DNA of 64,000 nt from Candidatus Nomurabacteria bacterium. GTDB taxonomy: Bacteria > Patescibacteriota > Saccharimonadia > Saccharimonadales > HK-STAS-PATE-42. The position numbers and the translations under genes were made by a program. A model generated the notes under the pieces. It was not told the DNA's origin. It worked only from the letters and a program-made list of their open reading frames with translations, and searched no databases. Numbering within the stretch: the stretch's first letter is position 1; the number at the start of each line of letters is the position of its first letter. The stretch is taken from the NCBI GenBank assembly GCA_023898665.1, contig CP060233.1, forward strand, positions 356,368 through 420,367, read 5' to 3'. Positions 1 to 64,000 of this stretch are shown one piece after another.

Positions 1-90
1 CATCTGCACGGTCCTGAGAACGTTAGGGTCGTTGGCGATGAAGTCGTCGAAGAGATCGCTAGTGCTGTTAGGGCAAACTGGGCTTGATTT
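1..90 (+). CDS. possible 3' end of an upstream gene (partial; frame uncertain)
   Basis: Frame +1 is open from the window edge to TGA at 88-90 (..GDEVVEEIASAVRANWA*). The stretch is visibly GC-richer than the AT-rich spacer that follows. Other frames are also open, so the assignment is weak. Confidence 0.2.
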
Positions 91-102
91 TAGCTTAGTC
101 GA

Positions 103-168
103 TTAACATATTCCTTGCTATACTTACAATATTTAAATAGAATTCCGTTCGGACTACGTCTATTAAGT
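103..168 (+). repeat. copy A of a ~65-bp promoter-like intergenic element
   Basis: TTAACAT..CCTTGCTATACTtACAATAT..CGTTCGGAcTACGTCTATTA. It contains TTGCTA (115-120), a 17-nt spacer, then TAGAAT (138-143). It is roughly four-fifths identical by eye to 1369-1436. Confidence 0.6.
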
Positions 169-240
169 GTCACCAAGACTTTCGAATAAGAATCGTATAT
201 GAATTAATTTACTTCTATTGAGTACAAAGGAGGAGCTCAA

Positions 241-309
241 GTGTTCTTTTCTTACTATGGGTTAGCTATTCTGGCCAATCGCTTAAAGATAGTGCGTGTT
301 TATCCTTAA
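241..309 (+). CDS. candidate 22-aa hydrophobic/basic small ORF (MFFSYYGLAILANRLKIVRVYP, GTG start)
   Basis: AGGAGG at 228-233 sits 7 nt before GTG 241, one of only three AGGAGG cores I noticed in the window. The ORF lies downstream of element copy A. It overlaps the 3' end of the convergent gene 266..1315 by 44 nt. Confidence 0.25.
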   Translation: MFFSYYGLAILANRLKIVRVYP

Positions 310-1315
310 GTTTTGCGAGCACTTCTTTTGCTCTGCCTTTAACCCCTCCTTCCAGAAGGCCTACAACGAAGTCTTCAAAAGTTCCTATTCCGTTTAATTC
401 TGCTTGGTAAACTGCTTCATCGAGATCATCTAATACAGCATTTGGCCCAAAAAGTAGCTCAAGCTGTCCGAAGAAGGCTCCTGGCGACCCATCGAGGAAG
501 GCTGCCTCCAACCCAACCTTTATAATACCGGGACTAAGTTCTTCGGCCAGTTCTAATATCATAACTCCTGGAGTGTATGCTCCTTCGTCGTAGTCTGTAA
601 TATCTCTTCTTAAAACTTCTAAAAGAGCTTCGTTAGCCCAGCGTCCGTAGCGCTTATTACGGGCCTCCTCTTTATAAAGAGGGTTACTTATATCGTCCAG
701 TCTAACTCCGTTTCTCACTTGGTGATTAGGCGAAACGAATGTTAGTTGCGTAGCACCGGTCATAAATGAGTGCAGTATTTCGTGTGAGAGTAAATTTTCT
801 ATTACTACTGCCCTGTAGTCACCTCCAAAACTTTGAGCGTGTAGAGCATTTGTTAGTGCTCTACCAGAGAAGGTTACCTGTCTTTGGAAACTTAAGAAAC
901 TGGCTTTGGCGGGATAGCCAGTTTTGAGTATGTCGTCTAGCACAATTACTTCCTTTGTTTCTTCGGATCTAGCCAAGAGCCTGGCTTTAATCTCATCCAT
1001 TCTGCCCTCATCAATAAACTTGGCGACTTTCTCTGCCAAATTATCTTTTAAGCCTGGTAGTTCTGAGGTTAGGACCTCTCCGAGTTGTGACAGTAGTTGA
1101 TGGTGCTTTTCTCGGAATTCTTCTATATCGGTTGTCGGATCTGAACCGAGTAGGATTGACTCGTTTTCTATGGCCTCTATTTGATGAGTGCTCATTTCTG
1201 ATGTATCCGGTAACTGATCTATAAAAGCTCTTCTTCTTAGCTCATCAAGTTCATCCACGAACTGTGGGGTGTATGACTCGGGACTGTCGACTCTAACTTG
1301 GCTTATCTCACTCAT
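266..1315 (-). CDS. hypothetical acidic protein with an HExxH (zincin-like) motif
   Basis: 349-aa ORF. HEILH is at residues 178-182 (nt 770-784). There is no signal peptide or TM segment. I recognise no other family signature. Confidence 0.6.
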   Translation of the reverse strand: MSEISQVRVDSPESYTPQFVDELDELRRRAFIDQLPDTSEMSTHQIEAIENESILLGSDPTTDIEEFREKHHQLLSQLGEVLTSELPGLKDNLAEKVAKFIDEGRMDEIKARLLARSEETKEVIVLDDILKTGYPAKASFLSFQRQVTFSGRALTNALHAQSFGGDYRAVVIENLLSHEILHSFMTGATQLTFVSPNHQVRNGVRLDDISNPLYKEEARNKRYGRWANEALLEVLRRDITDYDEGAYTPGVMILELAEELSPGIIKVGLEAAFLDGSPGAFFGQLELLFGPNAVLDDLDEAVYQAELNGIGTFEDFVVGLLEGGVKGRAKEVLAKLKDKHALSLSDWPE

Positions 1316-1368
1316 TCTTATGACATTTGATCTATTGATATACTAACATAAGCTTTTAACTAGCATTC

Positions 1369-1436
1369 TTAACATCCCCTTGCTATACTAACAATATCTA
1401 GATAACATTTCGTTCGGAATACGTCTATTATGTTAA
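1369..1436 (+). repeat. copy B of the ~65-bp promoter-like element
   Basis: TTGCTA (1380-1385), a 17-nt spacer, then TAACAT (1403-1408), followed by CGTTCGGAaTACGTCTATT running into ATG 1430. A partial third copy (TTGATATACTAACAT) lies at about 1335-1350. Confidence 0.6.
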
Positions 1437-1726
1437 ATTTAGGTTCTGTTAATCCAATTGACCATCAAACTCAAGTTGTTGAATCTCGATCAAGATTAAG
1501 AGGTGCTTTTATTGTAAGTACTCTAGTAGGTACCGCCTTATCTCTAATGAGTGCAAAATTTCTTGGAGCCGAAGACAGTGTAACGGCTGTGCTTTCTAGC
1601 TATACTATTACTTCTTCTGTGGCGGCTGCGTCTTCTGCACTATCTTTCGGAGCCCAAAATCGTGAGCTAGAAAGAATAATAGAGCTGTCCAATAGTGTGT
1701 ATCACAATAATAGAAACTTAGTCTAG
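1430..1726 (+). CDS. hypothetical small Ala/Ser-rich protein with one hydrophobic segment
   Basis: 98-aa ORF directly after element copy B. There is no competing ORF and no recognisable family. Confidence 0.4.
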   Translation: MLNLGSVNPIDHQTQVVESRSRLRGAFIVSTLVGTALSLMSAKFLGAEDSVTAVLSSYTITSSVAAASSALSFGAQNRELERIIELSNSVYHNNRNLV

Positions 1727-2211
1727 AATTTAACTTTGCGCATTAGCCAATCGACTGGGTTGTTGGATGGGTTTGTTTGTGGGAGAGCTGTTTGGAGTAT
1801 ATTTAGTACTTTTTTGGTTAGTTCTTTGTCTTTTAAGTTCAGAGAAATAGGCAGAGTAGTTCTTCTTACTCCTATTAATGTAATTTGTGTGTGGGTTTCG
1901 AATACTTCTACCCAGTATCTTGAGAATAAAAGTAAATCAAAACTTTCGGAGTTGATCTTAAGTTTAGTATTACTGAGTTCGAAGTGTTTTTTTTGCGGTT
2001 TTCTGCTGGCATAAATAGTTAGACCTATAAGAGAAATTAAAATTATGCCTGAGGTTATATAATCATCACCTCCTGATACTGTCCAAGGTACTGAAGCAAT
2101 AAGTACTGAAGAGAGTAAGGCAGTTAAATACCATGACATACTTTTTTGATGGTAATAAAACTCGTCGGCTTGCCAGGATAAGTTATTGTCTGAATGGGCA
2201 TTTTCTTCCAT
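1723..2211 (-). CDS. hypothetical membrane protein (two N-terminal TM helices)
   Basis: 162-aa ORF, 11 nt downstream of the sortase gene on the same strand. It has hydrophobic helices WYLTALLSSVLIASVPW and GIILISLIGLTIY. Confidence 0.6.
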   Translation of the reverse strand: MEENAHSDNNLSWQADEFYYHQKSMSWYLTALLSSVLIASVPWTVSGGDDYITSGIILISLIGLTIYASRKPQKKHFELSNTKLKINSESFDLLLFSRYWVEVFETHTQITLIGVRRTTLPISLNLKDKELTKKVLNILQTALPQTNPSNNPVDWLMRKVKF

Positions 2212-2222
2212 ATATTAATATC

Positions 2223-2882
2223 TTATACTATTTCTGCTCGAAGGACTGTTCTATTAGTAAAATCTCTTGCGTTTTTAATATATTGCCCACCGCATGTTAT
2301 TAAAGAAAGTCTGGGTTTTGATTGTTTATCACCTAATAATTCTGCCATTGGTACTTCGGCTTGAGGGTAACTATCTATAGACTTAACAGCGTATGTATAG
2401 ACTTGGTTATTATCATCTCGCACTATGATTTTTTGTCCTACTTTAAGTTTATGAAGATTTGAAAAAACAGCTTTACCGTAAGATGAATAATGACCGACTA
2501 TCATCGCTGGTCCGGGAGATCCTGGCCTTGAAGATTGATTAAACCAAGAAACATTCCATAAACTCTTTGGTACGTCTACAGCGTTACCTGCGGTTACTCC
2601 CCTGCTTTCCATAAATGCGTTAACTCCAATATCAGGTATTATTAGTCTAGATGGTCCTGAGGGCTGATTAGTCCCTCCAGATGTTTGAGGTATTTCTACC
2701 TGAGGAGGTGAGTCAGCTAAAGATATAAATTTGCCAGAAATATCTCCAGAAGTTACCTCTGGCTCTTTGAGTAATTGAGCGTCTCTTTGGTATTTTGCGT
2801 AGCTTGCTGCAGTTACTGAAAATATAGCTATTAGACTTACTGCTAAGATTAGGAATGGTCTAAGTCTTTTTTTGGACTCCAT
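2223..2882 (-). CDS. sortase family transpeptidase (membrane anchored)
   Basis: N-terminal TM anchor. Conserved His (MIVGHYS), catalytic LSLITCGG (TLxTC-type) and C-terminal Arg (RTVLRAE). Confidence 0.85.
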   Translation of the reverse strand: MESKKRLRPFLILAVSLIAIFSVTAASYAKYQRDAQLLKEPEVTSGDISGKFISLADSPPQVEIPQTSGGTNQPSGPSRLIIPDIGVNAFMESRGVTAGNAVDVPKSLWNVSWFNQSSRPGSPGPAMIVGHYSSYGKAVFSNLHKLKVGQKIIVRDDNNQVYTYAVKSIDSYPQAEVPMAELLGDKQSKPRLSLITCGGQYIKNARDFTNRTVLRAEIV

Positions 2883-3028
2883 TTTATCAATTTTAGTTAT
2901 TAAAACAGTTGTTTTATCTTGCTTAAGTTTAGCTTATTTTTGAAACTTCCTCAAGAATAATGTATAATCTTACAGGTCAAAAGAGATAAAAGTCTCTAAA
3001 TCTTAAGTATAGGAAAGTAGATTATAAA

Positions 3029-3709
3029 ATGAGTGACAATAAAAAACTAACAATTGAACTAAACGAACGTACTGTCGTTGGTAAGAAAGTTCAGTCATTA
3101 AGAAGTCAGGGAGTCTTACCTGGAGTAATTAATGAGCATGGTAAAGAGTCTTCTAACGTATCGGTTGCCTTAAACATTTTTGAGGGTGTTTATAAAGAAG
3201 CTGGAAGAACTCAGCCAGTAGATTTTTCTATTGATGGCAAAAAGCATTTAGGGATGATCAAAGAGATTGAGCGTGAGCCGGTCAAAGGTAAAATCATCCA
3301 CTTCACAATCCAAGCAATTAAGGCTAACGAAAAAGTCACTGCAGAAGTTCCCGTACACCTAGATGAAGAAGTGGACATCCCCGCTAAGCGAGTTGGGCTA
3401 GATGTTATTGCAGTTACTCACTCATTCGAGATTGAAGCTCTTCCTCATAATTTACCAGAGCAAATTTTAGTAGATGGAAGTAAGTTGAATGAAGTTGGAG
3501 ACAGAGTTCTTGTAAGTGACATCAAGCTCCCTGAAGGAGTTGAGCTTCCTGGTGAAGACGATTTAGAAAAAGTTCTATTCATTGTTGAAGCTCCTCGTGT
3601 AACTAGTGAAGAGGACCTTGCTAACGATACTCCAGAAGAAGGCGAAGAAGAGTTAGCTGCTGATGTACCAAGCGACAATGGTGCTGCAGAAGAAAAAACT
3701 GAAGAGTAA
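3029..3709 (+). CDS. rplY: 50S ribosomal protein L25 / Ctc family with acidic C-terminal tail
   Basis: The N-terminal motif RxxxGKxxxxxLRxxGxxPGVI is typical of L25/Ctc. A two-domain length of 226 aa is consistent. An extended -10 TGTATAAT sits at 2961-2968. Confidence 0.85.
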   Translation: MSDNKKLTIELNERTVVGKKVQSLRSQGVLPGVINEHGKESSNVSVALNIFEGVYKEAGRTQPVDFSIDGKKHLGMIKEIEREPVKGKIIHFTIQAIKANEKVTAEVPVHLDEEVDIPAKRVGLDVIAVTHSFEIEALPHNLPEQILVDGSKLNEVGDRVLVSDIKLPEGVELPGEDDLEKVLFIVEAPRVTSEEDLANDTPEEGEEELAADVPSDNGAAEEKTEE

Positions 3710-3871
3710 ATCTAAAATTGTTCTAATAAATTAAAGGGCCGTGTCTTTCTGATCTTATGAAGGATCCAGTAATTGATTAGATCCTAGTTTGCACTGGCAT
3801 GATTTAAGGGCTGTTACGAAGATATAGTGAGTGGTTTGGGTGTATTTATTAGGGGTGCTATAATTAGGCTT

Positions 3872-4810
3872 ATGTTTGATTTCTTATTTTTTAGTTTAAT
3901 AATTTCTCTTGCTTACTTTTCTGCATTACTTTTAAATATTAATATTATTCCTGACTTCCCGAGTGAGTTTGAGCTAAAAAGAAAAGCTCGTGAAGGAGAC
4001 GGCTTAGCAAAAAAGCAAGCATGGGTAAAAAGGCATTCTTCCGAAGTTAAGATCACTTTAAGTCTACTCTTCCTAACTTCTGAAGGTCTCTTCATAGTTT
4101 TATTGAGTAGTAGATTAAATCAGGCATGGAGCGCAGTGCTTATCTCGGTATTCTCTTTTGTTGTAATGAGGTTTTTTATCGTTAGAGATATTGCTCCAAG
4201 AATGTTTGGATACTGGGAGAAGTTACTAATAAAGAAAATGCCAGAACTTATCAATATGTTTAAGATGATTTTAAAACCGATTTACGGTAAGTCTTATAAT
4301 GACTCTGAGAAGGCTAAATCATTTTATTCTGAAGAGGAATTTATATATAGATTTGGGATAGATTCTGAAGTTTTGAGTGATGATACCCGCAAAAAAATCG
4401 AGAGATCGCTTAAAACTTCAGAAACAAAAGCTAAAGACATTATGCTTGATGTTAAGCTAGCACCAAGAGTTGATGTAAACCTAGATTTAACCCCTGTGAT
4501 CTATGATGAGCTCCATAAAAAAGGATATGACATGGCTTTGGCTTTTAGTGGATCTAAGGATAACTTTTTAGGGATATTATATTTATCTGGATCAGAGGCA
4601 GTTAATCAGCTAAACTCCCCTACTTCGATAAAAGTTGGCGATAAGATGGAACAAGGCTTACAGTATGTCACTGAGGATACTAAACTTAATGAGCTGATTT
4701 CTGGATTCTTACAAGCTGGTCAAAACGCTGTATTAGTAACTGGAGCCGGTGGTCAAGTCAGCGGAGTTATAACTGCAAGAAAACTTCTTGCATGGATTAG
4801 TGGGAGTTAG
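3872..4810 (+). CDS. DUF21/CNNM-type membrane protein with a C-terminal CBS pair
   Basis: Three to four N-terminal TM helices, then two CBS-like repeats (..AKDIMLDV.., ..VLVTGAGGQVSGVITARKLL). The ATG at 3872 is preferred over the tracked GTG at 3827, because TGcTATAAT (3856-3864) lies 7 nt upstream. Confidence 0.6.
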   Translation: MFDFLFFSLIISLAYFSALLLNINIIPDFPSEFELKRKAREGDGLAKKQAWVKRHSSEVKITLSLLFLTSEGLFIVLLSSRLNQAWSAVLISVFSFVVMRFFIVRDIAPRMFGYWEKLLIKKMPELINMFKMILKPIYGKSYNDSEKAKSFYSEEEFIYRFGIDSEVLSDDTRKKIERSLKTSETKAKDIMLDVKLAPRVDVNLDLTPVIYDELHKKGYDMALAFSGSKDNFLGILYLSGSEAVNQLNSPTSIKVGDKMEQGLQYVTEDTKLNELISGFLQAGQNAVLVTGAGGQVSGVITARKLLAWISGS

Positions 4811-4852
4811 TTAGATAAACTCCCCTCATCTCTGTTATAATTAAGCTTATAT

Positions 4853-6622
4853 ATGTCAAAAAGAGTTCTAACTAAAGATACTTCTAATAAAATTGGTGAA
4901 GAAGTTGTTTTGATGGGTTGGGCGAATTCTCGCCGTGATCATGGTGGTGTTATTTTTATCGATCTAAGAGATGAATCCGGTTTAGTACAAGTTACTGCTC
5001 ATCCAGACTCGGATCAATCTTTTAAAGTTGCAGAAGATGTACGTGATGAGTATGTTTTAAAAGTTGTTGGTAGAGTGGTTGAGCGAGAAGAAGGTCTGAT
5101 TAATCCTAATTTAGAGACCGGAAAAGTTGAGGTTGTTGTATCTATTTTAGAGATTCTGAATAAATCAAAACCTCTTCCCTTCTCTATTCGTAACGAAGAT
5201 GAAAATGTTGGTGAGGAAACAAGACTTAAGTATAGATACTTAGACTTAAGGCGCGAGAAGATGCAGGCTCATTTAAAAGCTCGCTCAGAATTTAATTCCA
5301 TTATTCATGAGTATATGAAGCAAAATGAATTTACTGAGGTGTCTACTCCAATTCTAGCTAACTCGAGCCCAGAAGGTGCAAGAGACTATTTGGTCCCTTC
5401 GAGATTACATCCTGGTAAGTTCTTTGCTTTGCCGCAAGCTCCGCAACAGTTTAAGCAATTATTAATGGTAGGAGGACTCCCCCGTTACTATCAAATTGCC
5501 CCATGCTTTAGAGATGAAGATCCTAGGGCAGATCGGCATCCGGGTGATTTCTATCAACTAGATTTAGAGATGGCCTTTGTTGAAGATGGCGAAGAAGTTA
5601 GGAAGATGCTGGATCCACTTTGGGTCAAGTTGATAACTGAGTTTGCTGGTAAAAAACTTAAGTTTAGTGAATTCCCTAGAATTTCTTATGATGAGGCTAT
5701 GAACAAGTATGGTTCAGATAAACCTGACTTAAGATTTGGAATGGAGCTTGTTGATTTAAGCGAAGATCTTTCAGAAACTGAGTTCGGTGTTTTTGCCGGA
5801 GCTCTAAAAAATGGCGGTGTTATTAAGGCGATTAGCGTTAAGGGGGGCGCTAGTTTATCTCGCTCTGAGATCGATAAGTTTACAGAAGTAGCTAAGCTTA
5901 ATGGAGCTGGTGGGCTAGCTTATATTAGTTTTAAAGGCGGAGAAGTTCAATCTCCTATTGCTAAGTTTTTAAGTGAATCTGAAATTGAGTCTATAAAGAC
6001 TAAACTTGATGTCGAAGACGGGGATACCGTATTCTTTGGGGCTGATAGTATCGGTATTGTTAATAAAGTTCTTGGTGCGCTTAGAAACGAGTTTGCTGAG
6101 TATTTTGAACTTAAAGACCCTAACGAGGTGGCAGTATTGTGGGTAGTCGATTTCCCTTTCTATGAGTGGGACGACAAAGCTAATAAATTAGATTTCGGTC
6201 ATAATCCGTTTAGTATGCCAAAAGATGGAGCTAGTGCATTTGATGTTAATACGGATGAAGAAAGATTAAAGATTGTAGCTGATCAATATGACTTGGTAAT
6301 AAATGGTTATGAATGTGCTTCTGGTGCAGTTAGAAACTATAAGCCAGAGGTTATGTATAGGGCTTTTGAATCTGTTGGTATTGCTAAAGAAACTGTTGAT
6401 AAACGTTTTGGAGCTATGATTGAGGCATTTAAGTTTGGTGCACCGCCTCATGCTGGCTGCGCACCAGGTCTTGATAGGATATTTATGGTCTTGAGGGACG
6501 AGCCTAATATTAGAGAAGTCATAGCATTCCCTAAAAATGGTTCTGGTGTTGACTTGATGATGAACAGTCCAAGCGAAGTTGATAAAGCTCAGCTTGATGA
6601 ACTAGGTATTAATCTTAGATAG
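4853..6622 (+). CDS. aspS: aspartate--tRNA ligase
   Basis: Class II aaRS motifs FRDEDPRADRHP and QLDLEMAF, plus a bacterial-type insertion domain. GxPPHAGxAxGLDR lies near the C-terminus. Length is 589 aa. Confidence 0.95.
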   Translation: MSKRVLTKDTSNKIGEEVVLMGWANSRRDHGGVIFIDLRDESGLVQVTAHPDSDQSFKVAEDVRDEYVLKVVGRVVEREEGLINPNLETGKVEVVVSILEILNKSKPLPFSIRNEDENVGEETRLKYRYLDLRREKMQAHLKARSEFNSIIHEYMKQNEFTEVSTPILANSSPEGARDYLVPSRLHPGKFFALPQAPQQFKQLLMVGGLPRYYQIAPCFRDEDPRADRHPGDFYQLDLEMAFVEDGEEVRKMLDPLWVKLITEFAGKKLKFSEFPRISYDEAMNKYGSDKPDLRFGMELVDLSEDLSETEFGVFAGALKNGGVIKAISVKGGASLSRSEIDKFTEVAKLNGAGGLAYISFKGGEVQSPIAKFLSESEIESIKTKLDVEDGDTVFFGADSIGIVNKVLGALRNEFAEYFELKDPNEVAVLWVVDFPFYEWDDKANKLDFGHNPFSMPKDGASAFDVNTDEERLKIVADQYDLVINGYECASGAVRNYKPEVMYRAFESVGIAKETVDKRFGAMIEAFKFGAPPHAGCAPGLDRIFMVLRDEPNIREVIAFPKNGSGVDLMMNSPSEVDKAQLDELGINLR

Positions 6623-6715
6623 CTTTTTTTGTTGTTTATTTTATGATTGGTACTTCATGCCTTTTACAGTGTATACTTATTATAAAGTTTAGTTTTAGAT
6701 AAGGGTAGTATTTTG

Positions 6716-7339
6716 ATGGAAACATCTGGTCTAAGTGCGGCTCAGCCTCTACTGGTTTTGGTAATTGGTATCCCAGGTAGTGGAAAGACTTTTTTTGCTC
6801 GGCAATTCTCTGATAGTTATAAATTTTTTTGTTTAGATTCGGGTAAATTCGAGTCCGAACTGCAAGACTTAAACTCTTCTTATGAAGATGTTTCTAAAGT
6901 CAGCAATAAATTAGTAGAAAATACTTATGATCAAGCACTAAAAGCTTTTAGGCACATAATACTAACGGGATCTTACAATAATGTTAAACAACGGAATGAG
7001 GTAATTACTAAGGCACAAAAGTCTGGCTATAGGACTCTAATTGTCTGGGTTCAAACAGACGAAGAAACTGCAAAGTTTAGAGCAACGAATAGAGATAAAA
7101 GAAGACTTGATGATCGAGGCTCAGTACAATTGACAGAAGATGAGTTTACAGAACAAAGTAAGAATTTTAAAAAACCAGATTTAAAGAATGAATCATTTGT
7201 TGTGATCAGTGGTAAACATGATTTTAAGAGTCAAAGCGTAATTGTCTTAAAAAAGATTGCAAGTATGTATATGAATAATCTAAATAATAACTCTTCCTCC
7301 TCATCTTCAATATCTTCAACAAGAACAGTCCTGAGATAA
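6716..7339 (+). CDS. P-loop NTPase/kinase-like protein (AAA_33-like) with Ser-rich tail
   Basis: Walker A GIPGSGKTFFA near the N-terminus. The size and layout resemble small nucleotide or polynucleotide kinases. The C-terminus is poly-Ser. Confidence 0.65.
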   Translation: METSGLSAAQPLLVLVIGIPGSGKTFFARQFSDSYKFFCLDSGKFESELQDLNSSYEDVSKVSNKLVENTYDQALKAFRHIILTGSYNNVKQRNEVITKAQKSGYRTLIVWVQTDEETAKFRATNRDKRRLDDRGSVQLTEDEFTEQSKNFKKPDLKNESFVVISGKHDFKSQSVIVLKKIASMYMNNLNNNSSSSSSISSTRTVLR

Positions 7340-7351
7340 GTAAATAAAAGT

Positions 7352-8098
7352 ATGAATGATCCAGGATCGCCTTTCTCTCAAAGTTTCGAAATAGAGGGAA
7401 TCGGAATGATTAAGATTAAAAGACGCAAAGGTCAAAAAAGTACTACTTTAAGATTAAATAAAACTGGAGGAGTTATAGTTAGTACTAATTACTCTACCCC
7501 TTTATATAGTTTAAGAAGATTTGTTATAGATAATAAACTTTGGCTCGATGAGGCAAAGCAGAAAAGTGGAATTACTCAAGATGTTGAGATTTTTGATGGT
7601 CAATTATTAATACCTGGTCTAATTTTTAAAATAGAACATCAGCCAGGGTTAGCAGATATTGAATTCAAATACAGAAAGAATCAAAATTATATTACTCTAA
7701 AAACTCCTTTCTTAACTACTTCTCTTAAGCTTAATGAAGAGAAGAGGGATCAGTTAGAGGTTCTTGTAGTAAAAGCTCTAAGAGAAAAAGCTCAAGGTTA
7801 TTTACCTAATAGACTGGCTTATATATCAAATGAAATGCAGACCCAATATAATTCTGTGACTATTAGAAATACATCAGGCAGGTGGGGCTCATGTTCTTCT
7901 AGAAATGACATCAACTTAAGTCTTTGGTTAATGATTCTTCCGAGCAAGCTGATTGACTATGTAATTGTGCATGAACTCGCGCACACAAGGCATAAAAATC
8001 ACAAAAAAGAATTCTGGCAAGAAGTTGAAAAGTTCTGCCCAAACTATATGATGCTAAGACAGAAACTTAAAAAGCACTCGTCTCAAGTTTGGTGGTAG
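7352..8098 (+). CDS. YgjP/DUF45 (M48/WLM-like) metal-dependent hydrolase
   Basis: RWGSCSSRNDINLSLWL followed by HELAHTRHKNH, which is the characteristic DUF45 signature. Confidence 0.85.
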   Translation: MNDPGSPFSQSFEIEGIGMIKIKRRKGQKSTTLRLNKTGGVIVSTNYSTPLYSLRRFVIDNKLWLDEAKQKSGITQDVEIFDGQLLIPGLIFKIEHQPGLADIEFKYRKNQNYITLKTPFLTTSLKLNEEKRDQLEVLVVKALREKAQGYLPNRLAYISNEMQTQYNSVTIRNTSGRWGSCSSRNDINLSLWLMILPSKLIDYVIVHELAHTRHKNHKKEFWQEVEKFCPNYMMLRQKLKKHSSQVWW

Positions 8099-8153
8099 AA
8101 CTTTACCGGCTACTCTGTTAGAATTAAGCTTAAGTTAATAATTTATCAGATTA

Positions 8154-8945
8154 ATGAAGGTAAAGTCGGCTCCGGGAGAATTCAAGCTTTTAAGATCTAA
8201 TATAGTTTTTATATTAGCTATTTCTTTCATGATTGCCATAAGTGGATTATTCATCTCCTTTGGAACTGATTATTTATATGATAACGGAAAACTTATATAC
8301 ACACTAACATTTATGTCTTTTGTAGGTTTGGCTGTTTTTGCTTTTTTAAGATTACAGCTCCGAGTTGCCGCTCTTGCAACAGAACTTAGAAGAACTGCCG
8401 AAGAAGAAGAGTTTGAAAGAAATAGAACCTTAACTCTAATTAATAGTATTAAAGATGCTGTGATATTTGTTGATGACAGTGGTCACGTGGTTCTATATAA
8501 TGCTGCGACTTTGGATCTTTTAAATACTAACGTTAGTATATCAAGACAAGCCGTAGAAACTGTATTTAAACCGGCTCAAGGGTCTGCAGTTGATTTTAGA
8601 CGTTTAATGGCGGAGCTAAAAGGATCTCAGACAATTAACTTTAAAAATGAAGTTGGAGACGGAAGATACATAGATTTGACAGTTTCTGTATCACGGGCTC
8701 GAAGTGGTTACGGAAAAATTGGAATGCGAGGCTTTGTTTTTGTAGCTAAGCTTAGTGGAGTTGAGAATACAGAATCCGAACAATATCATCTAGAAAGGCA
8801 TGCTCTAAGAAATTCTTGGGCTATAATTGAGGGTAGTATAGAGAATGCTCAACTTATGCTATCTAGGGATAACATTGAGGGCGCTAAAAAGGCCATTGAT
8901 ACCGCTATAAACAGCGCTGAACAAGTTAAGCAGAAAATACTTTAA
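8154..8945 (+). CDS. membrane protein with a PAS-like domain and no recognisable output domain
   Basis: Two TM helices. A PAS-like start follows (LINSIKDAVIFVDDSGHVVLYNAA). No HisKA/HATPase, GGDEF or similar domain comes after it. Confidence 0.55.
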   Translation: MKVKSAPGEFKLLRSNIVFILAISFMIAISGLFISFGTDYLYDNGKLIYTLTFMSFVGLAVFAFLRLQLRVAALATELRRTAEEEEFERNRTLTLINSIKDAVIFVDDSGHVVLYNAATLDLLNTNVSISRQAVETVFKPAQGSAVDFRRLMAELKGSQTINFKNEVGDGRYIDLTVSVSRARSGYGKIGMRGFVFVAKLSGVENTESEQYHLERHALRNSWAIIEGSIENAQLMLSRDNIEGAKKAIDTAINSAEQVKQKIL

Positions 8946-11422
8946 ACCAAATATATCTGATTATCTTTTATTTTTAGATTAATCTCCCGGGTATCCTTTA
9001 ATTGTTTAGAGTTTAGTAGAGTTAATTTATCAATTATCTCTTTAGCAATGGCGTTACTTATACCTCTGATACCCTCTTTAGGCTCATAATTACTCACAAA
9101 ATGGTTAATTAAAGAGTCATCGAAGTTTAGTTTTATGTTAGCCTTTCCAGTCTCGAGTCTGTTGCCAAGTTCATTTAATTTAAGATTGGTTATTATTTTT
9201 AGTGATTGTTTGTCAAAGTCTACAAAAGGTAAAATTGCATCAAATCTGTTAATTAGTTCGATCGGCATGACTTTTTCTAGCTCATATCTCATTGTGCTAG
9301 TTAAGTAATCTTCGTCTCCAATAGTTTTTGCTGACTTAAAACCAAGCTCTGCTGATCCTAGCATCTTTTTTGAACCAAGGTTACTGGTTAGCATAATTAC
9401 AGTATTTTTAAAGCTTACGTCCTCCCCTCTTGCAGAAGTTAGCTTTCCATCTTCAAGAATCTGGAGGAGCAAGCTCATAACTTGTGGATGGGCTTTTTCT
9501 ATCTCGTCAAATAGTATGAGACTGTAAGGTCGCCTTTTTACTTTAGAGAGTAATTCCGATTCTTCCTCATATCCTACAAAGCCTGCTGGAGATCCAATTA
9601 GCCGAGCGGATGTATGACTCTGACCAAATTCGCTCATGTCGAGTTTAATGAAACTTGATTCTTCGCTAAAAAGTTCTAGCGCTAGTTGTCTTGCAAGCTC
9701 TGTTTTACCAGTTCCACTTGGTCCCATTGCTATAAAGCTAGCTAGTGGTTTTTTATCTTCAGTTAAGCCAAGATTTGATCTACTGAGCGTGCTTATAACT
9801 CTATTTACTGCTAGGTCTTGACCAACAATCTTATACTTAATCGATTTTTTAATTCTTGCTAAATCAGAGTTATCTTTAAAGCTAGGTTTTATTCTATTTT
9901 CTGGAATATTTGTAATCACTGAGAGGGCTTTGATTATATGAGGTATTGTTAGCAATGGGTGTTGTTTCTTTGGGCTATTGTTTTTAATCTCTACTAATCT
10001 TTCTTCAAGATTCTGCCTGGTGTTTTTTAGTTCGTTGGCTTTTATGTAGTCTTCATTATCTAAAGCTACTTTTAAGTTTAATTTAACACTATTGAGCTCG
10101 TCTTCTAGAGCTTTGATATCTCTACCATGTGCCACTGGTCCTTTTAAGAGCCTAAGTTTAGCGGCAGCTTCGTCTAATAAATCCAAGGCTTTATCCGGTA
10201 AGAATCTCTCTGGGATATATCTACTACTTAAGTTTACGGCCTCTTTTATTGTCTCAGTTGGGATAGTAACATTATGGTGTTCTTGTAACTTATCTTTATT
10301 TGTTAGAAGCATTTGGTAGGTATCCTCTTCACTCGCCTCGGGTACTTCTATAGCTTGAAGTCTTCTAGCTAGAGCTCGGTCTTTTTTAATATGTTTTTGA
10401 TATTCTTCAGAAGTCGTTGCTCCAATTATTTGTAAGTCTCCTCGTGCTAATGCAGGCTTCAAGATATTACCAGCGTCCATACCTCCTTCTGCGTTTCCAG
10501 CACCACTTAGCATATGGATTTCATCAATAAAAAGAATTATATCGTGCCTTGCAGTGGATTCTTTTATGATTGCTTTTAGTCTTTCTTCAAAATCTCCTCT
10601 ATATCTGCTTCCAGCGATTGTGTCGGCAAGATCAATTGAGATTATCTTTTTATTTTTGAGCGAGTGAGGAAGATCTTTATCATCATTAACTATGAGTTGA
10701 GCCAGGCCTTCGACGATAGCTGTTTTACCAACTCCCGGCTCCCCTACAAGTATTGGGTTATTTTTTTGGCGTCTTCCGAGTACAACCATTATGCGCTCTA
10801 ATTGATCCCTTCTCCCATAGAGTGGGTCTAACTTCCCTTCCCCAGCTCTTTTATTAAGATCATCTCCAAAGAACTCGAGGGCTGTCTTTTGCTTTTTTGA
10901 GCGTTTTTGGGTTGATGTTTTTGGATTAGAATTATTTTGCTCTTGCTCAATTTCAGACTCTTTTTCTATCATTAAATAATCTTCAAGATGGTCAACAAGT
11001 TCTTCTTTAGAAATTCCTGTTAAAGAAAGAGTTTGTTTAAGCTGTTCCGAAGCTTGTATTAAGACTGAAAAGAGTAAGTGTTCTGTTCCACATGCCTGTT
11101 TATTAAATGCTTCTGAGAGTTCGATGCCTCCTTCTAGAATACCTTGGATCTTTGGATCAATAAAGCTTGTGATGATATGTGGAGTTTGCTCGATTTTAAC
11201 ATCTTTAAGTCCAAAAGCTCCTTCGATTCTTTTAAAATCTATACCATGATTTTTCAGGATCTTAACAGCAGTTGAATTTTGGTTACCTATTAAGCCCAGT
11301 AGTATATGTTTTTCTGTAATTGTCTGATCCCCTTGACTAATAGCAATCTGGAATGCTTTCGCTAAACTTGCTTTAGCGTTTTCTGTAAGTCTTGATGGAA
11401 TGTCTGTTTGTGAGAAAATCAT
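8942..11422 (-). CDS. clpC: ClpC-type AAA+ chaperone/unfoldase (two AAA modules)
   Basis: Clp N-terminal repeat. D1 has Walker A GEPGVGKT and Walker [10 protein letters not shown]2 has GPSGTGKT and [12 protein letters not shown] short middle domain is present. An LGF tripeptide (SAELGFKS) sits at the position of the ClpP-docking loop. Confidence 0.85.
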
Positions 11423-11488
11423 CTTGGGTTATTCTAAGAGTATCACTCTTTTCTTCATCACCTATATTCAATTAAAATTATATCAGAA

Positions 11489-11515
11489 TTAGCACTCTAC
11501 GCAAATGAGTGCTAA
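11489..11515. promoter_or_regulatory. CIRCE operator (HrcA binding site), perfect consensus
   Basis: TTAGCACTC (11489-11497), N9, then GAGTGCTAA (11507-11515). It lies 67-93 nt upstream of the clpC-like start. A minus-strand TATAAT (11482-11477) follows it directly. Confidence 0.85.
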
Positions 11516-11548
11516 TAGGTTATGTTTATGTTAATTTTTTTATTAAGT

Positions 11549-11794
11549 TTAGATAAGTTTTTCGTTCTTTAGTGCTTCTTCTAGATTTGGTCGATCAAAA
11601 CCTACGATATATTTCTCACCTACTTTTGTGACAGGAACACCCATTTGCTTAGTGGCTTCAACAACCTCGCGTCCAGCATCGGTATTTTCTTCAATGTCTA
11701 TTTCGTCGAATTCAACATCTAAGCCTTTTAGCCAGGTCTTTAATTGGTGGCAAAATCCACACCATGTTGTACTATACACTGTAACTTTACTCAT
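11549..11794 (-). CDS. glutaredoxin-like / NrdH-like thioredoxin-fold protein
   Basis: 81 aa with an N-terminal CGFC redox motif (TWCGFCHQLK) and a cis-Pro region (GVPVT). Confidence 0.8.
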   Translation of the reverse strand: MSKVTVYSTTWCGFCHQLKTWLKGLDVEFDEIDIEENTDAGREVVEATKQMGVPVTKVGEKYIVGFDRPNLEEALKNEKLI

Positions 11795-11799
11795 ATTTA

Positions 11800-13065
11800 T
11801 TATTCTACTACTTTTTGTCGATTTATGATAATCTGATTAACTTTTTGAGGAGTATTTACTCTTGCCGTAGCTGTAATAAAGGTGTATATATTTAATATTG
11901 TAATTAAGCAGATTAATATAAGTAGAGCGCTTCGAGCTAAGTTGCGAGGATATGGATTTAACGGGAATGCTTCGTCAATTATTCTGATCATATTAGCAAG
12001 GGCTAAGCTTACAATTCCGATAGTAAATGGTAGGCAGAAGATGATAGAAGTAGGGAATAAATATAATGAAGAGAATAGGATTGAAGTAATAAATCCAATG
12101 ATTAAGTTTTGTCTGGCAAGTCTCTTTTTAAAGGCTTCGTAAAGAGTTAAGCTCAGTGCACCAATCAGGAGGAAGTCAGGTCTCCCCGTTCCTAGACTTA
12201 AACCTTTAGTTTGTTTAAGCCCAAAAATTGATTTAGTGTTATGGAGGAGGTTCTCTAAAACTTCTTTTGGATTACTGAATATATTAAAGCCTGTTAGTAG
12301 CTTCCAACTTTCTAGATTTGATATTAATATACCCATGTTTAAAAGTGGGAGAATAAAGACTGGAGATAAGATTAAGGTCTTCTCTGCTCTAGTTAGAGTG
12401 CCCAAAAAGCCTCTGACTTTTTGTGACTTAACTCCTAAAATTATTAGTACAAGGTAGATATATACCCCAAATATTTGTATAGATATTAGTCCTGTAGCAA
12501 TCGAGATTATAAAAAAAGAATATTTTCTGAGCTTTTGTTTGATATCAGATTTAGATAGTATGAAATATCCAGAAATTATTAAACTTAATAAAAAGAACAT
12601 ATCTATACCAGGTACATATCCTTGGTGAGAGATCAATATAATCCATGGCGAGCATATAGATAGGATAATAAATACATATGGAAGGTATCTGTTTCTAAAC
12701 TTAAGGTAAAAACTAATTGCCCAAGCACTCATAGCAATAGAAACTAGTAAAGCGGATGGGAACCTGAGTGCAAAAATATGGTGATTTGAGAATATTTTTA
12801 ATGTTAGCCACTGTATTAACCCATGGATTGGGTCAGCTGGATTTTTAACAAATGTATTGAGACTTCTAACTGAATCAAGTCTTAGTATTTCGTTCGAATT
12901 TAAACTGCTTAAGATTTCAAATTTGAATAACAATAGACTAAGGCCAAACAAGACTAAGCCTAATAGAAAGATAATTTTTAGTGCTTTATCGTTAAACCCT
13001 ATCTGATTTAACGAGGCTTTAAGTTTTGCTCTAAAATTAAAACTTAATTTTTTGGCGGGATCCAT
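11800..13065 (-). CDS. polytopic membrane protein, GT39/GT83 (PMT_2/ArnT)-like glycosyltransferase
   Basis: About 10 TM helices. The segment IFALRFPSALLVSIAMSAWAISFYL resembles the conserved fa.RlpsaL block of ArnT/PMT_2 enzymes. The family call is tentative. Confidence 0.5.
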   Translation of the reverse strand: MDPAKKLSFNFRAKLKASLNQIGFNDKALKIIFLLGLVLFGLSLLLFKFEILSSLNSNEILRLDSVRSLNTFVKNPADPIHGLIQWLTLKIFSNHHIFALRFPSALLVSIAMSAWAISFYLKFRNRYLPYVFIILSICSPWIILISHQGYVPGIDMFFLLSLIISGYFILSKSDIKQKLRKYSFFIISIATGLISIQIFGVYIYLVLIILGVKSQKVRGFLGTLTRAEKTLILSPVFILPLLNMGILISNLESWKLLTGFNIFSNPKEVLENLLHNTKSIFGLKQTKGLSLGTGRPDFLLIGALSLTLYEAFKKRLARQNLIIGFITSILFSSLYLFPTSIIFCLPFTIGIVSLALANMIRIIDEAFPLNPYPRNLARSALLILICLITILNIYTFITATARVNTPQKVNQIIINRQKVVE

Positions 13066-13126
13066 TTTATTGAATAAATATTATTTTGTTTATGCTTTAT
13101 TATATAACAACAACTTTAGTTATCTT

Positions 13127-14473
13127 TTATTCTCTATGTCCTCTGTCGAGGTTCATAAATTTTTGATTATCAGGTTTAAAGTAAAGCTCTACTTTGCCTG
13201 TAGGACCATTACGGAACTTCGCAATTATTAAGTCTGTGATATGCTTTTTTTCTGTCTCCGGGTTATAATATTCTTCTCTATACAAAAACGCGACTATATC
13301 GGCATCTTGTTCGATTGACCCAGACTCCCTTAAATCTGCTAATTGAGGGATTTGAGGATGTCGAGATTCTACACTACGCGAAAGTTGTGAAAGAGCAATA
13401 ATTGGTACGTCTAATTCACGAGCGAGTATCTTAAGTCCACGACTAATTTCAGAAACTTCTTGGACTCGATTTCCAGAGTCTTTGCCAGTTCCGCTCATTA
13501 ACTGTAAATAATCGACGACTATTAAGCCAGGTTTTTGTTTGTAGCTAAGTCTTCTAGCTTTTGCGCGCATTTCGGTAACGGTAATTCCTGGAGTATCATC
13601 TATATACATGTTCGCCTCACCTAGAGCTCCCCATGCATGGGATAGATTTTCGAAATCTTCATCTGTTAAATTTCCAGTTCTTAGTTTAGAGTTATCTACT
13701 CCTGATTCTGTCGAGAGCATTTTGTCTACTAGTTGTTCTTTGCTCATCTCAAGGCTAAAAAATAGAACTGGTAGATTTTCGTCTATTGCTATATTGTGAG
13801 CAATATTTAGAGCCAAAGTGGTTTTACCCATTGCTGGACGAGCGGCAATAATAATTAAGTCGGACCTATTTAAGCCGGCTAGTTTTTTATCTATATCGAT
13901 AAATCCTGTTGGTATTCCTGCTAGTTTACCCCCCTGCTGATGCAGTAACTCTAATTTATCAAACTGTTCGGTCAGTATGGTTTCTATACTTATTAGATCT
14001 GTCTTTACAGAGTTTTTTGCAACGTTAAATATTTTTTGTTCGGCTGAGTCTAAAATACTACTCGTATCAGAGTCTGCCTCATCATAGCTTAAGCCTATAA
14101 TATCTTCACTGGCGGATATTAACCTTCTCCTGAGTGATTTCTCGGAGACAATATCTGCATAGTGTTTAGCATGTGATGCCGTTGCGACGGAGGTTGTGAG
14201 TTCTGCTATGTAACTACTACCTCCTACTATTTCTAATTCACCTCGTTCAGAAAGTGCGTTAGTTAAGCTTACTAAATCGACTGGTTTTTGCTCTTCTGTA
14301 AGTTTAACAATTGCTGCATAAATTAACTTATGGTTATTTTCATAAAAATCGTCGGCTTTAACAATGTCTACAATTTTAAAGAAGGCATCCTGACTTATTA
14401 AGACGCTTCCTAATAAACTTTTTTCTGCATCTAAGTTTTGTGGTGGTAGCTTTTGTATTTTTTTATTTGCCAT
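13127..14473 (-). CDS. dnaB: replicative DNA helicase
   Basis: N-terminal PPQNLDAEKSLLGSVL, Walker A ARPAMGKT, Walker B LIVVDYLQLM, plus SQLSR and ESGSIEQDAD motifs. Confidence 0.95.
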   Translation of the reverse strand: MANKKIQKLPPQNLDAEKSLLGSVLISQDAFFKIVDIVKADDFYENNHKLIYAAIVKLTEEQKPVDLVSLTNALSERGELEIVGGSSYIAELTTSVATASHAKHYADIVSEKSLRRRLISASEDIIGLSYDEADSDTSSILDSAEQKIFNVAKNSVKTDLISIETILTEQFDKLELLHQQGGKLAGIPTGFIDIDKKLAGLNRSDLIIIAARPAMGKTTLALNIAHNIAIDENLPVLFFSLEMSKEQLVDKMLSTESGVDNSKLRTGNLTDEDFENLSHAWGALGEANMYIDDTPGITVTEMRAKARRLSYKQKPGLIVVDYLQLMSGTGKDSGNRVQEVSEISRGLKILARELDVPIIALSQLSRSVESRHPQIPQLADLRESGSIEQDADIVAFLYREEYYNPETEKKHITDLIIAKFRNGPTGKVELYFKPDNQKFMNLDRGHRE

Positions 14474-14506
14474 TCTTTATAGCCTTTTTTTAAAGAGTGT
14501 ATTTTA

Positions 14507-16003
14507 TTAAATTGAGACCGCTTCTCCTCCGCCCATTAAGCCAATAATATCAGAAAGATCAGTTAAATTTGTTTCTTTGTTGGTCTCATTGTTATCTTCA
14601 CTTCGCGGGCTATTTTTGTTTTGAGATTTTTTATCTAAAAGACTAGTTTCGATGTTTGGTACTTTTAAACCTATTTCGTTAAATGCTTCTCTAAATATTT
14701 GCTTGTTTTTATTTTCAGAAAATATTTTTAAGTGCACTGGATATACTAATTTAATACTTAGGTTGTACGTTTTTTCTGTAAGTTTAGTCTCAGATGGTTT
14801 TAGTACAGCTTTTAGGCCTGGGCTTTTTTTAGCAATTATTTCTAAGATATCTGACCACTTTTCTGAAAAGTTCCTAAGAGATAATTTATTTTTATTTTCG
14901 TTTTCATCGATCTTTTCTATCTCTTCATTCTTTTTTGAGTTTTCTTTAATCTCTTTGTTGCTCACTGTAATTTTTTCATCTAATTTCTTATCTGTTTCAA
15001 CTACCGCTGGAATAGGAGGCTTATTTTCTTCTGAATCTTTTGATGATTTGTTATTTGATGTTTTTAGACTACTTAATTTGAGAAGTGTTATTTCTAGGCC
15101 TAAGTTTGGTTTAGTAAGAGAACCTAAAGTTAGGAGCTCACTTAAGGTTTGTAATTCTTCAAAAGTTTTTTGTTGAGTCTTAAGTTTGTTGTATACTTGC
15201 AGGGCAAGAGATTTTGAGTCTGCGCCCGATTTTATTAACTCTTTTAGTAATTCTGGGATTAAACCGGTTTCGCTAGATTCTATAATTTGGCAGAGTTTTT
15301 CTAGAGCTTTATCCTCTGATAAACCTAGAGAGTTTTGGACACTTCTTAAGCTTACAGATTTATTGCCTGAGGCAATTTGATCGAGTAAGCTTAAGGCATC
15401 ACGCATGCTGCCTTCTGAGTTTTCTGCAATTATTTTTAGTGCTTCATCTTCAAAATCTATATTTTCTTTTTTACAAATATCTTCAAGATGTTTAACAACC
15501 TCTTGTTCGTCTATAGGCTTAAAGTAAAATTTTTGTACTCTACTTAGTATTGTAGCTGGAACTTTATGGGCGTCAGTTGTAGCAAGAATGAATATTGCAT
15601 GAGATGGTGGTTCTTCAATAGTTTTAAGAAGTGCCGCAAAACTGGCTCCACTAAGCATGTGGACCTCATCAATTATATAAACTTTATATTTTAAACTTGC
15701 GGGGGCGGAGGTTATCTTCTCGCGCAGGTCACGCATGTCATCAACACCACTATTACTAGCTGCATCAATCTCAATGATATCTAAATGAGTTTTTTCTGAA
15801 TGGTACTCTGCTTTGTTTATCTCATGAGCGAAAATTCTGGCAATTGAAGTCTTCCCTACTCCTCTTGGTCCAGTAAATAAATAAGCATGGGATATTTTAT
15901 CTTGCTTAAGCGCGCTTGCTAGTACTTCGACGATATGCTGTTGGCCGACGACCTCTTTAAGGCTTTTTGATCTGTATTTTCTGTATAGAGCTTGAGATGA
16001 CAC
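14507..16003 (-). CDS. dnaX: DNA polymerase III subunit gamma/tau
   Basis: YRKYRSKSLKEVVGQ, Walker A GPRGVGKTS, DEVHMLS and SRVQKF motifs. The C-terminus is low-complexity Lys/Glu-rich. GTG start with GGAGGG 9 nt upstream. Confidence 0.9.
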   Translation of the reverse strand: MSSQALYRKYRSKSLKEVVGQQHIVEVLASALKQDKISHAYLFTGPRGVGKTSIARIFAHEINKAEYHSEKTHLDIIEIDAASNSGVDDMRDLREKITSAPASLKYKVYIIDEVHMLSGASFAALLKTIEEPPSHAIFILATTDAHKVPATILSRVQKFYFKPIDEQEVVKHLEDICKKENIDFEDEALKIIAENSEGSMRDALSLLDQIASGNKSVSLRSVQNSLGLSEDKALEKLCQIIESSETGLIPELLKELIKSGADSKSLALQVYNKLKTQQKTFEELQTLSELLTLGSLTKPNLGLEITLLKLSSLKTSNNKSSKDSEENKPPIPAVVETDKKLDEKITVSNKEIKENSKKNEEIEKIDENENKNKLSLRNFSEKWSDILEIIAKKSPGLKAVLKPSETKLTEKTYNLSIKLVYPVHLKIFSENKNKQIFREAFNEIGLKVPNIETSLLDKKSQNKNSPRSEDNNETNKETNLTDLSDIIGLMGGGEAVSI

Positions 16004-16161
16004 GCTTTAAAACCCTCCATATATAACTGTAAGCTATATAGAAATTAATATCTCTTTATTTATTACTTAAGTATAGCAGTCCAACTAACTTAAAATTGAT
16101 ACTGTTAAATAATTTTTAATTAATATTGTCAGCGCGATAATATAGTTGTATAATAAAGATT

Positions 16162-16605
16162 ATGATTAAGAAAGACTGGATACATATACATGAAGTCCCC
16201 TATCTTCTAGTGGGTACTCTTAGATTACCCGTTGAACCTTCATCTAGGATTGTTTTGCCGTTAATATGGAAAGCTCCATTTATACATGATAAAGTTGCCT
16301 ATGCTTTAGTTTCTCGTATGGGAGAAATTCCAGTAACGTTCCTTTATCCAGAGGATAATTTTAGATGGATGTTAAGACATTTAGATAGCCAGGATCAAAA
16401 AGTAGTTTTACAATCTGCACAGAAAAAGCCTGTAGATACTCAAGGACGCCTAACAGTTGGTAGTATGGCTGGTCAGGGGACTAATGCTGATCCCGTTACA
16501 GTTATGGGAAGAGGAACTTGTTTACAAGTTGTTCCTGAATGTGTGGGTGAATTTTTAGCTAGCAGGAATCAAGAAAATCTTGATAATTTACTTAATAGTA
16601 ACTAA
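16162..16605 (+). CDS. divergent MraZ-like protein
   Basis: 147 aa with a two-half architecture. The halves contain PSSRIVLPLIW..TFLYPEDNFRWM and VDTQGRLTV..VTVMGRGTCLQVVP. These mirror the MraZ DxxGRhxhP..LYP..W repeats. The gene is leaderless (TGTATAAT 16147-16154, 7 nt before the ATG). Confidence 0.5.
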   Translation: MIKKDWIHIHEVPYLLVGTLRLPVEPSSRIVLPLIWKAPFIHDKVAYALVSRMGEIPVTFLYPEDNFRWMLRHLDSQDQKVVLQSAQKKPVDTQGRLTVGSMAGQGTNADPVTVMGRGTCLQVVPECVGEFLASRNQENLDNLLNSN

Positions 16606-17726
16606 CGGAAGTGGCCACCAAGTAGGTAAACGGCAAGCCCAGTAGAGGCAAACATTACACTTAAGACCCAGTATCTCATGGTTACTTTATATTTTGGCCA
16701 ACCGATAAGTTGTAAATGGACATGAAGTGGTGCGGCTAAGAAAATCTTTTTGCCTCTAAATCTTTTAGAAAGAAGTTGGATTATCACAGAGAAGGTTGTT
16801 AGGTAAAGAAGCGCTGCTATTATTGGCAAAACAAATACTGCATCTGTTATAAAGGCAATGATAGCAATCATCACTGTTAGGGCCATACTGCCTACTTCTG
16901 AGAGCATAAACCTAGCTGGCGGGATGTTAAACCATAAGAAGGCAAATAAAGCTCCCACGGTAGCAAAACACAAAGTTGCTACATCAAATTTGCTTTGAGT
17001 TATGGCAATAATTCCGAGTGCCATAAGAATTGATGAGAAAACTCCAGAAGAAAGTCCATCGACACCATCAATAATTGTCCCGGAATATGTTGCTGCTACA
17101 ACTATGACAAAAAGAGCTATAAATAAGAGTACAGGTATATTGTAGTTACCAAAAAAAGGTATATGAAGAGAGCTTAAATCTTGCTTAACTGCCATCCACC
17201 ATCCACAAAATGCTCCTACAAGAGCAACTGGTATCAGCCTATATTTAATTGAAAGTCCTCCTCCGAGAGATCTGGCCAGTTTACCTTTTAACTTGTCAGC
17301 TACTAATAGTTCATCTATTCCACCCACGATGGCTCCAACTGTTAAGCCAAAGAGTGGCAGCCAAGTCTGATTTCTACTTATAAAGTCTAATTTTACAAAT
17401 TCGCTTGTGCTGGTAATTTTAGAGATAATCCATATACCTAAGGCAGTAGTTAAAAGTCCTGTGAGCATGACTAAGCCACCCATTCTGTATAAAACTTTTT
17501 TGTCGTCGTTATCGATACTAGCAGTAAGTGGTGTGGCTTTACCGTCAATAGTTTTAGCTACACTCTTCTTTTTTCTAATGTCGTATTTGACTAAAAAGTA
17601 CTTCATTATAAACGGAGTCGAAAGTATTCCGATTACAAAAGCTGATACAGTTGGGACTATAAACTTAAGGAGATCTAGTTTGGTGATTTGGAGGACTATA
17701 TTTACTGGTTGCTCTAGGTCTGTCAT
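16602..17726 (-). CDS. mraY: phospho-N-acetylmuramoyl-pentapeptide transferase (GT4 polyprenyl-phosphate transferase family)
   Basis: Ten-TM protein with IIDGVDGLSSG (the DGxDGL motif), RMGGL, and C-terminal APLHVHLQLIGWPKYKVTMRYW. The last matches the MraY HHH-GW-E..v..rFW block. Confidence 0.8.
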   Translation of the reverse strand: MTDLEQPVNIVLQITKLDLLKFIVPTVSAFVIGILSTPFIMKYFLVKYDIRKKKSVAKTIDGKATPLTASIDNDDKKVLYRMGGLVMLTGLLTTALGIWIISKITSTSEFVKLDFISRNQTWLPLFGLTVGAIVGGIDELLVADKLKGKLARSLGGGLSIKYRLIPVALVGAFCGWWMAVKQDLSSLHIPFFGNYNIPVLLFIALFVIVVAATYSGTIIDGVDGLSSGVFSSILMALGIIAITQSKFDVATLCFATVGALFAFLWFNIPPARFMLSEVGSMALTVMIAIIAFITDAVFVLPIIAALLYLTTFSVIIQLLSKRFRGKKIFLAAPLHVHLQLIGWPKYKVTMRYWVLSVMFASTGLAVYLLGGHFR

Positions 17727-17778
17727 TTGTTTTTTTGTTTATTATCTTTTTTGATAATTTTAGTATAACACTCTCAGA

Positions 17779-18297
17779 TTATAGAGGAGCTTCGACTGCT
17801 GCCCACTCAGCTTCTGGATTCTCTTCTGGGACAACTATAGTAGCTTGATCTCCAACACTAAGCTTAAAATGGGTCACGCTTGCTAGGAGTATTTTATATT
17901 CTTTACTCTCTGCTTGAGCAAAATAATTTCCATCTCTTTGGGTAATTGTTGCTATTAGCTGTTTTCTGGCAACTGGTCCGATTTGCTTAAATAAAAACTT
18001 CCCTCCATCAACAATAGTTAATTTTAGTACATCCCCCTGGACTAAATGAGACTTACTGGCATAATTAGCTTGAACTGGGTATATTTTGCTGTTATAGCCA
18101 ATCATGTTCTGACCATCAAAAACTCCTTCCACTACAGTTTCACCATCTGCTGGTTCAGTATAAGGTGTTGTATGGCTTAACTCTTCTCCATCTCCGACCA
18201 AACTTACTAAAAGCTCTTTAGCGGCAAGGAGATTCATCTCGGCCTCTTTTATTAAGTTACGTAGGCGTTTTATTTGTTTTTCATCTAGGTTACTCAT
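17779..18297 (-). CDS. hypothetical cytoplasmic protein (N-terminal coiled coil plus beta-rich C-terminal region)
   Basis: 172-aa ORF with no competing frame. No family recognised. Confidence 0.55.
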   Translation of the reverse strand: MSNLDEKQIKRLRNLIKEAEMNLLAAKELLVSLVGDGEELSHTTPYTEPADGETVVEGVFDGQNMIGYNSKIYPVQANYASKSHLVQGDVLKLTIVDGGKFLFKQIGPVARKQLIATITQRDGNYFAQAESKEYKILLASVTHFKLSVGDQATIVVPEENPEAEWAAVEAPL

Positions 18298-18494
18298 TTT
18301 TATTTGCCTTTGTTTTATTTTTTAGATTTTTGGTTTATTGTTTTTGGATGTAGATTTATAAAACGATCTTTCATCGTTTAAGAAATCTTTTAGCTCTTTT
18401 GTCTTTGGCTTTTATAGTCTCTCACAACTTTAAACCTATGAGCTTAAGCGTAGCACTGTTTAAACTAGCTTTGCAAGCAATTTTTTAAAAAATA

Positions 18495-19244
18495 TTATAC
18501 AGCTACGTTAATTTCGGCTTTTATCGGAGGTGTGCGATCACCAGCTTTAAATTCGAATGTGTATAACTTCCAGTTATCTACAGTTGGGTCGGGTTTGTAT
18601 AAATTAATCTTTAGGTAAAGATTATTTGTATGTCTATAGTAACTAGACCTATAAAGAAGCGAAGCTGCTTCGAACTCGGTATTTGTCTCTGGGAGTGCTG
18701 TACCTTCTTCACTGGGAGAAAAATTTACTTTTCCGACTTTTTTCTCTATTAGATCTACCTGTTCTCCATCAGCAGATAAACTGTATGAGTTAATCAGTTT
18801 TTTAAAATCCTCTTCTGAGGTGCCTAGCTGAGCTTTATTCAAATAATCGGTTATTATTTCATCTGCTTTATTATTTCTGGCTAGAAGTATGATGTTTAGT
18901 GCCTGTTTTTCTTCTGATGTTTTTGTATTTATGTTCGACGGTAACATAAAACTCTTTTGAGTTGCTGAAGAGGAGTCCTCTGTTTTATTTATGTTTGGTT
19001 TTATTAAAAAAATATAAGTAAGGCTAAGGCTAACTAAGCTTAATAAAATGATTACTAGTTTTTTAAATTTTGGCTTTTTTGTTTTAACCTCAAATCCTAA
19101 GTTATTTATGCCACGAAGTTCATCGCGTTGCTCTTTTAATCTCTCGATAATTTGAGCATTAGTCTCTTGCGCATCCTGCTGAGCAATATTTAATTGCTCA
19201 TGAGTGCCTGACTGGTTTTTTTGTGCAGTATTTACTGGTTCCAC
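18495..19244 (-). CDS. hypothetical membrane-anchored extracytoplasmic protein
   Basis: 249-aa ORF with a single TM helix (LVIILLSLVSLSLTYIFLI) after a charged N-terminal region. Confidence 0.55.
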   Translation of the reverse strand: MEPVNTAQKNQSGTHEQLNIAQQDAQETNAQIIERLKEQRDELRGINNLGFEVKTKKPKFKKLVIILLSLVSLSLTYIFLIKPNINKTEDSSSATQKSFMLPSNINTKTSEEKQALNIILLARNNKADEIITDYLNKAQLGTSEEDFKKLINSYSLSADGEQVDLIEKKVGKVNFSPSEEGTALPETNTEFEAASLLYRSSYYRHTNNLYLKINLYKPDPTVDNWKLYTFEFKAGDRTPPIKAEINVAV

Positions 19245-19365
19245 TTTTATTTAAGTTTAGTAAGTTGGTTTTATTAAGCTTAAGTTTAACAGAAATGTTA
19301 TTTTTCTATCTAATAGTATTTACTTGGGTCAGTGTACAGATTATTGTGTTAGAATTCTAAGCTAT

Positions 19366-20037
19366 ATGGATTTGAATCAACTTGTTACTACAGTAGGTTT
19401 GCTCGGAATTTGGCTGATTTTATTTGCAGAATCTGGTCTTCTTTTTGGTTTTTTCTTGCCTGGGGATAGTTTGCTTCTTACTGCTGGGATTTTAGCTGCG
19501 GGAGGTAACTATTTTGGTATCATTCCTCTTTTAATAGTTTGTATATCGGCAGCAATTTTAGGTGATAGCGCAGGCTACGCTATTGGTGCTACAACTGGAA
19601 AAAAGATTAAAAATAATAAAAATAGCTTTATTGTTAAAATGGGCTATCTAAATGAGGCTGAAAAGTTTTATAACAAACATGGAGGCAAAACTATTGTTTT
19701 TGCAAGATTTGTGCCTGCGGTAAGGAGTTTCGTACCAATGGTTGCGGGTATGAGCAATATGCACTATTTAAGCTTTATTAAGTTTAATGTGATTGGTGGT
19801 ATTTTATGGGGTGGTGGTGTAACTCTAATTGGATACTACTTTGGTAAAATTGATTGGGTACGCCGCTACTTTGAGTTAATTATTATTGGTATTATCCTAG
19901 CCTCTCTTATACCTGGCTTGTGGCATGTGGCGAGTACAAGAGAAAAACGTGCCAGACTAAAAACTAATATTTTAGCTGCCAAAAAGAGCTTAAAAGAGCA
20001 CAGAATGAATAAAAAAGCTACTAAGAATAAGAAGTAA
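19366..20037 (+). CDS. DedA/SNARE-associated family membrane protein
   Basis: ESGLLFGFFLPGDSLL and ARFVPAVRSFVP motifs are typical of DedA. The ATG at 19366 is preferred over the tracked 19324, because TGtTAGAAT (19347-19355) lies 10 nt upstream. Confidence 0.85.
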   Translation: MDLNQLVTTVGLLGIWLILFAESGLLFGFFLPGDSLLLTAGILAAGGNYFGIIPLLIVCISAAILGDSAGYAIGATTGKKIKNNKNSFIVKMGYLNEAEKFYNKHGGKTIVFARFVPAVRSFVPMVAGMSNMHYLSFIKFNVIGGILWGGGVTLIGYYFGKIDWVRRYFELIIIGIILASLIPGLWHVASTREKRARLKTNILAAKKSLKEHRMNKKATKNKK

Positions 20038-20048
20038 TCTAAAAAATT

Positions 20049-20627
20049 ATGAAAGCTACAACGATAAAAAAGAAGGTAAAACCGACTAAGCTACTTTGGA
20101 TAGATCTAGAGATGACCGGTCTTGATACTGATACTGAGGTAATTACAGAAGTTGCTGCTTTAGTTTCTGACTTTAAGCTTAAAATTGAAGAAGAGTATGA
20201 AGCTGTTGTGCATTACTCAGAAGATGAGCTTCAAAAAAGATTTGATGCTGAAGAACAGGGTTTTTGGAACTCGATGCCAGAAGAACGAGATAAACTTAAA
20301 AAAGCATGCGCTAAGTCTAAAAAAAGTCTTAAAGAGATCGAAAAGGAGCTAATTAAGATTTGTAAAAAAAGCTTCCCTAAAGAAGAAAAGATTATTTTAG
20401 CGGGTAATTCTATCAGGGCAGATCGTGAATTTATTGAGAAATATATGCCAGATCTAACTTCTCTGCTCCACTACCGTATGTTTGATGTAACTGGGCTTAA
20501 AATTTGGATCGAAGGTAATGGCCATGAAGGGCGCAAAAAAGAAGAGCGTCATCGAGCGCTTTACGACATCCACGAGAGCATGGCTGAGCTTAAATATTAC
20601 CTTGAGAAGGGCTGGATGAGGCTCTAG
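20049..20627 (+). CDS. orn: oligoribonuclease (DEDDh 3'-5' exonuclease)
   Basis: LLWIDLEMTGLD (ExoI), GNSIRADREFI (ExoII) and HRALYDIHESMAELKYY (ExoIII). Confidence 0.9.
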   Translation: MKATTIKKKVKPTKLLWIDLEMTGLDTDTEVITEVAALVSDFKLKIEEEYEAVVHYSEDELQKRFDAEEQGFWNSMPEERDKLKKACAKSKKSLKEIEKELIKICKKSFPKEEKIILAGNSIRADREFIEKYMPDLTSLLHYRMFDVTGLKIWIEGNGHEGRKKEERHRALYDIHESMAELKYYLEKGWMRL

Positions 20628-20635
20628 TATTTTAA

Positions 20636-20990
20636 CTTGTAGCACTTAGGCTAAGCATAGTCCCTGCAGCATGTGTTAAAAGATTGGCGGCACACCCCAT
20701 GTGCTCAGGTGGTATTGTGTGCGTTCTTGATGTCGCGACTACTTTTTGTCGTGTGGCACTTCTAGTGATTTGTATTGGGCAATTTGGGCAGCTCTCGTCT
20801 GTTTTTTTAATTTCTGCAATTTGGACAGATGGTGTCCATAGCTCTACTACCCCGCTCTTATGGAACAGCTCCCAAGCTAGACTGAGGCACTCAAGGGTTC
20901 TGGAAAGTTCGTAGACACTAACGACTTGGTCGCCTTCGCCTAAGTCTGTGACAATACGGACTTCCCCAAGGCTAGGTCTTCTCATATTGT
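20636..20990 (-). ncRNA. rnpB: RNase P RNA (bacterial), ends approximate
   Basis: Minus-strand matches to conserved RNase P blocks:
- GGGGAAGUCCG (20967-20957; P4 5' strand, consensus GAGGAAAGUCC).
- AUAAGAGCGGGG (20861-20850; consensus GUAAGAGC).
- AAGUGCCACACGAC (20761-20748; compare B. subtilis AAGUGCCACAGUGAC).
- UGCCGCC (20692-20686).
- GGGACUAUGCUUAG (20664-20651; P4 3' strand, GGACU pairs with AGUCC).
The stretch is a locally GC-rich island. Its promoter is TTGACT-18-TAGAAT (21024-20995). Confidence 0.7.
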
Positions 20991-20994
20991 TATT

Positions 20995-21024
20995 ATTCTA
21001 ACATAGAACAATGATGCAAGTCAA
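20995..21024 (-). promoter_or_regulatory. sigma70-type promoter of the RNase P RNA
   Basis: Read on the minus strand: TTGACT (21024-21019), an 18-nt spacer, then TAGAAT (21000-20995). Confidence 0.5.
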
Positions 21025-21067
21025 TGTTTTTGTTGCATTTTATAGGCTTTGGTAAAATTAGAGGTAA

Positions 21068-21400
21068 ATGACTCATGGGCAAGAAATTCGTGATTATCTA
21101 CTAGCTAAACCAAATGCTTGGCTTGACTTCCCTTTTGGTCCAGAAGCCGAAGTTTACAAAGTTGGCGAGGGTGATAAAGCTAAGATGTTTGCAATAATAC
21201 AATCTGGTAAAGATCCTGTTAACTTAAGTTTAAAGTGTGATCCTAACCTGGCTGAGCACTTAAGAGAGAAGTTTATAACGGTGATGCCTGGCTATCACTT
21301 AAATAAGAAGCACTGGAATACTATTGTCTGTTCTGGAGAGGTCTCTGAGCAGGATTTAAAAGATTTAATTGATCTAAGCTATAGATTAGTCACTGAATAA
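21068..21400 (+). CDS. MmcQ/YjbR family DNA-binding protein
   Basis: 110 aa. The blocks FPFGPE..VYKV, NLSLKCDP and GYHLNKKHWNTI are typical of the YjbR fold family. Confidence 0.7.
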   Translation: MTHGQEIRDYLLAKPNAWLDFPFGPEAEVYKVGEGDKAKMFAIIQSGKDPVNLSLKCDPNLAEHLREKFITVMPGYHLNKKHWNTIVCSGEVSEQDLKDLIDLSYRLVTE

Positions 21401-21405
21401 AATTA

Positions 21406-21434
21406 TTGGACAATTATATCTTTTTTGGTATAAT
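21406..21434 (+). promoter_or_regulatory. strong sigma70-type promoter of the rplJL leader
   Basis: TTGGAC (21406-21411), a 17-nt spacer, then TATAAT (21429-21434). Confidence 0.65.
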
Positions 21435-21440
21435 TTGTAC

Positions 21441-21743
21441 CTAGGTTTTGCCCAAAGACAGTAGCCAGAGCAAGTTAATAAATTTTTTTATAACAGCTTA
21501 AGAAGTACTACCGAGGGTCTGAAATTAAAAATGTTTGTATAAAAATTAGTAGCACAAGTTGTTTGACTAGTTCTGCTATAATAAAAATGAACAAACTTTT
21601 TAAATAAGGTTTTTCAGATTCAAAAGAGTCATTGGCATTTGCGAGAGCCAACGACTCTTTTTAATTTAACAAAATCCTGCGCACTACTCTTTTTAAAAGA
21701 AAAGGGTCGGCTAGTGTTTAAAAAAATAAAGGTATAAAGTTTT
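21441..21743 (+). promoter_or_regulatory. ~300-nt rplJ 5' leader (candidate L10/L12 autoregulatory leader)
   Basis: A long untranslated stretch lies between a consensus promoter and the rplJ ATG. It contains an intrinsic terminator about 80 nt before the start codon. Confidence 0.5.
21622..21667 (+). terminator. intrinsic terminator/attenuator inside the rplJ leader
   Basis: A 14-position stem AAAGAGTCATTGGC / GCCAACGACTCTTT with 13 pairs and one A-C mismatch. The loop is 10 nt and the stem is followed by TTTTTAATTT. Confidence 0.65.
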
Positions 21744-22265
21744 ATGGCTTTAACAAAAGAACAAAAAGATGCGGTTGTTGCTGAAGTTACAGAACTTCTT
21801 ACGACTAGTAAGATGACTGTAATCTGTGAGTACCAAGGGATGAGCGTTGCTCAGGCTCAAGAACTCCGCAGAAATGCATTACAAAATGGTAGCAGCGTAA
21901 AAGTTGTTAAGAATCGTCTTTTAAGGCATGCGGCTTCTAAAATTGAATCTTTAAAAGATCTTGATTTAAGTGGTCATGCTGGTCAGCTAATGTACATCTT
22001 CAATCCTGAAGATGAAGTAGCAGCAGCTAAGCTTGCCAATGAATTCGCTAAAAAGAACCCCGAGCTTAAACTCGTGGCTGCATTTAGTGATGAAGGCGTT
22101 CTTATGGACGAAGCTGGGGCTAAGGCTCTTGCTGCTCTACCAAATAGACAAGAAATGCTTGCCACTCTAATCAATACTCTTAAGGCTCCGGCTAGAGGTG
22201 TGGTTAGTGGTCTTTCTGGTAACTTGGGCGGGTTAGTCCAGGCACTTGAAGCTAAAGCAAATTAA
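21744..22265 (+). CDS. rplJ: 50S ribosomal protein L10
   Basis: 173 aa. It shows a typical L10 N-terminus and the NTLKAP..V segment, and it directly precedes L7/L12. Confidence 0.95.
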   Translation: MALTKEQKDAVVAEVTELLTTSKMTVICEYQGMSVAQAQELRRNALQNGSSVKVVKNRLLRHAASKIESLKDLDLSGHAGQLMYIFNPEDEVAAAKLANEFAKKNPELKLVAAFSDEGVLMDEAGAKALAALPNRQEMLATLINTLKAPARGVVSGLSGNLGGLVQALEAKAN

Positions 22266-22298
22266 GTAAATAAATAACTTAAGGAATTAAATAATAAT

Positions 22299-22685
22299 AT
22301 GGCAGATGTTAAAAAATTAGCAGATGAGCTTGTTAAGCTTACTGTTTTAGAAGTAAAAGAATTAAGTGACATCTTAAAAGATGAATACGGTATTGAGCCT
22401 GCTGCAGCTGCTGTTGCAGTTGCTGGGGCTGCTCCTACAGCTGGTGGTGATGAAGCTGGTGGTGATGAAGCTAAGAGTGACTTTACTGTTATGTTAAAAG
22501 ATGCTGGCGCTCAAAAGGTTGCAGTTATCAAAGCAGTTAAAGAAGCTACTGGTTTAGGTCTCGGTGAGGCTAAGGCTATCGTAGATGAGGCTCCTAAGGC
22601 CGTCAAAGAAGGCGTACCAAAGGAAGAAGCTGAGGCTATGAAGAAGGCTCTAGAAGAAGCTGGTGCTACTGTTGAGCTAGTTTAG
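22299..22685 (+). CDS. rplL: 50S ribosomal protein L7/L12
   Basis: Conserved C-terminal domain [33 protein letters not shown] and an Ala-rich hinge. Confidence 0.95.
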
Positions 22686-22707
22686 TTCTTACTAAATTAC
22701 TTAAACT

Positions 22708-22740
22708 AAAAGATCCTAGATTTTGTCTGGGATCTTTTTT
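22708..22740 (+). terminator. intrinsic terminator after rplL
   Basis: Stem AGATCCTAG / CTGGGATCT (9 bp including one G-U pair), loop ATTTTGT, followed by T6. Confidence 0.7.
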
Positions 22741-22756
22741 GGTTATAATTAAGCTT

Positions 22757-23233
22757 ATGATTGATGTTTTAATGGTTGGTTTTGCTGTAATGTATGCTCT
22801 GAGCGCTTATCTCAGAAAGAGTACAATCGGCGGGGCTGTCTTTGGTCTATATGCTGGTTTATTCTTTAATACCCAGTATAACTCTAGCTTTGTTACTTGG
22901 ATATCACGTCATGGTGTTGAGGGTGACGCTAGTTTTTTAAATGCTGCCGTGGCTCTTTTCTTTATACTCTTCCCTACTATCTTAGCTTTACTTAATTTTA
23001 GGAGCTCTCGAGGTCATTTAGTCCTGAGATTAGGGCTATCAATTCTCTTAGGTGTATTAACGGGTTATTATGTAGGTATTGTCTTGGGATCCACAAGCAG
23101 TCTGAATGGTTTATCCACTGGTCCGATTTATGATTTTGTAGAGAGTTTTATAACACCAATAGGTGTAGTTGCTATGGGGCTAGGAATGGCAGATATAGTA
23201 ATGGGTAAGAGTAAGAAAGCTAAGGAAGAATAA
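22757..23233 (+). CDS. hypothetical integral membrane protein (about 5 TM helices)
   Basis: Hydrophobic ORF. The ATG at 22757 is preferred over the tracked 22739, because TATAAT (22744-22749) lies 7 nt upstream (leaderless). Confidence 0.6.
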   Translation: MIDVLMVGFAVMYALSAYLRKSTIGGAVFGLYAGLFFNTQYNSSFVTWISRHGVEGDASFLNAAVALFFILFPTILALLNFRSSRGHLVLRLGLSILLGVLTGYYVGIVLGSTSSLNGLSTGPIYDFVESFITPIGVVAMGLGMADIVMGKSKKAKEE

Positions 23234-23315
23234 ACTTAAGCGTCTTGATTTTAAACTGTAAAGGGTGTATCTTTTAAGTAGGTATTAGTTTAGGTGCAAG
23301 ACACCAGGATTTAGA

Positions 23316-23840
23316 ATGAAAAACAAAAAGCTCAAAAAAAATAAATCTAGAAATAAATTGGTTGCGACAATTGTTGTAGCTTTACTCCTTTGTGCTACTA
23401 TAGCGTACGTGACATTCTTTAGGGATAACTCATCTGAGGTAAGTCAGCAGGAGCAACAAACTGCTGAGCAAGCCGACGTAGATTCTGCTAAGCAACGGGT
23501 TGAGGAAGAATCTCAAAACGAACCACTTAAGGATAACGAACAATCCGCTGAGGATAACTCCACTACTCAATCTGCTGAGCCAATAATGTTAAGCAATTTA
23601 AGCTTTAGTCAGTCGGATGGGATGGTTAGGGCAAGCGTTGAGGTTTCTGGCATGACTTCTGGTGATTGTAGCTTTATATTCACCGATAGTGACGGGCGTG
23701 CTATTACTAAGGCTGCTCAAGTATCTGCTGGCAAATGCTCGCTCAGTGCTCCAGAAGTGGAATTTACCAATATCGGTCAATACTCTTTAGTAGCTAAGGT
23801 TAAAGATAAATCTATATCAAAGACTATTAATATTGATTAA
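23316..23840 (+). CDS. hypothetical membrane-anchored/secreted protein
   Basis: Basic N-terminus plus a TM/signal helix (LVATIVVALLLCATIAYV), an acidic Gln/Glu-rich linker, and a Cys-containing beta-rich C-terminal domain. Confidence 0.55.
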   Translation: MKNKKLKKNKSRNKLVATIVVALLLCATIAYVTFFRDNSSEVSQQEQQTAEQADVDSAKQRVEEESQNEPLKDNEQSAEDNSTTQSAEPIMLSNLSFSQSDGMVRASVEVSGMTSGDCSFIFTDSDGRAITKAAQVSAGKCSLSAPEVEFTNIGQYSLVAKVKDKSISKTINID

Positions 23841-23847
23841 AATAACT

Positions 23848-26697
23848 ATGGATATTAGAAGAAAGAGACTTAGTTTTGGAGGTATAACGTTATTTGTTGT
23901 CCTTTTATTAAGTGTTTTTAATTTTTCTCCAAAAACAAATGCTTTAAGTGGGTCTGAGTTTAACGCCGGGAGAATCATTGACGATGCAGTTTTCTTCAAT
24001 TCTAACTCGATGAGTGTGGCAGAGATTCAAAGCTTTTTGAATAATAAAGTTACTTGTGACACTAACGGTTCTAAAATGACCGGGGGTATAACTAGGGCTC
24101 AGTACGCTGCTCAAAGAGGTTGGCCAACTGTCTTTACTTGTTTACCTCAGTATAGGGAGAACCCTTCCACACACGAAAATAATATTGGTAACCCAAATTA
24201 CAACCCACCAGGTTCTCATAGCGCTGCTCAGATTATTTATAATGTTAGCTCAGATTGGGGAGTAAGCTCAAAAGCTCTAATCGTACTACTTCAAAAAGAA
24301 CAAGGGTTAGTTACTGATGAGTGGCCAGTACCTCGACAATATCAAATAGCTACTGGTTATGGTTGCCCTGACACCGCACCGTGCGATGAACAGTATTATG
24401 GATTTGTAAATCAATTGACTAAGGCAGCATATCAATTCAAAAGATATGTTCAGAATTCGTCTGGGTATAGATACAGGGCTGGTCAAGTTAACTCGATTTA
24501 CTGGTCCCCAACTACTTCTTGTGGTGCCAGCAATGTATATATTGAAAATGGCGCTACGGCAGCGCTATATAACTACACACCATATAGACCAAATCAAGCT
24601 GCATTGAATAATTTATATGGCACGGGAGATGGGTGCTCAGCTTACGGAAATAGAAACTTCTGGAGATATTTTAGAGACTGGTTCGGGACTGTAAGTGCCG
24701 ATCCTTCACTCTATAGCGCAGTAGTAAAGGATGTCCGAGATGGTAAGATATATTTGGCCACTTATTCAAGGTTGCATTATATACCGTCACAAGAAATCGC
24801 AGATGCATGGGGGATAGATTTGGATTCTGCCCAAGAGCCACCTTTAACTTACTTTGCAAGTCGGTCTGTCGGACCTAATATAGTTAACTTGGCTAAAGAC
24901 CGATTTGGGAATGTTTTTGTGATGGATGGAGGTGAGCGACATTATGTACAAACCTCGGGAGTGGCTGCATTATGGGGTTTAAATATCCAGGACTCTATAC
25001 AAGCTGATGGATTTATTAATTCTGCTAGAGATGGGAGATGGCTCTCTAAATGTGTTGGTGTAATCGGGGGCTCTGATGGTTGGATTGGGGATACGAATGT
25101 CCGCCACTTGATTGGTTCCTCAGTAGCAAAAGCTTGGGGGTGTAATTCTGCTACTGGCATGTACGCATCGACATCTTTTGTTGAGCGTTTGCAACCCGGC
25201 GGAGCACCAGGTAGGTTCGTGCAATTTCAAGGCAAGCGTTATCTTGTGGAGGCTGGTTCGTTGTGGTCTTCAAGTGACAATAATGTAGTCTCTTGGTATA
25301 ACGCAAGTGGTGATAGCTACTTCAACTGTAGTCTTGATTTGTGCTCAACCTTGCCAAAAAAAGATTTAAACTGGTTAGCTGAGGATATTAGCACTGGGAG
25401 GTGGTATGTAATCGAGGCTGGTAAAAAGCGTTATGTTAAAAACGGCAAAATAGCAAAAGCTTGGGGATTTGAGAATTTTAGTCCTAGATCTCTGCTTAGT
25501 AATGACTTGCTAGATACTTTAGCTAATGGAGCTGATTTAGGATTGTCTGCAAGATCTACTGCACCGGTTAGGTATTATATTTTGGGCGGGGATACAAAGC
25601 ACTACATCCCTAATCAGACCGCTATTGATGAATGGGTTCCAGAAGGCGAAGCTATAGATTCTATAGATGTTGCGGTGTTAAATAAGTATGTCGATGGAGA
25701 TTCATTAAGCTCGCCTGTCTCTAAAGACACGAACGGTCAGTACTACATTCTACAGGGAGGGGTTAAATACCCAATTGAATCTAGAAAAGTAAGTTCTTGG
25801 TCAGATAATCCTATTAATGTCGCTACAAAGCAAGTAGAGAGTATGGATACTGGAATTAGTATTGGAAACATAGTCTATTATGACGTAGGTGGGCAAAGAC
25901 AGTATTTTGCAGTAATTGATAAAAAAAGGTATCAGGCAAACTATAATCAAGTAAAGAATAGTTGGGCTCTGGATCAAGCCATAAGAGCTAAGCCTTCTAG
26001 CCTAGATCGGTATGCACTCCAATCTGCACCTCTTAGCCCTTTAGTGCGATTATCTGGTAAAGTCTATAGCCTATCTAATCTAAAGAAGAAGGAGCTAAAC
26101 CAGTACATCTTAAATAGAATAGACTCATCAAAAATACTCGATTTGAGTAGTGATGTGTTTGACAATAGTACATTACCTCAAGGGTCATCTTATTTATTGA
26201 AAGACAATGGAAGTAGCAATATTTGGCTAGTATCTACTAAAGGTAAGGTTTTACTTACAAGTACTGCTCAAGCACTTAATCTAGGATATATATCAATGGG
26301 TCAAGAGTTTAACCAATTAGATATAGAGACTATAAATTTAATTCCAAATGATAACACCGTTCCATCATTAGTAGTTAGATCACCAAGTGGTTCGATGAAG
26401 CTAGTAAGTTTTGGTGGTGGGTTAGGATTTGGAGATGCGGACACTGCACTTGCCTATATTGGAGTGTCTGGTAGCGTAGTGGATGTTTCACAAAGTATAT
26501 TTGATTCATACGGTTTCCCTCGTAATGCAACAAGACTTATACGAGATGATGCAGGAAAAGTATATTGGCTTGAGGGTGGTAAAAAGCGATGGATATTGAA
26601 TGGTGGTCTACTTGGAACGAGGTTTAACGGCATAACACAAACTTACTTACATAGTACAGTTATGACTTTGATACCTGATGGAACTGTATTAAATTAA
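23848..26697 (+). CDS. large secreted protein: N-terminal Cys-containing globular domain plus about 10-12 degenerate ~55-aa repeats
   Basis: Signal peptide MDIRRKRLSFGGITLFVVLLLSVFNFSPKTNA. The repeat core is G(G)K(K)R[YHW][IV] followed by AWG. Examples are RWYVIEAGKKRYVKNGKIAKAWG and KVYWLEGGKKRWILNGG. The tracked start at 23833 overlaps the upstream gene. Confidence 0.75.
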   Translation: MDIRRKRLSFGGITLFVVLLLSVFNFSPKTNALSGSEFNAGRIIDDAVFFNSNSMSVAEIQSFLNNKVTCDTNGSKMTGGITRAQYAAQRGWPTVFTCLPQYRENPSTHENNIGNPNYNPPGSHSAAQIIYNVSSDWGVSSKALIVLLQKEQGLVTDEWPVPRQYQIATGYGCPDTAPCDEQYYGFVNQLTKAAYQFKRYVQNSSGYRYRAGQVNSIYWSPTTSCGASNVYIENGATAALYNYTPYRPNQAALNNLYGTGDGCSAYGNRNFWRYFRDWFGTVSADPSLYSAVVKDVRDGKIYLATYSRLHYIPSQEIADAWGIDLDSAQEPPLTYFASRSVGPNIVNLAKDRFGNVFVMDGGERHYVQTSGVAALWGLNIQDSIQADGFINSARDGRWLSKCVGVIGGSDGWIGDTNVRHLIGSSVAKAWGCNSATGMYASTSFVERLQPGGAPGRFVQFQGKRYLVEAGSLWSSSDNNVVSWYNASGDSYFNCSLDLCSTLPKKDLNWLAEDISTGRWYVIEAGKKRYVKNGKIAKAWGFENFSPRSLLSNDLLDTLANGADLGLSARSTAPVRYYILGGDTKHYIPNQTAIDEWVPEGEAIDSIDVAVLNKYVDGDSLSSPVSKDTNGQYYILQGGVKYPIESRKVSSWSDNPINVATKQVESMDTGISIGNIVYYDVGGQRQYFAVIDKKRYQANYNQVKNSWALDQAIRAKPSSLDRYALQSAPLSPLVRLSGKVYSLSNLKKKELNQYILNRIDSSKILDLSSDVFDNSTLPQGSSYLLKDNGSSNIWLVSTKGKVLLTSTAQALNLGYISMGQEFNQLDIETINLIPNDNTVPSLVVRSPSGSMKLVSFGGGLGFGDADTALAYIGVSGSVVDVSQSIFDSYGFPRNATRLIRDDAGKVYWLEGGKKRWILNGGLLGTRFNGITQTYLHSTVMTLIPDGTVLN

Positions 26698-26714
26698 AAG
26701 AGAAGATCTAGGCC

Positions 26715-27641
26715 TTACTCCCCTACTTTTCTGAGTTTTATGTAGAACTCATAATTCTCTTTACCTGGTAGCGCTTTTTCTTTTAGGATGTACTTCCATT
26801 TCTTTTTTGTTGAGTTAATATATTTTATTACTTTATTAAACTCGTGCTCGTTCCATACATGATAATGCATTGAATGCTGATCATCTGTAATACTCTTGAT
26901 TGCTAGATCATATACCTTTTTTAAGTCTTTTATTTTATTTGTGTGGGCGTAAAATTCGACTACATGAAGGGCGTCTCTATACCTAGAAGGACTTTTATTA
27001 TCTTCTACCAAGTGTTCAAGCTGTGTCGCGGGCCTTGTTTTATCTAAGGTCCTTTCTCGTTTCGGTACAATTAACACTAGCTCCCCGCCTTTTTTGAGTT
27101 TATCCCAGGCTGTATTCATTGCCCCTATAGGATCTCTGACGTGTTCAATTACATGTGATGCGATTATAAAGTCTAGGCTCGAGTTCTTAATGCCCTCCAT
27201 TTTGTCAAAATTAGTATGTATATCAGTGGGAACATATTCAAATAAGCTGGTTGAGTAGAGTTCAGATTCAAGCTGTTCCTTATTGAAGAGGTCGGCGTAT
27301 AATATTTTAGTGCCTAATGGAATTGGCAGAGGGTTTGCTGCTGCTCCAAACTCTACTCCTTTGCCAGTTAGCCCTTGAGTAATAAATTGACGCATGAAGT
27401 TCATGTCTCTGTTCATTTTTTTCATTTTAGGATCCAAAATGATTGGAGTTGGCGCTCCATAAGGATAATTTAAGGCTTCTTGTTCAGTGATCTCCTGAAT
27501 ATCTTCGGGCCATCTATAACCTGGTTTATTTCCTAGAGTCGAAAGGATATTAATGTCTCGTAACCATCTACGCCTACCTTGGTCAATTAAGTAAACCTTA
27601 CCGGCCAGCATCCCCTTACCATTCTTAACTCTGACTAGCAT
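26715..27641 (-). CDS. class I SAM-dependent methyltransferase with an N-terminal module resembling the neighbouring repeat protein
   Basis: The Methyltransf_11/23-like block is LDFIIASHVIEHVRDP..LKKGGELVLIVP. The N-terminus is GKVYLIDQGRRRWLRD. Confidence 0.75.
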   Translation of the reverse strand: MLVRVKNGKGMLAGKVYLIDQGRRRWLRDINILSTLGNKPGYRWPEDIQEITEQEALNYPYGAPTPIILDPKMKKMNRDMNFMRQFITQGLTGKGVEFGAAANPLPIPLGTKILYADLFNKEQLESELYSTSLFEYVPTDIHTNFDKMEGIKNSSLDFIIASHVIEHVRDPIGAMNTAWDKLKKGGELVLIVPKRERTLDKTRPATQLEHLVEDNKSPSRYRDALHVVEFYAHTNKIKDLKKVYDLAIKSITDDQHSMHYHVWNEHEFNKVIKYINSTKKKWKYILKEKALPGKENYEFYIKLRKVGE

Positions 27642-27646
27642 ATGTA

Positions 27647-28411
27647 TTATTTTTTAATAGCAGAATACATTAAATTAGAGTCATTCTTAGAGCCACCGCC
27701 AAAAAACTTTACATCAACATTTTTATACCCATTATCTTCCAGAATCTTCTTAAGTGATTTTTTGTTGAAAAGGACAATGTGATCAGTGGGATCATAAATG
27801 TCTTGTTCGCTTACCTTCCAATGATCACTGTCGATGTTTGGAGTAGTCCCAAAAAGTAATCCACCTTTTTTCTGAATCTTTCTAATACTTTTCAATGCTT
27901 TTTGGATGTCATAAAAATGCTCTATAACCTCAACCATAACTACGCAATCAAATTTGTCACCTTTTAGCTTGTAGTTTTCTATCAAAGAAGTATCTACAGG
28001 AAGTTTAAATACCTTTTTAGCCCAACTAGCTGCAGGCTTGCTTAGTTCTAAGCTAAATGTATTCCAACCTCTTGAAAAAAGAGTATAGCTTAACATGCCA
28101 AGTCCTGAGCCAATCTCTAACAATCTTCCATGAGGATTGCCAACTTTAGATCTGTAAGCGTGATCTATCTCTCCGGCCATGTAGCGAGTACCTTCTGGGT
28201 TAATAATTGAGAGGTATCCTTCTGGGTCATCCAAATAAGTTTCGGGACTCTTTGAGTTTAAATGGCGAGTGGTAGAATATATAGTTCCACACTCTAAGCA
28301 TTTAGCATATCTTTGTTTTCCAATGACTCTGAAATCCTTATTTCTGTTATTACCACAAACATCACAAGTCTCATTTGATTTCTTCACTTTTGTCAGACCC
28401 TTTTTTATCAT
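27647..28411 (-). CDS. class I SAM-dependent methyltransferase with an N-terminal Cys4 zinc ribbon
   Basis: CDVCGN..CLECGT, then motif I LLEIGSGLGMLS and the post-I/II blocks DCVVMVEVIEHF..GGLLFGTTPN. Confidence 0.85.
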   Translation of the reverse strand: MIKKGLTKVKKSNETCDVCGNNRNKDFRVIGKQRYAKCLECGTIYSTTRHLNSKSPETYLDDPEGYLSIINPEGTRYMAGEIDHAYRSKVGNPHGRLLEIGSGLGMLSYTLFSRGWNTFSLELSKPAASWAKKVFKLPVDTSLIENYKLKGDKFDCVVMVEVIEHFYDIQKALKSIRKIQKKGGLLFGTTPNIDSDHWKVSEQDIYDPTDHIVLFNKKSLKKILEDNGYKNVDVKFFGGGSKNDSNLMYSAIKK

Positions 28412-28415
28412 AATT

Positions 28416-31400
28416 CTATCCTTTTATCTTATTTATAACTTCCATGACTGCGTCTTGGTAGCGCTTTTCACCATAATCTTTAGCTTGTTTGAGTCCATTT
28501 GATATGAGCTTTTCCCTTACCTTATTATCATTTAGTACGTTGAATATTGAATTTGCTATTTCTGTAGGGCTATTTCTGCTAATTATACAGTTTTGGTTAT
28601 TCTTGTATAGATCTGACCAGTCACTGCTTTTGTTATCGTTGATAACAACTGGTACACCTGACGCCATCATTTCTAGAGGTATTACACCTGGATGTTGGCT
28701 GAACATAAGAAATAGGCATGCATCAAACGAGGAGTAAAAATCTTTTAGATCAGTATAAGGGACTTTACCAGCAACTGATAGTCCTTTTTCTTCCAGCTTG
28801 TAACTTTTTGAGTAGCTCTGAGCCCCGGCAATTACTATCTCGATATCATCTCCTAGTTTGGTTTTTAATTTAGTTAGTGCTGCTATTCCTAGCTCAAATC
28901 CATTCCGGGGCGAGTCTGGTCTTCCATAAAACATTACTCTCTTTACTTTTTTATTTGCATAGAGTGGTGCGCTCTGTGCTTTTGATTTAGTGTGATTTAT
29001 ATAATCACTTAAATCAAGCAACGAGGGTAAATAAGTAGAGTCATTATTTTTATTGTATTGTTCATATCTAGTGCCGAGAGCTTTTGTTCCCGCTAAAGCT
29101 AGATACCCAAAATCGTAAGTTGCTTCTGACATTGCCGATAAAGTACCTTTGGGGTAGAAATCAGGCTCCCAGTCTTGAAGGATGTAGCATTTTCGTTTAG
29201 TTTTATTGTATTTGAGCATGTCGTAAGCAGTTGTCCATAAGGTGCAGATGGCGATGGTAGAGCTTTCTATATCTATGGTGCTTGAGTTTCTGCTAGCGAT
29301 GAATCTGGAATCCTTTAATGCAGGGAATTGCGATATAACAAGTTTTTTTGGTATCTTTATGCTCACATTCGAATTAAGTATGAAGGTATGCCTTGTTTCT
29401 TCTCGCATAGTTAGTTCGTTAGCTAAAGCGAAAATATTTTTAAGCCCCGCATACAAACTTTCGAACATCGGAATAAACCAAATAGCAGAGTCTATACTGC
29501 TTATTTTTCCTGTTGAATTAGCAGCTTTTATGCTCAAATCTATATCTTCTTGAGAGAAATCGTATTGGGCAGAAAGGTTATTAGCTTCATTTTGGTACTG
29601 TGATTGGTCTTCATCATTATTACCCTGAATTTCTGAGAAATAAGGTCTCAAATCAGCACCTTTTTGGAGATTTTTTAAGAACTGTTCTTTTCGTGAATCA
29701 CTTGTGATATTTCGTTCGTCAAACTGTGGTCCACTGAGTAGTAAGGATAGATTAGGGTTGAAGTAACCATCTCCAATAGTTTTACTGAAGTATTTCTCAG
29801 CAAGTTTGACAACTGAAAGAGATGGGGCATCTTCCTGTCCAGAAGTTTCTTTTTCAATATTTAAAGTTACGTATGGTGTAGAGACTATCCTAAAATCTGA
29901 AGCTCGCAACAACAAGTTAATCTTCCAGAAAATGTCGAGTACGCTATCAGTCTCTTCGCAATAAAGATCTTTGTTTATTTTTGATAAAGCTGAGGATTTA
30001 ATTAAAGAGAAAAATGGTGATCCAGCGGATGTGTTTCTGACCCACTCATGAAATCCAAAGATGGAAGGTGTGTAGGTGCCTTCTGAATATATTGGACCAA
30101 AGAGAGACCTAAAGCCTAGAATCCTGCCAACATCAAATAAACCTCCATTATGATCTTTGATATGAGGGCTTGCAACAGCAACCTCGGGTATACTTAGCCA
30201 TCCGGCTACTTCGTGAATCTGTTGGGTGCTTATTTTAGAATTTACATTTGAGTTAAGCACCAGTAGGTCTTGATCGGGTTTTTTATCTCTTATTGAAGAT
30301 AAAAACTTTTTACCATCACGGGAATCTATTGTTACTACGCTGTAATCAAAATTAACTCCTTTAAGTTGCTTTGAGAGCCTTTCTTTAGAGGTGGTATCGT
30401 CAAGATCAGTTATGAAAAGTATAAGGATTTTTTGATTAACCCTTTGATTCTTCCAATGTAAGTTTAAAAAACCATCTTTTGTATGTGTAACGGTAACATC
30501 TAATCCAGCTTTTTTTGCAGAGTAAGTAATTGCGTTTCTTTGGCCTTCTAATGCATATGGCTTAGCCATTATTGAGTGCGCAGTGGAGGTCTCTAGGACT
30601 CTCCAATGGTATAGAACTTTCGGTATGTGGCCAACTTTTTTTGATACCTTAATCAATCTAAGGAATAAATCCCAATCTTGCGCTCCATCTGTGTTAGTCT
30701 GCCAGCCACCAATTTTTTTTATTAGGGAGTGTTTAAAGACATTGAGATGAGTGAGATAGTTAGAATTAAACATTATCTCTGGAGACCAATCTGGTTTAAA
30801 CATCGGCTCGTAATGTCTCCCATTTTCGTCTATTTTATCTTTGTCAGAATAAATAAAGTCATAATCATCTTCGTTTATCATCTTTGCGTTTTCGTATAAT
30901 GCATCAGGTGAAATTAAATCATCATGATCGAGAAGGGCTATATAGTCCCCAGTAGCCTGTTCTAAGCATGCGTTTGAGTCGGTCGCAATTCCTCCGTTAG
31001 TAGGCATGAATCGTACTTTAATACGGTTATCTATCTTTTGGTATTTCTTTAGTAGAGCAATAGATTCTTCATTCTGGGCAACTTCAGCAATGCAGAGTTC
31101 AAAGTATGGATAAGTTTGGTTTAATACGGATTTAATCAGATCCTCAAGCACGTCTGTAGGGGGCTTATACACAGGGGTTATTATGCTTATGACTGGTTTC
31201 TTTTTAAAGTTTTTAGATTCTTCTCTTTGAGTATTTAGATCTCTGTCCGACAATGAATTATCTATTCGCCATGTCTGGTATGCCTCATTCATATCGTTAA
31301 TTTTGTTAGTTGGCGCGTTTTGATTAACAATCAGTTTATTTTTTACTGCGTACATAAAGCCTGTTAGGCCTTCGCTGCTCAGTTTTCTGGTAACCTTACT

Positions 31401-31469
31401 AACTGCTCTAGTAGGGTTCTTAATCACATTCTTTGTAAGTAATACAATTCTCTTGGCTTTGGGTCTCAT
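28416..31469 (-). CDS. multidomain glycosyltransferase (N-terminal GT2, unassigned central region, C-terminal GT1/GT4-like)
   Basis: The GT2 signature is VISIITPVYKPP..YIALLDHDD. The C-terminal third ends with a GT-B-like block (FDACLFLMFSQHPGVIPLEMMASGVPVV). Length is 1017 aa. Confidence 0.8.
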   Translation of the reverse strand: MRPKAKRIVLLTKNVIKNPTRAVSKVTRKLSSEGLTGFMYAVKNKLIVNQNAPTNKINDMNEAYQTWRIDNSLSDRDLNTQREESKNFKKKPVISIITPVYKPPTDVLEDLIKSVLNQTYPYFELCIAEVAQNEESIALLKKYQKIDNRIKVRFMPTNGGIATDSNACLEQATGDYIALLDHDDLISPDALYENAKMINEDDYDFIYSDKDKIDENGRHYEPMFKPDWSPEIMFNSNYLTHLNVFKHSLIKKIGGWQTNTDGAQDWDLFLRLIKVSKKVGHIPKVLYHWRVLETSTAHSIMAKPYALEGQRNAITYSAKKAGLDVTVTHTKDGFLNLHWKNQRVNQKILILFITDLDDTTSKERLSKQLKGVNFDYSVVTIDSRDGKKFLSSIRDKKPDQDLLVLNSNVNSKISTQQIHEVAGWLSIPEVAVASPHIKDHNGGLFDVGRILGFRSLFGPIYSEGTYTPSIFGFHEWVRNTSAGSPFFSLIKSSALSKINKDLYCEETDSVLDIFWKINLLLRASDFRIVSTPYVTLNIEKETSGQEDAPSLSVVKLAEKYFSKTIGDGYFNPNLSLLLSGPQFDERNITSDSRKEQFLKNLQKGADLRPYFSEIQGNNDEDQSQYQNEANNLSAQYDFSQEDIDLSIKAANSTGKISSIDSAIWFIPMFESLYAGLKNIFALANELTMREETRHTFILNSNVSIKIPKKLVISQFPALKDSRFIASRNSSTIDIESSTIAICTLWTTAYDMLKYNKTKRKCYILQDWEPDFYPKGTLSAMSEATYDFGYLALAGTKALGTRYEQYNKNNDSTYLPSLLDLSDYINHTKSKAQSAPLYANKKVKRVMFYGRPDSPRNGFELGIAALTKLKTKLGDDIEIVIAGAQSYSKSYKLEEKGLSVAGKVPYTDLKDFYSSFDACLFLMFSQHPGVIPLEMMASGVPVVINDNKSSDWSDLYKNNQNCIISRNSPTEIANSIFNVLNDNKVREKLISNGLKQAKDYGEKRYQDAVMEVINKIKG

Positions 31470-31485
31470 ATATTTATTATTGAAT

Positions 31486-32550
31486 TTATTTCTTTATCTT
31501 TTTTACAAGATTTATGGTCGACTCTGACAAAGGGATTTTTTTTAGTGCCGCTCTATGATTAAAAATATGTCTCTCTAGCTCATTATTTCGATCTTTTAGT
31601 CTTTCGATTTCTTCTTTGAGCGTTTCAAACTTTTGCTCTACAAGACCTTTCTCATAACTTAGAGATCCTAAAGTTTTCTTGGCTTCATAAATCGCTTTAG
31701 TTTGCGTCATAACAAGTTTAGCAATAATAATAGAGTAAAGCATCTCATAATCTAGGTAGGAACTATTACTTATTGATTTTATTTTTATTTCTGGTAGTTT
31801 ATTTTGTGAGGCAATGATTATTTTTCTGTATCCTTGGTCTGTAAAGAAACTTGACGGCTTTTTCTCAAATTCTGTATTAAATTCAGTATTGATAGCTTCT
31901 ATCGTAGCTTTTTTAATCTGCTCACTTGAAGCTGTAGCTAAGTTTGCAAATGCTGAGGCAAGCCAAAAATTAAATGGTAATGTAGCTACAGAGTTAGTCT
32001 TCCAGCCAGCCTTGTCAAAATAATTTCTGATTTTGTCTAAATTTGGTTTTTTACATTCAAAATGTTCTAATAGCCAATCCTGATCAACTCCAAATAGCTC
32101 CTTATTTATGGAATTTAATGAATGTTCAAATTTGTCGGTTTGGAAATCGTCATAGGGACCAGCAATAATTACAGCTTCTTTTGTTAGTTGAATAGCAGAT
32201 TCAATAACTGATCTTTTATTTGCATCACCTGAAACATGTTCGAGCATATCTATCATAATCGTAAAGTCGAATTTTTTATTAAGCTTTCTAGCTTCTTCCC
32301 CCGTAGATTGTATATAGGTAATCTTGCTATTCAAACCAGCTGGCTTTGGCCTTGGGTCTACTATTGTTAATTCAAAGGCAAAGCCACTTTCAATAAGGAA
32401 GTCATAAATAAAAGTCGATGACCCCCCAATATCTAGAATTGAGTATGTCTTATTTTTAGAACTGTTTTTTGTCATACTTTCTAAAAGAAAAATCACAGTT
32501 CTAAATCTTGTGAAGGCATCTGGTTGCAGCTTGAAATAACTTTTTTTCAT
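31486..32550 (-). CDS. SAM-dependent methyltransferase with a C-terminal coiled coil (WbdD-like terminator/ruler candidate)
   Basis: Motif I ILDIGGSSTF and MIDMLEHV. The C-terminal heptad-rich segment is LVEQKFETLKEEIERLKDRNNELERHI. It sits directly downstream of wzt on the same strand. Confidence 0.75.
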   Translation of the reverse strand: MKKSYFKLQPDAFTRFRTVIFLLESMTKNSSKNKTYSILDIGGSSTFIYDFLIESGFAFELTIVDPRPKPAGLNSKITYIQSTGEEARKLNKKFDFTIMIDMLEHVSGDANKRSVIESAIQLTKEAVIIAGPYDDFQTDKFEHSLNSINKELFGVDQDWLLEHFECKKPNLDKIRNYFDKAGWKTNSVATLPFNFWLASAFANLATASSEQIKKATIEAINTEFNTEFEKKPSSFFTDQGYRKIIIASQNKLPEIKIKSISNSSYLDYEMLYSIIIAKLVMTQTKAIYEAKKTLGSLSYEKGLVEQKFETLKEEIERLKDRNNELERHIFNHRAALKKIPLSESTINLVKKIKK

Positions 32551-32553
32551 AAT

Positions 32554-33762
32554 CTACTTTATAACTTCGAATAAATTATCCATGATTACTAAGCCGCCCT
32601 CACTGGTCTCGCCATATACGCTAAAGCTGACAGGACGCTCTATACTGTCAAATTGTTGTGTAAAGCTTGGGTCGAACACAGTAACTGAAATGGAATATGT
32701 GCCGCTATTGAGATTTGGTTTTTTGAACCATAGTATTAACTCTTTTATCGAGGAATCTAATTTAACATTTTTCGTGTTCGGTCCTATAATGTTCTCGTTC
32801 TTTTCACCAGTAACGTTTAGACCAACTACTAAGTTCTGATTACTATTGAGGGATATGTTGCTAAATGACATTTTAATTCCGATATCTTCTCCAATAGAAA
32901 ATCTAGACGAAGCTTTTCCGGATTTTTTAATAGTCTGTACTTTATCTGTAATGAATTCTCCTGAGCCCCACCTAACAAACTGATTTGTTAAACTAGACTC
33001 TTTCTTTGAGTGTTCAGAAGAATCATTAAGCTGAAAGTATCTAATTTTAGCTTCTGTTGGATCACATGTCGCAAGTTGATTGCCTGCATCAAGCACAACA
33101 ACCCTATCACAATATCGCTCAACATCTGCCATATTGTGTGAGACAAATACTATTGTTTTACCCTCCTCTTTTAATGTGTTAAAAGTACGGTAACATTTTC
33201 TTTGGAAGTTACTGTCTCCAACAGCTAGAACTTCGTCAATAATTAGTATGTCGGTTTTTGCTCTTATTGCGATCGAGAACGCCAAACGTACCTGCATACC
33301 ACTTGAGTAGTTTTTTAACTTTTGGTCCATGAATTTTTCAAGTTCTGCAAATTCAACAATTTCATCATACATTTCATTGACTTCTTTTTTATTGAAGCCA
33401 AGCATGGCACCATTCATGTATATATTTTCTCGTCCAGTAAGCTCTGGGTTAAAACCTACGCCTAGTTCAATAAAAGGTGTAAGGGAGCCATTTATAGACA
33501 CATTACCCTTAGTCGGAGTGTAAATTTTTGCCAAAACTTTAAGCAAAGTTGATTTCCCGCTACCATTCCTGCCTACAATACCAAAAAATTCTCCTTTATT
33601 AACTTCGAATGAAATGTTCTTTAATGCGTGTTGCTTCTCACTGCTTGTTCTTTTAAATGGATGTAGTATTTTTTGCTTTAAGTTGTTATTTAACTCATGG
33701 GGAAGAATGAAGTCTTTATATACTCCCTCAACCTTTATTGCTACTTCTTTATTTTCTTCCAT
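32554..33762 (-). CDS. wzt: polysaccharide ABC exporter ATP-binding protein with a C-terminal Wzt_C-like carbohydrate-binding domain
   Basis: Walker A GRNGSGKST, signature YSSGMQVRLAFS, Walker B ILIIDEVLA. About 140 extra beta-rich residues begin at RWGSGEFITDKV. Confidence 0.9.
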   Translation of the reverse strand: MEENKEVAIKVEGVYKDFILPHELNNNLKQKILHPFKRTSSEKQHALKNISFEVNKGEFFGIVGRNGSGKSTLLKVLAKIYTPTKGNVSINGSLTPFIELGVGFNPELTGRENIYMNGAMLGFNKKEVNEMYDEIVEFAELEKFMDQKLKNYSSGMQVRLAFSIAIRAKTDILIIDEVLAVGDSNFQRKCYRTFNTLKEEGKTIVFVSHNMADVERYCDRVVVLDAGNQLATCDPTEAKIRYFQLNDSSEHSKKESSLTNQFVRWGSGEFITDKVQTIKKSGKASSRFSIGEDIGIKMSFSNISLNSNQNLVVGLNVTGEKNENIIGPNTKNVKLDSSIKELILWFKKPNLNSGTYSISVTVFDPSFTQQFDSIERPVSFSVYGETSEGGLVIMDNLFEVIK

Positions 33763-33768
33763 ATGTTC

Positions 33769-34596
33769 TTAAATCTGTTCTGCAAAAAACTTTGATCTCT
33801 TTCTAAAGTATACTGAACCTACTAACAAAATTAATGGGACAAGCAGGTATGGTATCAATGCAAAAGGCATCTGCACTATGTCAGTTGTTCTAGCTGTACT
33901 TTTTGTAACTAAACTATAACGTAAATCTTGAATAATCTGTGATACAGGATTAAGCATTATTATTTTAGCTGCAGTCGCATTGAATTCGGTAAAAACTAGG
34001 TGAATATCGTATATGATGGGTATGGCATAAAAGGCTGCTTGCATTAACACCTCCCATATGTGGCTAAGATCCCGGAAGTTCACATATAAGGTAGAAAGTA
34101 TTAGCCCAATCCCTAGCACTAGTGCATATACTTCACCTATGAGTAATGGGGCAAATAGGGCTTGTGATCCAAAACTGACACCATTGAATAGTGCAAATAT
34201 TAAAACTATTACTAGGCTTAAAAACAAGTTTATGAGGGAAGATACTGTACCCGAAATAACAATAATATACTTAGGAAATGAGATTTTGCGTATTAAATCA
34301 CCTCTTCCAACTATTGAGCTCAACGCTCCCCCAGTTGATTCGATAAAGAATGTCCATAGGACTATACCTAATAAGAGATAGACTGGATAGTGAGGTATGC
34401 CTGCTCCGAAACTGAATATTTTTGTAAATACAACGTAGAGTACAGTGAATAGTCCAAGAGGCTTAAGTAAACTCCAGGCGTAGCCTAGGAAAGAGTTTTG
34501 GTATCTAAGTTTAAACTCTGTCTTAACAAGCTCTCTTAATAGAGATTTGTTGCGCTTAGAGAAAAGGTTATTGGATAGGGCTTTTACTTCTGACAT
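33769..34596 (-). CDS. wzm: ABC-2 type polysaccharide exporter permease
   Basis: Six-TM ABC-2 permease with the typical N-terminal KTEFKLRYQNSFLGYAWSLLKP block. The start at 34596 is preferred over the tracked 34626, because divergent -10 boxes lie inside the extension. Confidence 0.9.
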   Translation of the reverse strand: MSEVKALSNNLFSKRNKSLLRELVKTEFKLRYQNSFLGYAWSLLKPLGLFTVLYVVFTKIFSFGAGIPHYPVYLLLGIVLWTFFIESTGGALSSIVGRGDLIRKISFPKYIIVISGTVSSLINLFLSLVIVLIFALFNGVSFGSQALFAPLLIGEVYALVLGIGLILSTLYVNFRDLSHIWEVLMQAAFYAIPIIYDIHLVFTEFNATAAKIIMLNPVSQIIQDLRYSLVTKSTARTTDIVQMPFALIPYLLVPLILLVGSVYFRKRSKFFAEQI

Positions 34597-34656
34597 TTTT
34601 AATACGTTAATGTATAATTCTAGCATACCTGAATAACTATTTTCACTTTAAGTTTA

Positions 34657-35676
34657 ATGAGAAAAATACTAGTTGGTGTCCTTTGTTGGAATAATATTGA
34701 AATAATCAGTGATGCAGTTGATTCATTGTTAGATCAATCTATTAAAATTGATATCTTTGTTGTCGATAATGGGTCTACCGATGGATCTTACGACTTTTTG
34801 AAGGATAAATATGAAGATAATATTATCCTTCATCAGAATAAAAAGAATAAAGGTTTTGCTGGAGGGGCTAATAATGTTTTAAGACATGCCATTGAAAATG
34901 GATATGATTACGTAGCTCTTCTAAATTCTGATGCTAAAGCTCATAAAGAATGGACTTTAAGTTTAGCTAGTGTACTTGATGAAAACAAAAAAGCAGGAGT
35001 CTCAACCTCAAAAATATTAAAACTTGATGGAAAGACAATTGATACGACTGGCGAGCAGTTTTATACTTGGGGACTATCTTCACCTAGAGGAAGAGATGAA
35101 AAAGATAATGGTCAATACAATAAAGAATGCCAGGTTTTTGGAGGTTCTGGTGGAGCCTCTATGTATCGAGTCAGTATGCTAAAAGAAGTTGGATTATTTG
35201 ATGAAGATTTTTTTGCTTATTATGAGGATGCAGATTTAAGCTTTAGGGCAAATTTAGCGGGCTGGAAAGTTATTTATACTCCTAAGGCAATAGTTGAGCA
35301 TGAAATTGGAGCTAGTAGCTCTAAGGTAAGTGGCTTAGCTTATAAGATGAGCGTAAAAAATCAGATCATGCTTTTAGTGAAAAATGTACCTTTAAAAAAT
35401 TACTTTCAAATAATGCTTAGATTTAAGGTCTTATGGATCGGCAATATTGTTAGTGGTTTAAAACAGGGTTATTTTAAGCAGACAATATCTTCTTTATTAA
35501 TACTTATAGTATTGTTACCAAAAAAGTTCATACAAAGAGTTAAGATTCAAAGATTAAGAAAGAAAAAGAATATTAACGCTGATGATATTTATATGTTAAT
35601 TAGTCCTGGGTACCCAAAAATTATTAATGATAACACTACGGTTAAATTAGTTAGAAAGTTAAGCTTTTGGCGTTAA
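34657..35676 (+). CDS. GT2 family glycosyltransferase (rhamnosyltransferase-like)
   Basis: [16 protein letters not shown] and [10 protein letters not shown] motifs, plus a C-terminal membrane-associated tail. Confidence 0.85.
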
Positions 35677-36536
35677 GAATTTGCAATACTTAATAAGTAT
35701 TTACCGTAGCCACTCTTTACTAATGGCTCGGCAATTGTCATAAGTTGATCTCTATCTATCCATCCGTTTCTAAAAGCAATTTCTTCAGGGCAACCAACTT
35801 TTACGCCTTGTCTGTGTTCTATTACTTTTACAAATTCTCCTGCTTGATGAAGTGTCTCAAAGGTTCCAGTGTCTAGCCAGGCAGTACCTCTATCTAAGAG
35901 AGCCACCTTTAAGTTACCTGATTTTAGGTATGCATTTTGGATTTCTGTTATCTCTATCTCACCTCTTGGGCTTGGTTTAACGTTCTTTGCATACTCAACA
36001 CACTTATTATCAAAAAAGTATAATCCTGGAATGGCATATTTACTCTTTGGCTGCTCTGGTTTCTCTACGATCGAGACTACATTCATGTCTTTATCGAACT
36101 CTACGACGCCATATCTTTCTGGATCATGGACTTCTGCTCCAAATATTAGTCCCCCAGCAATATCTGTATATTGCTTAAGTTTAGAGCCCATCTCCGAGCC
36201 ATAGAAGATGTTATCTCCCAACACTAGTGCAACTTTATCACTTCCTATGAAATCTGCACCTAGTATAAAAGCATCTGCTAAGCCTCGTGGCTCTTCTTGG
36301 ACGGTATATTCTAGATTTATCCCCCATTCCTTTCCATCACCTAATAACTCTTTAAACCTTGGCAGATCTTTTGGTGTTGATATAATTAGCACTTCATTTA
36401 TTCCAGCCAGCATTAATGTACTGAGTGGGTAGTAAATCATTGGTTTATCATATAGGGGTATAAGCTGCTTACTTACTCCTTTTGTTATTGGATAAAGTCT
36501 AGTTCCAGAACCTCCCGCTAGAATAATTCCCTTCAT
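35673..36536 (-). CDS. rfbA: glucose-1-phosphate thymidylyltransferase
   Basis: [22 protein letters not shown] and LGDNIFYG motifs. Length is 287 aa. Confidence 0.95.
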
Positions 36537-36538
36537 AT

Positions 36539-37390
36539 TTAGTTTGCTAACTCCTTTTTAATGTATTCTTTTAATTCGTATTCCCAACTTCTTGGTTTGA
36601 AACCCGAAGCTTTTATTTTATCAAGCTTCAATGCGCTATTCTTTGGTCTTGCAGCTATGTTTTCTTTGTCTTTGTAGTATTCTTCAGTGGAAATTCCTAA
36701 CACCCTGGATGGATCATGACCAGTAAGCTCAAATGTTTTTTTTGCGATATCAAACCAGCTAACTATTGAGCCACTATTTGTGAGATTGTATACACCATAT
36801 GGGACGTTATTTGTTAAGGCAAATTCAATTGCGGCTGCTAGAGTATTAGTGAATGTAAGTCTACCGAACTGATCATCTACAACTGTGGGATTGATGCCTT
36901 TCTCCGCTAAAGATATCATAGTTCGAACAAAGTTATTGCCGTCTCCTATAACCCATGAAGTTCTAAAAATGTAGAATCTTTCTGCTCTTTGTGCCTCTTT
37001 GTCTCCTTGAGCCTTAGTCCTACCGTATATATTCAATGGATTTATCTCATCAACTTCTGTGTATTCTCCATTCTTTGTGCCGTCAAAAACATAATCTGTA
37101 GAAACATGAACGAGTGGTATCTCGTTAGTTTCAGCTAAGTCTACTAGATTAGTAACACCTGAAACGTTGATGGTCTCAGCAATTTTCACATTCTCTTCTT
37201 TTTCTGCTTCATCAACTCTTGTGTACGCAGCGGCATTTATAATTGCCTTACAGTCATCTATATTAAAGTTCACAACTTTATTTAGATTTGTTATATCTAG
37301 CTCTTCTGCATCTACGGCAATATGATCTGGAAAAATCTTTTTTAGTGCCCTGCCTAGTTGACCATTTGACCCTGTGATTAATACTTTCAT
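36539..37390 (-). CDS. rfbD: dTDP-4-dehydrorhamnose reductase
   Basis: [13 protein letters not shown] Rossmann start, STDYVFDG and YGRTK catalytic blocks. Confidence 0.9.
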
Positions 37391-37391
37391 A

Positions 37392-37952
37392 TTATTTATT
37401 TAAATCTTTTAAATAAGGGTGATTTTTATCTTTATCACTCATCGTTGCTTCGCTAAGAGGGATAGGCCAATCAATACCTAATTCGGGGTCTGCCAAGTTT
37501 ACAAATGTATATTGATCATATTGGTCCGGCTTCCAGTGTGCATCTACGATATAGGAATAATATGTAGGTTCAAGTGTCATAAAGCTATTGCCGCAACCTT
37601 TTGGAAGATAAACTGCTTTGGTAGGGTCAAGTTCAATTTGCACTACTTTGCCGAAGCTTTCCCCTTCTCTTAGGTCCACAAATGCACAAAATATCCTACC
37701 CGTTACAACCGATATGTATTTATTCCAAGGTTCGGCATGTATACCTCTTACCACCCCTATATCTTTGTTAAATGAAATATTGTGCTGAACTGGTGCAAAA
37801 TCTTCTGGCAACCCTAATTGAGCTTCTTTTGCCTTTTGAAATTTCTCTTGGAAAAAACCTCTCTCATCACTTATTGTGTTAACATCAAAAACTAATAATC
37901 CTGGTATGTCTGTTTCTTGGACTTTGAATTCAGTACTAGGTATTTCTGCCAT
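37392..37952 (-). CDS. rfbC: dTDP-4-dehydrorhamnose 3,5-epimerase
   Basis: Cupin fold with DERGFF, RGIHAEPW and KAVYLPKGCGNSF blocks. Confidence 0.9.
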   Translation of the reverse strand: MAEIPSTEFKVQETDIPGLLVFDVNTISDERGFFQEKFQKAKEAQLGLPEDFAPVQHNISFNKDIGVVRGIHAEPWNKYISVVTGRIFCAFVDLREGESFGKVVQIELDPTKAVYLPKGCGNSFMTLEPTYYSYIVDAHWKPDQYDQYTFVNLADPELGIDWPIPLSEATMSDKDKNHPYLKDLNK

Positions 37953-37956
37953 ATGT

Positions 37957-38961
<1,005 letters not shown>

Positions 38962-38996
38962 TTATAACATTAGATATTTTGTATAATCATTGTCAT

Positions 38997-40190
38997 ATGA
39001 ACAAGACTAAACAAAGAATCTTAATCGATGCACGCATAATTGGTACTGGTACTGGAGATTATGCTGAGGGTATTTTAAATGAGCTTCAAAAGTTAGATCA
39101 TCAGAATGAATATATTATTATCTTAGATCCTGCGACCAAGTTGCATGTTTCTGCTCCAAATTTTAGAGAATATCGTTCTAAGAACACTGCTAGAAACCAT
39201 ATGTTCTTTATAAGAGGTAATTTAAACCTAGCTTGGGAAATGTACAGGTTAAGAGCTGATGTTTTTTGGGGAAGTTTTCAACACATCCCTTTCTTTTACT
39301 TTAAGAGAAAGACTGTTGTAACTGTTCATGATCTGACTCAAGTCAGAATTGCTAACCCTAAGAGTAAGATTGAAAAGCGTGAAGAGTGGAAAAAGGATAA
39401 GAAAGCTGTAATTAAGGACAAAGTCCGTAAGCTCCCCTTCTCTCTTATTCCTCGTTCAATTCTAATGTTCTTTTTGAATCTCTTTAGTTTTAGATTTAGT
39501 GTTTGGCGTGCAAAGCATATCTTTACTCCCTCTAAGTATGTAAAGAATGATGTGATTGATTATTTCAAACTAAAGCCAGAGAAAGTTAGTGTAACTGTAA
39601 ATGGGGGTGTTATTTTAAATAGACTTACAAAAGATGAGTCTATTAAGAAGCTGCTTAAGAAAGACTTTTTGCTTTATGTTGGGACAGATCATGGCCATAA
39701 GAACTTAAATATCTTATTAGAAGTGATGGATAAGATACGAGATGTTAAACCTGATTTGAACCTAGTCTTTGCTGGTAGGAAAGATAGAAATTATGTGACT
39801 ATCCAAAATAGGGCTAGGGAGCTGAATCTTGAAGATAGAGTTCATGTCCTAGGGTTTGTCAGTGATGGAGAAAAAGGTTGGTTATTTAAGCATGCAAAGC
39901 TGTATGTTTTCCCTTCTCTTTCTGAAGGATTTGGAATTCCCCCGCTAGAGGCGATGGCGTACGATCTTCCAGTTATTGCAAGCGATAAGACTGCCATTCC
40001 GGAAGTTTGCGGGGATGCTGCAGTTTATTTTGATCCTACTGACAAGGACGATATTGCTAAAAAGATTCTAGATACCATCGATAATGAGAAGTTAAAAAAA
40101 GATTTAATAAAGAAAGGCCGTGAAAGGAATAAATTATTTAAGTGGGAAGATAGTGCGAAGGTAGTCTTGGCTGAATTAACAAAGCTTTGA
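38997..40190 (+). CDS. GT4 (GT-B) family glycosyltransferase
   Basis: C-terminal E-x7-E-type block FPSLSEGFGIPPLEAMA. The ATG at 38997 is preferred over the tracked 38952, because TGTATAAT (38980-38987) lies 9 nt upstream. Confidence 0.85.
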   Translation: MNKTKQRILIDARIIGTGTGDYAEGILNELQKLDHQNEYIIILDPATKLHVSAPNFREYRSKNTARNHMFFIRGNLNLAWEMYRLRADVFWGSFQHIPFFYFKRKTVVTVHDLTQVRIANPKSKIEKREEWKKDKKAVIKDKVRKLPFSLIPRSILMFFLNLFSFRFSVWRAKHIFTPSKYVKNDVIDYFKLKPEKVSVTVNGGVILNRLTKDESIKKLLKKDFLLYVGTDHGHKNLNILLEVMDKIRDVKPDLNLVFAGRKDRNYVTIQNRARELNLEDRVHVLGFVSDGEKGWLFKHAKLYVFPSLSEGFGIPPLEAMAYDLPVIASDKTAIPEVCGDAAVYFDPTDKDDIAKKILDTIDNEKLKKDLIKKGRERNKLFKWEDSAKVVLAELTKL

Positions 40191-40202
40191 ATAAGAAAGA
40201 TT

Positions 40203-40706
40203 ATGAAAGAGTTGGCTGTGGTGTTAAATAATGTGAGGAGCTGTGAGAATGTTGGCTCTATCTTAAGAACTGCAGATTTTTTTGGGTTCGAATATGTGTG
40301 GTTTGTGGGAGTTACTCCCTACCCTACCCTAGAAAATGACCAACGTTTACCTCACATAAGAGAAAAGTTAGATAAACAGATTAAAAAAGTCTCTTTAGGT
40401 GCCGAAAAAAATTTAACAATGATTCATGAATCATCTTTAGAAGTAGCTGTCAATAAACTAAAAGATATGGGTTGGAATATTATCGGCCTAGAGCAGAACT
40501 CAAAGTCTGTGGATATTAGTAGATATAAATTTAAGAGTAAGAAGAATGTTGTTGTATTAGGTACTGAGGTTACTGGTCTAGACTTTGACGACTTAAGTTT
40601 AGTGGATGAAATTGTTGAAATACCTAGATATGGTAAAAAAGAAAGTTTAAATGTGAGTGTGGCTTTTGGGATAGTTGCATCACAGGCATCAGGTTCTTTT
40701 AAATAG
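40203..40706 (+). CDS. SpoU/TrmH family RNA 2'-O-methyltransferase
   Basis: ENVGSILRTADFFG and a C-terminal knot motif (EIPRYGKKESLNVSVAFGI). Confidence 0.85.
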   Translation: MKELAVVLNNVRSCENVGSILRTADFFGFEYVWFVGVTPYPTLENDQRLPHIREKLDKQIKKVSLGAEKNLTMIHESSLEVAVNKLKDMGWNIIGLEQNSKSVDISRYKFKSKKNVVVLGTEVTGLDFDDLSLVDEIVEIPRYGKKESLNVSVAFGIVASQASGSFK

Positions 40707-40708
40707 TT

Positions 40709-40735
40709 TGAAACATCTAGACTATATGAACAGTA
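40709..40735 (+). promoter_or_regulatory. candidate ECF-type (autoregulatory) promoter upstream of the sigma gene
   Basis: TGAAAC (40709-40714), N16, then CAGTA (40731-40735). It shares the 10-mer GTTTGAAACA with the site at 42129-42138. The -10 is imperfect. Confidence 0.3.
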
Positions 40736-40807
40736 ATATTATTGTAGGGATATCTTATAATTAAATATAAATGTTCATTTTCCCTTTTTCTCTCTAAAGA
40801 AAAAAAT

Positions 40808-41422
40808 ATGACTAGGAAAACGAACGATACAAAAAGTGATGAAGCTGTGGCAGAGCTTTTTTTAAATGATTTAAATAATTTAGTATACTTTGAGGATTTA
40901 ATTTTAAGGTACGAGCCAAAATTGTTGAGATATGTAAGATCTTTAGGGGTTGAGCAGAACTTAGCTTACGACGTGGTTCAAGATTGTTTTATAAAAGCTT
41001 ACAGAAATATAAGAAGTTTCAATCCAAAAAAAGGCAAATGGAGCTCTTGGATTTATAGGATTGCTCATAATTGTGCGATGGATTCTTTTAAAAAGTCAAA
41101 AAAAGATCTAACAGTTGATGAGGATGAATGGTGGGATAGTATCTCAGTCCCTGAGACTATTACTGAGGAGTTGAACATTAAACTTAACAATGAGAACCTG
41201 ATGTATGGGTTGAGAAAGGTAGATCTTAAATATAGAGAGCCATTAACGTTGTATTATCTTGAAAATAAATCTTATAAAGAGATTGGAGATATTTTAAGAA
41301 TGCCGGTTCCTACGGTTAGTACGAGAATAAAGCGTGGGAAGGATAAGCTTAAAGAGGTAATTAATAATGATCTGATGGCAAAAGATAACCTTAAGGTTAA
41401 AAAGATGGAGGAGGTAATTTAG
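40808..41422 (+). CDS. ECF-type RNA polymerase sigma-70 family factor
   Basis: The region 2 block is DVVQDCFIKAYRNIRSF..WIYRIAHN. The region 4 HTH is SYKEIGDILRMPVPTVSTRIKRGKDKL. Confidence 0.9.
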   Translation: MTRKTNDTKSDEAVAELFLNDLNNLVYFEDLILRYEPKLLRYVRSLGVEQNLAYDVVQDCFIKAYRNIRSFNPKKGKWSSWIYRIAHNCAMDSFKKSKKDLTVDEDEWWDSISVPETITEELNIKLNNENLMYGLRKVDLKYREPLTLYYLENKSYKEIGDILRMPVPTVSTRIKRGKDKLKEVINNDLMAKDNLKVKKMEEVI

Positions 41423-41423
41423 T

Positions 41424-42128
41424 ATGCCAAAAGAAGTAAAAAAGAAGAATAATGAGCAAGAAATTAAAGAGCTCAAAGAGCGTTTAAGTGTTTTAGAAAA
41501 AATAGAGGCTGAAAAACTTAAACCTAAGAGCGAGATCAGAACAACTGGTAAGCAGTATTTTCCGCTAGTTCTTGGAGTCTTCTTTGCGCTATGTAGCGGA
41601 GTAGCTATTTACGGTGTTACTAGCTCTGTGAGATTCTACTCTGACTATGGTGATACATCTTCTCTATTAGTCTCGTTATTTATGTTATTCTCTTTGATTA
41701 TATTGGTTGGGGCAGCAACATGGGCGATTCATCGTAGTGAATGGGGCTATAGACTTAGATACACTGTAATATTTTCTATAGTTTTATTTAGTTCAATAGG
41801 AATTGGTGCAGTTTTAATGCAGGGTCCAGTTGAGAGATTCGTTGATAAATTAGGAATAAATAATAATTTAAGGGCAGAGGATAGACTTCTTAACGAGAGT
41901 ACAATTTACGGCAAAATTACTGATATAAAAAGAAATAATCTAAAAATATCTTTAATGGGAGGTGGCGAGATTAATGTTGGCATCGATGGGGACACCAAAG
42001 TCTTCCCTATGGGAGCTGAGATAAGAGAGAATCAAGTAGTTGGTGTTATTTTAAAATCTGATAGTAAGATAGCTAGATGGGTCAGGGTTCTTCCGGCTAA
42101 TCATCCGGCAGGTAGAAACATAAGATAA
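41424..42128 (+). CDS. membrane protein, putative cognate anti-sigma factor (by position only)
   Basis: The start is 1 nt after the sigma stop, implying translational coupling. It has a cytoplasmic coiled N-terminus, three TM helices and a beta-rich extracytoplasmic C-terminus. There is no ZAS (HxxxCxxC) motif. Confidence 0.4.
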   Translation: MPKEVKKKNNEQEIKELKERLSVLEKIEAEKLKPKSEIRTTGKQYFPLVLGVFFALCSGVAIYGVTSSVRFYSDYGDTSSLLVSLFMLFSLIILVGAATWAIHRSEWGYRLRYTVIFSIVLFSSIGIGAVLMQGPVERFVDKLGINNNLRAEDRLLNESTIYGKITDIKRNNLKISLMGGGEINVGIDGDTKVFPMGAEIRENQVVGVILKSDSKIARWVRVLPANHPAGRNIR

Positions 42129-42131
42129 GTT

Positions 42132-42158
42132 TGAAACAATTTTTAGATACTTCACGTA
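42132..42158 (+). promoter_or_regulatory. candidate ECF-dependent promoter (sigW-like TGAAAC-N17-CGTA)
   Basis: TGAAAC (42132-42137), 17 nt, then CGTA (42155-42158). It lies directly after the sigma/anti-sigma pair. No TATAAT-like box is found at sigma70 spacing. Confidence 0.45.
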
Positions 42159-42417
42159 GTAGTAAGTAGGAGGAATATCGAGAAAGCGAAGTCTAAAGAA
42201 AGTTTCTATAAAAACATCAAAAAGAACTATATTTTTATTAAATTTCTCTTTTTGTATTAACAATTTAACTTTCAACAATTTAGTCGTATTTTCTCATATT
42301 CTTTCTATTTAGTTTTCGAAATAATTTAGTTATTAATTTTAATAAGTCAAATAGGAGGATGAGCAAGCAAATTTAGCGGGCTTATATTAATAATGAAAAA
42401 ATAAGTAAAAAGCCAGT

Positions 42418-42927
42418 ATGGCGGTTATGGGCTTCGCAACTTTAGGGATTTTAGGTGTAGCTGGCTTGGCTGTAAGTGCTACTTCTCCATCTTCAGGTAG
42501 TGGAGATAATCTCGCAGCAAGACTCGCCACTAAGTTTGGTTTAAATAAAGAAGATGTATCTAAAGAAATAGATTCATTTAGATCAGAAGAGCGGGGTAAG
42601 CGAGAATCAGAAGTGCAGGCTAGAATAGAAGCTTCTTTACAGAAAAAGGTTGATGATGGCACTATAACGGCTGAGCAAAAAACTGCCATAGAAGTTAAGC
42701 TTAAGGAGGTCCATCAGGCTAGAGAGTCAGAACACCAAGCTAATATGAATTCTGGTAAAAAACTCTCTCGTGAAGAAATGAAGTTAAAAATGGATGCTAA
42801 TAAGAATGAGATGGATGCATGGCTTAAAGAACAAGGTATTAATATAGACCTTAAGGACGTACTCCCAGCTCATGATAAAGGCCATCACATTAGTAATGAA
42901 AATAAAGTAAAGGAGGATGATAACTAA
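42418..42927 (+). CDS. secreted charged helical protein
   Basis: Signal-like N-terminus MAVMGFATLGILGVAGLAVSA, followed by a Lys/Glu-rich helical sequence. The antisense ORF 42387..42689 is judged spurious. Confidence 0.6.
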   Translation: MAVMGFATLGILGVAGLAVSATSPSSGSGDNLAARLATKFGLNKEDVSKEIDSFRSEERGKRESEVQARIEASLQKKVDDGTITAEQKTAIEVKLKEVHQARESEHQANMNSGKKLSREEMKLKMDANKNEMDAWLKEQGINIDLKDVLPAHDKGHHISNENKVKEDDN

Positions 42928-42960
42928 AAATAAATTAAAAATAGCCCCTCTATATTTTTT

Positions 42961-42986
42961 GCCTAGAATTTTCTAGGGCCTTTTTA
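42961..42986 (+). terminator. intrinsic terminator after 42418..42927
   Basis: Stem GCCTAGA / TCTAG(G)GC (7 bp with one bulged G), followed by C and T5. Confidence 0.5.
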
Positions 42987-43026
42987 TGTTATATAAACAT
43001 TAGCTCTATCTGTTATAATTGTACGT

Positions 43027-43251
43027 ATGTTTTGGGTGGATCTCTTAGGATGGTGGTATGGTGCTGGACTTAAAGATTTGAGCATTAAGTTTAACGCTTT
43101 ATTTTCTTCTACATCAGATTTTTTTAGTATAAGTTTACTGGCTAAGAATCTATTTCAGCCTTACAGGCAAACTTTAACAGTAAGTAACTATAAAAGAACT
43201 TTCGGAGAAAAAATTACTGATGCTTTAGTTTCTAGGACTATAGGCTTTTAG
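43027..43251 (+). CDS. small hypothetical protein (possibly the 5' part of a split membrane-protein gene)
   Basis: Leaderless, with TGTTATAAT (43011-43019) 7 nt before the ATG. The ORF stops at TAG 43249-43251. A hydrophobic reading frame continues immediately in another frame. Confidence 0.55.
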   Translation: MFWVDLLGWWYGAGLKDLSIKFNALFSSTSDFFSISLLAKNLFQPYRQTLTVSNYKRTFGEKITDALVSRTIGF

Positions 43252-43394
43252 TGAGGTTTTTCTTGATCTTATTTGGTGGAGTAGTTTTAGCACTAGAAAT
43301 ATTTGCAATGGGTCTAACATATATCTTATGGCCATTTATACCGCTTTTACCAGTAATTTTAGTTGGCTTATCAATATTAAACTTTGGGTTTTAA
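43251..43394 (+). CDS. 47-aa hydrophobic ORF (GTG start overlapping the preceding stop; possibly the 3' part of the same gene)
   Basis: Sequence VRFFLILFGGVVLALEIFAMGLTYILWPFIPLLPVILVGLSILNFGF, which forms two TM-like helices. The frame is already open from 43236. Confidence 0.35.
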   Translation: MRFFLILFGGVVLALEIFAMGLTYILWPFIPLLPVILVGLSILNFGF

Positions 43395-43397
43395 GAT

Positions 43398-43716
43398 ATG
43401 GATTTTAACTTAAACTTAAATAATAAAAGAGCTAGAGAAGCTAGGAGGTCTAATCTCTTAAAAGAAGCTTGGATGAGAGCTCTATTTACTCTACTGGCTT
43501 TCTTTTTTGTTTTTGGCAGGTTACTTTTTAACTTCACTTTCTAGCAGTCTAGGTTTTTTATTTATAATCCCATCAATAATTTGGTTAATGATATGGCTTT
43601 ATTACACATTATGCCTAAAAGAGATAAAAGCTATTAAAGATCCTAAAGAAATCGCGGATTTATTAGAGCAAGATTTACTATCAAACTTACATGGTAATGA
43701 TCTCGGCTCTCTTTGA
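43398..43716 (+). pseudogene. two overlapping short membrane ORFs in successive +1 frames (43398..43544 and 43477/43507..43716) leading into the AAA+ ORF; either a frameshifted N-terminus of that gene or separate mini-proteins
   Basis: A hydrophobic helix is continuous across the first junction (ALFTLLAFFF | LFLAGYFLTSL) at a T-rich run (43500-43514). The second ORF overlaps the AAA+ ORF by 26 nt. Confidence 0.4.
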
Positions 43717-45838
43717 GTGCTTTAGAAAAAGTTTTGGCGGCAGATTCTTGTCTACAAGATTTTCTATAAGTCCAAAGACAATCGGAATAATGCTTGAGGC
43801 TAAAAATCCAGAGGATATTAGTATTTCTTCAGTTCTTGAAAAGGCATACAATATTTCTCAAACATCAAAATACAATTTATCAACAGGAGGATTAGTCAGA
43901 AGCATTTATATAGCTTTAGTTCTGCTTGATGAGGTGGATGTTAATACTCGAAGTCAGGTTTTGGGTAGTATTGGCTTAGACGATACAGATTTGCCTCATG
44001 CGATTGAATGGTTTGACCATTTTGAAAGTTTAATCCAAAAGAGTAAGAAAAAGAATAAAACTGGAGGGATAGGACGAGATTTAAGTTTTGGCTATACACC
44101 TCTGCTTTCTAGTTTTGCGAGCAATATAAGTGATAGCATTGGCCGAAGTGGAAATATTTATAGAGAACTTGAAGGTAATCGCCAAGCTCTTGAGCAAATG
44201 ATGCATGTTTTAAGTGCGGCTTCAAGATTAAATGCTGGGCTTGTCGGAAAAGTTGGAATAGGAAAGACTAATTTAGTATGGAATCTTGCTGAGAAATTAC
44301 TATATCCAGATTCATCTGTTCCACAGAACTTAAGATATAAACAAATCTTTAAGATTGAAGCTAGTACTCTAATAGCTAATACTAAGGGTTCTGGAAGTTT
44401 AGAGGACCTACTAATTAGAATATTTAATGAGGCTTTTAGAGCTAAAAATGTCATTTTATTTTTGGATGATGCAGAATTATTTTTAGAAAATGGTGCTGGA
44501 AAAATTGATTTAAGTGGAGTTTTGTCTCAAGTTCTAGAAGCTGGCGGAAATCAATTGATTTTAGCAATGAGCGATCAGGCATGGCTTAGATTGAGTAACT
44601 CTAATCCCTCGTTAGCTGGATTAATAAATAGAATTAATTTGTCCGAGGTTAGTTCAGAAGAAGCTATGCATGTCGCTCAAGATCAAGTTCTTATTTTAGA
44701 AGGAAAACTCAAGGTTAGATTCTTATATCAGACAATAAAACGGGCTGTAGATCTTGCAGAAAGGTTTATACAGGACGAAGCTAGTCCTGGTAAGGTCATT
44801 AAGCTTTTAGAGTATGGTACAAGTTATGCTGTAGATGGTTGGGTTATGCCGGAATCTATTGAGCAAGCTGTTGAAAAAAACTATGGAGTTAAGGTCCAGA
44901 CTGCTTCTAGTGTCGGTCAAGCTGAAACTGATAAGTTATTGAATCTTGAAGATTTAATTCATCAGAGAATGATCAATCAGTCTCGAGCCGTAAAAGTTGT
45001 CAGTGATGCGCTGAGACGTTCACGAGCAGGAGTGAGAAACACTAAAAAGCCGGTCGGGACTTTCTTGTTTATAGGTCCAACAGGCGTTGGTAAAACGGAG
45101 CTTGCCAAAAGTTTAGCTGCCACTTATTTTGGCGGGGAAGATGATTTGGTCAGGATTGATATGAACGAGTTTAGTCAGCCAAATGATGTATCTCGCTTAT
45201 TAGCTCCAGCTTCTGCGAATCCTAATAGTTTAACAGCCCAAATTTCTAAAAAACCATTTAGCGTTGTTTTACTGGATGAACTCGAAAAAGCTCACCCAAA
45301 TGTTTTGAACTTACTACTTCAAATGCTAGATGAGGGTATTCTACGTGATTCTGCAAATAAGCAAGTCAGCTTTAGGGAGGCTATTATTATCGCTACCAGT
45401 AACGCTGGAGCTGAGTATATTAACGACTTCATGCAAAAAAATGGTACTGATTTAGCCTCTATGAAGAGCCTAGAGGATAGTTTGTTAAAAGAGCTTATTA
45501 ATCAAGGTATATTTAAGCCAGAGTTTGTGAATAGGTTTGACGAAGTTGCTACATTTAGAAGTTTGAGCGAAGATGAGCTGGTAGAAGTTGTTAAACTTAT
45601 TATGATAAGTGTTAATAAGTCTTTAGCTAATCAAAAGCTGCAAGTCTCTCTTGAGGAAGGGGCTGCAGAACTTCTAGTCAAAGAAGGTAATGATCCCCTA
45701 CTTGGCGCAAGGCCAATGAGAAGAATTGTCCAAAGAACCGTTGAGAATATTGTCGCGGAAAGAATTTTGCGAGGTGAAGCGAGACCGGGAGTTGTCATAC
45801 AGTTAAGTGCCAATGATATTAAAGATCATTTAAGTTAA
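43691..45838 (+). CDS. ClpA/ClpB-family double-AAA+ ATPase lacking a canonical N-domain, long M-domain and ClpP loop
   Basis: D1 has Walker A GKVGIGKT and an atypical Walker B ILFLDDAE. D2 has GPTGVGKTELAKSLA, VVLLDELEKAHP and GARPMRRIV. No IGF/LGF tripeptide sits at the ClpP-docking position. Confidence 0.8.
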   Translation: MVMISALFECFRKSFGGRFLSTRFSISPKTIGIMLEAKNPEDISISSVLEKAYNISQTSKYNLSTGGLVRSIYIALVLLDEVDVNTRSQVLGSIGLDDTDLPHAIEWFDHFESLIQKSKKKNKTGGIGRDLSFGYTPLLSSFASNISDSIGRSGNIYRELEGNRQALEQMMHVLSAASRLNAGLVGKVGIGKTNLVWNLAEKLLYPDSSVPQNLRYKQIFKIEASTLIANTKGSGSLEDLLIRIFNEAFRAKNVILFLDDAELFLENGAGKIDLSGVLSQVLEAGGNQLILAMSDQAWLRLSNSNPSLAGLINRINLSEVSSEEAMHVAQDQVLILEGKLKVRFLYQTIKRAVDLAERFIQDEASPGKVIKLLEYGTSYAVDGWVMPESIEQAVEKNYGVKVQTASSVGQAETDKLLNLEDLIHQRMINQSRAVKVVSDALRRSRAGVRNTKKPVGTFLFIGPTGVGKTELAKSLAATYFGGEDDLVRIDMNEFSQPNDVSRLLAPASANPNSLTAQISKKPFSVVLLDELEKAHPNVLNLLLQMLDEGILRDSANKQVSFREAIIIATSNAGAEYINDFMQKNGTDLASMKSLEDSLLKELINQGIFKPEFVNRFDEVATFRSLSEDELVEVVKLIMISVNKSLANQKLQVSLEEGAAELLVKEGNDPLLGARPMRRIVQRTVENIVAERILRGEARPGVVIQLSANDIKDHLS

Positions 45839-45920
45839 ATAATTTCTTGAAATAAATATACAACCTCTGTTATACTTATATTCCTACTGTAAAATTTTAA
45901 GATTTTTTAATTTAAGAAAG

Positions 45921-46250
45921 ATGACTGGTATTAATACTGGAGAGGCAGGTTGTCCTCGACAAGAATTTGCTGACAAAGCCCTGGAACGAATAAGTCGTGT
46001 TGGTTCTGAATCTGACATAGCAGAAGTACGAGCATCATATTTATATTCTATGGAAGAATGTGGCAGGCTATGTATGGCAAGAGGTATATGTCTTGCGATA
46101 AATCAAGGCAGTGATGTTGAGGTTGAATTAATACGCGGACATGTAGATGTTTTTAAAACTGGTTCAACAATTCTGTCAGACCATATTGATTTGCATGATG
46201 GAGACACATACACTGCCCCACACCCAATAATAGCCGCAGTAAATGATTAA
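45921..46250 (+). CDS. small Cys4 protein, paralog 1
   Basis: 109 aa. C-x4-FADKALERI, then about 20 residues, then CGRLCMARGIC. It shares this pattern with the next ORF. Confidence 0.5.
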   Translation: MTGINTGEAGCPRQEFADKALERISRVGSESDIAEVRASYLYSMEECGRLCMARGICLAINQGSDVEVELIRGHVDVFKTGSTILSDHIDLHDGDTYTAPHPIIAAVND

Positions 46251-46258
46251 CAATAAAT

Positions 46259-46528
46259 ATGAATGATTTAATTAAAGAAGACCCTTATTTTGGGGAGTGT
46301 GGCGAAATAATAGACAGAGCGATTGAGGTCTTAGGTTCTAATGTTCCTAAATTACATCTTGAGCTAATTGGGGAATCTCTACACAACTTTTGTAAGCGAG
46401 ATTGTTCGTCGTGCCCCATTGATATGGCTAGAAGGAATATTAAAGTTACAATGGATAGGTCGGGATCTACGGCTTTAGCTGCAATTGATGCTCTTGATGC
46501 ATTAGCCTATAGATTCTCTAATTTATAA
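46259..46528 (+). CDS. small Cys4 protein, paralog 2
   Basis: 89 aa. C-x2-IIDRAIEVL, then about 20 residues, then CKRDCSSCPIDMAR. It starts 8 nt after paralog 1. Confidence 0.5.
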   Translation: MNDLIKEDPYFGECGEIIDRAIEVLGSNVPKLHLELIGESLHNFCKRDCSSCPIDMARRNIKVTMDRSGSTALAAIDALDALAYRFSNL

Positions 46529-46534
46529 ATAGAT

Positions 46535-49500
46535 TTAGCTATATTGACCAAGCATCATAATATCTTGCCAGACTTGTTTGATTAGTTTTTTAAATTCTTC
46601 GTATTCTGATTCTTTATAATTTAAGCTTACTGTTTTGACTTCGTTATCGCTGGCGTTTATGTAAACTAGCTCTGCTCCTATAGGCTTAATATTTTTAGGC
46701 AGACGTTCTGGGGCTAGGTCAAGTAGTAATTTGTATAGATAGAGTTGGTTCTTGTATTTTTCTTCAATTCTATCTTTAGATTTACCTGTTTTGTAGTCTC
46801 TGATTACTGCTGTTTGCTCATCCCTGTTGATAATTACTGCATCTAATTTTCCACTTAGTCTTACTTCATCGAAATTTACTTTTATATCTACTTCGCTCAA
46901 GGCTTCTGATTTTGTTAGATCGTTAAGTTTAGTAAGATGTCTATTTATGGTAAATTCAGCGAGTGAGTTTAGTTTATCTTTGGTTTCTTCATCAAGTGAG
47001 CACTTCTCTACTTCTTTTCTGTAAATCTTAATCAAATCTTCTAAACTTAAAAATTTATTGTTAGGTCTTGCTAGGTGCATTTTTTCGAAGACTTTGTGCA
47101 TAGCGGATCCATGTACTGCGCTTTCGCTCATAGCTTGAGGGAATCTGAGCAGGTGTCGTTGGATGAATTCTTCTCTTCCTCCGTATTCTTCGTCTAACCA
47201 AGTTGTTAAGTGTGTTGCACTTAATCTATATTTCTCTAAAATCGGCTGCAGAATTTCAGCTAGAATTTGTGTGGTCTCATCTTTAGGTTCTACATTAAAG
47301 AGTTTTTGTTGATAGCTTTCGGCGGACTCTTCAGCACTCATTAGATCTTCGGAGTAATCTATAAGTTTAACAAAACTCTCTGATTTGAGTGGCTCTAAGT
47401 ATCTGAGTGCTACTTTACTCTTGCCTTTTTCGTCAAATTTATAGAGTGTATGAACTAATCTATCCTTGGCTCTAGTTTGGGCCACGTAAAATAATCTTGT
47501 GCGGTCATCTGATGTATCCTTGTGGCTCGCAAAGTTGGCTGTAAGTTTAAGCGTGTCTGTACGGCTTCTGGCAGATTCGCTCCAGACATCTTCTTGGCAG
47601 TGGATTAGATAGACTTGATCGAACTCTAAGCCTTTTGAGCCGTAAGCTGTAAGTAATTTAACACCGCTAGGCTTTATATGTAGTCCGCGTCTGGCAAGAC
47701 GTATTCCACCATGTTCTTGGCAGAGCTCAACGTATTTTATAAGATCATTAAGCTTAGATTTGGACTGATCTGAGTAGTAACTTCTTAAATGATCTCGTAA
47801 AGAGGAAAGACTACTTAAAAAGTTGGCGTAGTGAGCAGGCTTGGTTTCTAACTTTTCTTTAGAAAAGTAGAAATCTTTAAATGGAGATTTAATATTAATG
47901 TTTTGGTTATCTTCAGATTCATCTGGTTCGTTTGCTCCAATAAGTTTGTCGAGCATTTGCTCTAGACTTAAGTTTAGACTTAAAGTTCCCCAATTAATCA
48001 ACAGGTTGTAGATTTGCTTACCTTTTTCTCCAAGAGCCCCGTCGTTGAGGTAGTCTAGCCAATGTTTTCTATCTTTACTTTTAGCTGCGTAAGATGCTAA
48101 GCGATAAATTGAGCCGTTTTCTAATTGCCAGTAAGGGCTGCTTAAGACATGGGCTAATAAGCTGTTAGAATGGGTTAACTCCCCTACTCCGATATTTAAA
48201 ACTAATTTACTTAAATCTACTAATTCTAATATTATTTCGTCTTCTAAAATGTTACTCGAAGTCTCGTAGAAAACTGAAACGTTATGAGCAATAAGTTCTC
48301 TAGCTAGTTCTTGCAGGTATTTGTGTTTCGGAGCTAGAACAGCTATGTCTTCTGCTCTTGTTCCTGATTTGATTTGCTTCTTGATATCTTTACAAATCCA
48401 GCTAAGCTCACTATTTGAGTCTGTAAAAGTTGCGATCGAAACTTCTTTATTCTCTGAATCTGAATTACTACTAAGTTCTTTTACATAAGTGCCTGCCGGT
48501 CTTTCTTCAATTTGTTGTGATGTTTTTAGACTTGCACTAAGGATATCTGAGTTAGAGCGGTAGTTTTCATCCAAGGTTATAATCTCTGTTTCAGGGTAGA
48601 GACTTAGAAAACTTTGGAAGTTAGAAACGGATGCTCCTTGAAAGGCATAAATAGCTTGGTCATCATCACCAACTACCATAATGTTTGGTCTGTTAAAATT
48701 GGTCGGGTTGTCTCCTAATAACTTAACAATTTCAAGTTGTGAGAAGCTTGTATCTTGGAACTCATCTACCAAGATGTGTTGCCACTGCTCTTGGATATTA
48801 AGCTTAAGGTCTTCGTTACTTTTTATAGTATTAATTAAGTTTAGGACCATATCATCAAACTCGATCTTCTCAAATTTTTGGAGAGCCTGTTCATATTGCT
48901 CATAGATATATGCGACTTCCTCTAGATTCTGATTGTATTTAGCATCCTTAAAGCGCCATTTGTTATTTAAATCTTTTTCGAAATAAAAGTTTTTAAAGGC
49001 AGTTATTGGAGTTGTTTTGCTAGTTTCAAAACTTTCTGTTAGAGCAGAAGTTAGTTCTTTTAGGATGATAGACTTTAAACTTGGGACTAGTTCTTCATTC
49101 TCATGGTCTAATTGTTTTGTTTGTAAGTAATCTACAAGAGATTTTATGAGCTTATTTGTTTCTTCTTTCCCTCTTGGTATCTCAGGTGGGAATAAGTTTA
49201 GTAAATCTTTTAAGTCTTCGAGATCTGCTTTGTTGTTATTGGCAATGTTTTTTGCATGCTGAGGCTTTAAGCCGGCTTTTTTAAGCTCTAATATTTTTGA
49301 GGTTAGCTCACTAATTCTGTTTTCTCGAGCAAAACTTCTGTGAGCAAGCTTAAAATTAAGTGGTAAATTACTTAAAATATCTTCTAGGATTTGATAACTT
49401 GTAAGATCGTCAATCGGTTGAAAGCCTCGAGTATCTAAAAAGTAATCAGGAAAGTGACGCATAACCTCTAAAGCAAAACTATGAAAGGTATGCACTGAGA

Positions 49501-49750
49501 CTTGATATCCGCTTGCTCCGATGGTATCGGCAAGTCTTTGTTTCATGGAGGATACTCCGGCCTCTGTATACGTCAGACATAAGATACTGCCTGGGTTAAC
49601 ATCAGTTAAGCTTAAGATATTTGCCACTCTACTTGAAAGAAGTTGAGTCTTCCCTGTTCCTGGACCTGCAAGGACTAAAACTGGACCTTCGATGGTATCA
49701 ACTGCTCTTTGCTGTTTTTGGTTAAGTTTAATCTCTCTCATTAAGTACAA
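46535..49750 (-). CDS. UvrD/PcrA/AddA-like superfamily 1 helicase fused to a C-terminal PD-(D/E)xK (RecB-type) nuclease domain
   Basis: Walker A AGPGTGKT, motif II VDEFQDTS, YRS, and motif VI VAQTRAKDRL. The C-terminus has GKLDAV..IRDYKTGK..QLYLYKLL (the D, DxK and QxxxY nuclease motifs). Confidence 0.85.
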   Translation of the reverse strand: MYLMREIKLNQKQQRAVDTIEGPVLVLAGPGTGKTQLLSSRVANILSLTDVNPGSILCLTYTEAGVSSMKQRLADTIGASGYQVSVHTFHSFALEVMRHFPDYFLDTRGFQPIDDLTSYQILEDILSNLPLNFKLAHRSFARENRISELTSKILELKKAGLKPQHAKNIANNNKADLEDLKDLLNLFPPEIPRGKEETNKLIKSLVDYLQTKQLDHENEELVPSLKSIILKELTSALTESFETSKTTPITAFKNFYFEKDLNNKWRFKDAKYNQNLEEVAYIYEQYEQALQKFEKIEFDDMVLNLINTIKSNEDLKLNIQEQWQHILVDEFQDTSFSQLEIVKLLGDNPTNFNRPNIMVVGDDDQAIYAFQGASVSNFQSFLSLYPETEIITLDENYRSNSDILSASLKTSQQIEERPAGTYVKELSSNSDSENKEVSIATFTDSNSELSWICKDIKKQIKSGTRAEDIAVLAPKHKYLQELARELIAHNVSVFYETSSNILEDEIILELVDLSKLVLNIGVGELTHSNSLLAHVLSSPYWQLENGSIYRLASYAAKSKDRKHWLDYLNDGALGEKGKQIYNLLINWGTLSLNLSLEQMLDKLIGANEPDESEDNQNINIKSPFKDFYFSKEKLETKPAHYANFLSSLSSLRDHLRSYYSDQSKSKLNDLIKYVELCQEHGGIRLARRGLHIKPSGVKLLTAYGSKGLEFDQVYLIHCQEDVWSESARSRTDTLKLTANFASHKDTSDDRTRLFYVAQTRAKDRLVHTLYKFDEKGKSKVALRYLEPLKSESFVKLIDYSEDLMSAEESAESYQQKLFNVEPKDETTQILAEILQPILEKYRLSATHLTTWLDEEYGGREEFIQRHLLRFPQAMSESAVHGSAMHKVFEKMHLARPNNKFLSLEDLIKIYRKEVEKCSLDEETKDKLNSLAEFTINRHLTKLNDLTKSEALSEVDIKVNFDEVRLSGKLDAVIINRDEQTAVIRDYKTGKSKDRIEEKYKNQLYLYKLLLDLAPERLPKNIKPIGAELVYINASDNEVKTVSLNYKESEYEEFKKLIKQVWQDIMMLGQYS

Positions 49751-49779
49751 TTATAAACCTTTTAAACACGTAATAATAA

Positions 49780-49808
49780 TTGACTTTGATAGCCGAATAT
49801 TTTACAAT
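49780..49808 (+). promoter_or_regulatory. sigma70-type promoter of the lipoprotein gene
   Basis: TTGACT (49780-49785), a 17-nt spacer, then TACAAT (49803-49808), 10 nt before ATG 49819. Confidence 0.55.
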
Positions 49809-49818
49809 TGTATATATT

Positions 49819-50319
49819 ATGAAAAGAAAAGGAAATAATCAAAAACATAATTGTTTATCTAGAAAAGCGTCGTTTGTTGCGGCCGGTGTCTCTATATTAT
49901 TAGGTACATTTGGATGTTCCGCAGGTTACGATGAAAGCACTCCTCAAAAGGGTCCAGGCTACGCCTCAGCATCTCTTCTTACTGCTGAGCAAAGACGTGA
50001 AGATATGGGTAAAGAATATGTTGAGTTCCCTAAAGATTCAAGAGTTGAGGATATTAATACTCAAGAGGTAGCTAGATACTGTACTGAATTAGACATGATT
50101 GTTTATGGGATCTATGGAACGATAGTATGTGCTTTTGAGCCGTTATCTCCTTACCCAATAGGTACTGATATAACTCTAGAAGCAGCTCAAGAGAGGAAAA
50201 ACTATGCTATTCAATTTTGTATAGACGTGAACGGTAGAATAACAAAAGTTGCTCCCGATGAAGATCAAACTGGGCTTAGAGACCTAGTTCTTGCTTGTGA
50301 GTTTGAGAGGCAGAATTAG
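49819..50319 (+). CDS. putative lipoprotein
   Basis: Basic N-terminus, hydrophobic core and a lipobox-like LLGTFGC|S. The tracked start at 49780 coincides with the promoter -35 box. Confidence 0.6.
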   Translation: MKRKGNNQKHNCLSRKASFVAAGVSILLGTFGCSAGYDESTPQKGPGYASASLLTAEQRREDMGKEYVEFPKDSRVEDINTQEVARYCTELDMIVYGIYGTIVCAFEPLSPYPIGTDITLEAAQERKNYAIQFCIDVNGRITKVAPDEDQTGLRDLVLACEFERQN

Positions 50320-51090
50320 CCCAGTTCTTTTTTTGTAATTCTGGTAATCTTTATCACTTCCCCATTTACTCTCTGCACTTTTTTCTAATTTTGGGACTCC
50401 GCTTATAAATCTGATCATTAAAAAAATAAAAAGTGGGCTTAAGAATCCTATAATTGCTTGAGTTGAGCTTAGTGCTGGTAGTGTCGAGACCCAAATTCCA
50501 AACCAAACTGTGATTTCTCCTAAGTAGTTTGGATGACGAGATCTACTCCATAGTCCAGTGTCAATAAATTTGCCCTTATTGTTTTTGTTTTGTGAGAATC
50601 TGAATAATTGGATATCTGCAAAGGCCTCTATTAGTAGGCCTTTGGCAAAGATTAAAAGTCCTAAAATCGTTACTATATTTAAGCCGATTTTGGGACTATC
50701 GTTTAGGTATATAAACTGCAACGCTGCAATAGAAACCACCCAAGCAGTTAAGCCTTGGAAGAACCAGAAAATAAAAAACTTTTTGAAGTCTTCTCTTACC
50801 CCATCGAAACGCTTATCTCTTCCCCATGCTCTTATTCTGATTAGTAGATATGAGGCTAGGCGAATTGCCCATAAAGTTATGGCCACAATTATTAAAATGT
50901 TGGGTAAATTAAAATTACCAGATTTAAATAATCCAAATAAATTTACAGATACAAAACTTAGGGCGTAAGAAAAATCAGTTAATTTATCAGTTTTTAATCT
51001 AAAAGCTACTAAAAAACCGATTATGTTTATAGCTAAGGAAATTATAAGTGTGGTTATAAGAAACTCTAACATGTAATTTAAGTTTAGCAT
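50284..51090 (-). CDS. DUF1295 / steroid 5-alpha-reductase-like membrane protein
   Basis: Polytopic membrane protein with the conserved GLWSRSRHPNYLGE block. Confidence 0.75.
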   Translation of the reverse strand: MLNLNYMLEFLITTLIISLAINIIGFLVAFRLKTDKLTDFSYALSFVSVNLFGLFKSGNFNLPNILIIVAITLWAIRLASYLLIRIRAWGRDKRFDGVREDFKKFFIFWFFQGLTAWVVSIAALQFIYLNDSPKIGLNIVTILGLLIFAKGLLIEAFADIQLFRFSQNKNNKGKFIDTGLWSRSRHPNYLGEITVWFGIWVSTLPALSSTQAIIGFLSPLFIFLMIRFISGVPKLEKSAESKWGSDKDYQNYKKRTGLILPLKLTSKN

Positions 51091-51109
51091 GTTAGAATTT
51101 AAATTACAT

Positions 51110-51385
51110 ATGGATACTAAGACTAATCAGATTTTATTTATTGATGTTAGAGGTGAGTCAGAATATAAACTTAGCCACTTTCTGGGAGCAGTAAATATTA
51201 GTGTAGGGCAGATATCTGAAGATAACCCCAAAATATCGAGTTTAGACAAAAATGCAAAAATTGTTGTTTATTGTGTGGCTGGAGGTCGGGCTCAACAAGC
51301 TAAGCTTAAGTTAGAGAAGTTGGGATTTACTAATGTAGAAAATGGGATTAATCAGCAAGAAGTTACTGAAAGATACTTACTTTAA
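51110..51385 (+). CDS. single-domain rhodanese-like sulfurtransferase
   Basis: FIDVRGESEY..GAVNI and the active-site loop VVYCVAGGRA. The start at 51110 is preferred, because TGtTAGAAT (51090-51098) lies 11 nt upstream. Confidence 0.85.
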   Translation: MDTKTNQILFIDVRGESEYKLSHFLGAVNISVGQISEDNPKISSLDKNAKIVVYCVAGGRAQQAKLKLEKLGFTNVENGINQQEVTERYLL

Positions 51386-51793
51386 TCTAAGTAATCTTTT
51401 AACTATATTTTTTGGTTTGTCTTGTTTTTCGAACTCTTTTTCAATTGAATCCTCTACAGAATGTACAATGTGCTCCTCGTAACTCTTAAGAGTTCTTTTT
51501 GCCACTCTGCTCTTTAAGATGTTATTTATAAATGCTCCAAAGATTGCTATGCCAAAGATTAGATAAAACATTGTAAATATTTTGCCGCCATCTGTAACTG
51601 GCGAGACGTCTCCGTAGCCTACAGTGGTTAAGCTAACCACCGAAAAATAGATAGAGTCTAGCCATCTCCAGTCTTCAAAAAGATGGTAAAAGTAACTGCC
51701 AGCAATAATATAAACTATGCTTACTGCAAGAATTATCCTAAACTGTTTAATTAGTCTTTTAAGCTTAACCTGGGCTTTTTTACTAACACTCAT
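51377..51793 (-). CDS. two-TM potassium channel (Ion_trans_2)
   Basis: The selectivity filter TTVGYGD lies between two TM helices. Length is 138 aa. Confidence 0.9.
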   Translation of the reverse strand: MSVSKKAQVKLKRLIKQFRIILAVSIVYIIAGSYFYHLFEDWRWLDSIYFSVVSLTTVGYGDVSPVTDGGKIFTMFYLIFGIAIFGAFINNILKSRVAKRTLKSYEEHIVHSVEDSIEKEFEKQDKPKNIVKRLLRLK

Positions 51794-51816
51794 TACTTAT
51801 TAATAGTACCATGATT

Positions 51817-52254
51817 TTAGTCATGGATATTACTTTTATAATCGACTTTTTCTGTAAGGTATTCTAGCACTGTTTGGAAGTAATTGTCTGTACTGTGGTT
51901 GGTCTTATCGTTAATTAATTCGTCTAGTTTAATGGGTTTGTACTTTGAGTGCTCCCAGCTAAGCTTAATGTTAGTAAAGTTTTGTACTCTTGCTTCAGTA
52001 ATGTAGTATATCTTTTTCATGTCCGGGTCATGTACTGGTCTTTTATATACGATATTGATTTTATCCGGATCTATTTTAATTCCGACTTCTTCTTTAATTT
52101 CTCTAGATACGGCGAATGTAATTTCTTCGTCCTCTTCTACTGCACCACCGGGTAAATCTCCTTCGTTTGGCCACTTGGGATGTGTGTCGCTTCTAAAGAG
52201 TAATAGAATATTACCTTCTGAATCGAAAATCAGGCACTTAGCAACTTGTTTCAT
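51817..52254 (-). CDS. NUDIX hydrolase
   Basis: Nudix box GGAVEEDEEITFAVSREIKEEVGI (Gx5Ex7REUxEExGU). Confidence 0.9.
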   Translation of the reverse strand: MKQVAKCLIFDSEGNILLLFRSDTHPKWPNEGDLPGGAVEEDEEITFAVSREIKEEVGIKIDPDKINIVYKRPVHDPDMKKIYYITEARVQNFTNIKLSWEHSKYKPIKLDELINDKTNHSTDNYFQTVLEYLTEKVDYKSNIHD

Positions 52255-52274
52255 TTGCTTTTAATTTTAGCAGG

Positions 52275-53558
52275 TTATCTGGTGTAGGTTCTGGCGTTTG
52301 TGGTGAAGGCTGAGACTTGGTTTGGGGTCTTGCCGGCAAATACCTCTAATTTAAGTTTCTCTCCACCATCTAGTTGTACAAGTATAGTTCCAGCTGTTGA
52401 TCCTTCTTTTGAAAGCTTAATACCTTTAACTAAGCCTGATTCTACCCAAGGCTGTCCATTAGGGGCCATGTAAGATCTTTTTGTAAGTTCATACTTAACT
52501 AATCCGCTTGATGGAGTCACTTCCTCTGGTTTTGGTCCAGACTTAACTGTAAATTGATCTGCCTTGCCGGTCCAGTTTCCGATGGATATGACTGTTGAAT
52601 CTGCGTCAATGTAATCTGGAGCTATTGATAGGTGTCCATCCCAGTATCGTTCCATATTTACTCCTTCGTATCCATTTGTGCCTTCTTGGAACCAGTTTCC
52701 GACTAATTTTCCGGCTTGATCGTAATCAATCTTTCCTCCATATGGCTCTGTTGAGCGGAGTGACTTTACAATGACTTTATCTTTTAAATCTCCCGTGAAT
52801 AAGTTGGTTGGGTCAATAGTATGGATCTTCCATGATTCTCTTTGGTAAAGACTTGGAGTTATAAAACCACTTAGCTCTTTGCTAGTATCAAGCATGGTCC
52901 AATCAACTGGGTTGCCACCGATCTTTCCGATTTTATCTCCTGCGCTAAGCTTAACGTCTACTTGTTTGCTTTGGTTTGGTTGTAAATCTCCAACAACATC
53001 TTTTAGGGCTGGAGCTAGTTGGTGAACATGAATGAAGATGCTGTAGTACTGGCAGCTGAATGAGACGACAATACGATGATCTTCTGGTGCGGTTTGTTGT
53101 TGGCGGTCTCCAATGTATTGGGCTGGCATGGCTCCGATCTCTACTATTTTACCGTCCGCAGGCATTACAACATCTGTGGTGTTATCTGCCGCTTGGGAGT
53201 TTAGTGGAGCTAAGTACTGGTGATCTGTTGGAGTGACATGCCCGTCCTGAACTTTTCCTAATGGTTCGATTGAGCCAAGTTGCTCCATCGGGATTGGATA
53301 GCTTGTAAAGGATACGCTATCCTTTTTTTCGCATCTGTCTGAGTATTGCCTGGCGAACTCTCCTTGCTGGACTTCATTCTGGTTATTTGAGCTCCGTTGG
53401 TTGGAGTTACTCTCTTTATTATCTTTTTTCGTAACTAATAATGTGGCGACCACTGCTCCCGCTAAGAGTATTGCTAAGCCTAAGGCGATTAGCAGGATCT
53501 TCTTTTTGTTTTGAATTTTATTTTTTGTTGGTTGTAATTCTTGATTATCTGGTTTCAT
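52275..53558 (-). CDS. membrane-anchored extracytoplasmic protein with a possible degenerate M23/LytM-like domain
   Basis: N-terminal TM anchor. The blocks GHVTPTDHQY, VVMPADGKIVEIG, YSIFIHVHQL and LSAGDKIGKIGG resemble M23 blocks. The terminal HxH block is absent. Confidence 0.6.
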   Translation of the reverse strand: MKPDNQELQPTKNKIQNKKKILLIALGLAILLAGAVVATLLVTKKDNKESNSNQRSSNNQNEVQQGEFARQYSDRCEKKDSVSFTSYPIPMEQLGSIEPLGKVQDGHVTPTDHQYLAPLNSQAADNTTDVVMPADGKIVEIGAMPAQYIGDRQQQTAPEDHRIVVSFSCQYYSIFIHVHQLAPALKDVVGDLQPNQSKQVDVKLSAGDKIGKIGGNPVDWTMLDTSKELSGFITPSLYQRESWKIHTIDPTNLFTGDLKDKVIVKSLRSTEPYGGKIDYDQAGKLVGNWFQEGTNGYEGVNMERYWDGHLSIAPDYIDADSTVISIGNWTGKADQFTVKSGPKPEEVTPSSGLVKYELTKRSYMAPNGQPWVESGLVKGIKLSKEGSTAGTILVQLDGGEKLKLEVFAGKTPNQVSAFTTNARTYTR

Positions 53559-53617
53559 ACCATAAGCTTAATACAAATGGTGAGATAAAAACTAGATATA
53601 AAGGGTAAGACACTTAT

Positions 53618-56600
53618 TTAGCCGATTTGCTTCATTATTTTGTCTGTTTCTACTAGTACTTTTATGATTCTTTGGTAGTGATCTATGTCGTCATTATTTA
53701 ACTTTCTGCCCTTTCGGTCTTTTAGCCATTTTTGAGCTGGTTGGTAGCCTCCAATGTAGAAGTTCCAAGCTACCTCTGGGACGTTTCCGAAGTATTGCTC
53801 GCTATTAATATATACTTGGCCGTCTTCATATTTAACTTGCTCTACTTCGTCTGTGCCGGGTTCTGGATAAGTTGTGATGTAATCTTCTAAAGATGGATCT
53901 GTCATTAGGTGCAAAGCTCTAAGTTTCGTTCCAAAATCTTTAAACTTAACAAACCCGGCGTCGTCTTTTGGTATTGGTACTCTGGGAAAGTCTATTTTTA
54001 GGAATTCTTTATATTTTTCTCGATAACTTGGCGAATGCAGAACGCCATAAATGTAATCTAAAACATCTTCCGGCTGATATTCCGATTTTAAGTTTTTATT
54101 AAGCTTAGCAAGTTCACCTAAGTTGAAGTTTGGAGTTTTTGTTCCGTCATTATGGTAGAGGTAGAGCGGAATAAGATAATTATTGTCTAGGGCTGTTATC
54201 GTGGTTGGCTCCATGGTCATTAGTTCACTTACAAATATGAAGCCCCAGGCTCTGTCGCTCCTAGATCTTCTTATGGTCACAAGGCCTAGGTTGGTTTTTT
54301 TTGCCATATGTTTCATAAGGTTGAAGCGATCTCTTTTTAGTGCCATGCTTTCGTAAAGTATCCACCTTTCATCAAATGGTCTAAACTTGATTTTGAGATA
54401 ATTATCTTCTTTATTTTGGGTTGACTTGAATCTGTCTAGTCGCCAACCACTTGTGTCTGTTAGGTTATATTTATGCCTGATATAGTTTTCGTCAGAGTTG
54501 GCCAATACTTCAGAAACCCTATTCATTAGTGTATTCTTATCTATGTCAATTATAAGATGATCTTTGCCAGTATGTATTCCGCTTGAATTGAGGACAAAGA
54601 GTTGATTAAGTGATATGTAATTATCGTAATCTTTTTGTAGTATAAAATCTTTTGGCACGAAGAAGTGTGCTGGAGCTGGGGCTTCTAGCTTACTAAACTT
54701 AATGTCTTTATTTAATAGGGAACTAAACTTAATTTTACGTTTTCCGTAGAGTTCGGAGTGGTATATTTCGCCAAGTTGATTATTTTTCTTTTTGCCAAAT
54801 TTTATCATAAATACAATTGAAACACCCTGCATAATATCGAAGACGTTTTCATCTTTAGTTCCATCGGGAGAAGTTTCTTTCTTTTTACTATTTCCGTGCA
54901 GATCTACTACAAGAATTTTGTCAAAAGTTTGGAGGAGGTGTTTTCTCATTTGGCGGTGCGTTATTCCGTCTATGTAGCTGTTGTTGGTAATCATTGCTAC
55001 AATTCCCTCGCCATTTTTAGCAATTTGATCTTCTGCAAAGCGAATAAACTTAATATAGTCATCATCTAAATTTATTTTTCGCTCGTTTAGATCTTTCTTA
55101 TAATCTTTAATTAAGTTTAGGATGTGATCACCTTTATTATTGCTACTGATTGAATATGGTGGGTTGCCGATTATGACCATGATTGGTTTTTCGTGTTTGA
55201 TCTCTGCGGCTTTAGCACTTTCTTGGGTCACGGCTTCTGCTAGGCCGTAGCTGAATAGATCTGGTTGGCGTGGGATGCCTTCTTCAAGTGTGTTAGTTAG
55301 ATAAACCCCGAGACGGTCTGTATAGTCCATCAGTCCTGTTTCTTGTAGCGTCATGCCAAGTTTGAGGTGGGCAATGGTGTATGGAGCCATCATTAGCTCA
55401 AAACCATGTAGGCGCGGGAGTAAATCACGCTCAGCGTAGCTTGGCCAACAGCCTTCTTGCCCCTCAAAGCCTTCATAAATGAATTTGATAGTTTCGTTTA
55501 AGAAAGTAGCAGTTCCGACTGCTGGGTCCAAGATTTGTACACGGTGTATTTGGTTCTTAAATCTTTTACCAGATGCGTCCTTTGTTATATGATCAATTTT
55601 GCTTGTGTCGGCTAAACCTTTACCAAGCTTAAACTCCTCTTTAAGAATTCTATCCACTTGGTTGATCATAAACTTAACAACTGGAATTGGTGTATAGTAG
55701 GCGCCCATTCGTTTGCGTTCTAGTGGGTCATACTCTTTTAGAAAGTCTTCATAAAAGTGGATTATTGGGTCTTTTTCGTCTCCTTGACCATCTCCAAATT
55801 CAATAAGTTTAAGGTGTTTTTTGATTAATTCTTTAACGTTACTAACTTGAAAAACTTCGCAAAGCTCATCGACAATGTAGCCTAGTCTGTCATCAAACTC
55901 AGAGCCAGCAATGTGATCGAAAAATTTACGTAAGAAAGGGTTTGATTTAGGAACTAGGTCGCGTGCCTCCTGGCGAGTAAAGTTATCTGGAGTTCTGTCT
56001 CCATAACGAGCTACGAATAAGCCGTAGACGAGTGTTTGGGCGTACATATCTGCAAATTTTTCCTTACTAAGATCATGCACTAACAATTCCTTCATCATGC
56101 TATACATCTTTTCGAGCTCTTGGTTGCGCTCATGCTCGTCATCTAGATACAGCGATACATTGTCGCGAATACGACGTGCCTTACCTCCCATGATTTCGGC
56201 AAGACGGCGTCCTGATTTAATTTGCTCTGGAGGAAGCTCTAAAAATTCTTTTAGCTCGCGTACGAGTTCTTCGGAGTTCTCGGGGTTTAAGCTTAAGTGG
56301 CCATCTTTAAGTTTACCGAGACTGATGGTTTTGTATTTTTCACCATTCTTAAAGAAGCGGAACTCAAGGTAGTCGGTCAAGAACAAATTCGCGTAACCAT
56401 GGTAGCGCTCCATTTGTTCGGTCTTTTCAGTTTTATCTAGGATGTCAGGTTTGATGTCTTTTGCTTCGGCATACCCTTTTATAATTTTAGAGTTGGATCT
56501 TTTTAAAAACACAAAGTCAGGCATGCCGTGCTGGGAGCGCTTAGGGTCGTTGACTGCGCTAGTGTCGTCAAAGCTCTCCATGAGTTCTTTAAGCGCAGGA

Positions 56601-56686
56601 CGATAAGCATGCTCGCCTGCTTGCCCTGAGCTGAAGTAACGTTCAACCTCGTTTAAGTATTTGGATATTAGTCCTTGGGGGTTCAT
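53618..56686 (-). CDS. single-polypeptide type IIG/IIL-like restriction-modification enzyme (N-terminal PD-ExK-like nuclease motif, gamma-class N6-adenine methyltransferase, C-terminal specificity region)
   Basis: The candidate nuclease motif is MPDFVF-x12-GYAEAKD (D..ExK). SAM motif I is VQILDPAVGTATFL. Motif IV is IIGNPPYS. The C-terminal blocks YIYGVLHSPSYREKY..IDFPRVP and YIGGYQPAQKWLKDRKGR are typical of type ISP/IIG specificity domains. The gene is leaderless (minus-strand TATAAT 56701-56696). Confidence 0.8.
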   Translation of the reverse strand: MNPQGLISKYLNEVERYFSSGQAGEHAYRPALKELMESFDDTSAVNDPKRSQHGMPDFVFLKRSNSKIIKGYAEAKDIKPDILDKTEKTEQMERYHGYANLFLTDYLEFRFFKNGEKYKTISLGKLKDGHLSLNPENSEELVRELKEFLELPPEQIKSGRRLAEIMGGKARRIRDNVSLYLDDEHERNQELEKMYSMMKELLVHDLSKEKFADMYAQTLVYGLFVARYGDRTPDNFTRQEARDLVPKSNPFLRKFFDHIAGSEFDDRLGYIVDELCEVFQVSNVKELIKKHLKLIEFGDGQGDEKDPIIHFYEDFLKEYDPLERKRMGAYYTPIPVVKFMINQVDRILKEEFKLGKGLADTSKIDHITKDASGKRFKNQIHRVQILDPAVGTATFLNETIKFIYEGFEGQEGCWPSYAERDLLPRLHGFELMMAPYTIAHLKLGMTLQETGLMDYTDRLGVYLTNTLEEGIPRQPDLFSYGLAEAVTQESAKAAEIKHEKPIMVIIGNPPYSISSNNKGDHILNLIKDYKKDLNERKINLDDDYIKFIRFAEDQIAKNGEGIVAMITNNSYIDGITHRQMRKHLLQTFDKILVVDLHGNSKKKETSPDGTKDENVFDIMQGVSIVFMIKFGKKKNNQLGEIYHSELYGKRKIKFSSLLNKDIKFSKLEAPAPAHFFVPKDFILQKDYDNYISLNQLFVLNSSGIHTGKDHLIIDIDKNTLMNRVSEVLANSDENYIRHKYNLTDTSGWRLDRFKSTQNKEDNYLKIKFRPFDERWILYESMALKRDRFNLMKHMAKKTNLGLVTIRRSRSDRAWGFIFVSELMTMEPTTITALDNNYLIPLYLYHNDGTKTPNFNLGELAKLNKNLKSEYQPEDVLDYIYGVLHSPSYREKYKEFLKIDFPRVPIPKDDAGFVKFKDFGTKLRALHLMTDPSLEDYITTYPEPGTDEVEQVKYEDGQVYINSEQYFGNVPEVAWNFYIGGYQPAQKWLKDRKGRKLNNDDIDHYQRIIKVLVETDKIMKQIG

Positions 56687-56713
56687 TAAGGCTTAATTAT
56701 AGCATCGTTTGGA

Positions 56714-56742
56714 TTGATTTTATTTGGAATATTTGTTAGAAT
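56714..56742 (+). promoter_or_regulatory. orphan plus-strand promoter between the R-M and NYN genes
   Basis: TTGATT (56714-56719), a 17-nt spacer ending in TGt, then TAGAAT (56737-56742). Confidence 0.45.
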
Positions 56743-56748
56743 AAATTG

Positions 56749-56823
56749 TATCCAATAGTTGTCTCTAACTGTCGGGGAATTACATCCAAGAGCAACCCTC
56801 ATCACTGAGGGTTGTTTTATTTT
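56749..56823 (+). ncRNA. candidate ~75-nt small RNA (promoter to terminator unit, no ORF)
   Basis: The predicted TSS is about 7 nt after TAGAAT. A 5' hairpin UAGUUG/UAACUG is present. The 3' terminator has stem CAACCCTCA (56793-56801) / TGAGGGTTG (56806-56814) followed by TTTTATTTT. There is no ATG in the unit. Confidence 0.35.
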
Positions 56824-57386
56824 CGATGTTTTAGCTCTTTACCCCATATGTCAGCATCAAGATTAAGAATATCTATATACCCATTTGCTCCAGTTCTTAG
56901 CTCAGAAGAGATATTGTTTTTGGATGAGTAAACGTATACTTTTTTCTTTTTATTTCTGGCGAATCTTACTAAAGCTAAAAAGTCTGAATCTCCACTAAAG
57001 AGTATTGCCTCATTGTATTTATCAATTTTATTTATAAAGTCTATAGCCATCTCTACATCCATGTTTCCTTTTTCTTCAATAACTATCCTTTTGCTAGAGG
57101 TTACCTTGATCTGTTTAAGTGGTTTCTTTCGAACAATAAACTTTAGTGCTTTTTGAAGGTAGACGTAGAACTTAAATTTGCCTTCTATACTATACTCTCT
57201 TGTTTTTTGAAGTGGGTACGCATCGTAGTAGTACACCACAATTCTACTCGCATTATGTTCGGTTTTTAGAAAACTTTTAAGCTTAGATAGGTCAAACATC
57301 CTGCCCTTAGCTTTTTGTACTGCCCAGAGATTAGAGGCATCTATAAAAACGTAAACTGTTTTGCTGGTTTTTCGGGAATTGTTCAT
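56817..57386 (-). CDS. NYN/LabA-like (PIN-fold) domain protein
   Basis: VYVFIDASNLW (N-terminal Asp) and ILFSGDSDFLALV are typical of COG1432 NYN domains. Confidence 0.8.
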   Translation of the reverse strand: MNNSRKTSKTVYVFIDASNLWAVQKAKGRMFDLSKLKSFLKTEHNASRIVVYYYDAYPLQKTREYSIEGKFKFYVYLQKALKFIVRKKPLKQIKVTSSKRIVIEEKGNMDVEMAIDFINKIDKYNEAILFSGDSDFLALVRFARNKKKKVYVYSSKNNISSELRTGANGYIDILNLDADIWGKELKHRK

Positions 57387-57422
57387 AAAATAGGTATCTT
57401 TTAGGGATATATATGAGTTAGA

Positions 57423-59039
57423 TTATAGCAACGCTTGGATTAGTCCCAAGAATAGTGGGTGGGGGTTGTTTGGGCGGGATTTGAATTCTGGGTGGTACTG
57501 CACTCCGACATAAAATGGGTGGTTAAGTTTATGGTCTGCTTCTAGAATCTCTGGAAGGTCGCTTTCTGGGTTGGTTCCGCTAAGCTTAAGTCCGGCTTCT
57601 TCTAATATTTCTAAATATTTTGAGTTGATTTCGTAGCGGTGGCGATGACGCTCTTTTATGAGCTTTTGATTGTAGATATTTTTAGCTAGACTACCTTCTG
57701 CTAGTTTGCAGTCGTAGTTGCCGAGGCGCATTGTGCCACCGGTTCCCTCTTTGCCTTTTTGGTCTTGCATAGTGTGCACGACTGGGTCCTTAGTTTCTGG
57801 ATCGAATTCTATAGAGTTTGCCGAATCTAGTCCTGCTCTTCTAGCGGCAGCGATAGCTGCAACTTGTAGGCCGAGGCAGATTCCTAAATATGGGATCTTA
57901 TTTTTAAAGGCGTAATCGGCGGCTTTGATTTTGCCCTCAATCCCTCTGCTTCCAAAACCTCCGGGTATGAGAATTCCATCAACATCTGCTAAAGCCTCTT
58001 TTAGGTAATTATCATCTGTTTCGATTTTTTCTGCATTTATTGGCTTAATCTTAACAGTCGCTCTACTGTGCCAACCGGCAATTCTTAATGATTCGTTTAC
58101 AGAATAATAACTATCTTCGTTGTCGGCATATTTAATAACCATGCCAATAGTGACAGTCTTCTTTTTGCTTTTTGCAATTTTAGTAGTAATATCCTCCCAT
58201 TTGCTAAGATCTGCTTTTGTTTCGCCTAATCCTAGCCTCTCCGAAATGAAGTTGCCAATGCCTTGGAGCTCTAAGCTTAAGGGTACTTGGTAAATGCTTT
58301 CGGCATTAGGCAACATGGCAATGGCGTTTTCTTGGGCTCCGCTAAACAGGGCTAACTTCTTTTTTGCAGAAAGAGGTGCTGGGCGCTCGGAGCGTGCGAG
58401 GACGAGCTCTGGGAAGATTCCGACTGAACGTAAATCTTTAAGAGCATTTTGGGCGGGTTTTGTTTTGAACTCTTTTGATGTATCGAGATATGGAATGTAG
58501 ACGGCGTGCGCGAATAATGTGTTTTCGCGACCGTTTTCTATTCCGATCTCTCTAATGGCCTCTAAAAAGGTCGTTGCCTCGATATCTCCAACTGTTCCAC
58601 CAACTTCGACAATGTGCACATCAAAATCTTGGCCTGCTTCTTTTATCTTCTTCTTCATAAGATCAGTTACATGCGGGACAAATTGGACAGTCCTACCAAG
58701 ATATTTGCCTGCTCGTTCGTCCTCTAGGACTTCTCTAATGACGCGTCCACTCATCAGTGAGCTCTGTTGGGTTAGCTCTTGATCTAAATACCTTTCGTAG
58801 TGACCTAAATCTAAGTCAGTTTCAGCACCATCCAATGTTACAAAGCACTCACCATGTTCGGCTGGGTTAAGAGTTCCGGAATCTACATTTAGATATGGAT
58901 CACATTTTTGGATATTTACTTTTAAGCCTTTGGCTTTTAGGATTGCTCCAATAGAGGCTGATGCGATTCCTTTGCCTATTCCGCTAAGTACTCCACCTGT
59001 TACAAAAATGAATTTGGGTATTTTTTGTTGCTCAGTCAT
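57423..59039 (-). CDS. pyrG: CTP synthase
   Basis: FVTGGVLSGIGKG, DPYLNVDSGT, and the GATase domain with GICLGLQ and YHPEF. Confidence 0.95.
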   Translation of the reverse strand: MTEQQKIPKFIFVTGGVLSGIGKGIASASIGAILKAKGLKVNIQKCDPYLNVDSGTLNPAEHGECFVTLDGAETDLDLGHYERYLDQELTQQSSLMSGRVIREVLEDERAGKYLGRTVQFVPHVTDLMKKKIKEAGQDFDVHIVEVGGTVGDIEATTFLEAIREIGIENGRENTLFAHAVYIPYLDTSKEFKTKPAQNALKDLRSVGIFPELVLARSERPAPLSAKKKLALFSGAQENAIAMLPNAESIYQVPLSLELQGIGNFISERLGLGETKADLSKWEDITTKIAKSKKKTVTIGMVIKYADNEDSYYSVNESLRIAGWHSRATVKIKPINAEKIETDDNYLKEALADVDGILIPGGFGSRGIEGKIKAADYAFKNKIPYLGICLGLQVAAIAAARRAGLDSANSIEFDPETKDPVVHTMQDQKGKEGTGGTMRLGNYDCKLAEGSLAKNIYNQKLIKERHRHRYEINSKYLEILEEAGLKLSGTNPESDLPEILEADHKLNHPFYVGVQYHPEFKSRPNNPHPLFLGLIQALL

Positions 59040-59258
59040 TAGTAATTTCTATAAATATCTATAGATCCATCAATAGGTTATTAGTATAAAGCTTTATGTG
59101 CTTAAGTTTAGACGTAAACTTAGCAACGTGATAAGTTTGGTTGTGGTACTAGATGTGGTGTATTATGAAGAATTAACTCCCTACTTGTAGTGGGGTTTAT
59201 TTATTTACTAATTCAGATCTTAGCTTAATAACTAGGTTACCATTTTTATGCTTTATTA

Positions 59259-59864
59259 TTATTGCACTCCAATAAGTTCTGTAATCTCTGGTCTAAAAAA
59301 ATCTACCACTAGGCTTGTGTGGCGTTCATGAAGTATTCTTATTCCTGCAGAAGTACCGTATCCTATACCTAACCTTCTTGTATCTGAGTTGGGTCCAGAG
59401 GTCACGTAGTTTATTCTAAGAGATTTCATCAAAGTATTGAATTTTTCTATGTTACTTTCTACGAAGATTGATTCTCTACGGTCAGGAATAGGCATAGTTT
59501 CGATATCTGCTAAAGTAAAATCTTCTGTATTTTTTGGTCCCAAAAGTTTGAAGTGATAAAAAGCAGCGATAGTCATCTCAAAACCAGATCTAATTGCATG
59601 GTCGATTTGTTTAGCAACAGGCTCGATCATGTAAGGTATGCCATGATTCTTAAGCTTATCGTCGAATAACTCAATACACGAAATACCGTAATCTCCCAAT
59701 AAGCTCCAGACTTTTTGTGGATCGGTAAAAAGCTTAGGCATTGCTTCTACACAGGATAGTTTTGGACCTGGTAAAGAAGTGACTCTCGAGTATGTTTCAC
59801 TTATTACATCTGAGTCAATCTCTATTTGACTCCCTATTCCTATTTCTAGCTCTGGAATTTGCAT
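59259..59864 (-). CDS. hypothetical protein
   Basis: The ORF is translationally coupled to mnmA through a TAATG overlap at 59864, so the tracked start at 59894 is judged too long. No family recognised. Confidence 0.55.
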   Translation of the reverse strand: MQIPELEIGIGSQIEIDSDVISETYSRVTSLPGPKLSCVEAMPKLFTDPQKVWSLLGDYGISCIELFDDKLKNHGIPYMIEPVAKQIDHAIRSGFEMTIAAFYHFKLLGPKNTEDFTLADIETMPIPDRRESIFVESNIEKFNTLMKSLRINYVTSGPNSDTRRLGIGYGTSAGIRILHERHTSLVVDFFRPEITELIGVQ

Positions 59865-60946
59865 TATTTTATAAAGCCTGCAAGTAGAACACATTGGTTA
59901 TCTGTGTAGATAACTCCGGTCTGTCCACTAGCGGGTTTTTTAATCTTTTCTTTTAATTCAATAATGTACTCTTTTGCTCCACTTTTCAATAGAGTATGTA
60001 TATTTTCTAATTTACCGAGGTGACGATATCTTAAGGTTAAGTTTTTATAATCATTTATTTCATTTTCATTAATAGTTGGTAGATGAACGTCTGTAAGTGT
60101 AATTTTATTTACCCATAAATCGGTAGAATTCAAATCTGAACTTACGTAAACAATGTTTTTATTGGTATCTTTTTTTACAACATAGTAAGGTAAATCGGCT
60201 GACGTTTTTAAATCTAAACCATGTCTTTGTCCGATTGTATAAAGTTCTGAGCCTTCGTGTTGACCTATTTCATTATTTGTGTCTATATCTATTATTGGAC
60301 CAGTTTTAAGATCGATAAAGTTTTTTAAAAAATCTGTTATGCCAACTTCACCAACGAAGCAGATTCCGACTGAGTCTTTTTTATCTGCAACTGGAAGATT
60401 AAGCTTAGTGGCGAGCTCTCTAACATCTGACTTTTTTAAATCCCCAAGTGGGAATAAGCTTTTTGAGAGAGCTTTTTGAGAGATTCTTGCTAAGAAGTAA
60501 GTTTGATCTTTGGTTTCGTCTTTCGCCATTTGTAACCAGAATCTTTTTTTTTCATCTTGATGGATTCTGGCGTAATGGCCAGTGGAGATCTTATCTGCGC
60601 CGAGCTCAAAAGCATGTTCTAAAAAGACTTTAAACTTAATTTCTTGATTACAAATAATATCTGGGTTTGGAGTTCGGCCAGCCCTATATTCACTAACTAA
60701 ATAATCAACTACTTTATTTCTATAGTCTTTTTCAAAATCCCATAGCTCAATAGGCAAGTTTAAGCTTAGGGCTACACTTTGGGCATCATGCCAATCTTCT
60801 CTCCAAGGACATTGAAAGCCGGGAAGATCTTTAGACCAATTACGCATGAATATTCCTCTTGTTTTATACTTCTTAGAAATTAGGGCTAGAGTAACGGCAC
60901 TATCAACACCGCCACTAACTCCTACGTATACAGACTTTTTAGACAT
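59864..60946 (-). CDS. mnmA: tRNA 2-thiouridine(34) synthase
   Basis: PP-loop VGVSGGVDSAV, catalytic Cys regions (PDIICNQ, VGICFVG) and TGHYAR. Confidence 0.95.
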   Translation of the reverse strand: MSKKSVYVGVSGGVDSAVTLALISKKYKTRGIFMRNWSKDLPGFQCPWREDWHDAQSVALSLNLPIELWDFEKDYRNKVVDYLVSEYRAGRTPNPDIICNQEIKFKVFLEHAFELGADKISTGHYARIHQDEKKRFWLQMAKDETKDQTYFLARISQKALSKSLFPLGDLKKSDVRELATKLNLPVADKKDSVGICFVGEVGITDFLKNFIDLKTGPIIDIDTNNEIGQHEGSELYTIGQRHGLDLKTSADLPYYVVKKDTNKNIVYVSSDLNSTDLWVNKITLTDVHLPTINENEINDYKNLTLRYRHLGKLENIHTLLKSGAKEYIIELKEKIKKPASGQTGVIYTDNQCVLLAGFIK

Positions 60947-60961
60947 GGTATATTTTATTCT

Positions 60962-61546
60962 TTATAAATTACTAACTATTACGATTGGTAGTTTAAGCAA
61001 TTCGAATGTTGCTATTATCAAACTCTTAGGTCTAAGCCACCAGAACTTCCCCCAATTTTTGTCTTTAGCATTTACACTTATAACTTTTGCCTCAATAGTC
61101 TGGTCCTTAAAGGCTTTTTCAAATTCTATCTTTGCTCTTTTAGAGTGATAAGGTGAAGTAACTAAAAGAATTTTTTGTTGTGGCCCCACTTTAATTAGTT
61201 TTAAAATACTCTCTGTAGCATTTTGTTTTGTGTCCTTACTGTTCTCTTCTATAAGAATGTCTTCTTCCGGAATTCCATTTTCTATCGCATAGTTCTTCAT
61301 TACTTTGGCATTTGATGGACTTTTTGGATCTGCTGCATCTCCACTTAAGAGCAGTTTTGGAGCGTATGCTTGTTTGTAAAGTTCAATCCCTTTTTTAGTA
61401 CGACCTACTGTATCACCACCGCTAATTACGACAATATAATCAGATTTTTCTGGCGGATGATTGTCTATCAATAATAGGTTGACGGCAAATATAAACGCCC
61501 AAAAGATTGCTACACTTGCTAGAATTATCTTAAGTGGTTTATTCAT
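60962..61546 (-). CDS. DUF218 (YdcF/ElyC/SanA-like) protein with an N-terminal membrane anchor
   Basis: YIVVISGGD, LLLSG and VTSPYHSKRA blocks. Confidence 0.8.
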   Translation of the reverse strand: MNKPLKIILASVAIFWAFIFAVNLLLIDNHPPEKSDYIVVISGGDTVGRTKKGIELYKQAYAPKLLLSGDAADPKSPSNAKVMKNYAIENGIPEEDILIEENSKDTKQNATESILKLIKVGPQQKILLVTSPYHSKRAKIEFEKAFKDQTIEAKVISVNAKDKNWGKFWWLRPKSLIIATFELLKLPIVIVSNL

Positions 61547-61570
61547 CTTTAATAATTATAGCTTAAAATT

Positions 61571-62740
61571 TTAACTAATTTTAACGCTTTCATTCTGACA
61601 GAGTTTAGCAAGTTTCGCTGCTGCATTTTTTACTTCTTTTGCAGACTTATTTGCAGATCCAAAACTTACTCTTATTGATGAATTTATTTGATCTAAACTT
61701 AAGCCTAGAGATTCTAAAACATGACTGGGCTTATCTTTACTTGCGGAGCATGCCGCTCCTGTAGATATTAAGATATTATTTAAGCCTGCCAGAATAACAA
61801 GTTTTTCTCCACTAACTTTTGGTATATAAATATTTAAAATATGAGGTGAGTGTTTTTTACCAATTTTTAAACCGATGGGATTTAGTTGTGATTCTGGTAT
61901 AAGTTTATTAAATTCTGACCAAAAGCTACTACTTAAGTTTAGTAATCTTTTTAATTCTGTATTTTTTTTAGAGATAGAATTGTTTAGTGAATGATAAAGA
62001 GATATTACTGAGAGGGGATTTTGCTTTCTTTCTAAGACCTTAATGTTTTTATTGTCCAAGAACCTTAAAAGATCAGCACTTAAATATAGGATTCCAGAAT
62101 TTGGAAGAGCTCCAAACTTTGAGCCATTAAGACTCATAGTATCTACTCCTAGCCTTGGTATTTGCAAGTCTTGGGTAATAGCTGCTTGGGATGCATCAGT
62201 ATGCAAAAAAATAGGTAATTTAACTCCTCTTTTAATTCGATCTTGTTTTATTTGCTTAATAATTTCAGAGACTTCTTTTATAGGAAAAACTTGTCCGGTT
62301 TCATTATTTACATATTGGATAGAAACTAAAAGTGTAGTATTAGTTATCAAACTTTTAAGTTCAGTTAAATCAATAAGATCTTTTGGGTCAATACTTAAAA
62401 ATACGCTTTGTTTAAACTTATTGAGCTGATCAATTAGGCTCGAATGTTCAATGTTAGTTGTTAATATCTCTGAATTTTGATCAGCTGAGCTAAGTAAATC
62501 AAAAAGCATATTTGTCGCATCTGAGCTTCCGTTAGTTATAAAAATATTTGGAGTCTTTACCCCAATAAGTTTAGCGGTTTTAGATCTTAAGTCTGTTAAG
62601 TATCTTCTCAACTTTACCGCAGGTTCGTACGAGGAGTCTATGTTGTAGAATGGTTTTTCTAAAAAATCTGAGATAGCTTTTTTTGTATCTTTATTGAGTG
62701 GAGCTCCAGCTGCGTGGTCTAAATTATAAATCTGAGCCAT
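61571..62740 (-). CDS. class V aminotransferase / cysteine desulfurase (NifS/IscS/YrvO-like)
   Basis: HTDASQA, the PLP-lysine region SLNGSKFGA, and the C-terminal active-site loop STGAACSA. Confidence 0.8.
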   Translation of the reverse strand: MAQIYNLDHAAGAPLNKDTKKAISDFLEKPFYNIDSSYEPAVKLRRYLTDLRSKTAKLIGVKTPNIFITNGSSDATNMLFDLLSSADQNSEILTTNIEHSSLIDQLNKFKQSVFLSIDPKDLIDLTELKSLITNTTLLVSIQYVNNETGQVFPIKEVSEIIKQIKQDRIKRGVKLPIFLHTDASQAAITQDLQIPRLGVDTMSLNGSKFGALPNSGILYLSADLLRFLDNKNIKVLERKQNPLSVISLYHSLNNSISKKNTELKRLLNLSSSFWSEFNKLIPESQLNPIGLKIGKKHSPHILNIYIPKVSGEKLVILAGLNNILISTGAACSASKDKPSHVLESLGLSLDQINSSIRVSFGSANKSAKEVKNAAAKLAKLCQNESVKIS

Positions 62741-62745
62741 ATACT

Positions 62746-63219
62746 TTAGTACTCTTTATTTAGAGCCATTTTTGGTAGTTCTTCTTCGTTACTTGACTGG
62801 CCATAAACCTGCGAAGCGACGTATTGATGATATAAAACTGCAGCATGAGCTAAGTTTTCAGCCTCGTCGGCAGCGACCCATGCATAATCTTGGCCGTTAA
62901 CCGATTTGAGAATGCCATTATCACGCACTTCGTATCTAACTGTGTGTATTTTTTTGCTACCATCTAAATTATCACTCCACTCTTCGTGCCACACCCATGT
63001 TCTTGCATCAAGACAGAAGAACTCTCTTCTATGTCCTGCTGGAATTTGACCAAATAGCTTTGAGCCAATTTCGCTCTCTAGTCTTATTAATTCTTTTCTT
63101 TTAGCCTCCGTAAGTTTATTTTTCTTACTAGCAGTTTGGAACACTTTTGCAGCCCATGTTGCACTATTTGGTTGAGAGCGGATTATTTTTTTAAGCGCTT
63201 GTTGAACCGTTGGTAACAT
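62746..63219 (-). CDS. hypothetical protein
   Basis: 157-aa ORF in the same operon-like run. No family recognised. Confidence 0.55.
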   Translation of the reverse strand: MLPTVQQALKKIIRSQPNSATWAAKVFQTASKKNKLTEAKRKELIRLESEIGSKLFGQIPAGHRREFFCLDARTWVWHEEWSDNLDGSKKIHTVRYEVRDNGILKSVNGQDYAWVAADEAENLAHAAVLYHQYVASQVYGQSSNEEELPKMALNKEY

Positions 63220-63231
63220 AGCTTATGCTCT

Positions 63232-63339
63232 CTACCCAATCTGTTGTATAACTTTTATTCTTAGGTTTTCAAGAGCATCACCAATATCAGCAATCACGGT
63301 AGCTAATTGTTCTGGAGATGTGGTTATTTCATTTGACAT
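63232..63339 (-). CDS. candidate 35-aa small protein (MSNEITTSPEQLATVIADIGDALENLRIKVIQQIG)
   Basis: An ATG-initiated ORF that exactly fills the gap between tatD and the 157-aa gene on the same strand. It is below the ORF-track length cutoff. Confidence 0.3.
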   Translation of the reverse strand: MSNEITTSPEQLATVIADIGDALENLRIKVIQQIG

Positions 63340-63344
63340 AAGCT

Positions 63345-64000
63345 TTAGATAGAAAAGAGCCTTTCACTGTTGGCTGTTGTGATATTGCAAAAATGCTCTA
63401 ACTCTTCGCCTCTTAATTCACTTAAGAACTCTGCTATACGCATTGTATTCTTTATGGTATTGATTTTACCACGCTCAGGGGCTGGAGTCAAGTAGGGAGA
63501 GTCGGTTTCTAGTACTAATTTATCTAATGGGATTAATCTTGCTGAGTCTAGTTGAGCCGGTACCTTAGAAAACGTCATTATTCCGTTTAAGCCGATAAAA
63601 AAATCATTGGGTAAGTTAAATATTTGGGTAAGCTTATCAGGTATGTCAGAAAAACTGTGCACTACTCCTTGAATGTTAGGGAAGTTTTTTATTACTTCAA
63701 AAAATGGGTCAAAAGCTTCTCTGATATGTAAAATTACTGGTAGATTAGTTTTTTTTGCAAGTTCTAGATGCTTTTTAGCTAGCTTTGTCTGATTTGCACG
63801 AGCATCTTTTTCTTTATGATAAAAGAAATCAAAGCCAAATTCTCCAATTGCAACTACCTCTGGTTCTTTTGCAAGCTCTGACATTTCTGCCCATACTTTT
63901 GAGCTTAAATTTTGATTGATTTTATCTGAAGTTGCTTCGTGAGGGTGGATTCCAATTGATGCAAAAGCACCGTCTTTTTTGTGTTTTTTTGCAAAAGCAA
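63345..64000 (-). CDS. TatD family metal-dependent hydrolase (5' end beyond the window)
   Basis: The frame stays open upstream of the tracked Met to the window edge (..AFASIGIHPHEATSD..). The blocks AIGEFGFDF, PVILHIREA, GVVHSF and ETDSPYL match TatD. Confidence 0.85.
   Translation of the reverse strand, partial: AFAKKHKKDGAFASIGIHPHEATSDKINQNLSSKVWAEMSELAKEPEVVAIGEFGFDFFYHKEKDARANQTKLAKKHLELAKKTNLPVILHIREAFDPFFEVIKNFPNIQGVVHSFSDIPDKLTQIFNLPNDFFIGLNGIMTFSKVPAQLDSARLIPLDKLVLETDSPYLTPAPERGKINTIKNTMRIAEFLSELRGEELEHFCNITTANSERLFSI

What the first reader, a model, noticed from the sequence alone, without database searches (positions are those of the whole stretch)
31486..33762. WbdD-like coiled-coil methyltransferase next to a Wzt carrying a carbohydrate-binding domain: terminal-methylation chain-length control?
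Wzt (402 aa) carries about 140 extra beta-rich C-terminal residues of the Wzt_C type. The adjacent gene encodes a methyltransferase ending in a long heptad-repeat coiled coil.

In the E. coli O8/O9a system, a coiled-coil terminator enzyme (WbdD) caps the chain with a methyl or phospho-methyl group and sets its length. The Wzt C-terminal domain then recognises that cap for export. The same logic may apply here, in a very distant lineage with a monoderm-type envelope.
Basis: inference. Interest (0 to 1): 0.55.

Follow-up and report, generated by a model that had tools for sequence, protein, structure and literature searches.

The report
Methyl-cap terminator and cap-reading glycan exporter
A candidate-phyla-radiation bacterium carries a tight operon for a rhamnose polymer in which an exporter with a sugar-binding domain sits next to a methyltransferase on a coiled-coil stalk, the known "cap the chain, then export it" design, here in a compact, uncharacterised form conserved across this poorly known group.

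Summary
Both observed features are real. Wzt (32554-33762, minus strand) is an ABC ATPase plus a ~140-residue all-beta domain. That domain passes Pfam Wzt_C, and its model matches Aquifex Wzt over 395 aligned columns. The next gene (31486-32550) encodes a class I SAM methyltransferase (residues 1-248), one 76-residue helix with significant heptad periodicity, and a short basic amphipathic helix.

"Long" overstates the coil. It is about a third of the WbdD C-terminal region. The enzyme is not a WbdD homologue beyond the shared fold.

It belongs to a large uncharacterised family (665 cluster representatives). Every family locus with enough flank carries a Wzt with Wzt_C, usually in the order wzm-wzt-MT-polymerase. 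Three Wzt homologues chosen without regard to the methyltransferase also have it directly downstream. Natural fusions exist (methyltransferase, coil, then the same GT2/WsaF-like polymerase).

Best reading: a dTDP-L-rhamnose-based polymer is capped by O-methylation, and the Wzt domain reads the cap for export. Ruler function is plausible but unproven.

The host is Candidatus Nomurabacteria. The logic is already known in diderms and was proposed for Geobacillus S-layer glycans, so this is a new member of a known kind. A conserved neighbouring 954-aa secreted repeat protein deserves follow-up.

The parts
33769..34626 (-). wzm, ABC-2 permease of the glycan exporter (285 aa)
   Evidence: PF01061 E 7.5e-13. 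The best NCBIfam match is the galactan export permease Wzm/RfbD. It lies 6 nt upstream of wzt.
33019..33762 (-). wzt, nucleotide-binding domain (residues 1-248)
   Evidence: ABC_tran E 5e-23. PDB matches are the Aquifex Wzt NBD and TagH/TarH. AF2 model. Hinge-helix Tyr242 is invariant in 56 homologues.
32560..32976 (-). wzt, C-terminal carbohydrate-binding domain (residues 263-401, Wzt_C)
   Evidence: PF14524 at 50.2 bits against a cut-off of 30.4. All-beta AF2 domain. Foldseek hit to 8dku_A across both domains. The domain profile hits 6o14, 8dky, 5hno and 2r5o.
31807..32550 (-). MT-CC, class I SAM-dependent methyltransferase domain (residues 1-248), the proposed chain terminator
   Evidence: AF2 pLDDT 91. 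Foldseek top 50 are all class I methyltransferases. The SAM-motif residues D40, G42, G43, D65 and D101 are invariant across the family.
31537..31764 (-). MT-CC, single 76-residue helix (263-338) containing the heptad (coiled-coil) segment at about 296-340
   Evidence: AF2 helix H263-338. The a/d positions are V304 F308 L311 I315 L318 N322 L325 I329 H332 L336 I339. Periodicity p about 0.003-0.007. This region of the family profile matches GCN4, tropomyosin, lamin and BST2 in the PDB.
31492..31524 (-). MT-CC, C-terminal basic amphipathic helix (343-353, STINLVKKIKK), a candidate membrane or polymerase contact
   Evidence: AF2 helix H343-353. The last 25 residues carry net charge +6, and the family median is +5. 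Hydrophobic moment against shuffles gives p 0.04. No transmembrane segment was found.
28416..31469 (-). Polymerase candidate: 1017-aa GT2 plus WsaF-like GT4 two-module glycosyltransferase
   Evidence: Glycos_transf_2 E 2.5e-26, WsaF_C E 5.7e-27, WsaF_N E 3e-6. It is 35% identical over about 1000 residues to the C-terminal part of the fusion protein P0019, which carries the MT-CC module at its N-terminus.
27647..28411 (-). MT2, zinc-ribbon plus class I methyltransferase (254 aa), accessory
   Evidence: Methyltransf_23 E 3.8e-20. Among the related loci, a counterpart was seen only in L002/L003.
26715..27641 (-). MT3, methyltransferase (308 aa) with an N-terminal copy of the repeat found in the neighbouring secreted protein, accessory
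   Evidence: Methyltransf_23 E 9.6e-10. The repeat HMM hits residues 18-42 at E 1.3e-5, the only hit among 185 window ORFs apart from the secreted protein itself.
34657..35676 (+). GT2, candidate adaptor rhamnosyltransferase (339 aa)
   Evidence: Glycos_transf_2 E 3.6e-20. The best NCBIfam match is TIGR01556 rhamnosyltransferase, E 2e-19, below cut-off. A divergent GT2 occupies the same position in the related loci.
35673..38952 (-). rmlA, rmlD, rmlC and rmlB, the dTDP-L-rhamnose pathway
   Evidence: TIGR01207, TIGR01214 and TIGR01181 score above their cut-offs. TIGR01221 (rmlC) is the best hit for its protein but below cut-off.
38952..40190 (+). GT4 glycosyltransferase (412 aa)
   Evidence: Glycos_transf_1 E 2.2e-39. 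A GT4 gene flanks the cluster in the related loci.
23316..26697 (+). Conserved neighbours: a 174-aa membrane-anchored protein and a 954-aa secreted repeat protein, convergent on the operon (tentative association)
   Evidence: No Pfam, NCBIfam or PDB match for the 954-aa protein. A counterpart occupies the same position in L001, L002, L004, L006 and L016. The L001 counterpart is 34% identical over its full length.

Best explanation
This is an ABC-transporter-dependent pathway for a rhamnose-containing cell-surface polymer in a Candidatus Nomurabacteria (Patescibacteria/CPR) genome.

Proposed steps:
1. The polymer is built in the cytoplasm on a lipid carrier by the 1017-aa GT2 plus WsaF-like enzyme, using dTDP-L-rhamnose from the adjacent rmlABCD genes.
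2. The 354-aa MT-CC protein oligomerises through its about 76-residue helix. Its basic C-terminal helix holds it at the membrane and/or on the polymerase.
3. Its methyltransferase head O-methylates the non-reducing terminal sugar. This stops elongation and creates the mark.
4. The Wzt C-terminal beta-sandwich domain binds that mark to load the finished chain into Wzm-Wzt for export.
5. The stalk keeps the capping site a fixed distance from the polymerising site, at most about 11 nm if fully extended. Only chains above a minimum length would then be capped, giving a short ruler.

What is shown: gene order, domain folds, family membership, conserved synteny and the fusion.

What is inferred: the methyl cap, its recognition by this CBD, the oligomeric state and the ruler effect.
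For: Operon structure:
- wzm-wzt-MTCC-GT-MT2-MT3 form a tight operon with gaps of 3-16 nt.

Wzt:
- The Wzt_C fold is confirmed by Pfam, PDB sequence search, AF2 and Foldseek.

MT-CC fold and family:
- It has a confident class I methyltransferase fold with invariant SAM-motif residues.
- It has a 76-residue helix with significant heptad periodicity.
- The family is large, with 665 representatives at E<=1e-3.
- It keeps a tail of about 112 residues after the catalytic domain (median, 139 stand-alone members) and a basic C-terminus.
- A crude heptad scan flags the tail in 97 of 137 members, against 43 of 137 for shuffled tails.
- The tail region of the family profile hits canonical coiled coils in the PDB.

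Linkage to Wzt_C:
- All 10 distinct related loci with enough flank, besides the window, encode a Wzt with Wzt_C, mostly immediately upstream of the methyltransferase. These include loci fetched through the methyltransferase alone, and two loci from diderm lineages: L007 (the protein is named for Sulfurospirillum) and L010 (Magnetospirillaceae).
- Reverse test: 3 of 3 Wzt homologues picked only for contig length have an MT-CC family gene directly after wzt.

MT-CC rather than MT2 or MT3:
- MT-CC is the conserved methyltransferase. MT2 and MT3 are absent from most related loci.

Fusion evidence:
- P0019 is MT-CC joined to the same GT2/WsaF polymerase, 35% identical over about 1000 residues. Other fusions are MT-CC-GT2-GT2.
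- This matches the terminator-coil-polymerase layout established for K. pneumoniae O12 and O7 (PMC11231755).

Precedents:
- Methyl-capped rhamnose or mannose is read by the Aquifex CBD (PMC9445017).
- A 2-O-methyl rhamnan cap and Wzt recognition were proposed in Geobacillus (PMC2943079).
Against: - There is no biochemical evidence. The glycan structure is unknown.
- The Aquifex methyl-pocket residues are not conserved. T346, A348, H350 and W362 correspond to S359, T361, F363 and S373 here, and the trap loop is two residues shorter. The ligand of this CBD cannot be read from sequence.
- Two other methyltransferases in the operon could supply the export mark. In P. aeruginosa CPA, the cluster methyltransferases are needed for production but do not behave as WbdD-type length regulators (PMC3560663).
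- The stalk is short, and its length is fairly uniform across the family (70 of 139 tails are 100-119 residues). That fits a docking or oligomerisation role as well as it fits a tunable ruler.
- The AF2 model is a monomer, so coiled-coil pairing is not shown.
- No initiating phosphoglycosyl transferase, ligase or Wzy_C gene was found in the window.
Confidence: 0.6

Rival explanations
1. MT-CC is mainly a scaffold or decorating enzyme. The coil serves only to oligomerise it and dock it to the polymerase or membrane. The export mark read by Wzt_C is made by MT2 and/or MT3, or several methyl groups are needed together.
For: - Three methyltransferases sit in the operon.
- MT3 carries a possible glycan-binding repeat.
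- In P. aeruginosa CPA, two partly redundant methyltransferases without coils are required for polymer production (PMC3560663).
- The stalk length is uniform across the family.
Against: - MT2 and MT3 are missing from most related loci that still keep Wzt_C plus MT-CC.
- The SAM-binding residues of MT-CC are invariant, so it is very likely catalytic.
- The fusions place MT-CC, not MT2 or MT3, on the polymerase.
Confidence: 0.2
2. The Wzt C-terminal domain recognises something other than a methyl group, such as a terminal sugar, the repeat backbone or the lipid-linked adaptor. Methylation by MT-CC would then be a surface decoration unrelated to export.
For: - The Aquifex methyl-pocket residues, including Trp362, are not conserved.
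- Known CBDs read chemically different caps, namely methyl, methyl-phosphate and Kdo (PMC9445017, PMC11231755).
Against: - Gene linkage between this methyltransferase family and Wzt_C is near-obligate in both directions.
- No other candidate terminator (kinase or Kdo transferase) was found in the cluster.
- The CBD has its own invariant set (G314, G327, N329, G354, Y356, D372) across homologues that all keep the methyltransferase.
Confidence: 0.15
3. Chain length is set by export kinetics, as in K. pneumoniae O2a, not by capping. The adjacency of the methyltransferase and Wzt would be only operon packing.
For: Export-controlled termination exists in ABC-dependent systems (described in PMC3560663).
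Against: - By established knowledge of the O2a-type systems, export-controlled systems use Wzt proteins without a CBD. Here the CBD is present and conserved.
- The linkage holds across distant phyla and different gene orientations, as in L010 and L013.
Confidence: 0.05

Closest known systems
E. coli O8 / O9a (K. pneumoniae O5 / O3) WbdD with Wzt-CBD
   Same: - A stand-alone terminator with an N-terminal class I SAM methyltransferase.
- A C-terminal coiled coil followed by a membrane- or polymerase-contacting end.
- Encoded beside wzm and a wzt whose C-terminal domain reads the cap.
- A separate multi-module polymerase.
   Different: - No detectable specific homology to WbdD.
- No kinase domain.
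- The helix is 76 residues, against a C-terminal region spanning 460-708 in WbdD (PMC3482155).
- An invariant Asn at a core position hints at a dimer, whereas WbdD is a trimer.
- The polymer is rhamnose-based, not polymannose.
- The host has no LPS.
K. pneumoniae O12 WbbB and O7 ORF6 (terminator, coiled coil, then polymerase in one protein)
   Same: Fused relatives of MT-CC (P0019, P0023, P0029, P0045 and others) have exactly this layout. P0019 is MT-CC plus the same GT2/WsaF polymerase that is encoded next to MT-CC here. Like O7, the system uses rhamnosyltransferase modules and rml genes.
   Different: - In the window the modules are split into two genes.
- The terminator is a plain methyltransferase, not a Kdo transferase (O12) or a methyltransferase-kinase with a CBM (O7).
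- The coil is shorter.
Geobacillus stearothermophilus NRS 2004/3a S-layer glycan cluster (Wzm, Wzt, WsaE, WsaF, rmlABCD)
   Same: - A monoderm host.
- An L-rhamnan built by WsaE/WsaF-type enzymes. WsaF_N and WsaF_C domains are present here.
- A methyltransferase module proposed to cap the chain, with Wzt predicted to bind the cap (PMC2943079).
- The same gene-order rule: wzm and wzt upstream of the transferases, with rml genes nearby.
   Different: - In WsaE the methyltransferase is fused to the transferases; here it is separate.
- No WsaB-type (Wzy_C) oligosaccharyltransferase or S-layer gene was found in this window, although Wzy_C genes flank related CPR loci.
Aquifex aeolicus WzmWzt with a CBD that binds 3-O-methyl mannose/rhamnose
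   Same: It is the closest solved structure to this Wzt over both domains (34% identity, E 2.7e-36). It shares the conserved hinge-helix aromatic pair and a Gly-x-Asn motif in the CBD.
   Different: The cap-pocket residues differ (T346S, A348T, H350F, W362S), and the trap loop is two residues shorter. The host is a diderm and the product is an LPS O antigen.
Pseudomonas aeruginosa common polysaccharide antigen locus (PA5457 and PA5459 methyltransferases)
   Same: A rhamnan made by an ABC-dependent pathway, with several cluster methyltransferases needed for production (PMC3560663). This is a good analogue for MT2 and MT3.
   Different: Those methyltransferases lack coiled-coil and membrane-contact regions and do not act as WbdD-type length regulators. 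The sugar is D-rhamnose made from GDP-mannose, not dTDP-L-rhamnose.

Membership tests
Wzt with C-terminal carbohydrate-binding domain (Pfam PF14524 Wzt_C) | N-terminal ABC nucleotide-binding domain of the Wzt/TagH type | tested here: met
   ABC_tran E 5e-23. Best PDB hits are the Aquifex Wzt NBD, TagH and TarH.
Wzt with C-terminal carbohydrate-binding domain (Pfam PF14524 Wzt_C) | Wzt_C profile match above the curated threshold | tested here: met
   50.2 bits against a cut-off of 30.4, over residues 264-392.
Wzt with C-terminal carbohydrate-binding domain (Pfam PF14524 Wzt_C) | Beta-sandwich fold matching solved Wzt CBDs | tested here: met
   AF2 gives an all-beta domain at 263-401. Foldseek hits 8dku_A over 395 columns. 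The domain profile hits 6o14, 8dky, 5hno and 2r5o.
Wzt with C-terminal carbohydrate-binding domain (Pfam PF14524 Wzt_C) | Cap-binding pocket residues as in the Aquifex methyl-sugar complex | tested here: not met
   T346, A348, H350 and W362 correspond to S359, T361, F363 and S373, and the trap loop is two residues shorter. Pocket residues vary between serotypes in known CBDs, so this bears on ligand identity, not on family membership.
Wzt with C-terminal carbohydrate-binding domain (Pfam PF14524 Wzt_C) | [quoted passage not shown] | not testable with these tools
   This needs binding assays and genetics.
WbdD chain terminators (E. coli O8/O9a) | Specific sequence or structure relationship to WbdD beyond the generic class I methyltransferase fold | tested here: not met
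WbdD chain terminators (E. coli O8/O9a) | N-terminal SAM-dependent methyltransferase with an intact cofactor site | tested here: met
   AF2 fold. D40, G42, G43, D65 and D101 are invariant in the family.
WbdD chain terminators (E. coli O8/O9a) | Extended C-terminal coiled coil acting as a spacer | tested here: inconclusive
   The helix at 263-338 has significant heptad periodicity and is conserved in the family. It is much shorter than the WbdD 460-708 region (PMC3482155), and pairing was not modelled.
WbdD chain terminators (E. coli O8/O9a) | C-terminal amphipathic membrane anchor and polymerase recruitment site | tested here: inconclusive
   A basic amphipathic helix lies at 343-353, with net charge +6 over the last 25 residues. 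In fusions this segment joins directly to the polymerase. No interaction data are available.
WbdD chain terminators (E. coli O8/O9a) | Trimeric state, and chain length changing with coil length | not testable with these tools
   This needs multimer modelling or biophysics, and heptad engineering.
Coiled-coil terminator plus polymerase assemblies of ABC-dependent glycan pathways (WbbB / ORF6-O7 class, PMC11231755) | Terminator module at the end of the coil distal to the polymerising GT modules, in a cluster with wzm and a CBD-bearing wzt | tested here: met
   Fused homologues have the order MT, coil, GT2, then GT2 or WsaF-GT4. Here the same modules are adjacent genes. Linkage to Wzt_C was seen in every related locus with enough flank.
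Geobacillus-type S-layer glycan (slg) pathway | WsaF-type rhamnosyltransferase and rmlABCD with wzm and wzt | tested here: met
   WsaF_C E 5.7e-27 and WsaF_N E 3e-6. rml genes confirmed.
Geobacillus-type S-layer glycan (slg) pathway | WsaB-type (Wzy_C) oligosaccharyltransferase and an S-layer protein acceptor | tested here: not met
   No Wzy_C was found in the window ORFs scanned, and two unassigned ORFs do not resemble the L001 Wzy_C protein. Wzy_C genes are present in the related loci L001, L002, L015 and L016.

The most novel reading that the evidence does not exclude
The operon may be the core of a Patescibacteria-wide envelope system that is not yet described. The system would comprise a short, length-gauged, methyl-capped rhamnan and a dedicated conserved secreted protein of 700-950 aa. 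That protein would dock onto the polymer through tandem repeats of about 45 residues. One copy of the same repeat is reused by the cytoplasmic methyltransferase MT3 to hold the nascent chain. The polymer-protein pair would form the outer surface of these ultrasmall episymbionts and could mediate host contact.
Probability: 0.2. Interest if true: 0.65.

Novelty: new member of a known kind. Interest (0 to 1): 0.4.

Why it matters
Almost nothing is known experimentally about the surface glycans of Patescibacteria, although these cells live attached to hosts.

This analysis shows that a complete cap-and-export rhamnan module is conserved across several CPR lineages: Nomurabacteria, Saccharibacteria and an unclassified Patescibacteria MAG. 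Family members also occur in Woykebacteria and Kaiserbacteria. In five of the related loci the module sits close to rnpA-yidC, with dnaA also in view in two of them.

It also defines a large, uncharacterised family of compact methyltransferase terminators that co-occur with CBD-bearing Wzt proteins in both CPR and diderm-lineage loci. That gives a concrete marker for predicting capped, length-controlled glycans from metagenomes. It also gives a small, tractable protein for testing the coiled-coil ruler idea.

It does not change the known paradigm.

Tried and rejected
- **Locus search with the broad alignment.** The search for related loci with the broad family alignment failed for lack of a conserved stretch. 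A narrower alignment gave only 6 genome loci.
- **Aquifex pocket mapping.** I first guessed that the invariant D372 and F380 of the CBD correspond to Aquifex D354 and W362. The profile alignment showed this is wrong, because W362 aligns with S373.
- **Initiating transferase and ligase or oligosaccharyltransferase.** The PF00953 protein at 16602-17726 looks like MraY, not WecA. No Wzy_C or LCP domain was found in the ORFs scanned. Two unassigned ORFs of 421 and 427 aa do not resemble the Wzy_C protein of L001.
- **The 954-aa secreted protein.** It has no PDB, Pfam or NCBIfam match.
- **Literature on CPR.** No paper among those listed from the search combined Patescibacteria with Wzt. The rhamnose-rich Saccharibacteria preprint concerns host rhamnan, not the epibiont's own polymer.
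- **The ruler paper.** The Hagelueken 2015 paper is not held.
- **The heptad scan.** It has a high background (31% of shuffled tails), so it is used only together with AF2 and the profile evidence.
Full report
**What is at the coordinates.** The interval 31486-33762 holds two minus-strand ORFs separated by 3 nt: a 402-aa Wzt and a 354-aa methyltransferase. They sit inside a six-gene operon with gaps of 3-16 nt:
- wzm (33769-34626)
- wzt
- the methyltransferase, here called MT-CC
- a 1017-aa two-module glycosyltransferase (28416-31469)
- two more methyltransferases, MT2 (27647-28411) and MT3 (26715-27641)

Next to the operon are a divergent GT2 whose best NCBIfam match is a rhamnosyltransferase model, then rmlA, rmlD, rmlC and rmlB, and a GT4. 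Proteins identical to both products are deposited as Candidatus Nomurabacteria MAG proteins. The host is therefore a member of the Patescibacteria/CPR, which by general knowledge are regarded as monoderm.

**Wzt.**
- Pfam gives ABC_tran plus Wzt_C, the latter at 50.2 bits against a cut-off of 30.4.
- The best solved relative by sequence is full-length Aquifex aeolicus Wzt, E 9e-65, with the alignment running into the C-terminal domain.
- An AF2 model built on 56 homologues (pLDDT 84) has the NBD at 1-248, a flexible linker at 251-260 and an all-beta domain at 263-401.
- Its best Foldseek matches are the Aquifex full-length chains, aligned over about 395 columns.
- A profile of the C-terminal part alone finds all three solved Wzt carbohydrate-binding domains.

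I mapped the Aquifex cap pocket using the residues named in PMC9445017 and the alignments. T346, A348, H350 and W362 correspond to S359, T361, F363 and S373 here, and the trap loop is two residues shorter. The fold is the same, but the ligand cannot be inferred. The CPR homologues have their own invariant or nearly invariant set: G314, G327, N329, G354, Y356 and D372, plus the hinge-helix Tyr242.

**MT-CC.**
- Pfam only reaches 26 bits against a 27-bit cut-off for Methyltransf_23.
- The AF2 model is confident (pLDDT 91). It shows a Rossmann methyltransferase at 1-248, one uninterrupted helix at 263-338 and a short helix at 343-353.
- Foldseek returns only class I SAM methyltransferases.
- The cofactor-motif residues D40, G42, G43, D65 and D101 are invariant in alignments of up to 61 family members.
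- Heptad a/d positions can be written as V304 F308 L311 I315 L318 N322 L325 I329 H332 L336 I339. N322 is invariant in the close homologues.
- Period-3.5 hydrophobic periodicity exceeds shuffles (p 0.003-0.007), and the strongest such window of the whole protein is at 284-328.
- There is no transmembrane segment. The last 25 residues carry net charge +6, and the terminal helix is weakly amphipathic.

The coil is therefore real but short. Clean heptads cover about 36-45 residues within a 76-residue helix. By comparison, the C-terminal region of WbdD spans residues 460-708 (PMC3482155).

**Relation to WbdD.** WbdD does not appear in the phmmer search at E<=1. It is not among the 60 profile hits listed, nor among the 50 Foldseek hits listed out of 539 significant ones. 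There is no kinase domain. MT-CC therefore resembles WbdD in architecture and probably in role, but it is not a member of the WbdD family by any test I could run.

**The family.** An exhaustive HMMER search found 665 cluster representatives at E<=1e-3 and 98 at E<=1e-10.
- Most are 320-380 aa.
- In 139 stand-alone members, the tail after the conserved Tyr-Arg that closes the catalytic domain has a median length of 112 residues, identical to the window protein. Seventy of them fall between 100 and 119 residues, and outliers reach 258.
- The last 25 residues have a median net charge of +5, and 43 of 139 carry an S-x-x-[WFY]-[KR] motif there.
- A crude heptad scan flags the tail in 97 of 137 members, against 27 of 137 for the catalytic domain and 43 of 137 for shuffled tails.
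- The tail positions of the family profile match GCN4, tropomyosin, lamin and BST2 coiled coils in the PDB.
- Named members come from Patescibacteria lineages, Omnitrophota, Nitrospiria, Acidobacteria, Sulfurospirillum and Magnetospirillaceae. None is characterised.

**Linkage to Wzt_C.** I built HMMs for the Wzt NBD, the Wzt C-terminal domain and the MT-CC family, and searched all fetched loci.
- Every distinct locus with an MT-CC homologue and enough flank has a Wzt carrying the C-terminal domain. These are L001, L002, L004, L006, L007, L008, L009, L010, L011 and L013, plus the window.
- In most of them wzt ends where the methyltransferase gene starts, and the order is wzm-wzt-MT-GT2/WsaF-GT4.
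- L007 and L010 come from diderm lineages (Sulfurospirillum by protein name, and Magnetospirillaceae). L010 and L013 keep the adjacency in different orientations.
- As a reverse test, I took three Wzt homologues chosen only because they lie on long contigs. All three have an MT-CC family gene directly downstream, at E 1e-87 to 6e-97, each with a heptad-rich, basic tail.
- MT2 has a counterpart only in L002/L003, and MT3 has none. MT-CC is thus the conserved methyltransferase of the module.

**Fusions.** Many family members are the N-terminal part of 870-1470-aa proteins. In the flagged members, a coil-like segment at about 270-340 is followed by GT2 and further GT modules. P0019 (1319 aa) is 33% identical to MT-CC over residues 13-263. 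Over residues 355-1300 it is 35% identical to residues 6-999 of the window's 1017-aa transferase, E 1e-176. It is thus a natural fusion of the two adjacent genes, in the same order. This is the terminator-coil-polymerase layout established for K. pneumoniae O12 WbbB and O7 ORF6. In those proteins the terminator always lies at the end of the coil distal to the polymerase (PMC11231755).

**Mechanism.** Taken together, the best-supported reading is as follows.
- The operon makes a dTDP-L-rhamnose-derived polymer by the ABC-transporter-dependent route.
- MT-CC methylates the non-reducing end, which stops elongation and produces the mark.
- The Wzt C-terminal domain binds that mark to load the chain for export.
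- The stalk and basic helix position the capping head relative to the membrane-proximal polymerase.

The folds, family, synteny and fusions are shown. The cap, its recognition, the oligomeric state and any ruler effect are inferred by analogy with E. coli O8/O9a, K. pneumoniae O12/O7, Aquifex and the Geobacillus S-layer glycan (PMC3482155, PMC11231755, PMC9445017, PMC2943079). If fully extended, 76 helical residues span about 11 nm (my arithmetic at 0.15 nm per residue). Any ruler would therefore be short. The narrow length distribution across the family fits a fixed spacer or docking element at least as well as it fits a tunable ruler.

**Rivals.** MT2 and/or MT3 might supply the export mark, as the coil-less methyltransferases of the P. 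aeruginosa CPA locus might (PMC3560663). However, they are absent from most related loci. The CBD might instead read a non-methyl feature, since the Aquifex methyl pocket is not conserved. Against that stands the two-way gene linkage and the absence of any other terminator candidate. Export-kinetic length control is unlikely given the conserved CBD.

**Novelty.** The cap-and-export logic with a coiled-coil terminator is described as widespread across bacteria (PMC11231755). It was proposed for a monoderm in the Geobacillus S-layer system (PMC2943079). What is new here is threefold:
- a compact methyltransferase-coil family that has not been characterised;
- its near-obligate pairing with CBD-bearing Wzt;
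- its conservation as a module across CPR lineages, in five related loci close to rnpA-yidC, with dnaA also in view in two of them.

No paper among those listed from my search linked Wzt to Patescibacteria. I rate it a new member of a known kind, of moderate interest.

**Side observation.** Convergent on the operon's 3' end lie a 174-aa membrane-anchored protein and a 954-aa secreted protein with no database match. A counterpart occupies the same position in five CPR loci, and the one in L001 is 34% identical over its full length. The large protein holds at least four strong copies of a repeat of about 45 residues. An HMM built from these repeats hits only one other ORF among 185 in the window, the N-terminus of MT3, at E 1.3e-5 with the next best at 0.75. 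The repeats were selected with a pattern I wrote after noticing the MT3 motif, so this needs independent confirmation. If real, it suggests a shared polymer-binding module.

Noticed in passing
window 23833-26697 (+) and 23316-23840 (+): A 954-aa secreted protein with tandem repeats of about 45 residues (core G-x-x-Y-x-[IL]-x-x-G-x-[KR]-[RH]-[YW]-[IV]) and a 174-aa membrane-anchored protein lie convergent on the glycan operon. Neither has a Pfam, NCBIfam or PDB match above threshold. A counterpart of the large protein holds the same position in CPR loci L001, L002, L004, L006 and L016, usually with the small one beside it. The L001 counterpart is 34% identical over its full length.
   Followed up: partly
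window 26715-27641 (-), MT3 residues 18-42: The N-terminus of the cytoplasmic methyltransferase MT3 (GKVYLIDQGRRRWLRD) matches the repeat of the neighbouring secreted protein. The repeat HMM gives E 1.3e-5, and this is the only other hit among 185 window ORFs. It may be a shared glycan-binding module. The repeat selection was partly post hoc.
   Followed up: partly
C-termini of MT-CC family members, e.g. L016:8185-9270 and L014:8176-9276: Many family members end with a motif such as SKSWRITAPLR or SKTWKLIHPLR directly after the coil. S-x-x-[WFY]-[KR] occurs in 43 of 139 stand-alone members. The window protein has a divergent basic version. In the fusion P0019 the motif region (SRSVKIMRLGGKAIRLAK) links the coil to the polymerase. 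Its role is unknown.
   Followed up: partly
L001, L002, L015, L016 (upstream of wzm); not found in the window: Related CPR clusters carry a Wzy_C (PF04932) gene, of the O-antigen ligase or O-oligosaccharyltransferase type, next to the module. None was found in this window, so the acceptor of the exported polymer here is unknown.
   Followed up: partly
L002, L004, L006, L014, L015, L016: In several Patescibacteria contigs the whole glycan module lies close to rnpA-yidC and a jag-like KH/R3H gene, with dnaA also in view in two loci (L002, L016), that is, near the replication origin region. In this window it lies instead between ribosomal protein genes L10 and L7/L12 and a SpoU methylase and sigma factor.
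   Followed up: no
window 53618-56686 (-): A 1022-aa ORF has Type ISP C-terminal specificity, N6_Mtase and Eco57I domains, as in a single-chain restriction-modification enzyme.
   Followed up: no
window 16602-17726 (-): The only PF00953 (polyprenyl-phosphate sugar-phosphate transferase) gene seen in the window matches MraY best, below cut-off, rather than WecA or TagO. The initiating enzyme for the polymer is therefore not identified.
   Followed up: partly

Follow-up and report, generated by a model that had tools for sequence, protein, structure and literature searches.

The window analysed here, a stretch of 64 kb, is AT-rich (36.5% GC) and otherwise tightly packed with long open reading frames (ORFs). 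Its sole chain of short same-strand ORFs lies at 43027-45838. Direct inspection of the sequence placed the five ORFs, all on the plus strand, at the coordinates and in the frames given by a first-pass annotation of this DNA: ORF1 at 43027-43251 in frame 1; ORF2 at 43251-43394 in frame 3, its GTG overlapping the ORF1 TAG in a TAGTG arrangement; ORF3 at 43398-43544, again in frame 3; ORF4 at 43507-43716 in frame 1; and an AAA+ ORF of 715 amino acids (aa) at 43691-45838 in frame 2, with AAA_2 and ClpB_D2-small domains. The four small pieces matched no family. ORF2 and ORF3 share a frame and are spaced as TAA, 3 nt, ATG.

Orthologous loci carry two genes here. A genome-collection scan with the 715-aa protein as query returned 366 relatives, nearly all labelled Saccharibacteria (TM7), from which 80 loci were kept; 79 of these were informative, one (L065) being left out as cut by a contig end. 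At every informative locus a first gene (gene A) occupies one frame and is followed by a second (gene B) that forms a single ORF of 800-871 aa, and neither gene is split in any of the 79 Saccharibacteria loci. The three closest loci (L001-L003; 73-76% protein identity), checked ORF by ORF, have exactly two genes in the region. The first encodes a membrane protein (122-131 aa) that runs through the sequences of ORF1 and ORF2 in turn, the second a protein of 809-822 aa that runs through those of ORF3, ORF4 and the AAA+ ORF. At about 75% identity at the protein level, the closest non-conspecific relatives would be saturated at synonymous sites for dN/dS. When the relatives' proteins were searched against the window by tblastn, the matches retraced its frame hops, gene A in frame 1 (43027-43248) and then frame 3 (43248-43391), gene B in frame 3 (43398-43514), frame 1 (43489-43713) and frame 2 (43700-45832), so the ORF chain is not a product of chance. 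A word-indexed protein search with the conceptually fused N-terminus gave three matches (best 56% identity) and did not reach the same strain; two of them, P0001 and P0002, cover 100% of this N-terminus as single polypeptides that span both gene-B junctions.

Because the relatives carry two intact genes, the junction between ORF2 and ORF3 reads as an ordinary gene boundary with no lesion, and the other junctions as lesions specific to the window. The five pieces do not make up a single protein. The suggestion of the first-pass annotation that they yield a membrane-tethered Clp-like ATPase holds for ORF3, ORF4 and the AAA+ ORF, which together correspond to gene B; ORF1 and ORF2 belong to a separate conserved gene. 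The hydrophobic helices that the annotation saw continuing across the first junction and from ORF3 into ORF4 do so, according to both tblastn and the repaired translation described below. The comparison with orthologous loci that it had proposed found single uninterrupted ORFs throughout and separate short ORFs at 0 of 79.

Much closer sequences are available in public data: the window is matched at 99.7-100% identity by Logan contigs from SRR12358675 (52.6 kb), SRR12358676 (51 kb and 16.7 kb) and SRR28385528. In all three the genes called at this locus are uninterrupted, at 178, 122 and 814 aa. Relative to these contigs the window is missing 9 nt in eight deletion events, all within 42402-43730, and there are zero substitutions across 42096-47149. 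Once the 9 nt are put back, the window is identical to one of the contigs (L094) over 3455 nt. Four contigs (L085, L086, L094 and L097) are without all eight deletions, and L081-L084, four short contigs from other samples, are without those that they cover; these four also have the longer runs at sites 1-4. L084, a JGI contig found by a metagenome pattern scan, is intact through the first and second junctions (sites 5-6). Exact look-ups of the fragment proteins (715, 713, 74, 69 and 48 aa) in a collection of 153 billion genes came back empty, and the same kind of look-up found neighbouring intact proteins of the window in many public assemblies and samples.

Seven of the eight deletions fall in homopolymers and the remaining one takes 2 nt from a T/TC run; every one of them is a contraction. 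Sites 1 and 2 lie at the start of a plus-strand gene upstream of the chain (42393-42927), where A7 has become A6 (42396-42401) and A6 has become A5 (42407-42411), with seven independent contigs against the window: L081-L084, L085, L094 and L097 read ATGAAAAAAATAAGTAAAAAAGCC, versus ATGAAAAAATAAGTAAAAAGCC in the window. In the other assemblies this gene encodes 178 aa, with a signal or transmembrane helix and a charged coiled region. Since both 1-nt deletions come after the true ATG at 42393, the window keeps open only a 169-aa ORF (42418-42927). Site 3 (42937-42941; A6 to A5) is intergenic. Site 4 (42962-42963; C3 to C2) takes one base from the stem of an intrinsic-terminator-like hairpin on the plus strand downstream of the 178-aa gene (42961-42986). 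In L094 this stem pairs perfectly over 8 bp (-13.6 kcal/mol); the minimum-free-energy fold of the window no longer contains it and adopts a different structure (-8.7 kcal/mol). The disturbance had been placed at 43027-43716; that interval is affected, and the damage reaches upstream as well, with four more deletions in 42402-42963.

The other four deletions interrupt genes A and B. Site 5 (43246-43249; FS1), a contraction of T5 to T4, lies in gene A, and its repair gives ...SRTIGF-L-VRFFLILFGG..., so that the gene reads ...VSRTIGFLVRFFLILFGG... At site 6 (43499-43502; FS2) gene B has lost 2 nt from GGCTTT(CT/TT)CTTTTTTG, with GGCTTTCTCTTTTTTG (L094 and L085) or GGCTTTTTCTTTTTTG (L097 and L084) becoming GGCTTTCTTTTTTG in the window; the repaired reading is ...LLAFSFLFLAGY... 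This second junction had been assigned to a T-rich run (43500-43514); the deletion itself sits at 43499-43502, just before the T6 run. The third junction comprises two 1-nt deletions in gene B, 14 nt apart: site 7 (43712-43714; FS3a; T4 to T3) and site 8 (43726-43730; FS3b; A6 to A5). The true reading is ...LHGNDLGSL-LSALE-KSFGGRF..., in which five codons (LSALE) are in window frame 3 and frame-2 coding resumes at about 43731. The earlier description of this junction, as HGND/ISALFECF without a homopolymer, was therefore misplaced, both a T run and an A run being affected. A single T5 to T3 contraction (...GSLFECFRK) was also considered for this junction and ruled out, as the near-identical contigs read ...GSLLSALEKSFGG by way of two deletions. 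With two 1-nt deletions at the junction, the apparent MVMISALFECFRK start of the 715-aa ORF is out-of-frame junk, and by comparison with the near-identical contigs the first 13 codons of this ORF are out of frame. Repaired gene B reads ...LLAFSFLFLAGYF... and ...LHGNDLGSLLSALEKSFGGRFLSTRF..., the latter matching LHGTDLNSILNGLEKSFGGRFLATRF in L003. The junction-spanning peptides of the repaired reading are LSRTIGFLVRFF, LLAFSFLFLAG and GSLLSALEKSFGG.

A background rate for these deletions came from comparing the full length of the window (1-64000) with those Logan contigs. This yielded ten indel events, only two of them outside the patch at 42402-43730, plus a handful of SNPs. At least eight of ten events in 1325 of 64000 nt corresponds to a binomial P of 1.5e-12, and eight deletions out of eight has P = 0.004 under an unbiased direction of change. 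Runs of at least 5 nt are more frequent in the patch (13.4 versus 8.4 per kb), and this richness is nowhere near enough to account for the clustering. An assembly that is error-ridden in general is ruled out by the two indels and handful of SNPs in the other 62.7 kb. The two outside indels, at 21698 and 21704 (6 nt apart), are each an insertion of 1 nt in the window relative to L100 and L101; they are intergenic, upstream of the gene for ribosomal protein L10. Elsewhere, at 40782-40783, the window has CC versus TT in three other assemblies, an adjacent double substitution in a T-rich intergenic stretch just upstream of a sigma-70-family gene (40808-41422).

Two features of the locus were seen in other samples. 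Seven short-read contigs from different samples break at 42342/42343/42401, the left edge of the patch: L095, L096 and L098 end at 42401, L099 ends at 42342, and L081, L082 and L084 begin at 42343, with an Illumina adapter (CGTGTGCTCTTCCGATCT) fused to L082 at the break. The shared break point suggests a branch in the assembly graph or a fragment end at this edge. L084 itself (Ga0116151_10142315) comes from a sister strain, nearly identical to that of the window across some 1000 nt, and carries a mosaic tract of 280 nt that diverges by about 23% (65 substitutions, no indels). This tract corresponds to window positions ~43224-43501 (7805-8084 of L094) and spans the transmembrane half of gene A and, in gene B, the N-terminal tail plus the first helix; both genes are intact, and the tract looks like a recombination import. 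Together, the shared breaks and the mosaic tract indicate a locus that varies among strains and is hard to assemble or polish.

The combination of eight contractions, no substitutions, exact repair and a failure to recur elsewhere is the signature of a local consensus error and not of evolution, and we consider it very probable that the ORF chain is a local consensus or assembly error in the window. Sequencing or assembly indels were one of four alternatives listed in the first-pass annotation, and it is this one that the evidence supports. According to this explanation, the patch at 42402-43730 would be a 1.3-kb stretch of poor consensus that understates the length of eight short base runs by one or two bases each. 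The organism's true content here would be a 178-aa exported or membrane protein followed by gene A (122 aa) and gene B (814 aa), and four of the eight missing-base events, by hitting genes A and B, would have produced the five ORFs. The cause was presumably technical: homopolymer under-calling in a poorly covered or unpolished stretch, possibly brought about by the strain-variability of the locus. The deletions strike coding, intergenic and terminator sequence alike. That the other assemblies are wrong instead of the window is ruled out, given that several independent assemblies come from different samples; their ORFs are collinear with those of the 79 relatives and their terminator stem is perfect, which puts the fault on the window side.

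Indels in homopolymers have been described as a systematic error of nanopore assemblies, where they shift reading frames and raise the number of pseudogenes (PMC8011154; PMC12007338). As in the consensus assemblies, long-read or otherwise poorly supported, in which such errors break genes into false pseudogenes (Homopolish, PMC8011154; Kastor, PMC12007338), the indels of the window run in one direction, affect short homopolymers, frameshift conserved genes and are corrected exactly by closely related genomes. Unlike in those cases, the errors here are limited to a single 1.3-kb patch within 64 kb of clean sequence. This confinement is a caveat: an error-prone technology should scatter its errors, whereas the remaining 62.7 kb are clean. 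One must therefore suppose something local, for example a dip in coverage, polishing that failed or a filled gap. Also counting against an artefact, the 2145-nt AAA+ part is still open, which would fit a real and very recent lesion as well.

Could the lesions be biological? A recent pseudogenisation allele, in which slipped-strand deletions cost the strain gene A as well as gene B's membrane anchor, with translation from an internal start perhaps still yielding a soluble ATPase of 700 aa, is an improbable explanation to which we leave a small chance. Arguing for it, the lesions lie in short runs prone to mutation, the long downstream AAA+ ORF remains open and the locus is variable in the population, as the L084 mosaic tract and the assembly breaks at 42343/42401 attest. 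Counter to this, eight indels without a substitution in 1.3 kb, against two indels in 62.7 kb, make an unnatural spectrum, all the more so with every one of the eight a contraction. Relaxed selection would offer no explanation for the half of the deletions (four of eight) that lie outside genes A and B, in a gene start, an intergenic stretch and a terminator stem. The genes are unbroken in at least three assemblies whose remaining sequence is 99.9-100% identical, and the same lesions, looked for in independent data from the lineage as the mark of a genuine pseudogene, were found in none of the near-identical contigs. The putative new start also fits poorly, with no Shine-Dalgarno-like motif ahead of ATG 43691 in the window sequence and 13 out-of-frame codons behind it. 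That the deletions are real, the outcome of a localised slipped-strand burst that inactivated gene A and left either a soluble ATPase or a gene rescued by slippage, strikes us as very unlikely.

Programmed frameshifting and separate mini-proteins, both raised in the first-pass annotation, are effectively excluded, given uninterrupted genes in 79 of 79 relatives and in at least three near-identical assemblies. For recoding, in which ribosomal frameshifting or transcriptional slippage at T/A runs would yield full-length proteins, the chance is close to nil. Its appeal is that the junctions lie in or beside T/A runs with hydrophobic helices running on across them. The genes prfB (+1) and dnaX (-1) likewise have adjacent ORFs in different frames that together encode one protein. 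A programmed site should be conserved, however, and both the relatives and the near-identical assemblies use one frame. Recoding would also take four separate shifts, differing in sign and spread over two genes, with only 14 nt between two of them. The contexts read from the window, GGC TTT TAG, GCT TTC TTT TTT G, CTT TGA G and GAA AAA G, have runs of 3-6 nt; among them there is no X XXY YYZ heptamer, no prfB-like CUU UGA context with an upstream Shine-Dalgarno sequence and no A/T run of at least 8-9 nt. Unlike prfB and dnaX, then, the window combines a shift that is unconserved in relatives and four required shifts with the lack of a slippery or stimulatory motif at these sites. Five independent mini-protein genes have as little claim on our belief. 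Each piece does have a possible start codon, and ORF1 and ORF2 overlap at TAGTG, but separate ORFs occur in no relative among the 79 loci, the fragment proteins are missing from the gene collection, and the starts of ORF2, ORF4 and the 715-aa ORF fall within conserved continuous protein sequence.

Taken at face value, the patch would burden the annotation of a reduced Saccharibacteria genome with three false pseudogenes and several spurious mini-ORFs and, left uncorrected, would encourage an account of recoding for which the data give no support. Correcting it as a local consensus error gives back a conserved gene pair that is found throughout Saccharibacteria and is worth proper annotation. 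Gene A (43027-43394, plus strand), split into ORF1 and ORF2 in the window, encodes a small membrane protein that is 122 aa long after repair; its N-terminal half is soluble, its C-terminal part has two to three hydrophobic helices, and it matched no Pfam family. A TATAAT hexamer at 43014-43019 lies 7 nt upstream of its ATG (43027) with no Shine-Dalgarno-like sequence between the two, and the mRNA of gene A may be leaderless.

Gene B (43398-45838, plus strand) is spread in the window over ORF3 (frame 3), ORF4 (frame 1), five codons in frame 3 and the 715-aa ORF (frame 2). The repaired product is a membrane-anchored class-I Clp/Hsp100-like double AAA+ ATPase of 814 aa. Two N-terminal transmembrane helices (43479-43593; about aa 28-46 and 48-66 of the repaired protein), a hydropathy estimate from the Kyte-Doolittle scale with a 19-residue window and not the output of a trained predictor, are preceded by a basic cytoplasmic tail and followed by a region of about 150 aa that has no Clp_N match. 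By the positive-inside rule the ATPase part would be cytoplasmic. The first AAA+ module (D1, 44246-44476) has the Walker A motif GKVGIGKT (44246-44269) and the Walker B motif ILFLDDAE (44453-44476), in which Asp replaces the usual catalytic Glu (DD, not DE), as it does in L001-L003, P0001 and P0002. The second (D2, 45074-45295) is canonical, with Walker A GPTGVGKT (45074-45097) and Walker B VVLLDELEKAH (45263-45295). Pfam matches of the 715-aa ORF are AAA_2 (1e-43), ClpB_D2-small (5.5e-19), AAA (two stretches) and AAA_lid_9.

With two Walker A/B modules and a D2-small domain, gene B belongs among the class I Clp/Hsp100 AAA+ proteins, and its best solved match is Bacillus subtilis ClpC/MecB (3j3t; E 1e-103), with ClpB and ClpA also matching. 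In common with ClpC, ClpA and ClpB it has two AAA+ modules, an AAA_2 D2 and a ClpB_D2-small C-terminus. It differs from them at the N-terminus, where a basic tail and two transmembrane helices stand in place of Clp_N, which matched neither the 715-aa ORF nor the first 240 aa of the repaired protein. Scores fell far below the NCBIfam equivalog cut-offs for ClpB (367 versus 1232 bits) and ClpA (347 versus 993). There is no insert of M-domain length: ClpA aligns in one stretch, and ClpB and ClpC in two overlapping stretches, a pattern consistent with the absence of a middle domain. A ClpP-docking loop of the form [IVL]-G-[FL] is absent from D2, the segment KYVGFNV of B. subtilis ClpC aligning to NDFMQKN, so that FMQKN stands opposite the VGF docking tripeptide. 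Lacking a counterpart to VGF, gene B is doubtfully coupled to ClpP. From homology, we suggest that it may work close to the membrane as an unfoldase, probably independent of ClpP, with gene A as its partner. A literature search for a transmembrane ClpC in Saccharibacteria found no description, and the intact pair of genes A and B appears to be undescribed; it could be a lineage-specific machine for membrane-protein extraction or quality control.

The window also encodes a canonical ClpC-like paralogue on the minus strand (8942-11422; 826 aa), with Clp_N, AAA, AAA_lid_9, AAA_2 and D2-small, that is only about 25% identical to gene B. Another minus-strand ORF, of 1022 aa (53618-56686), has a counterpart in the near-identical contigs that matches N6_Mtase, Eco57I and Type_ISP_C, and its product looks like a single-polypeptide restriction-modification enzyme of Type ISP/IIG.
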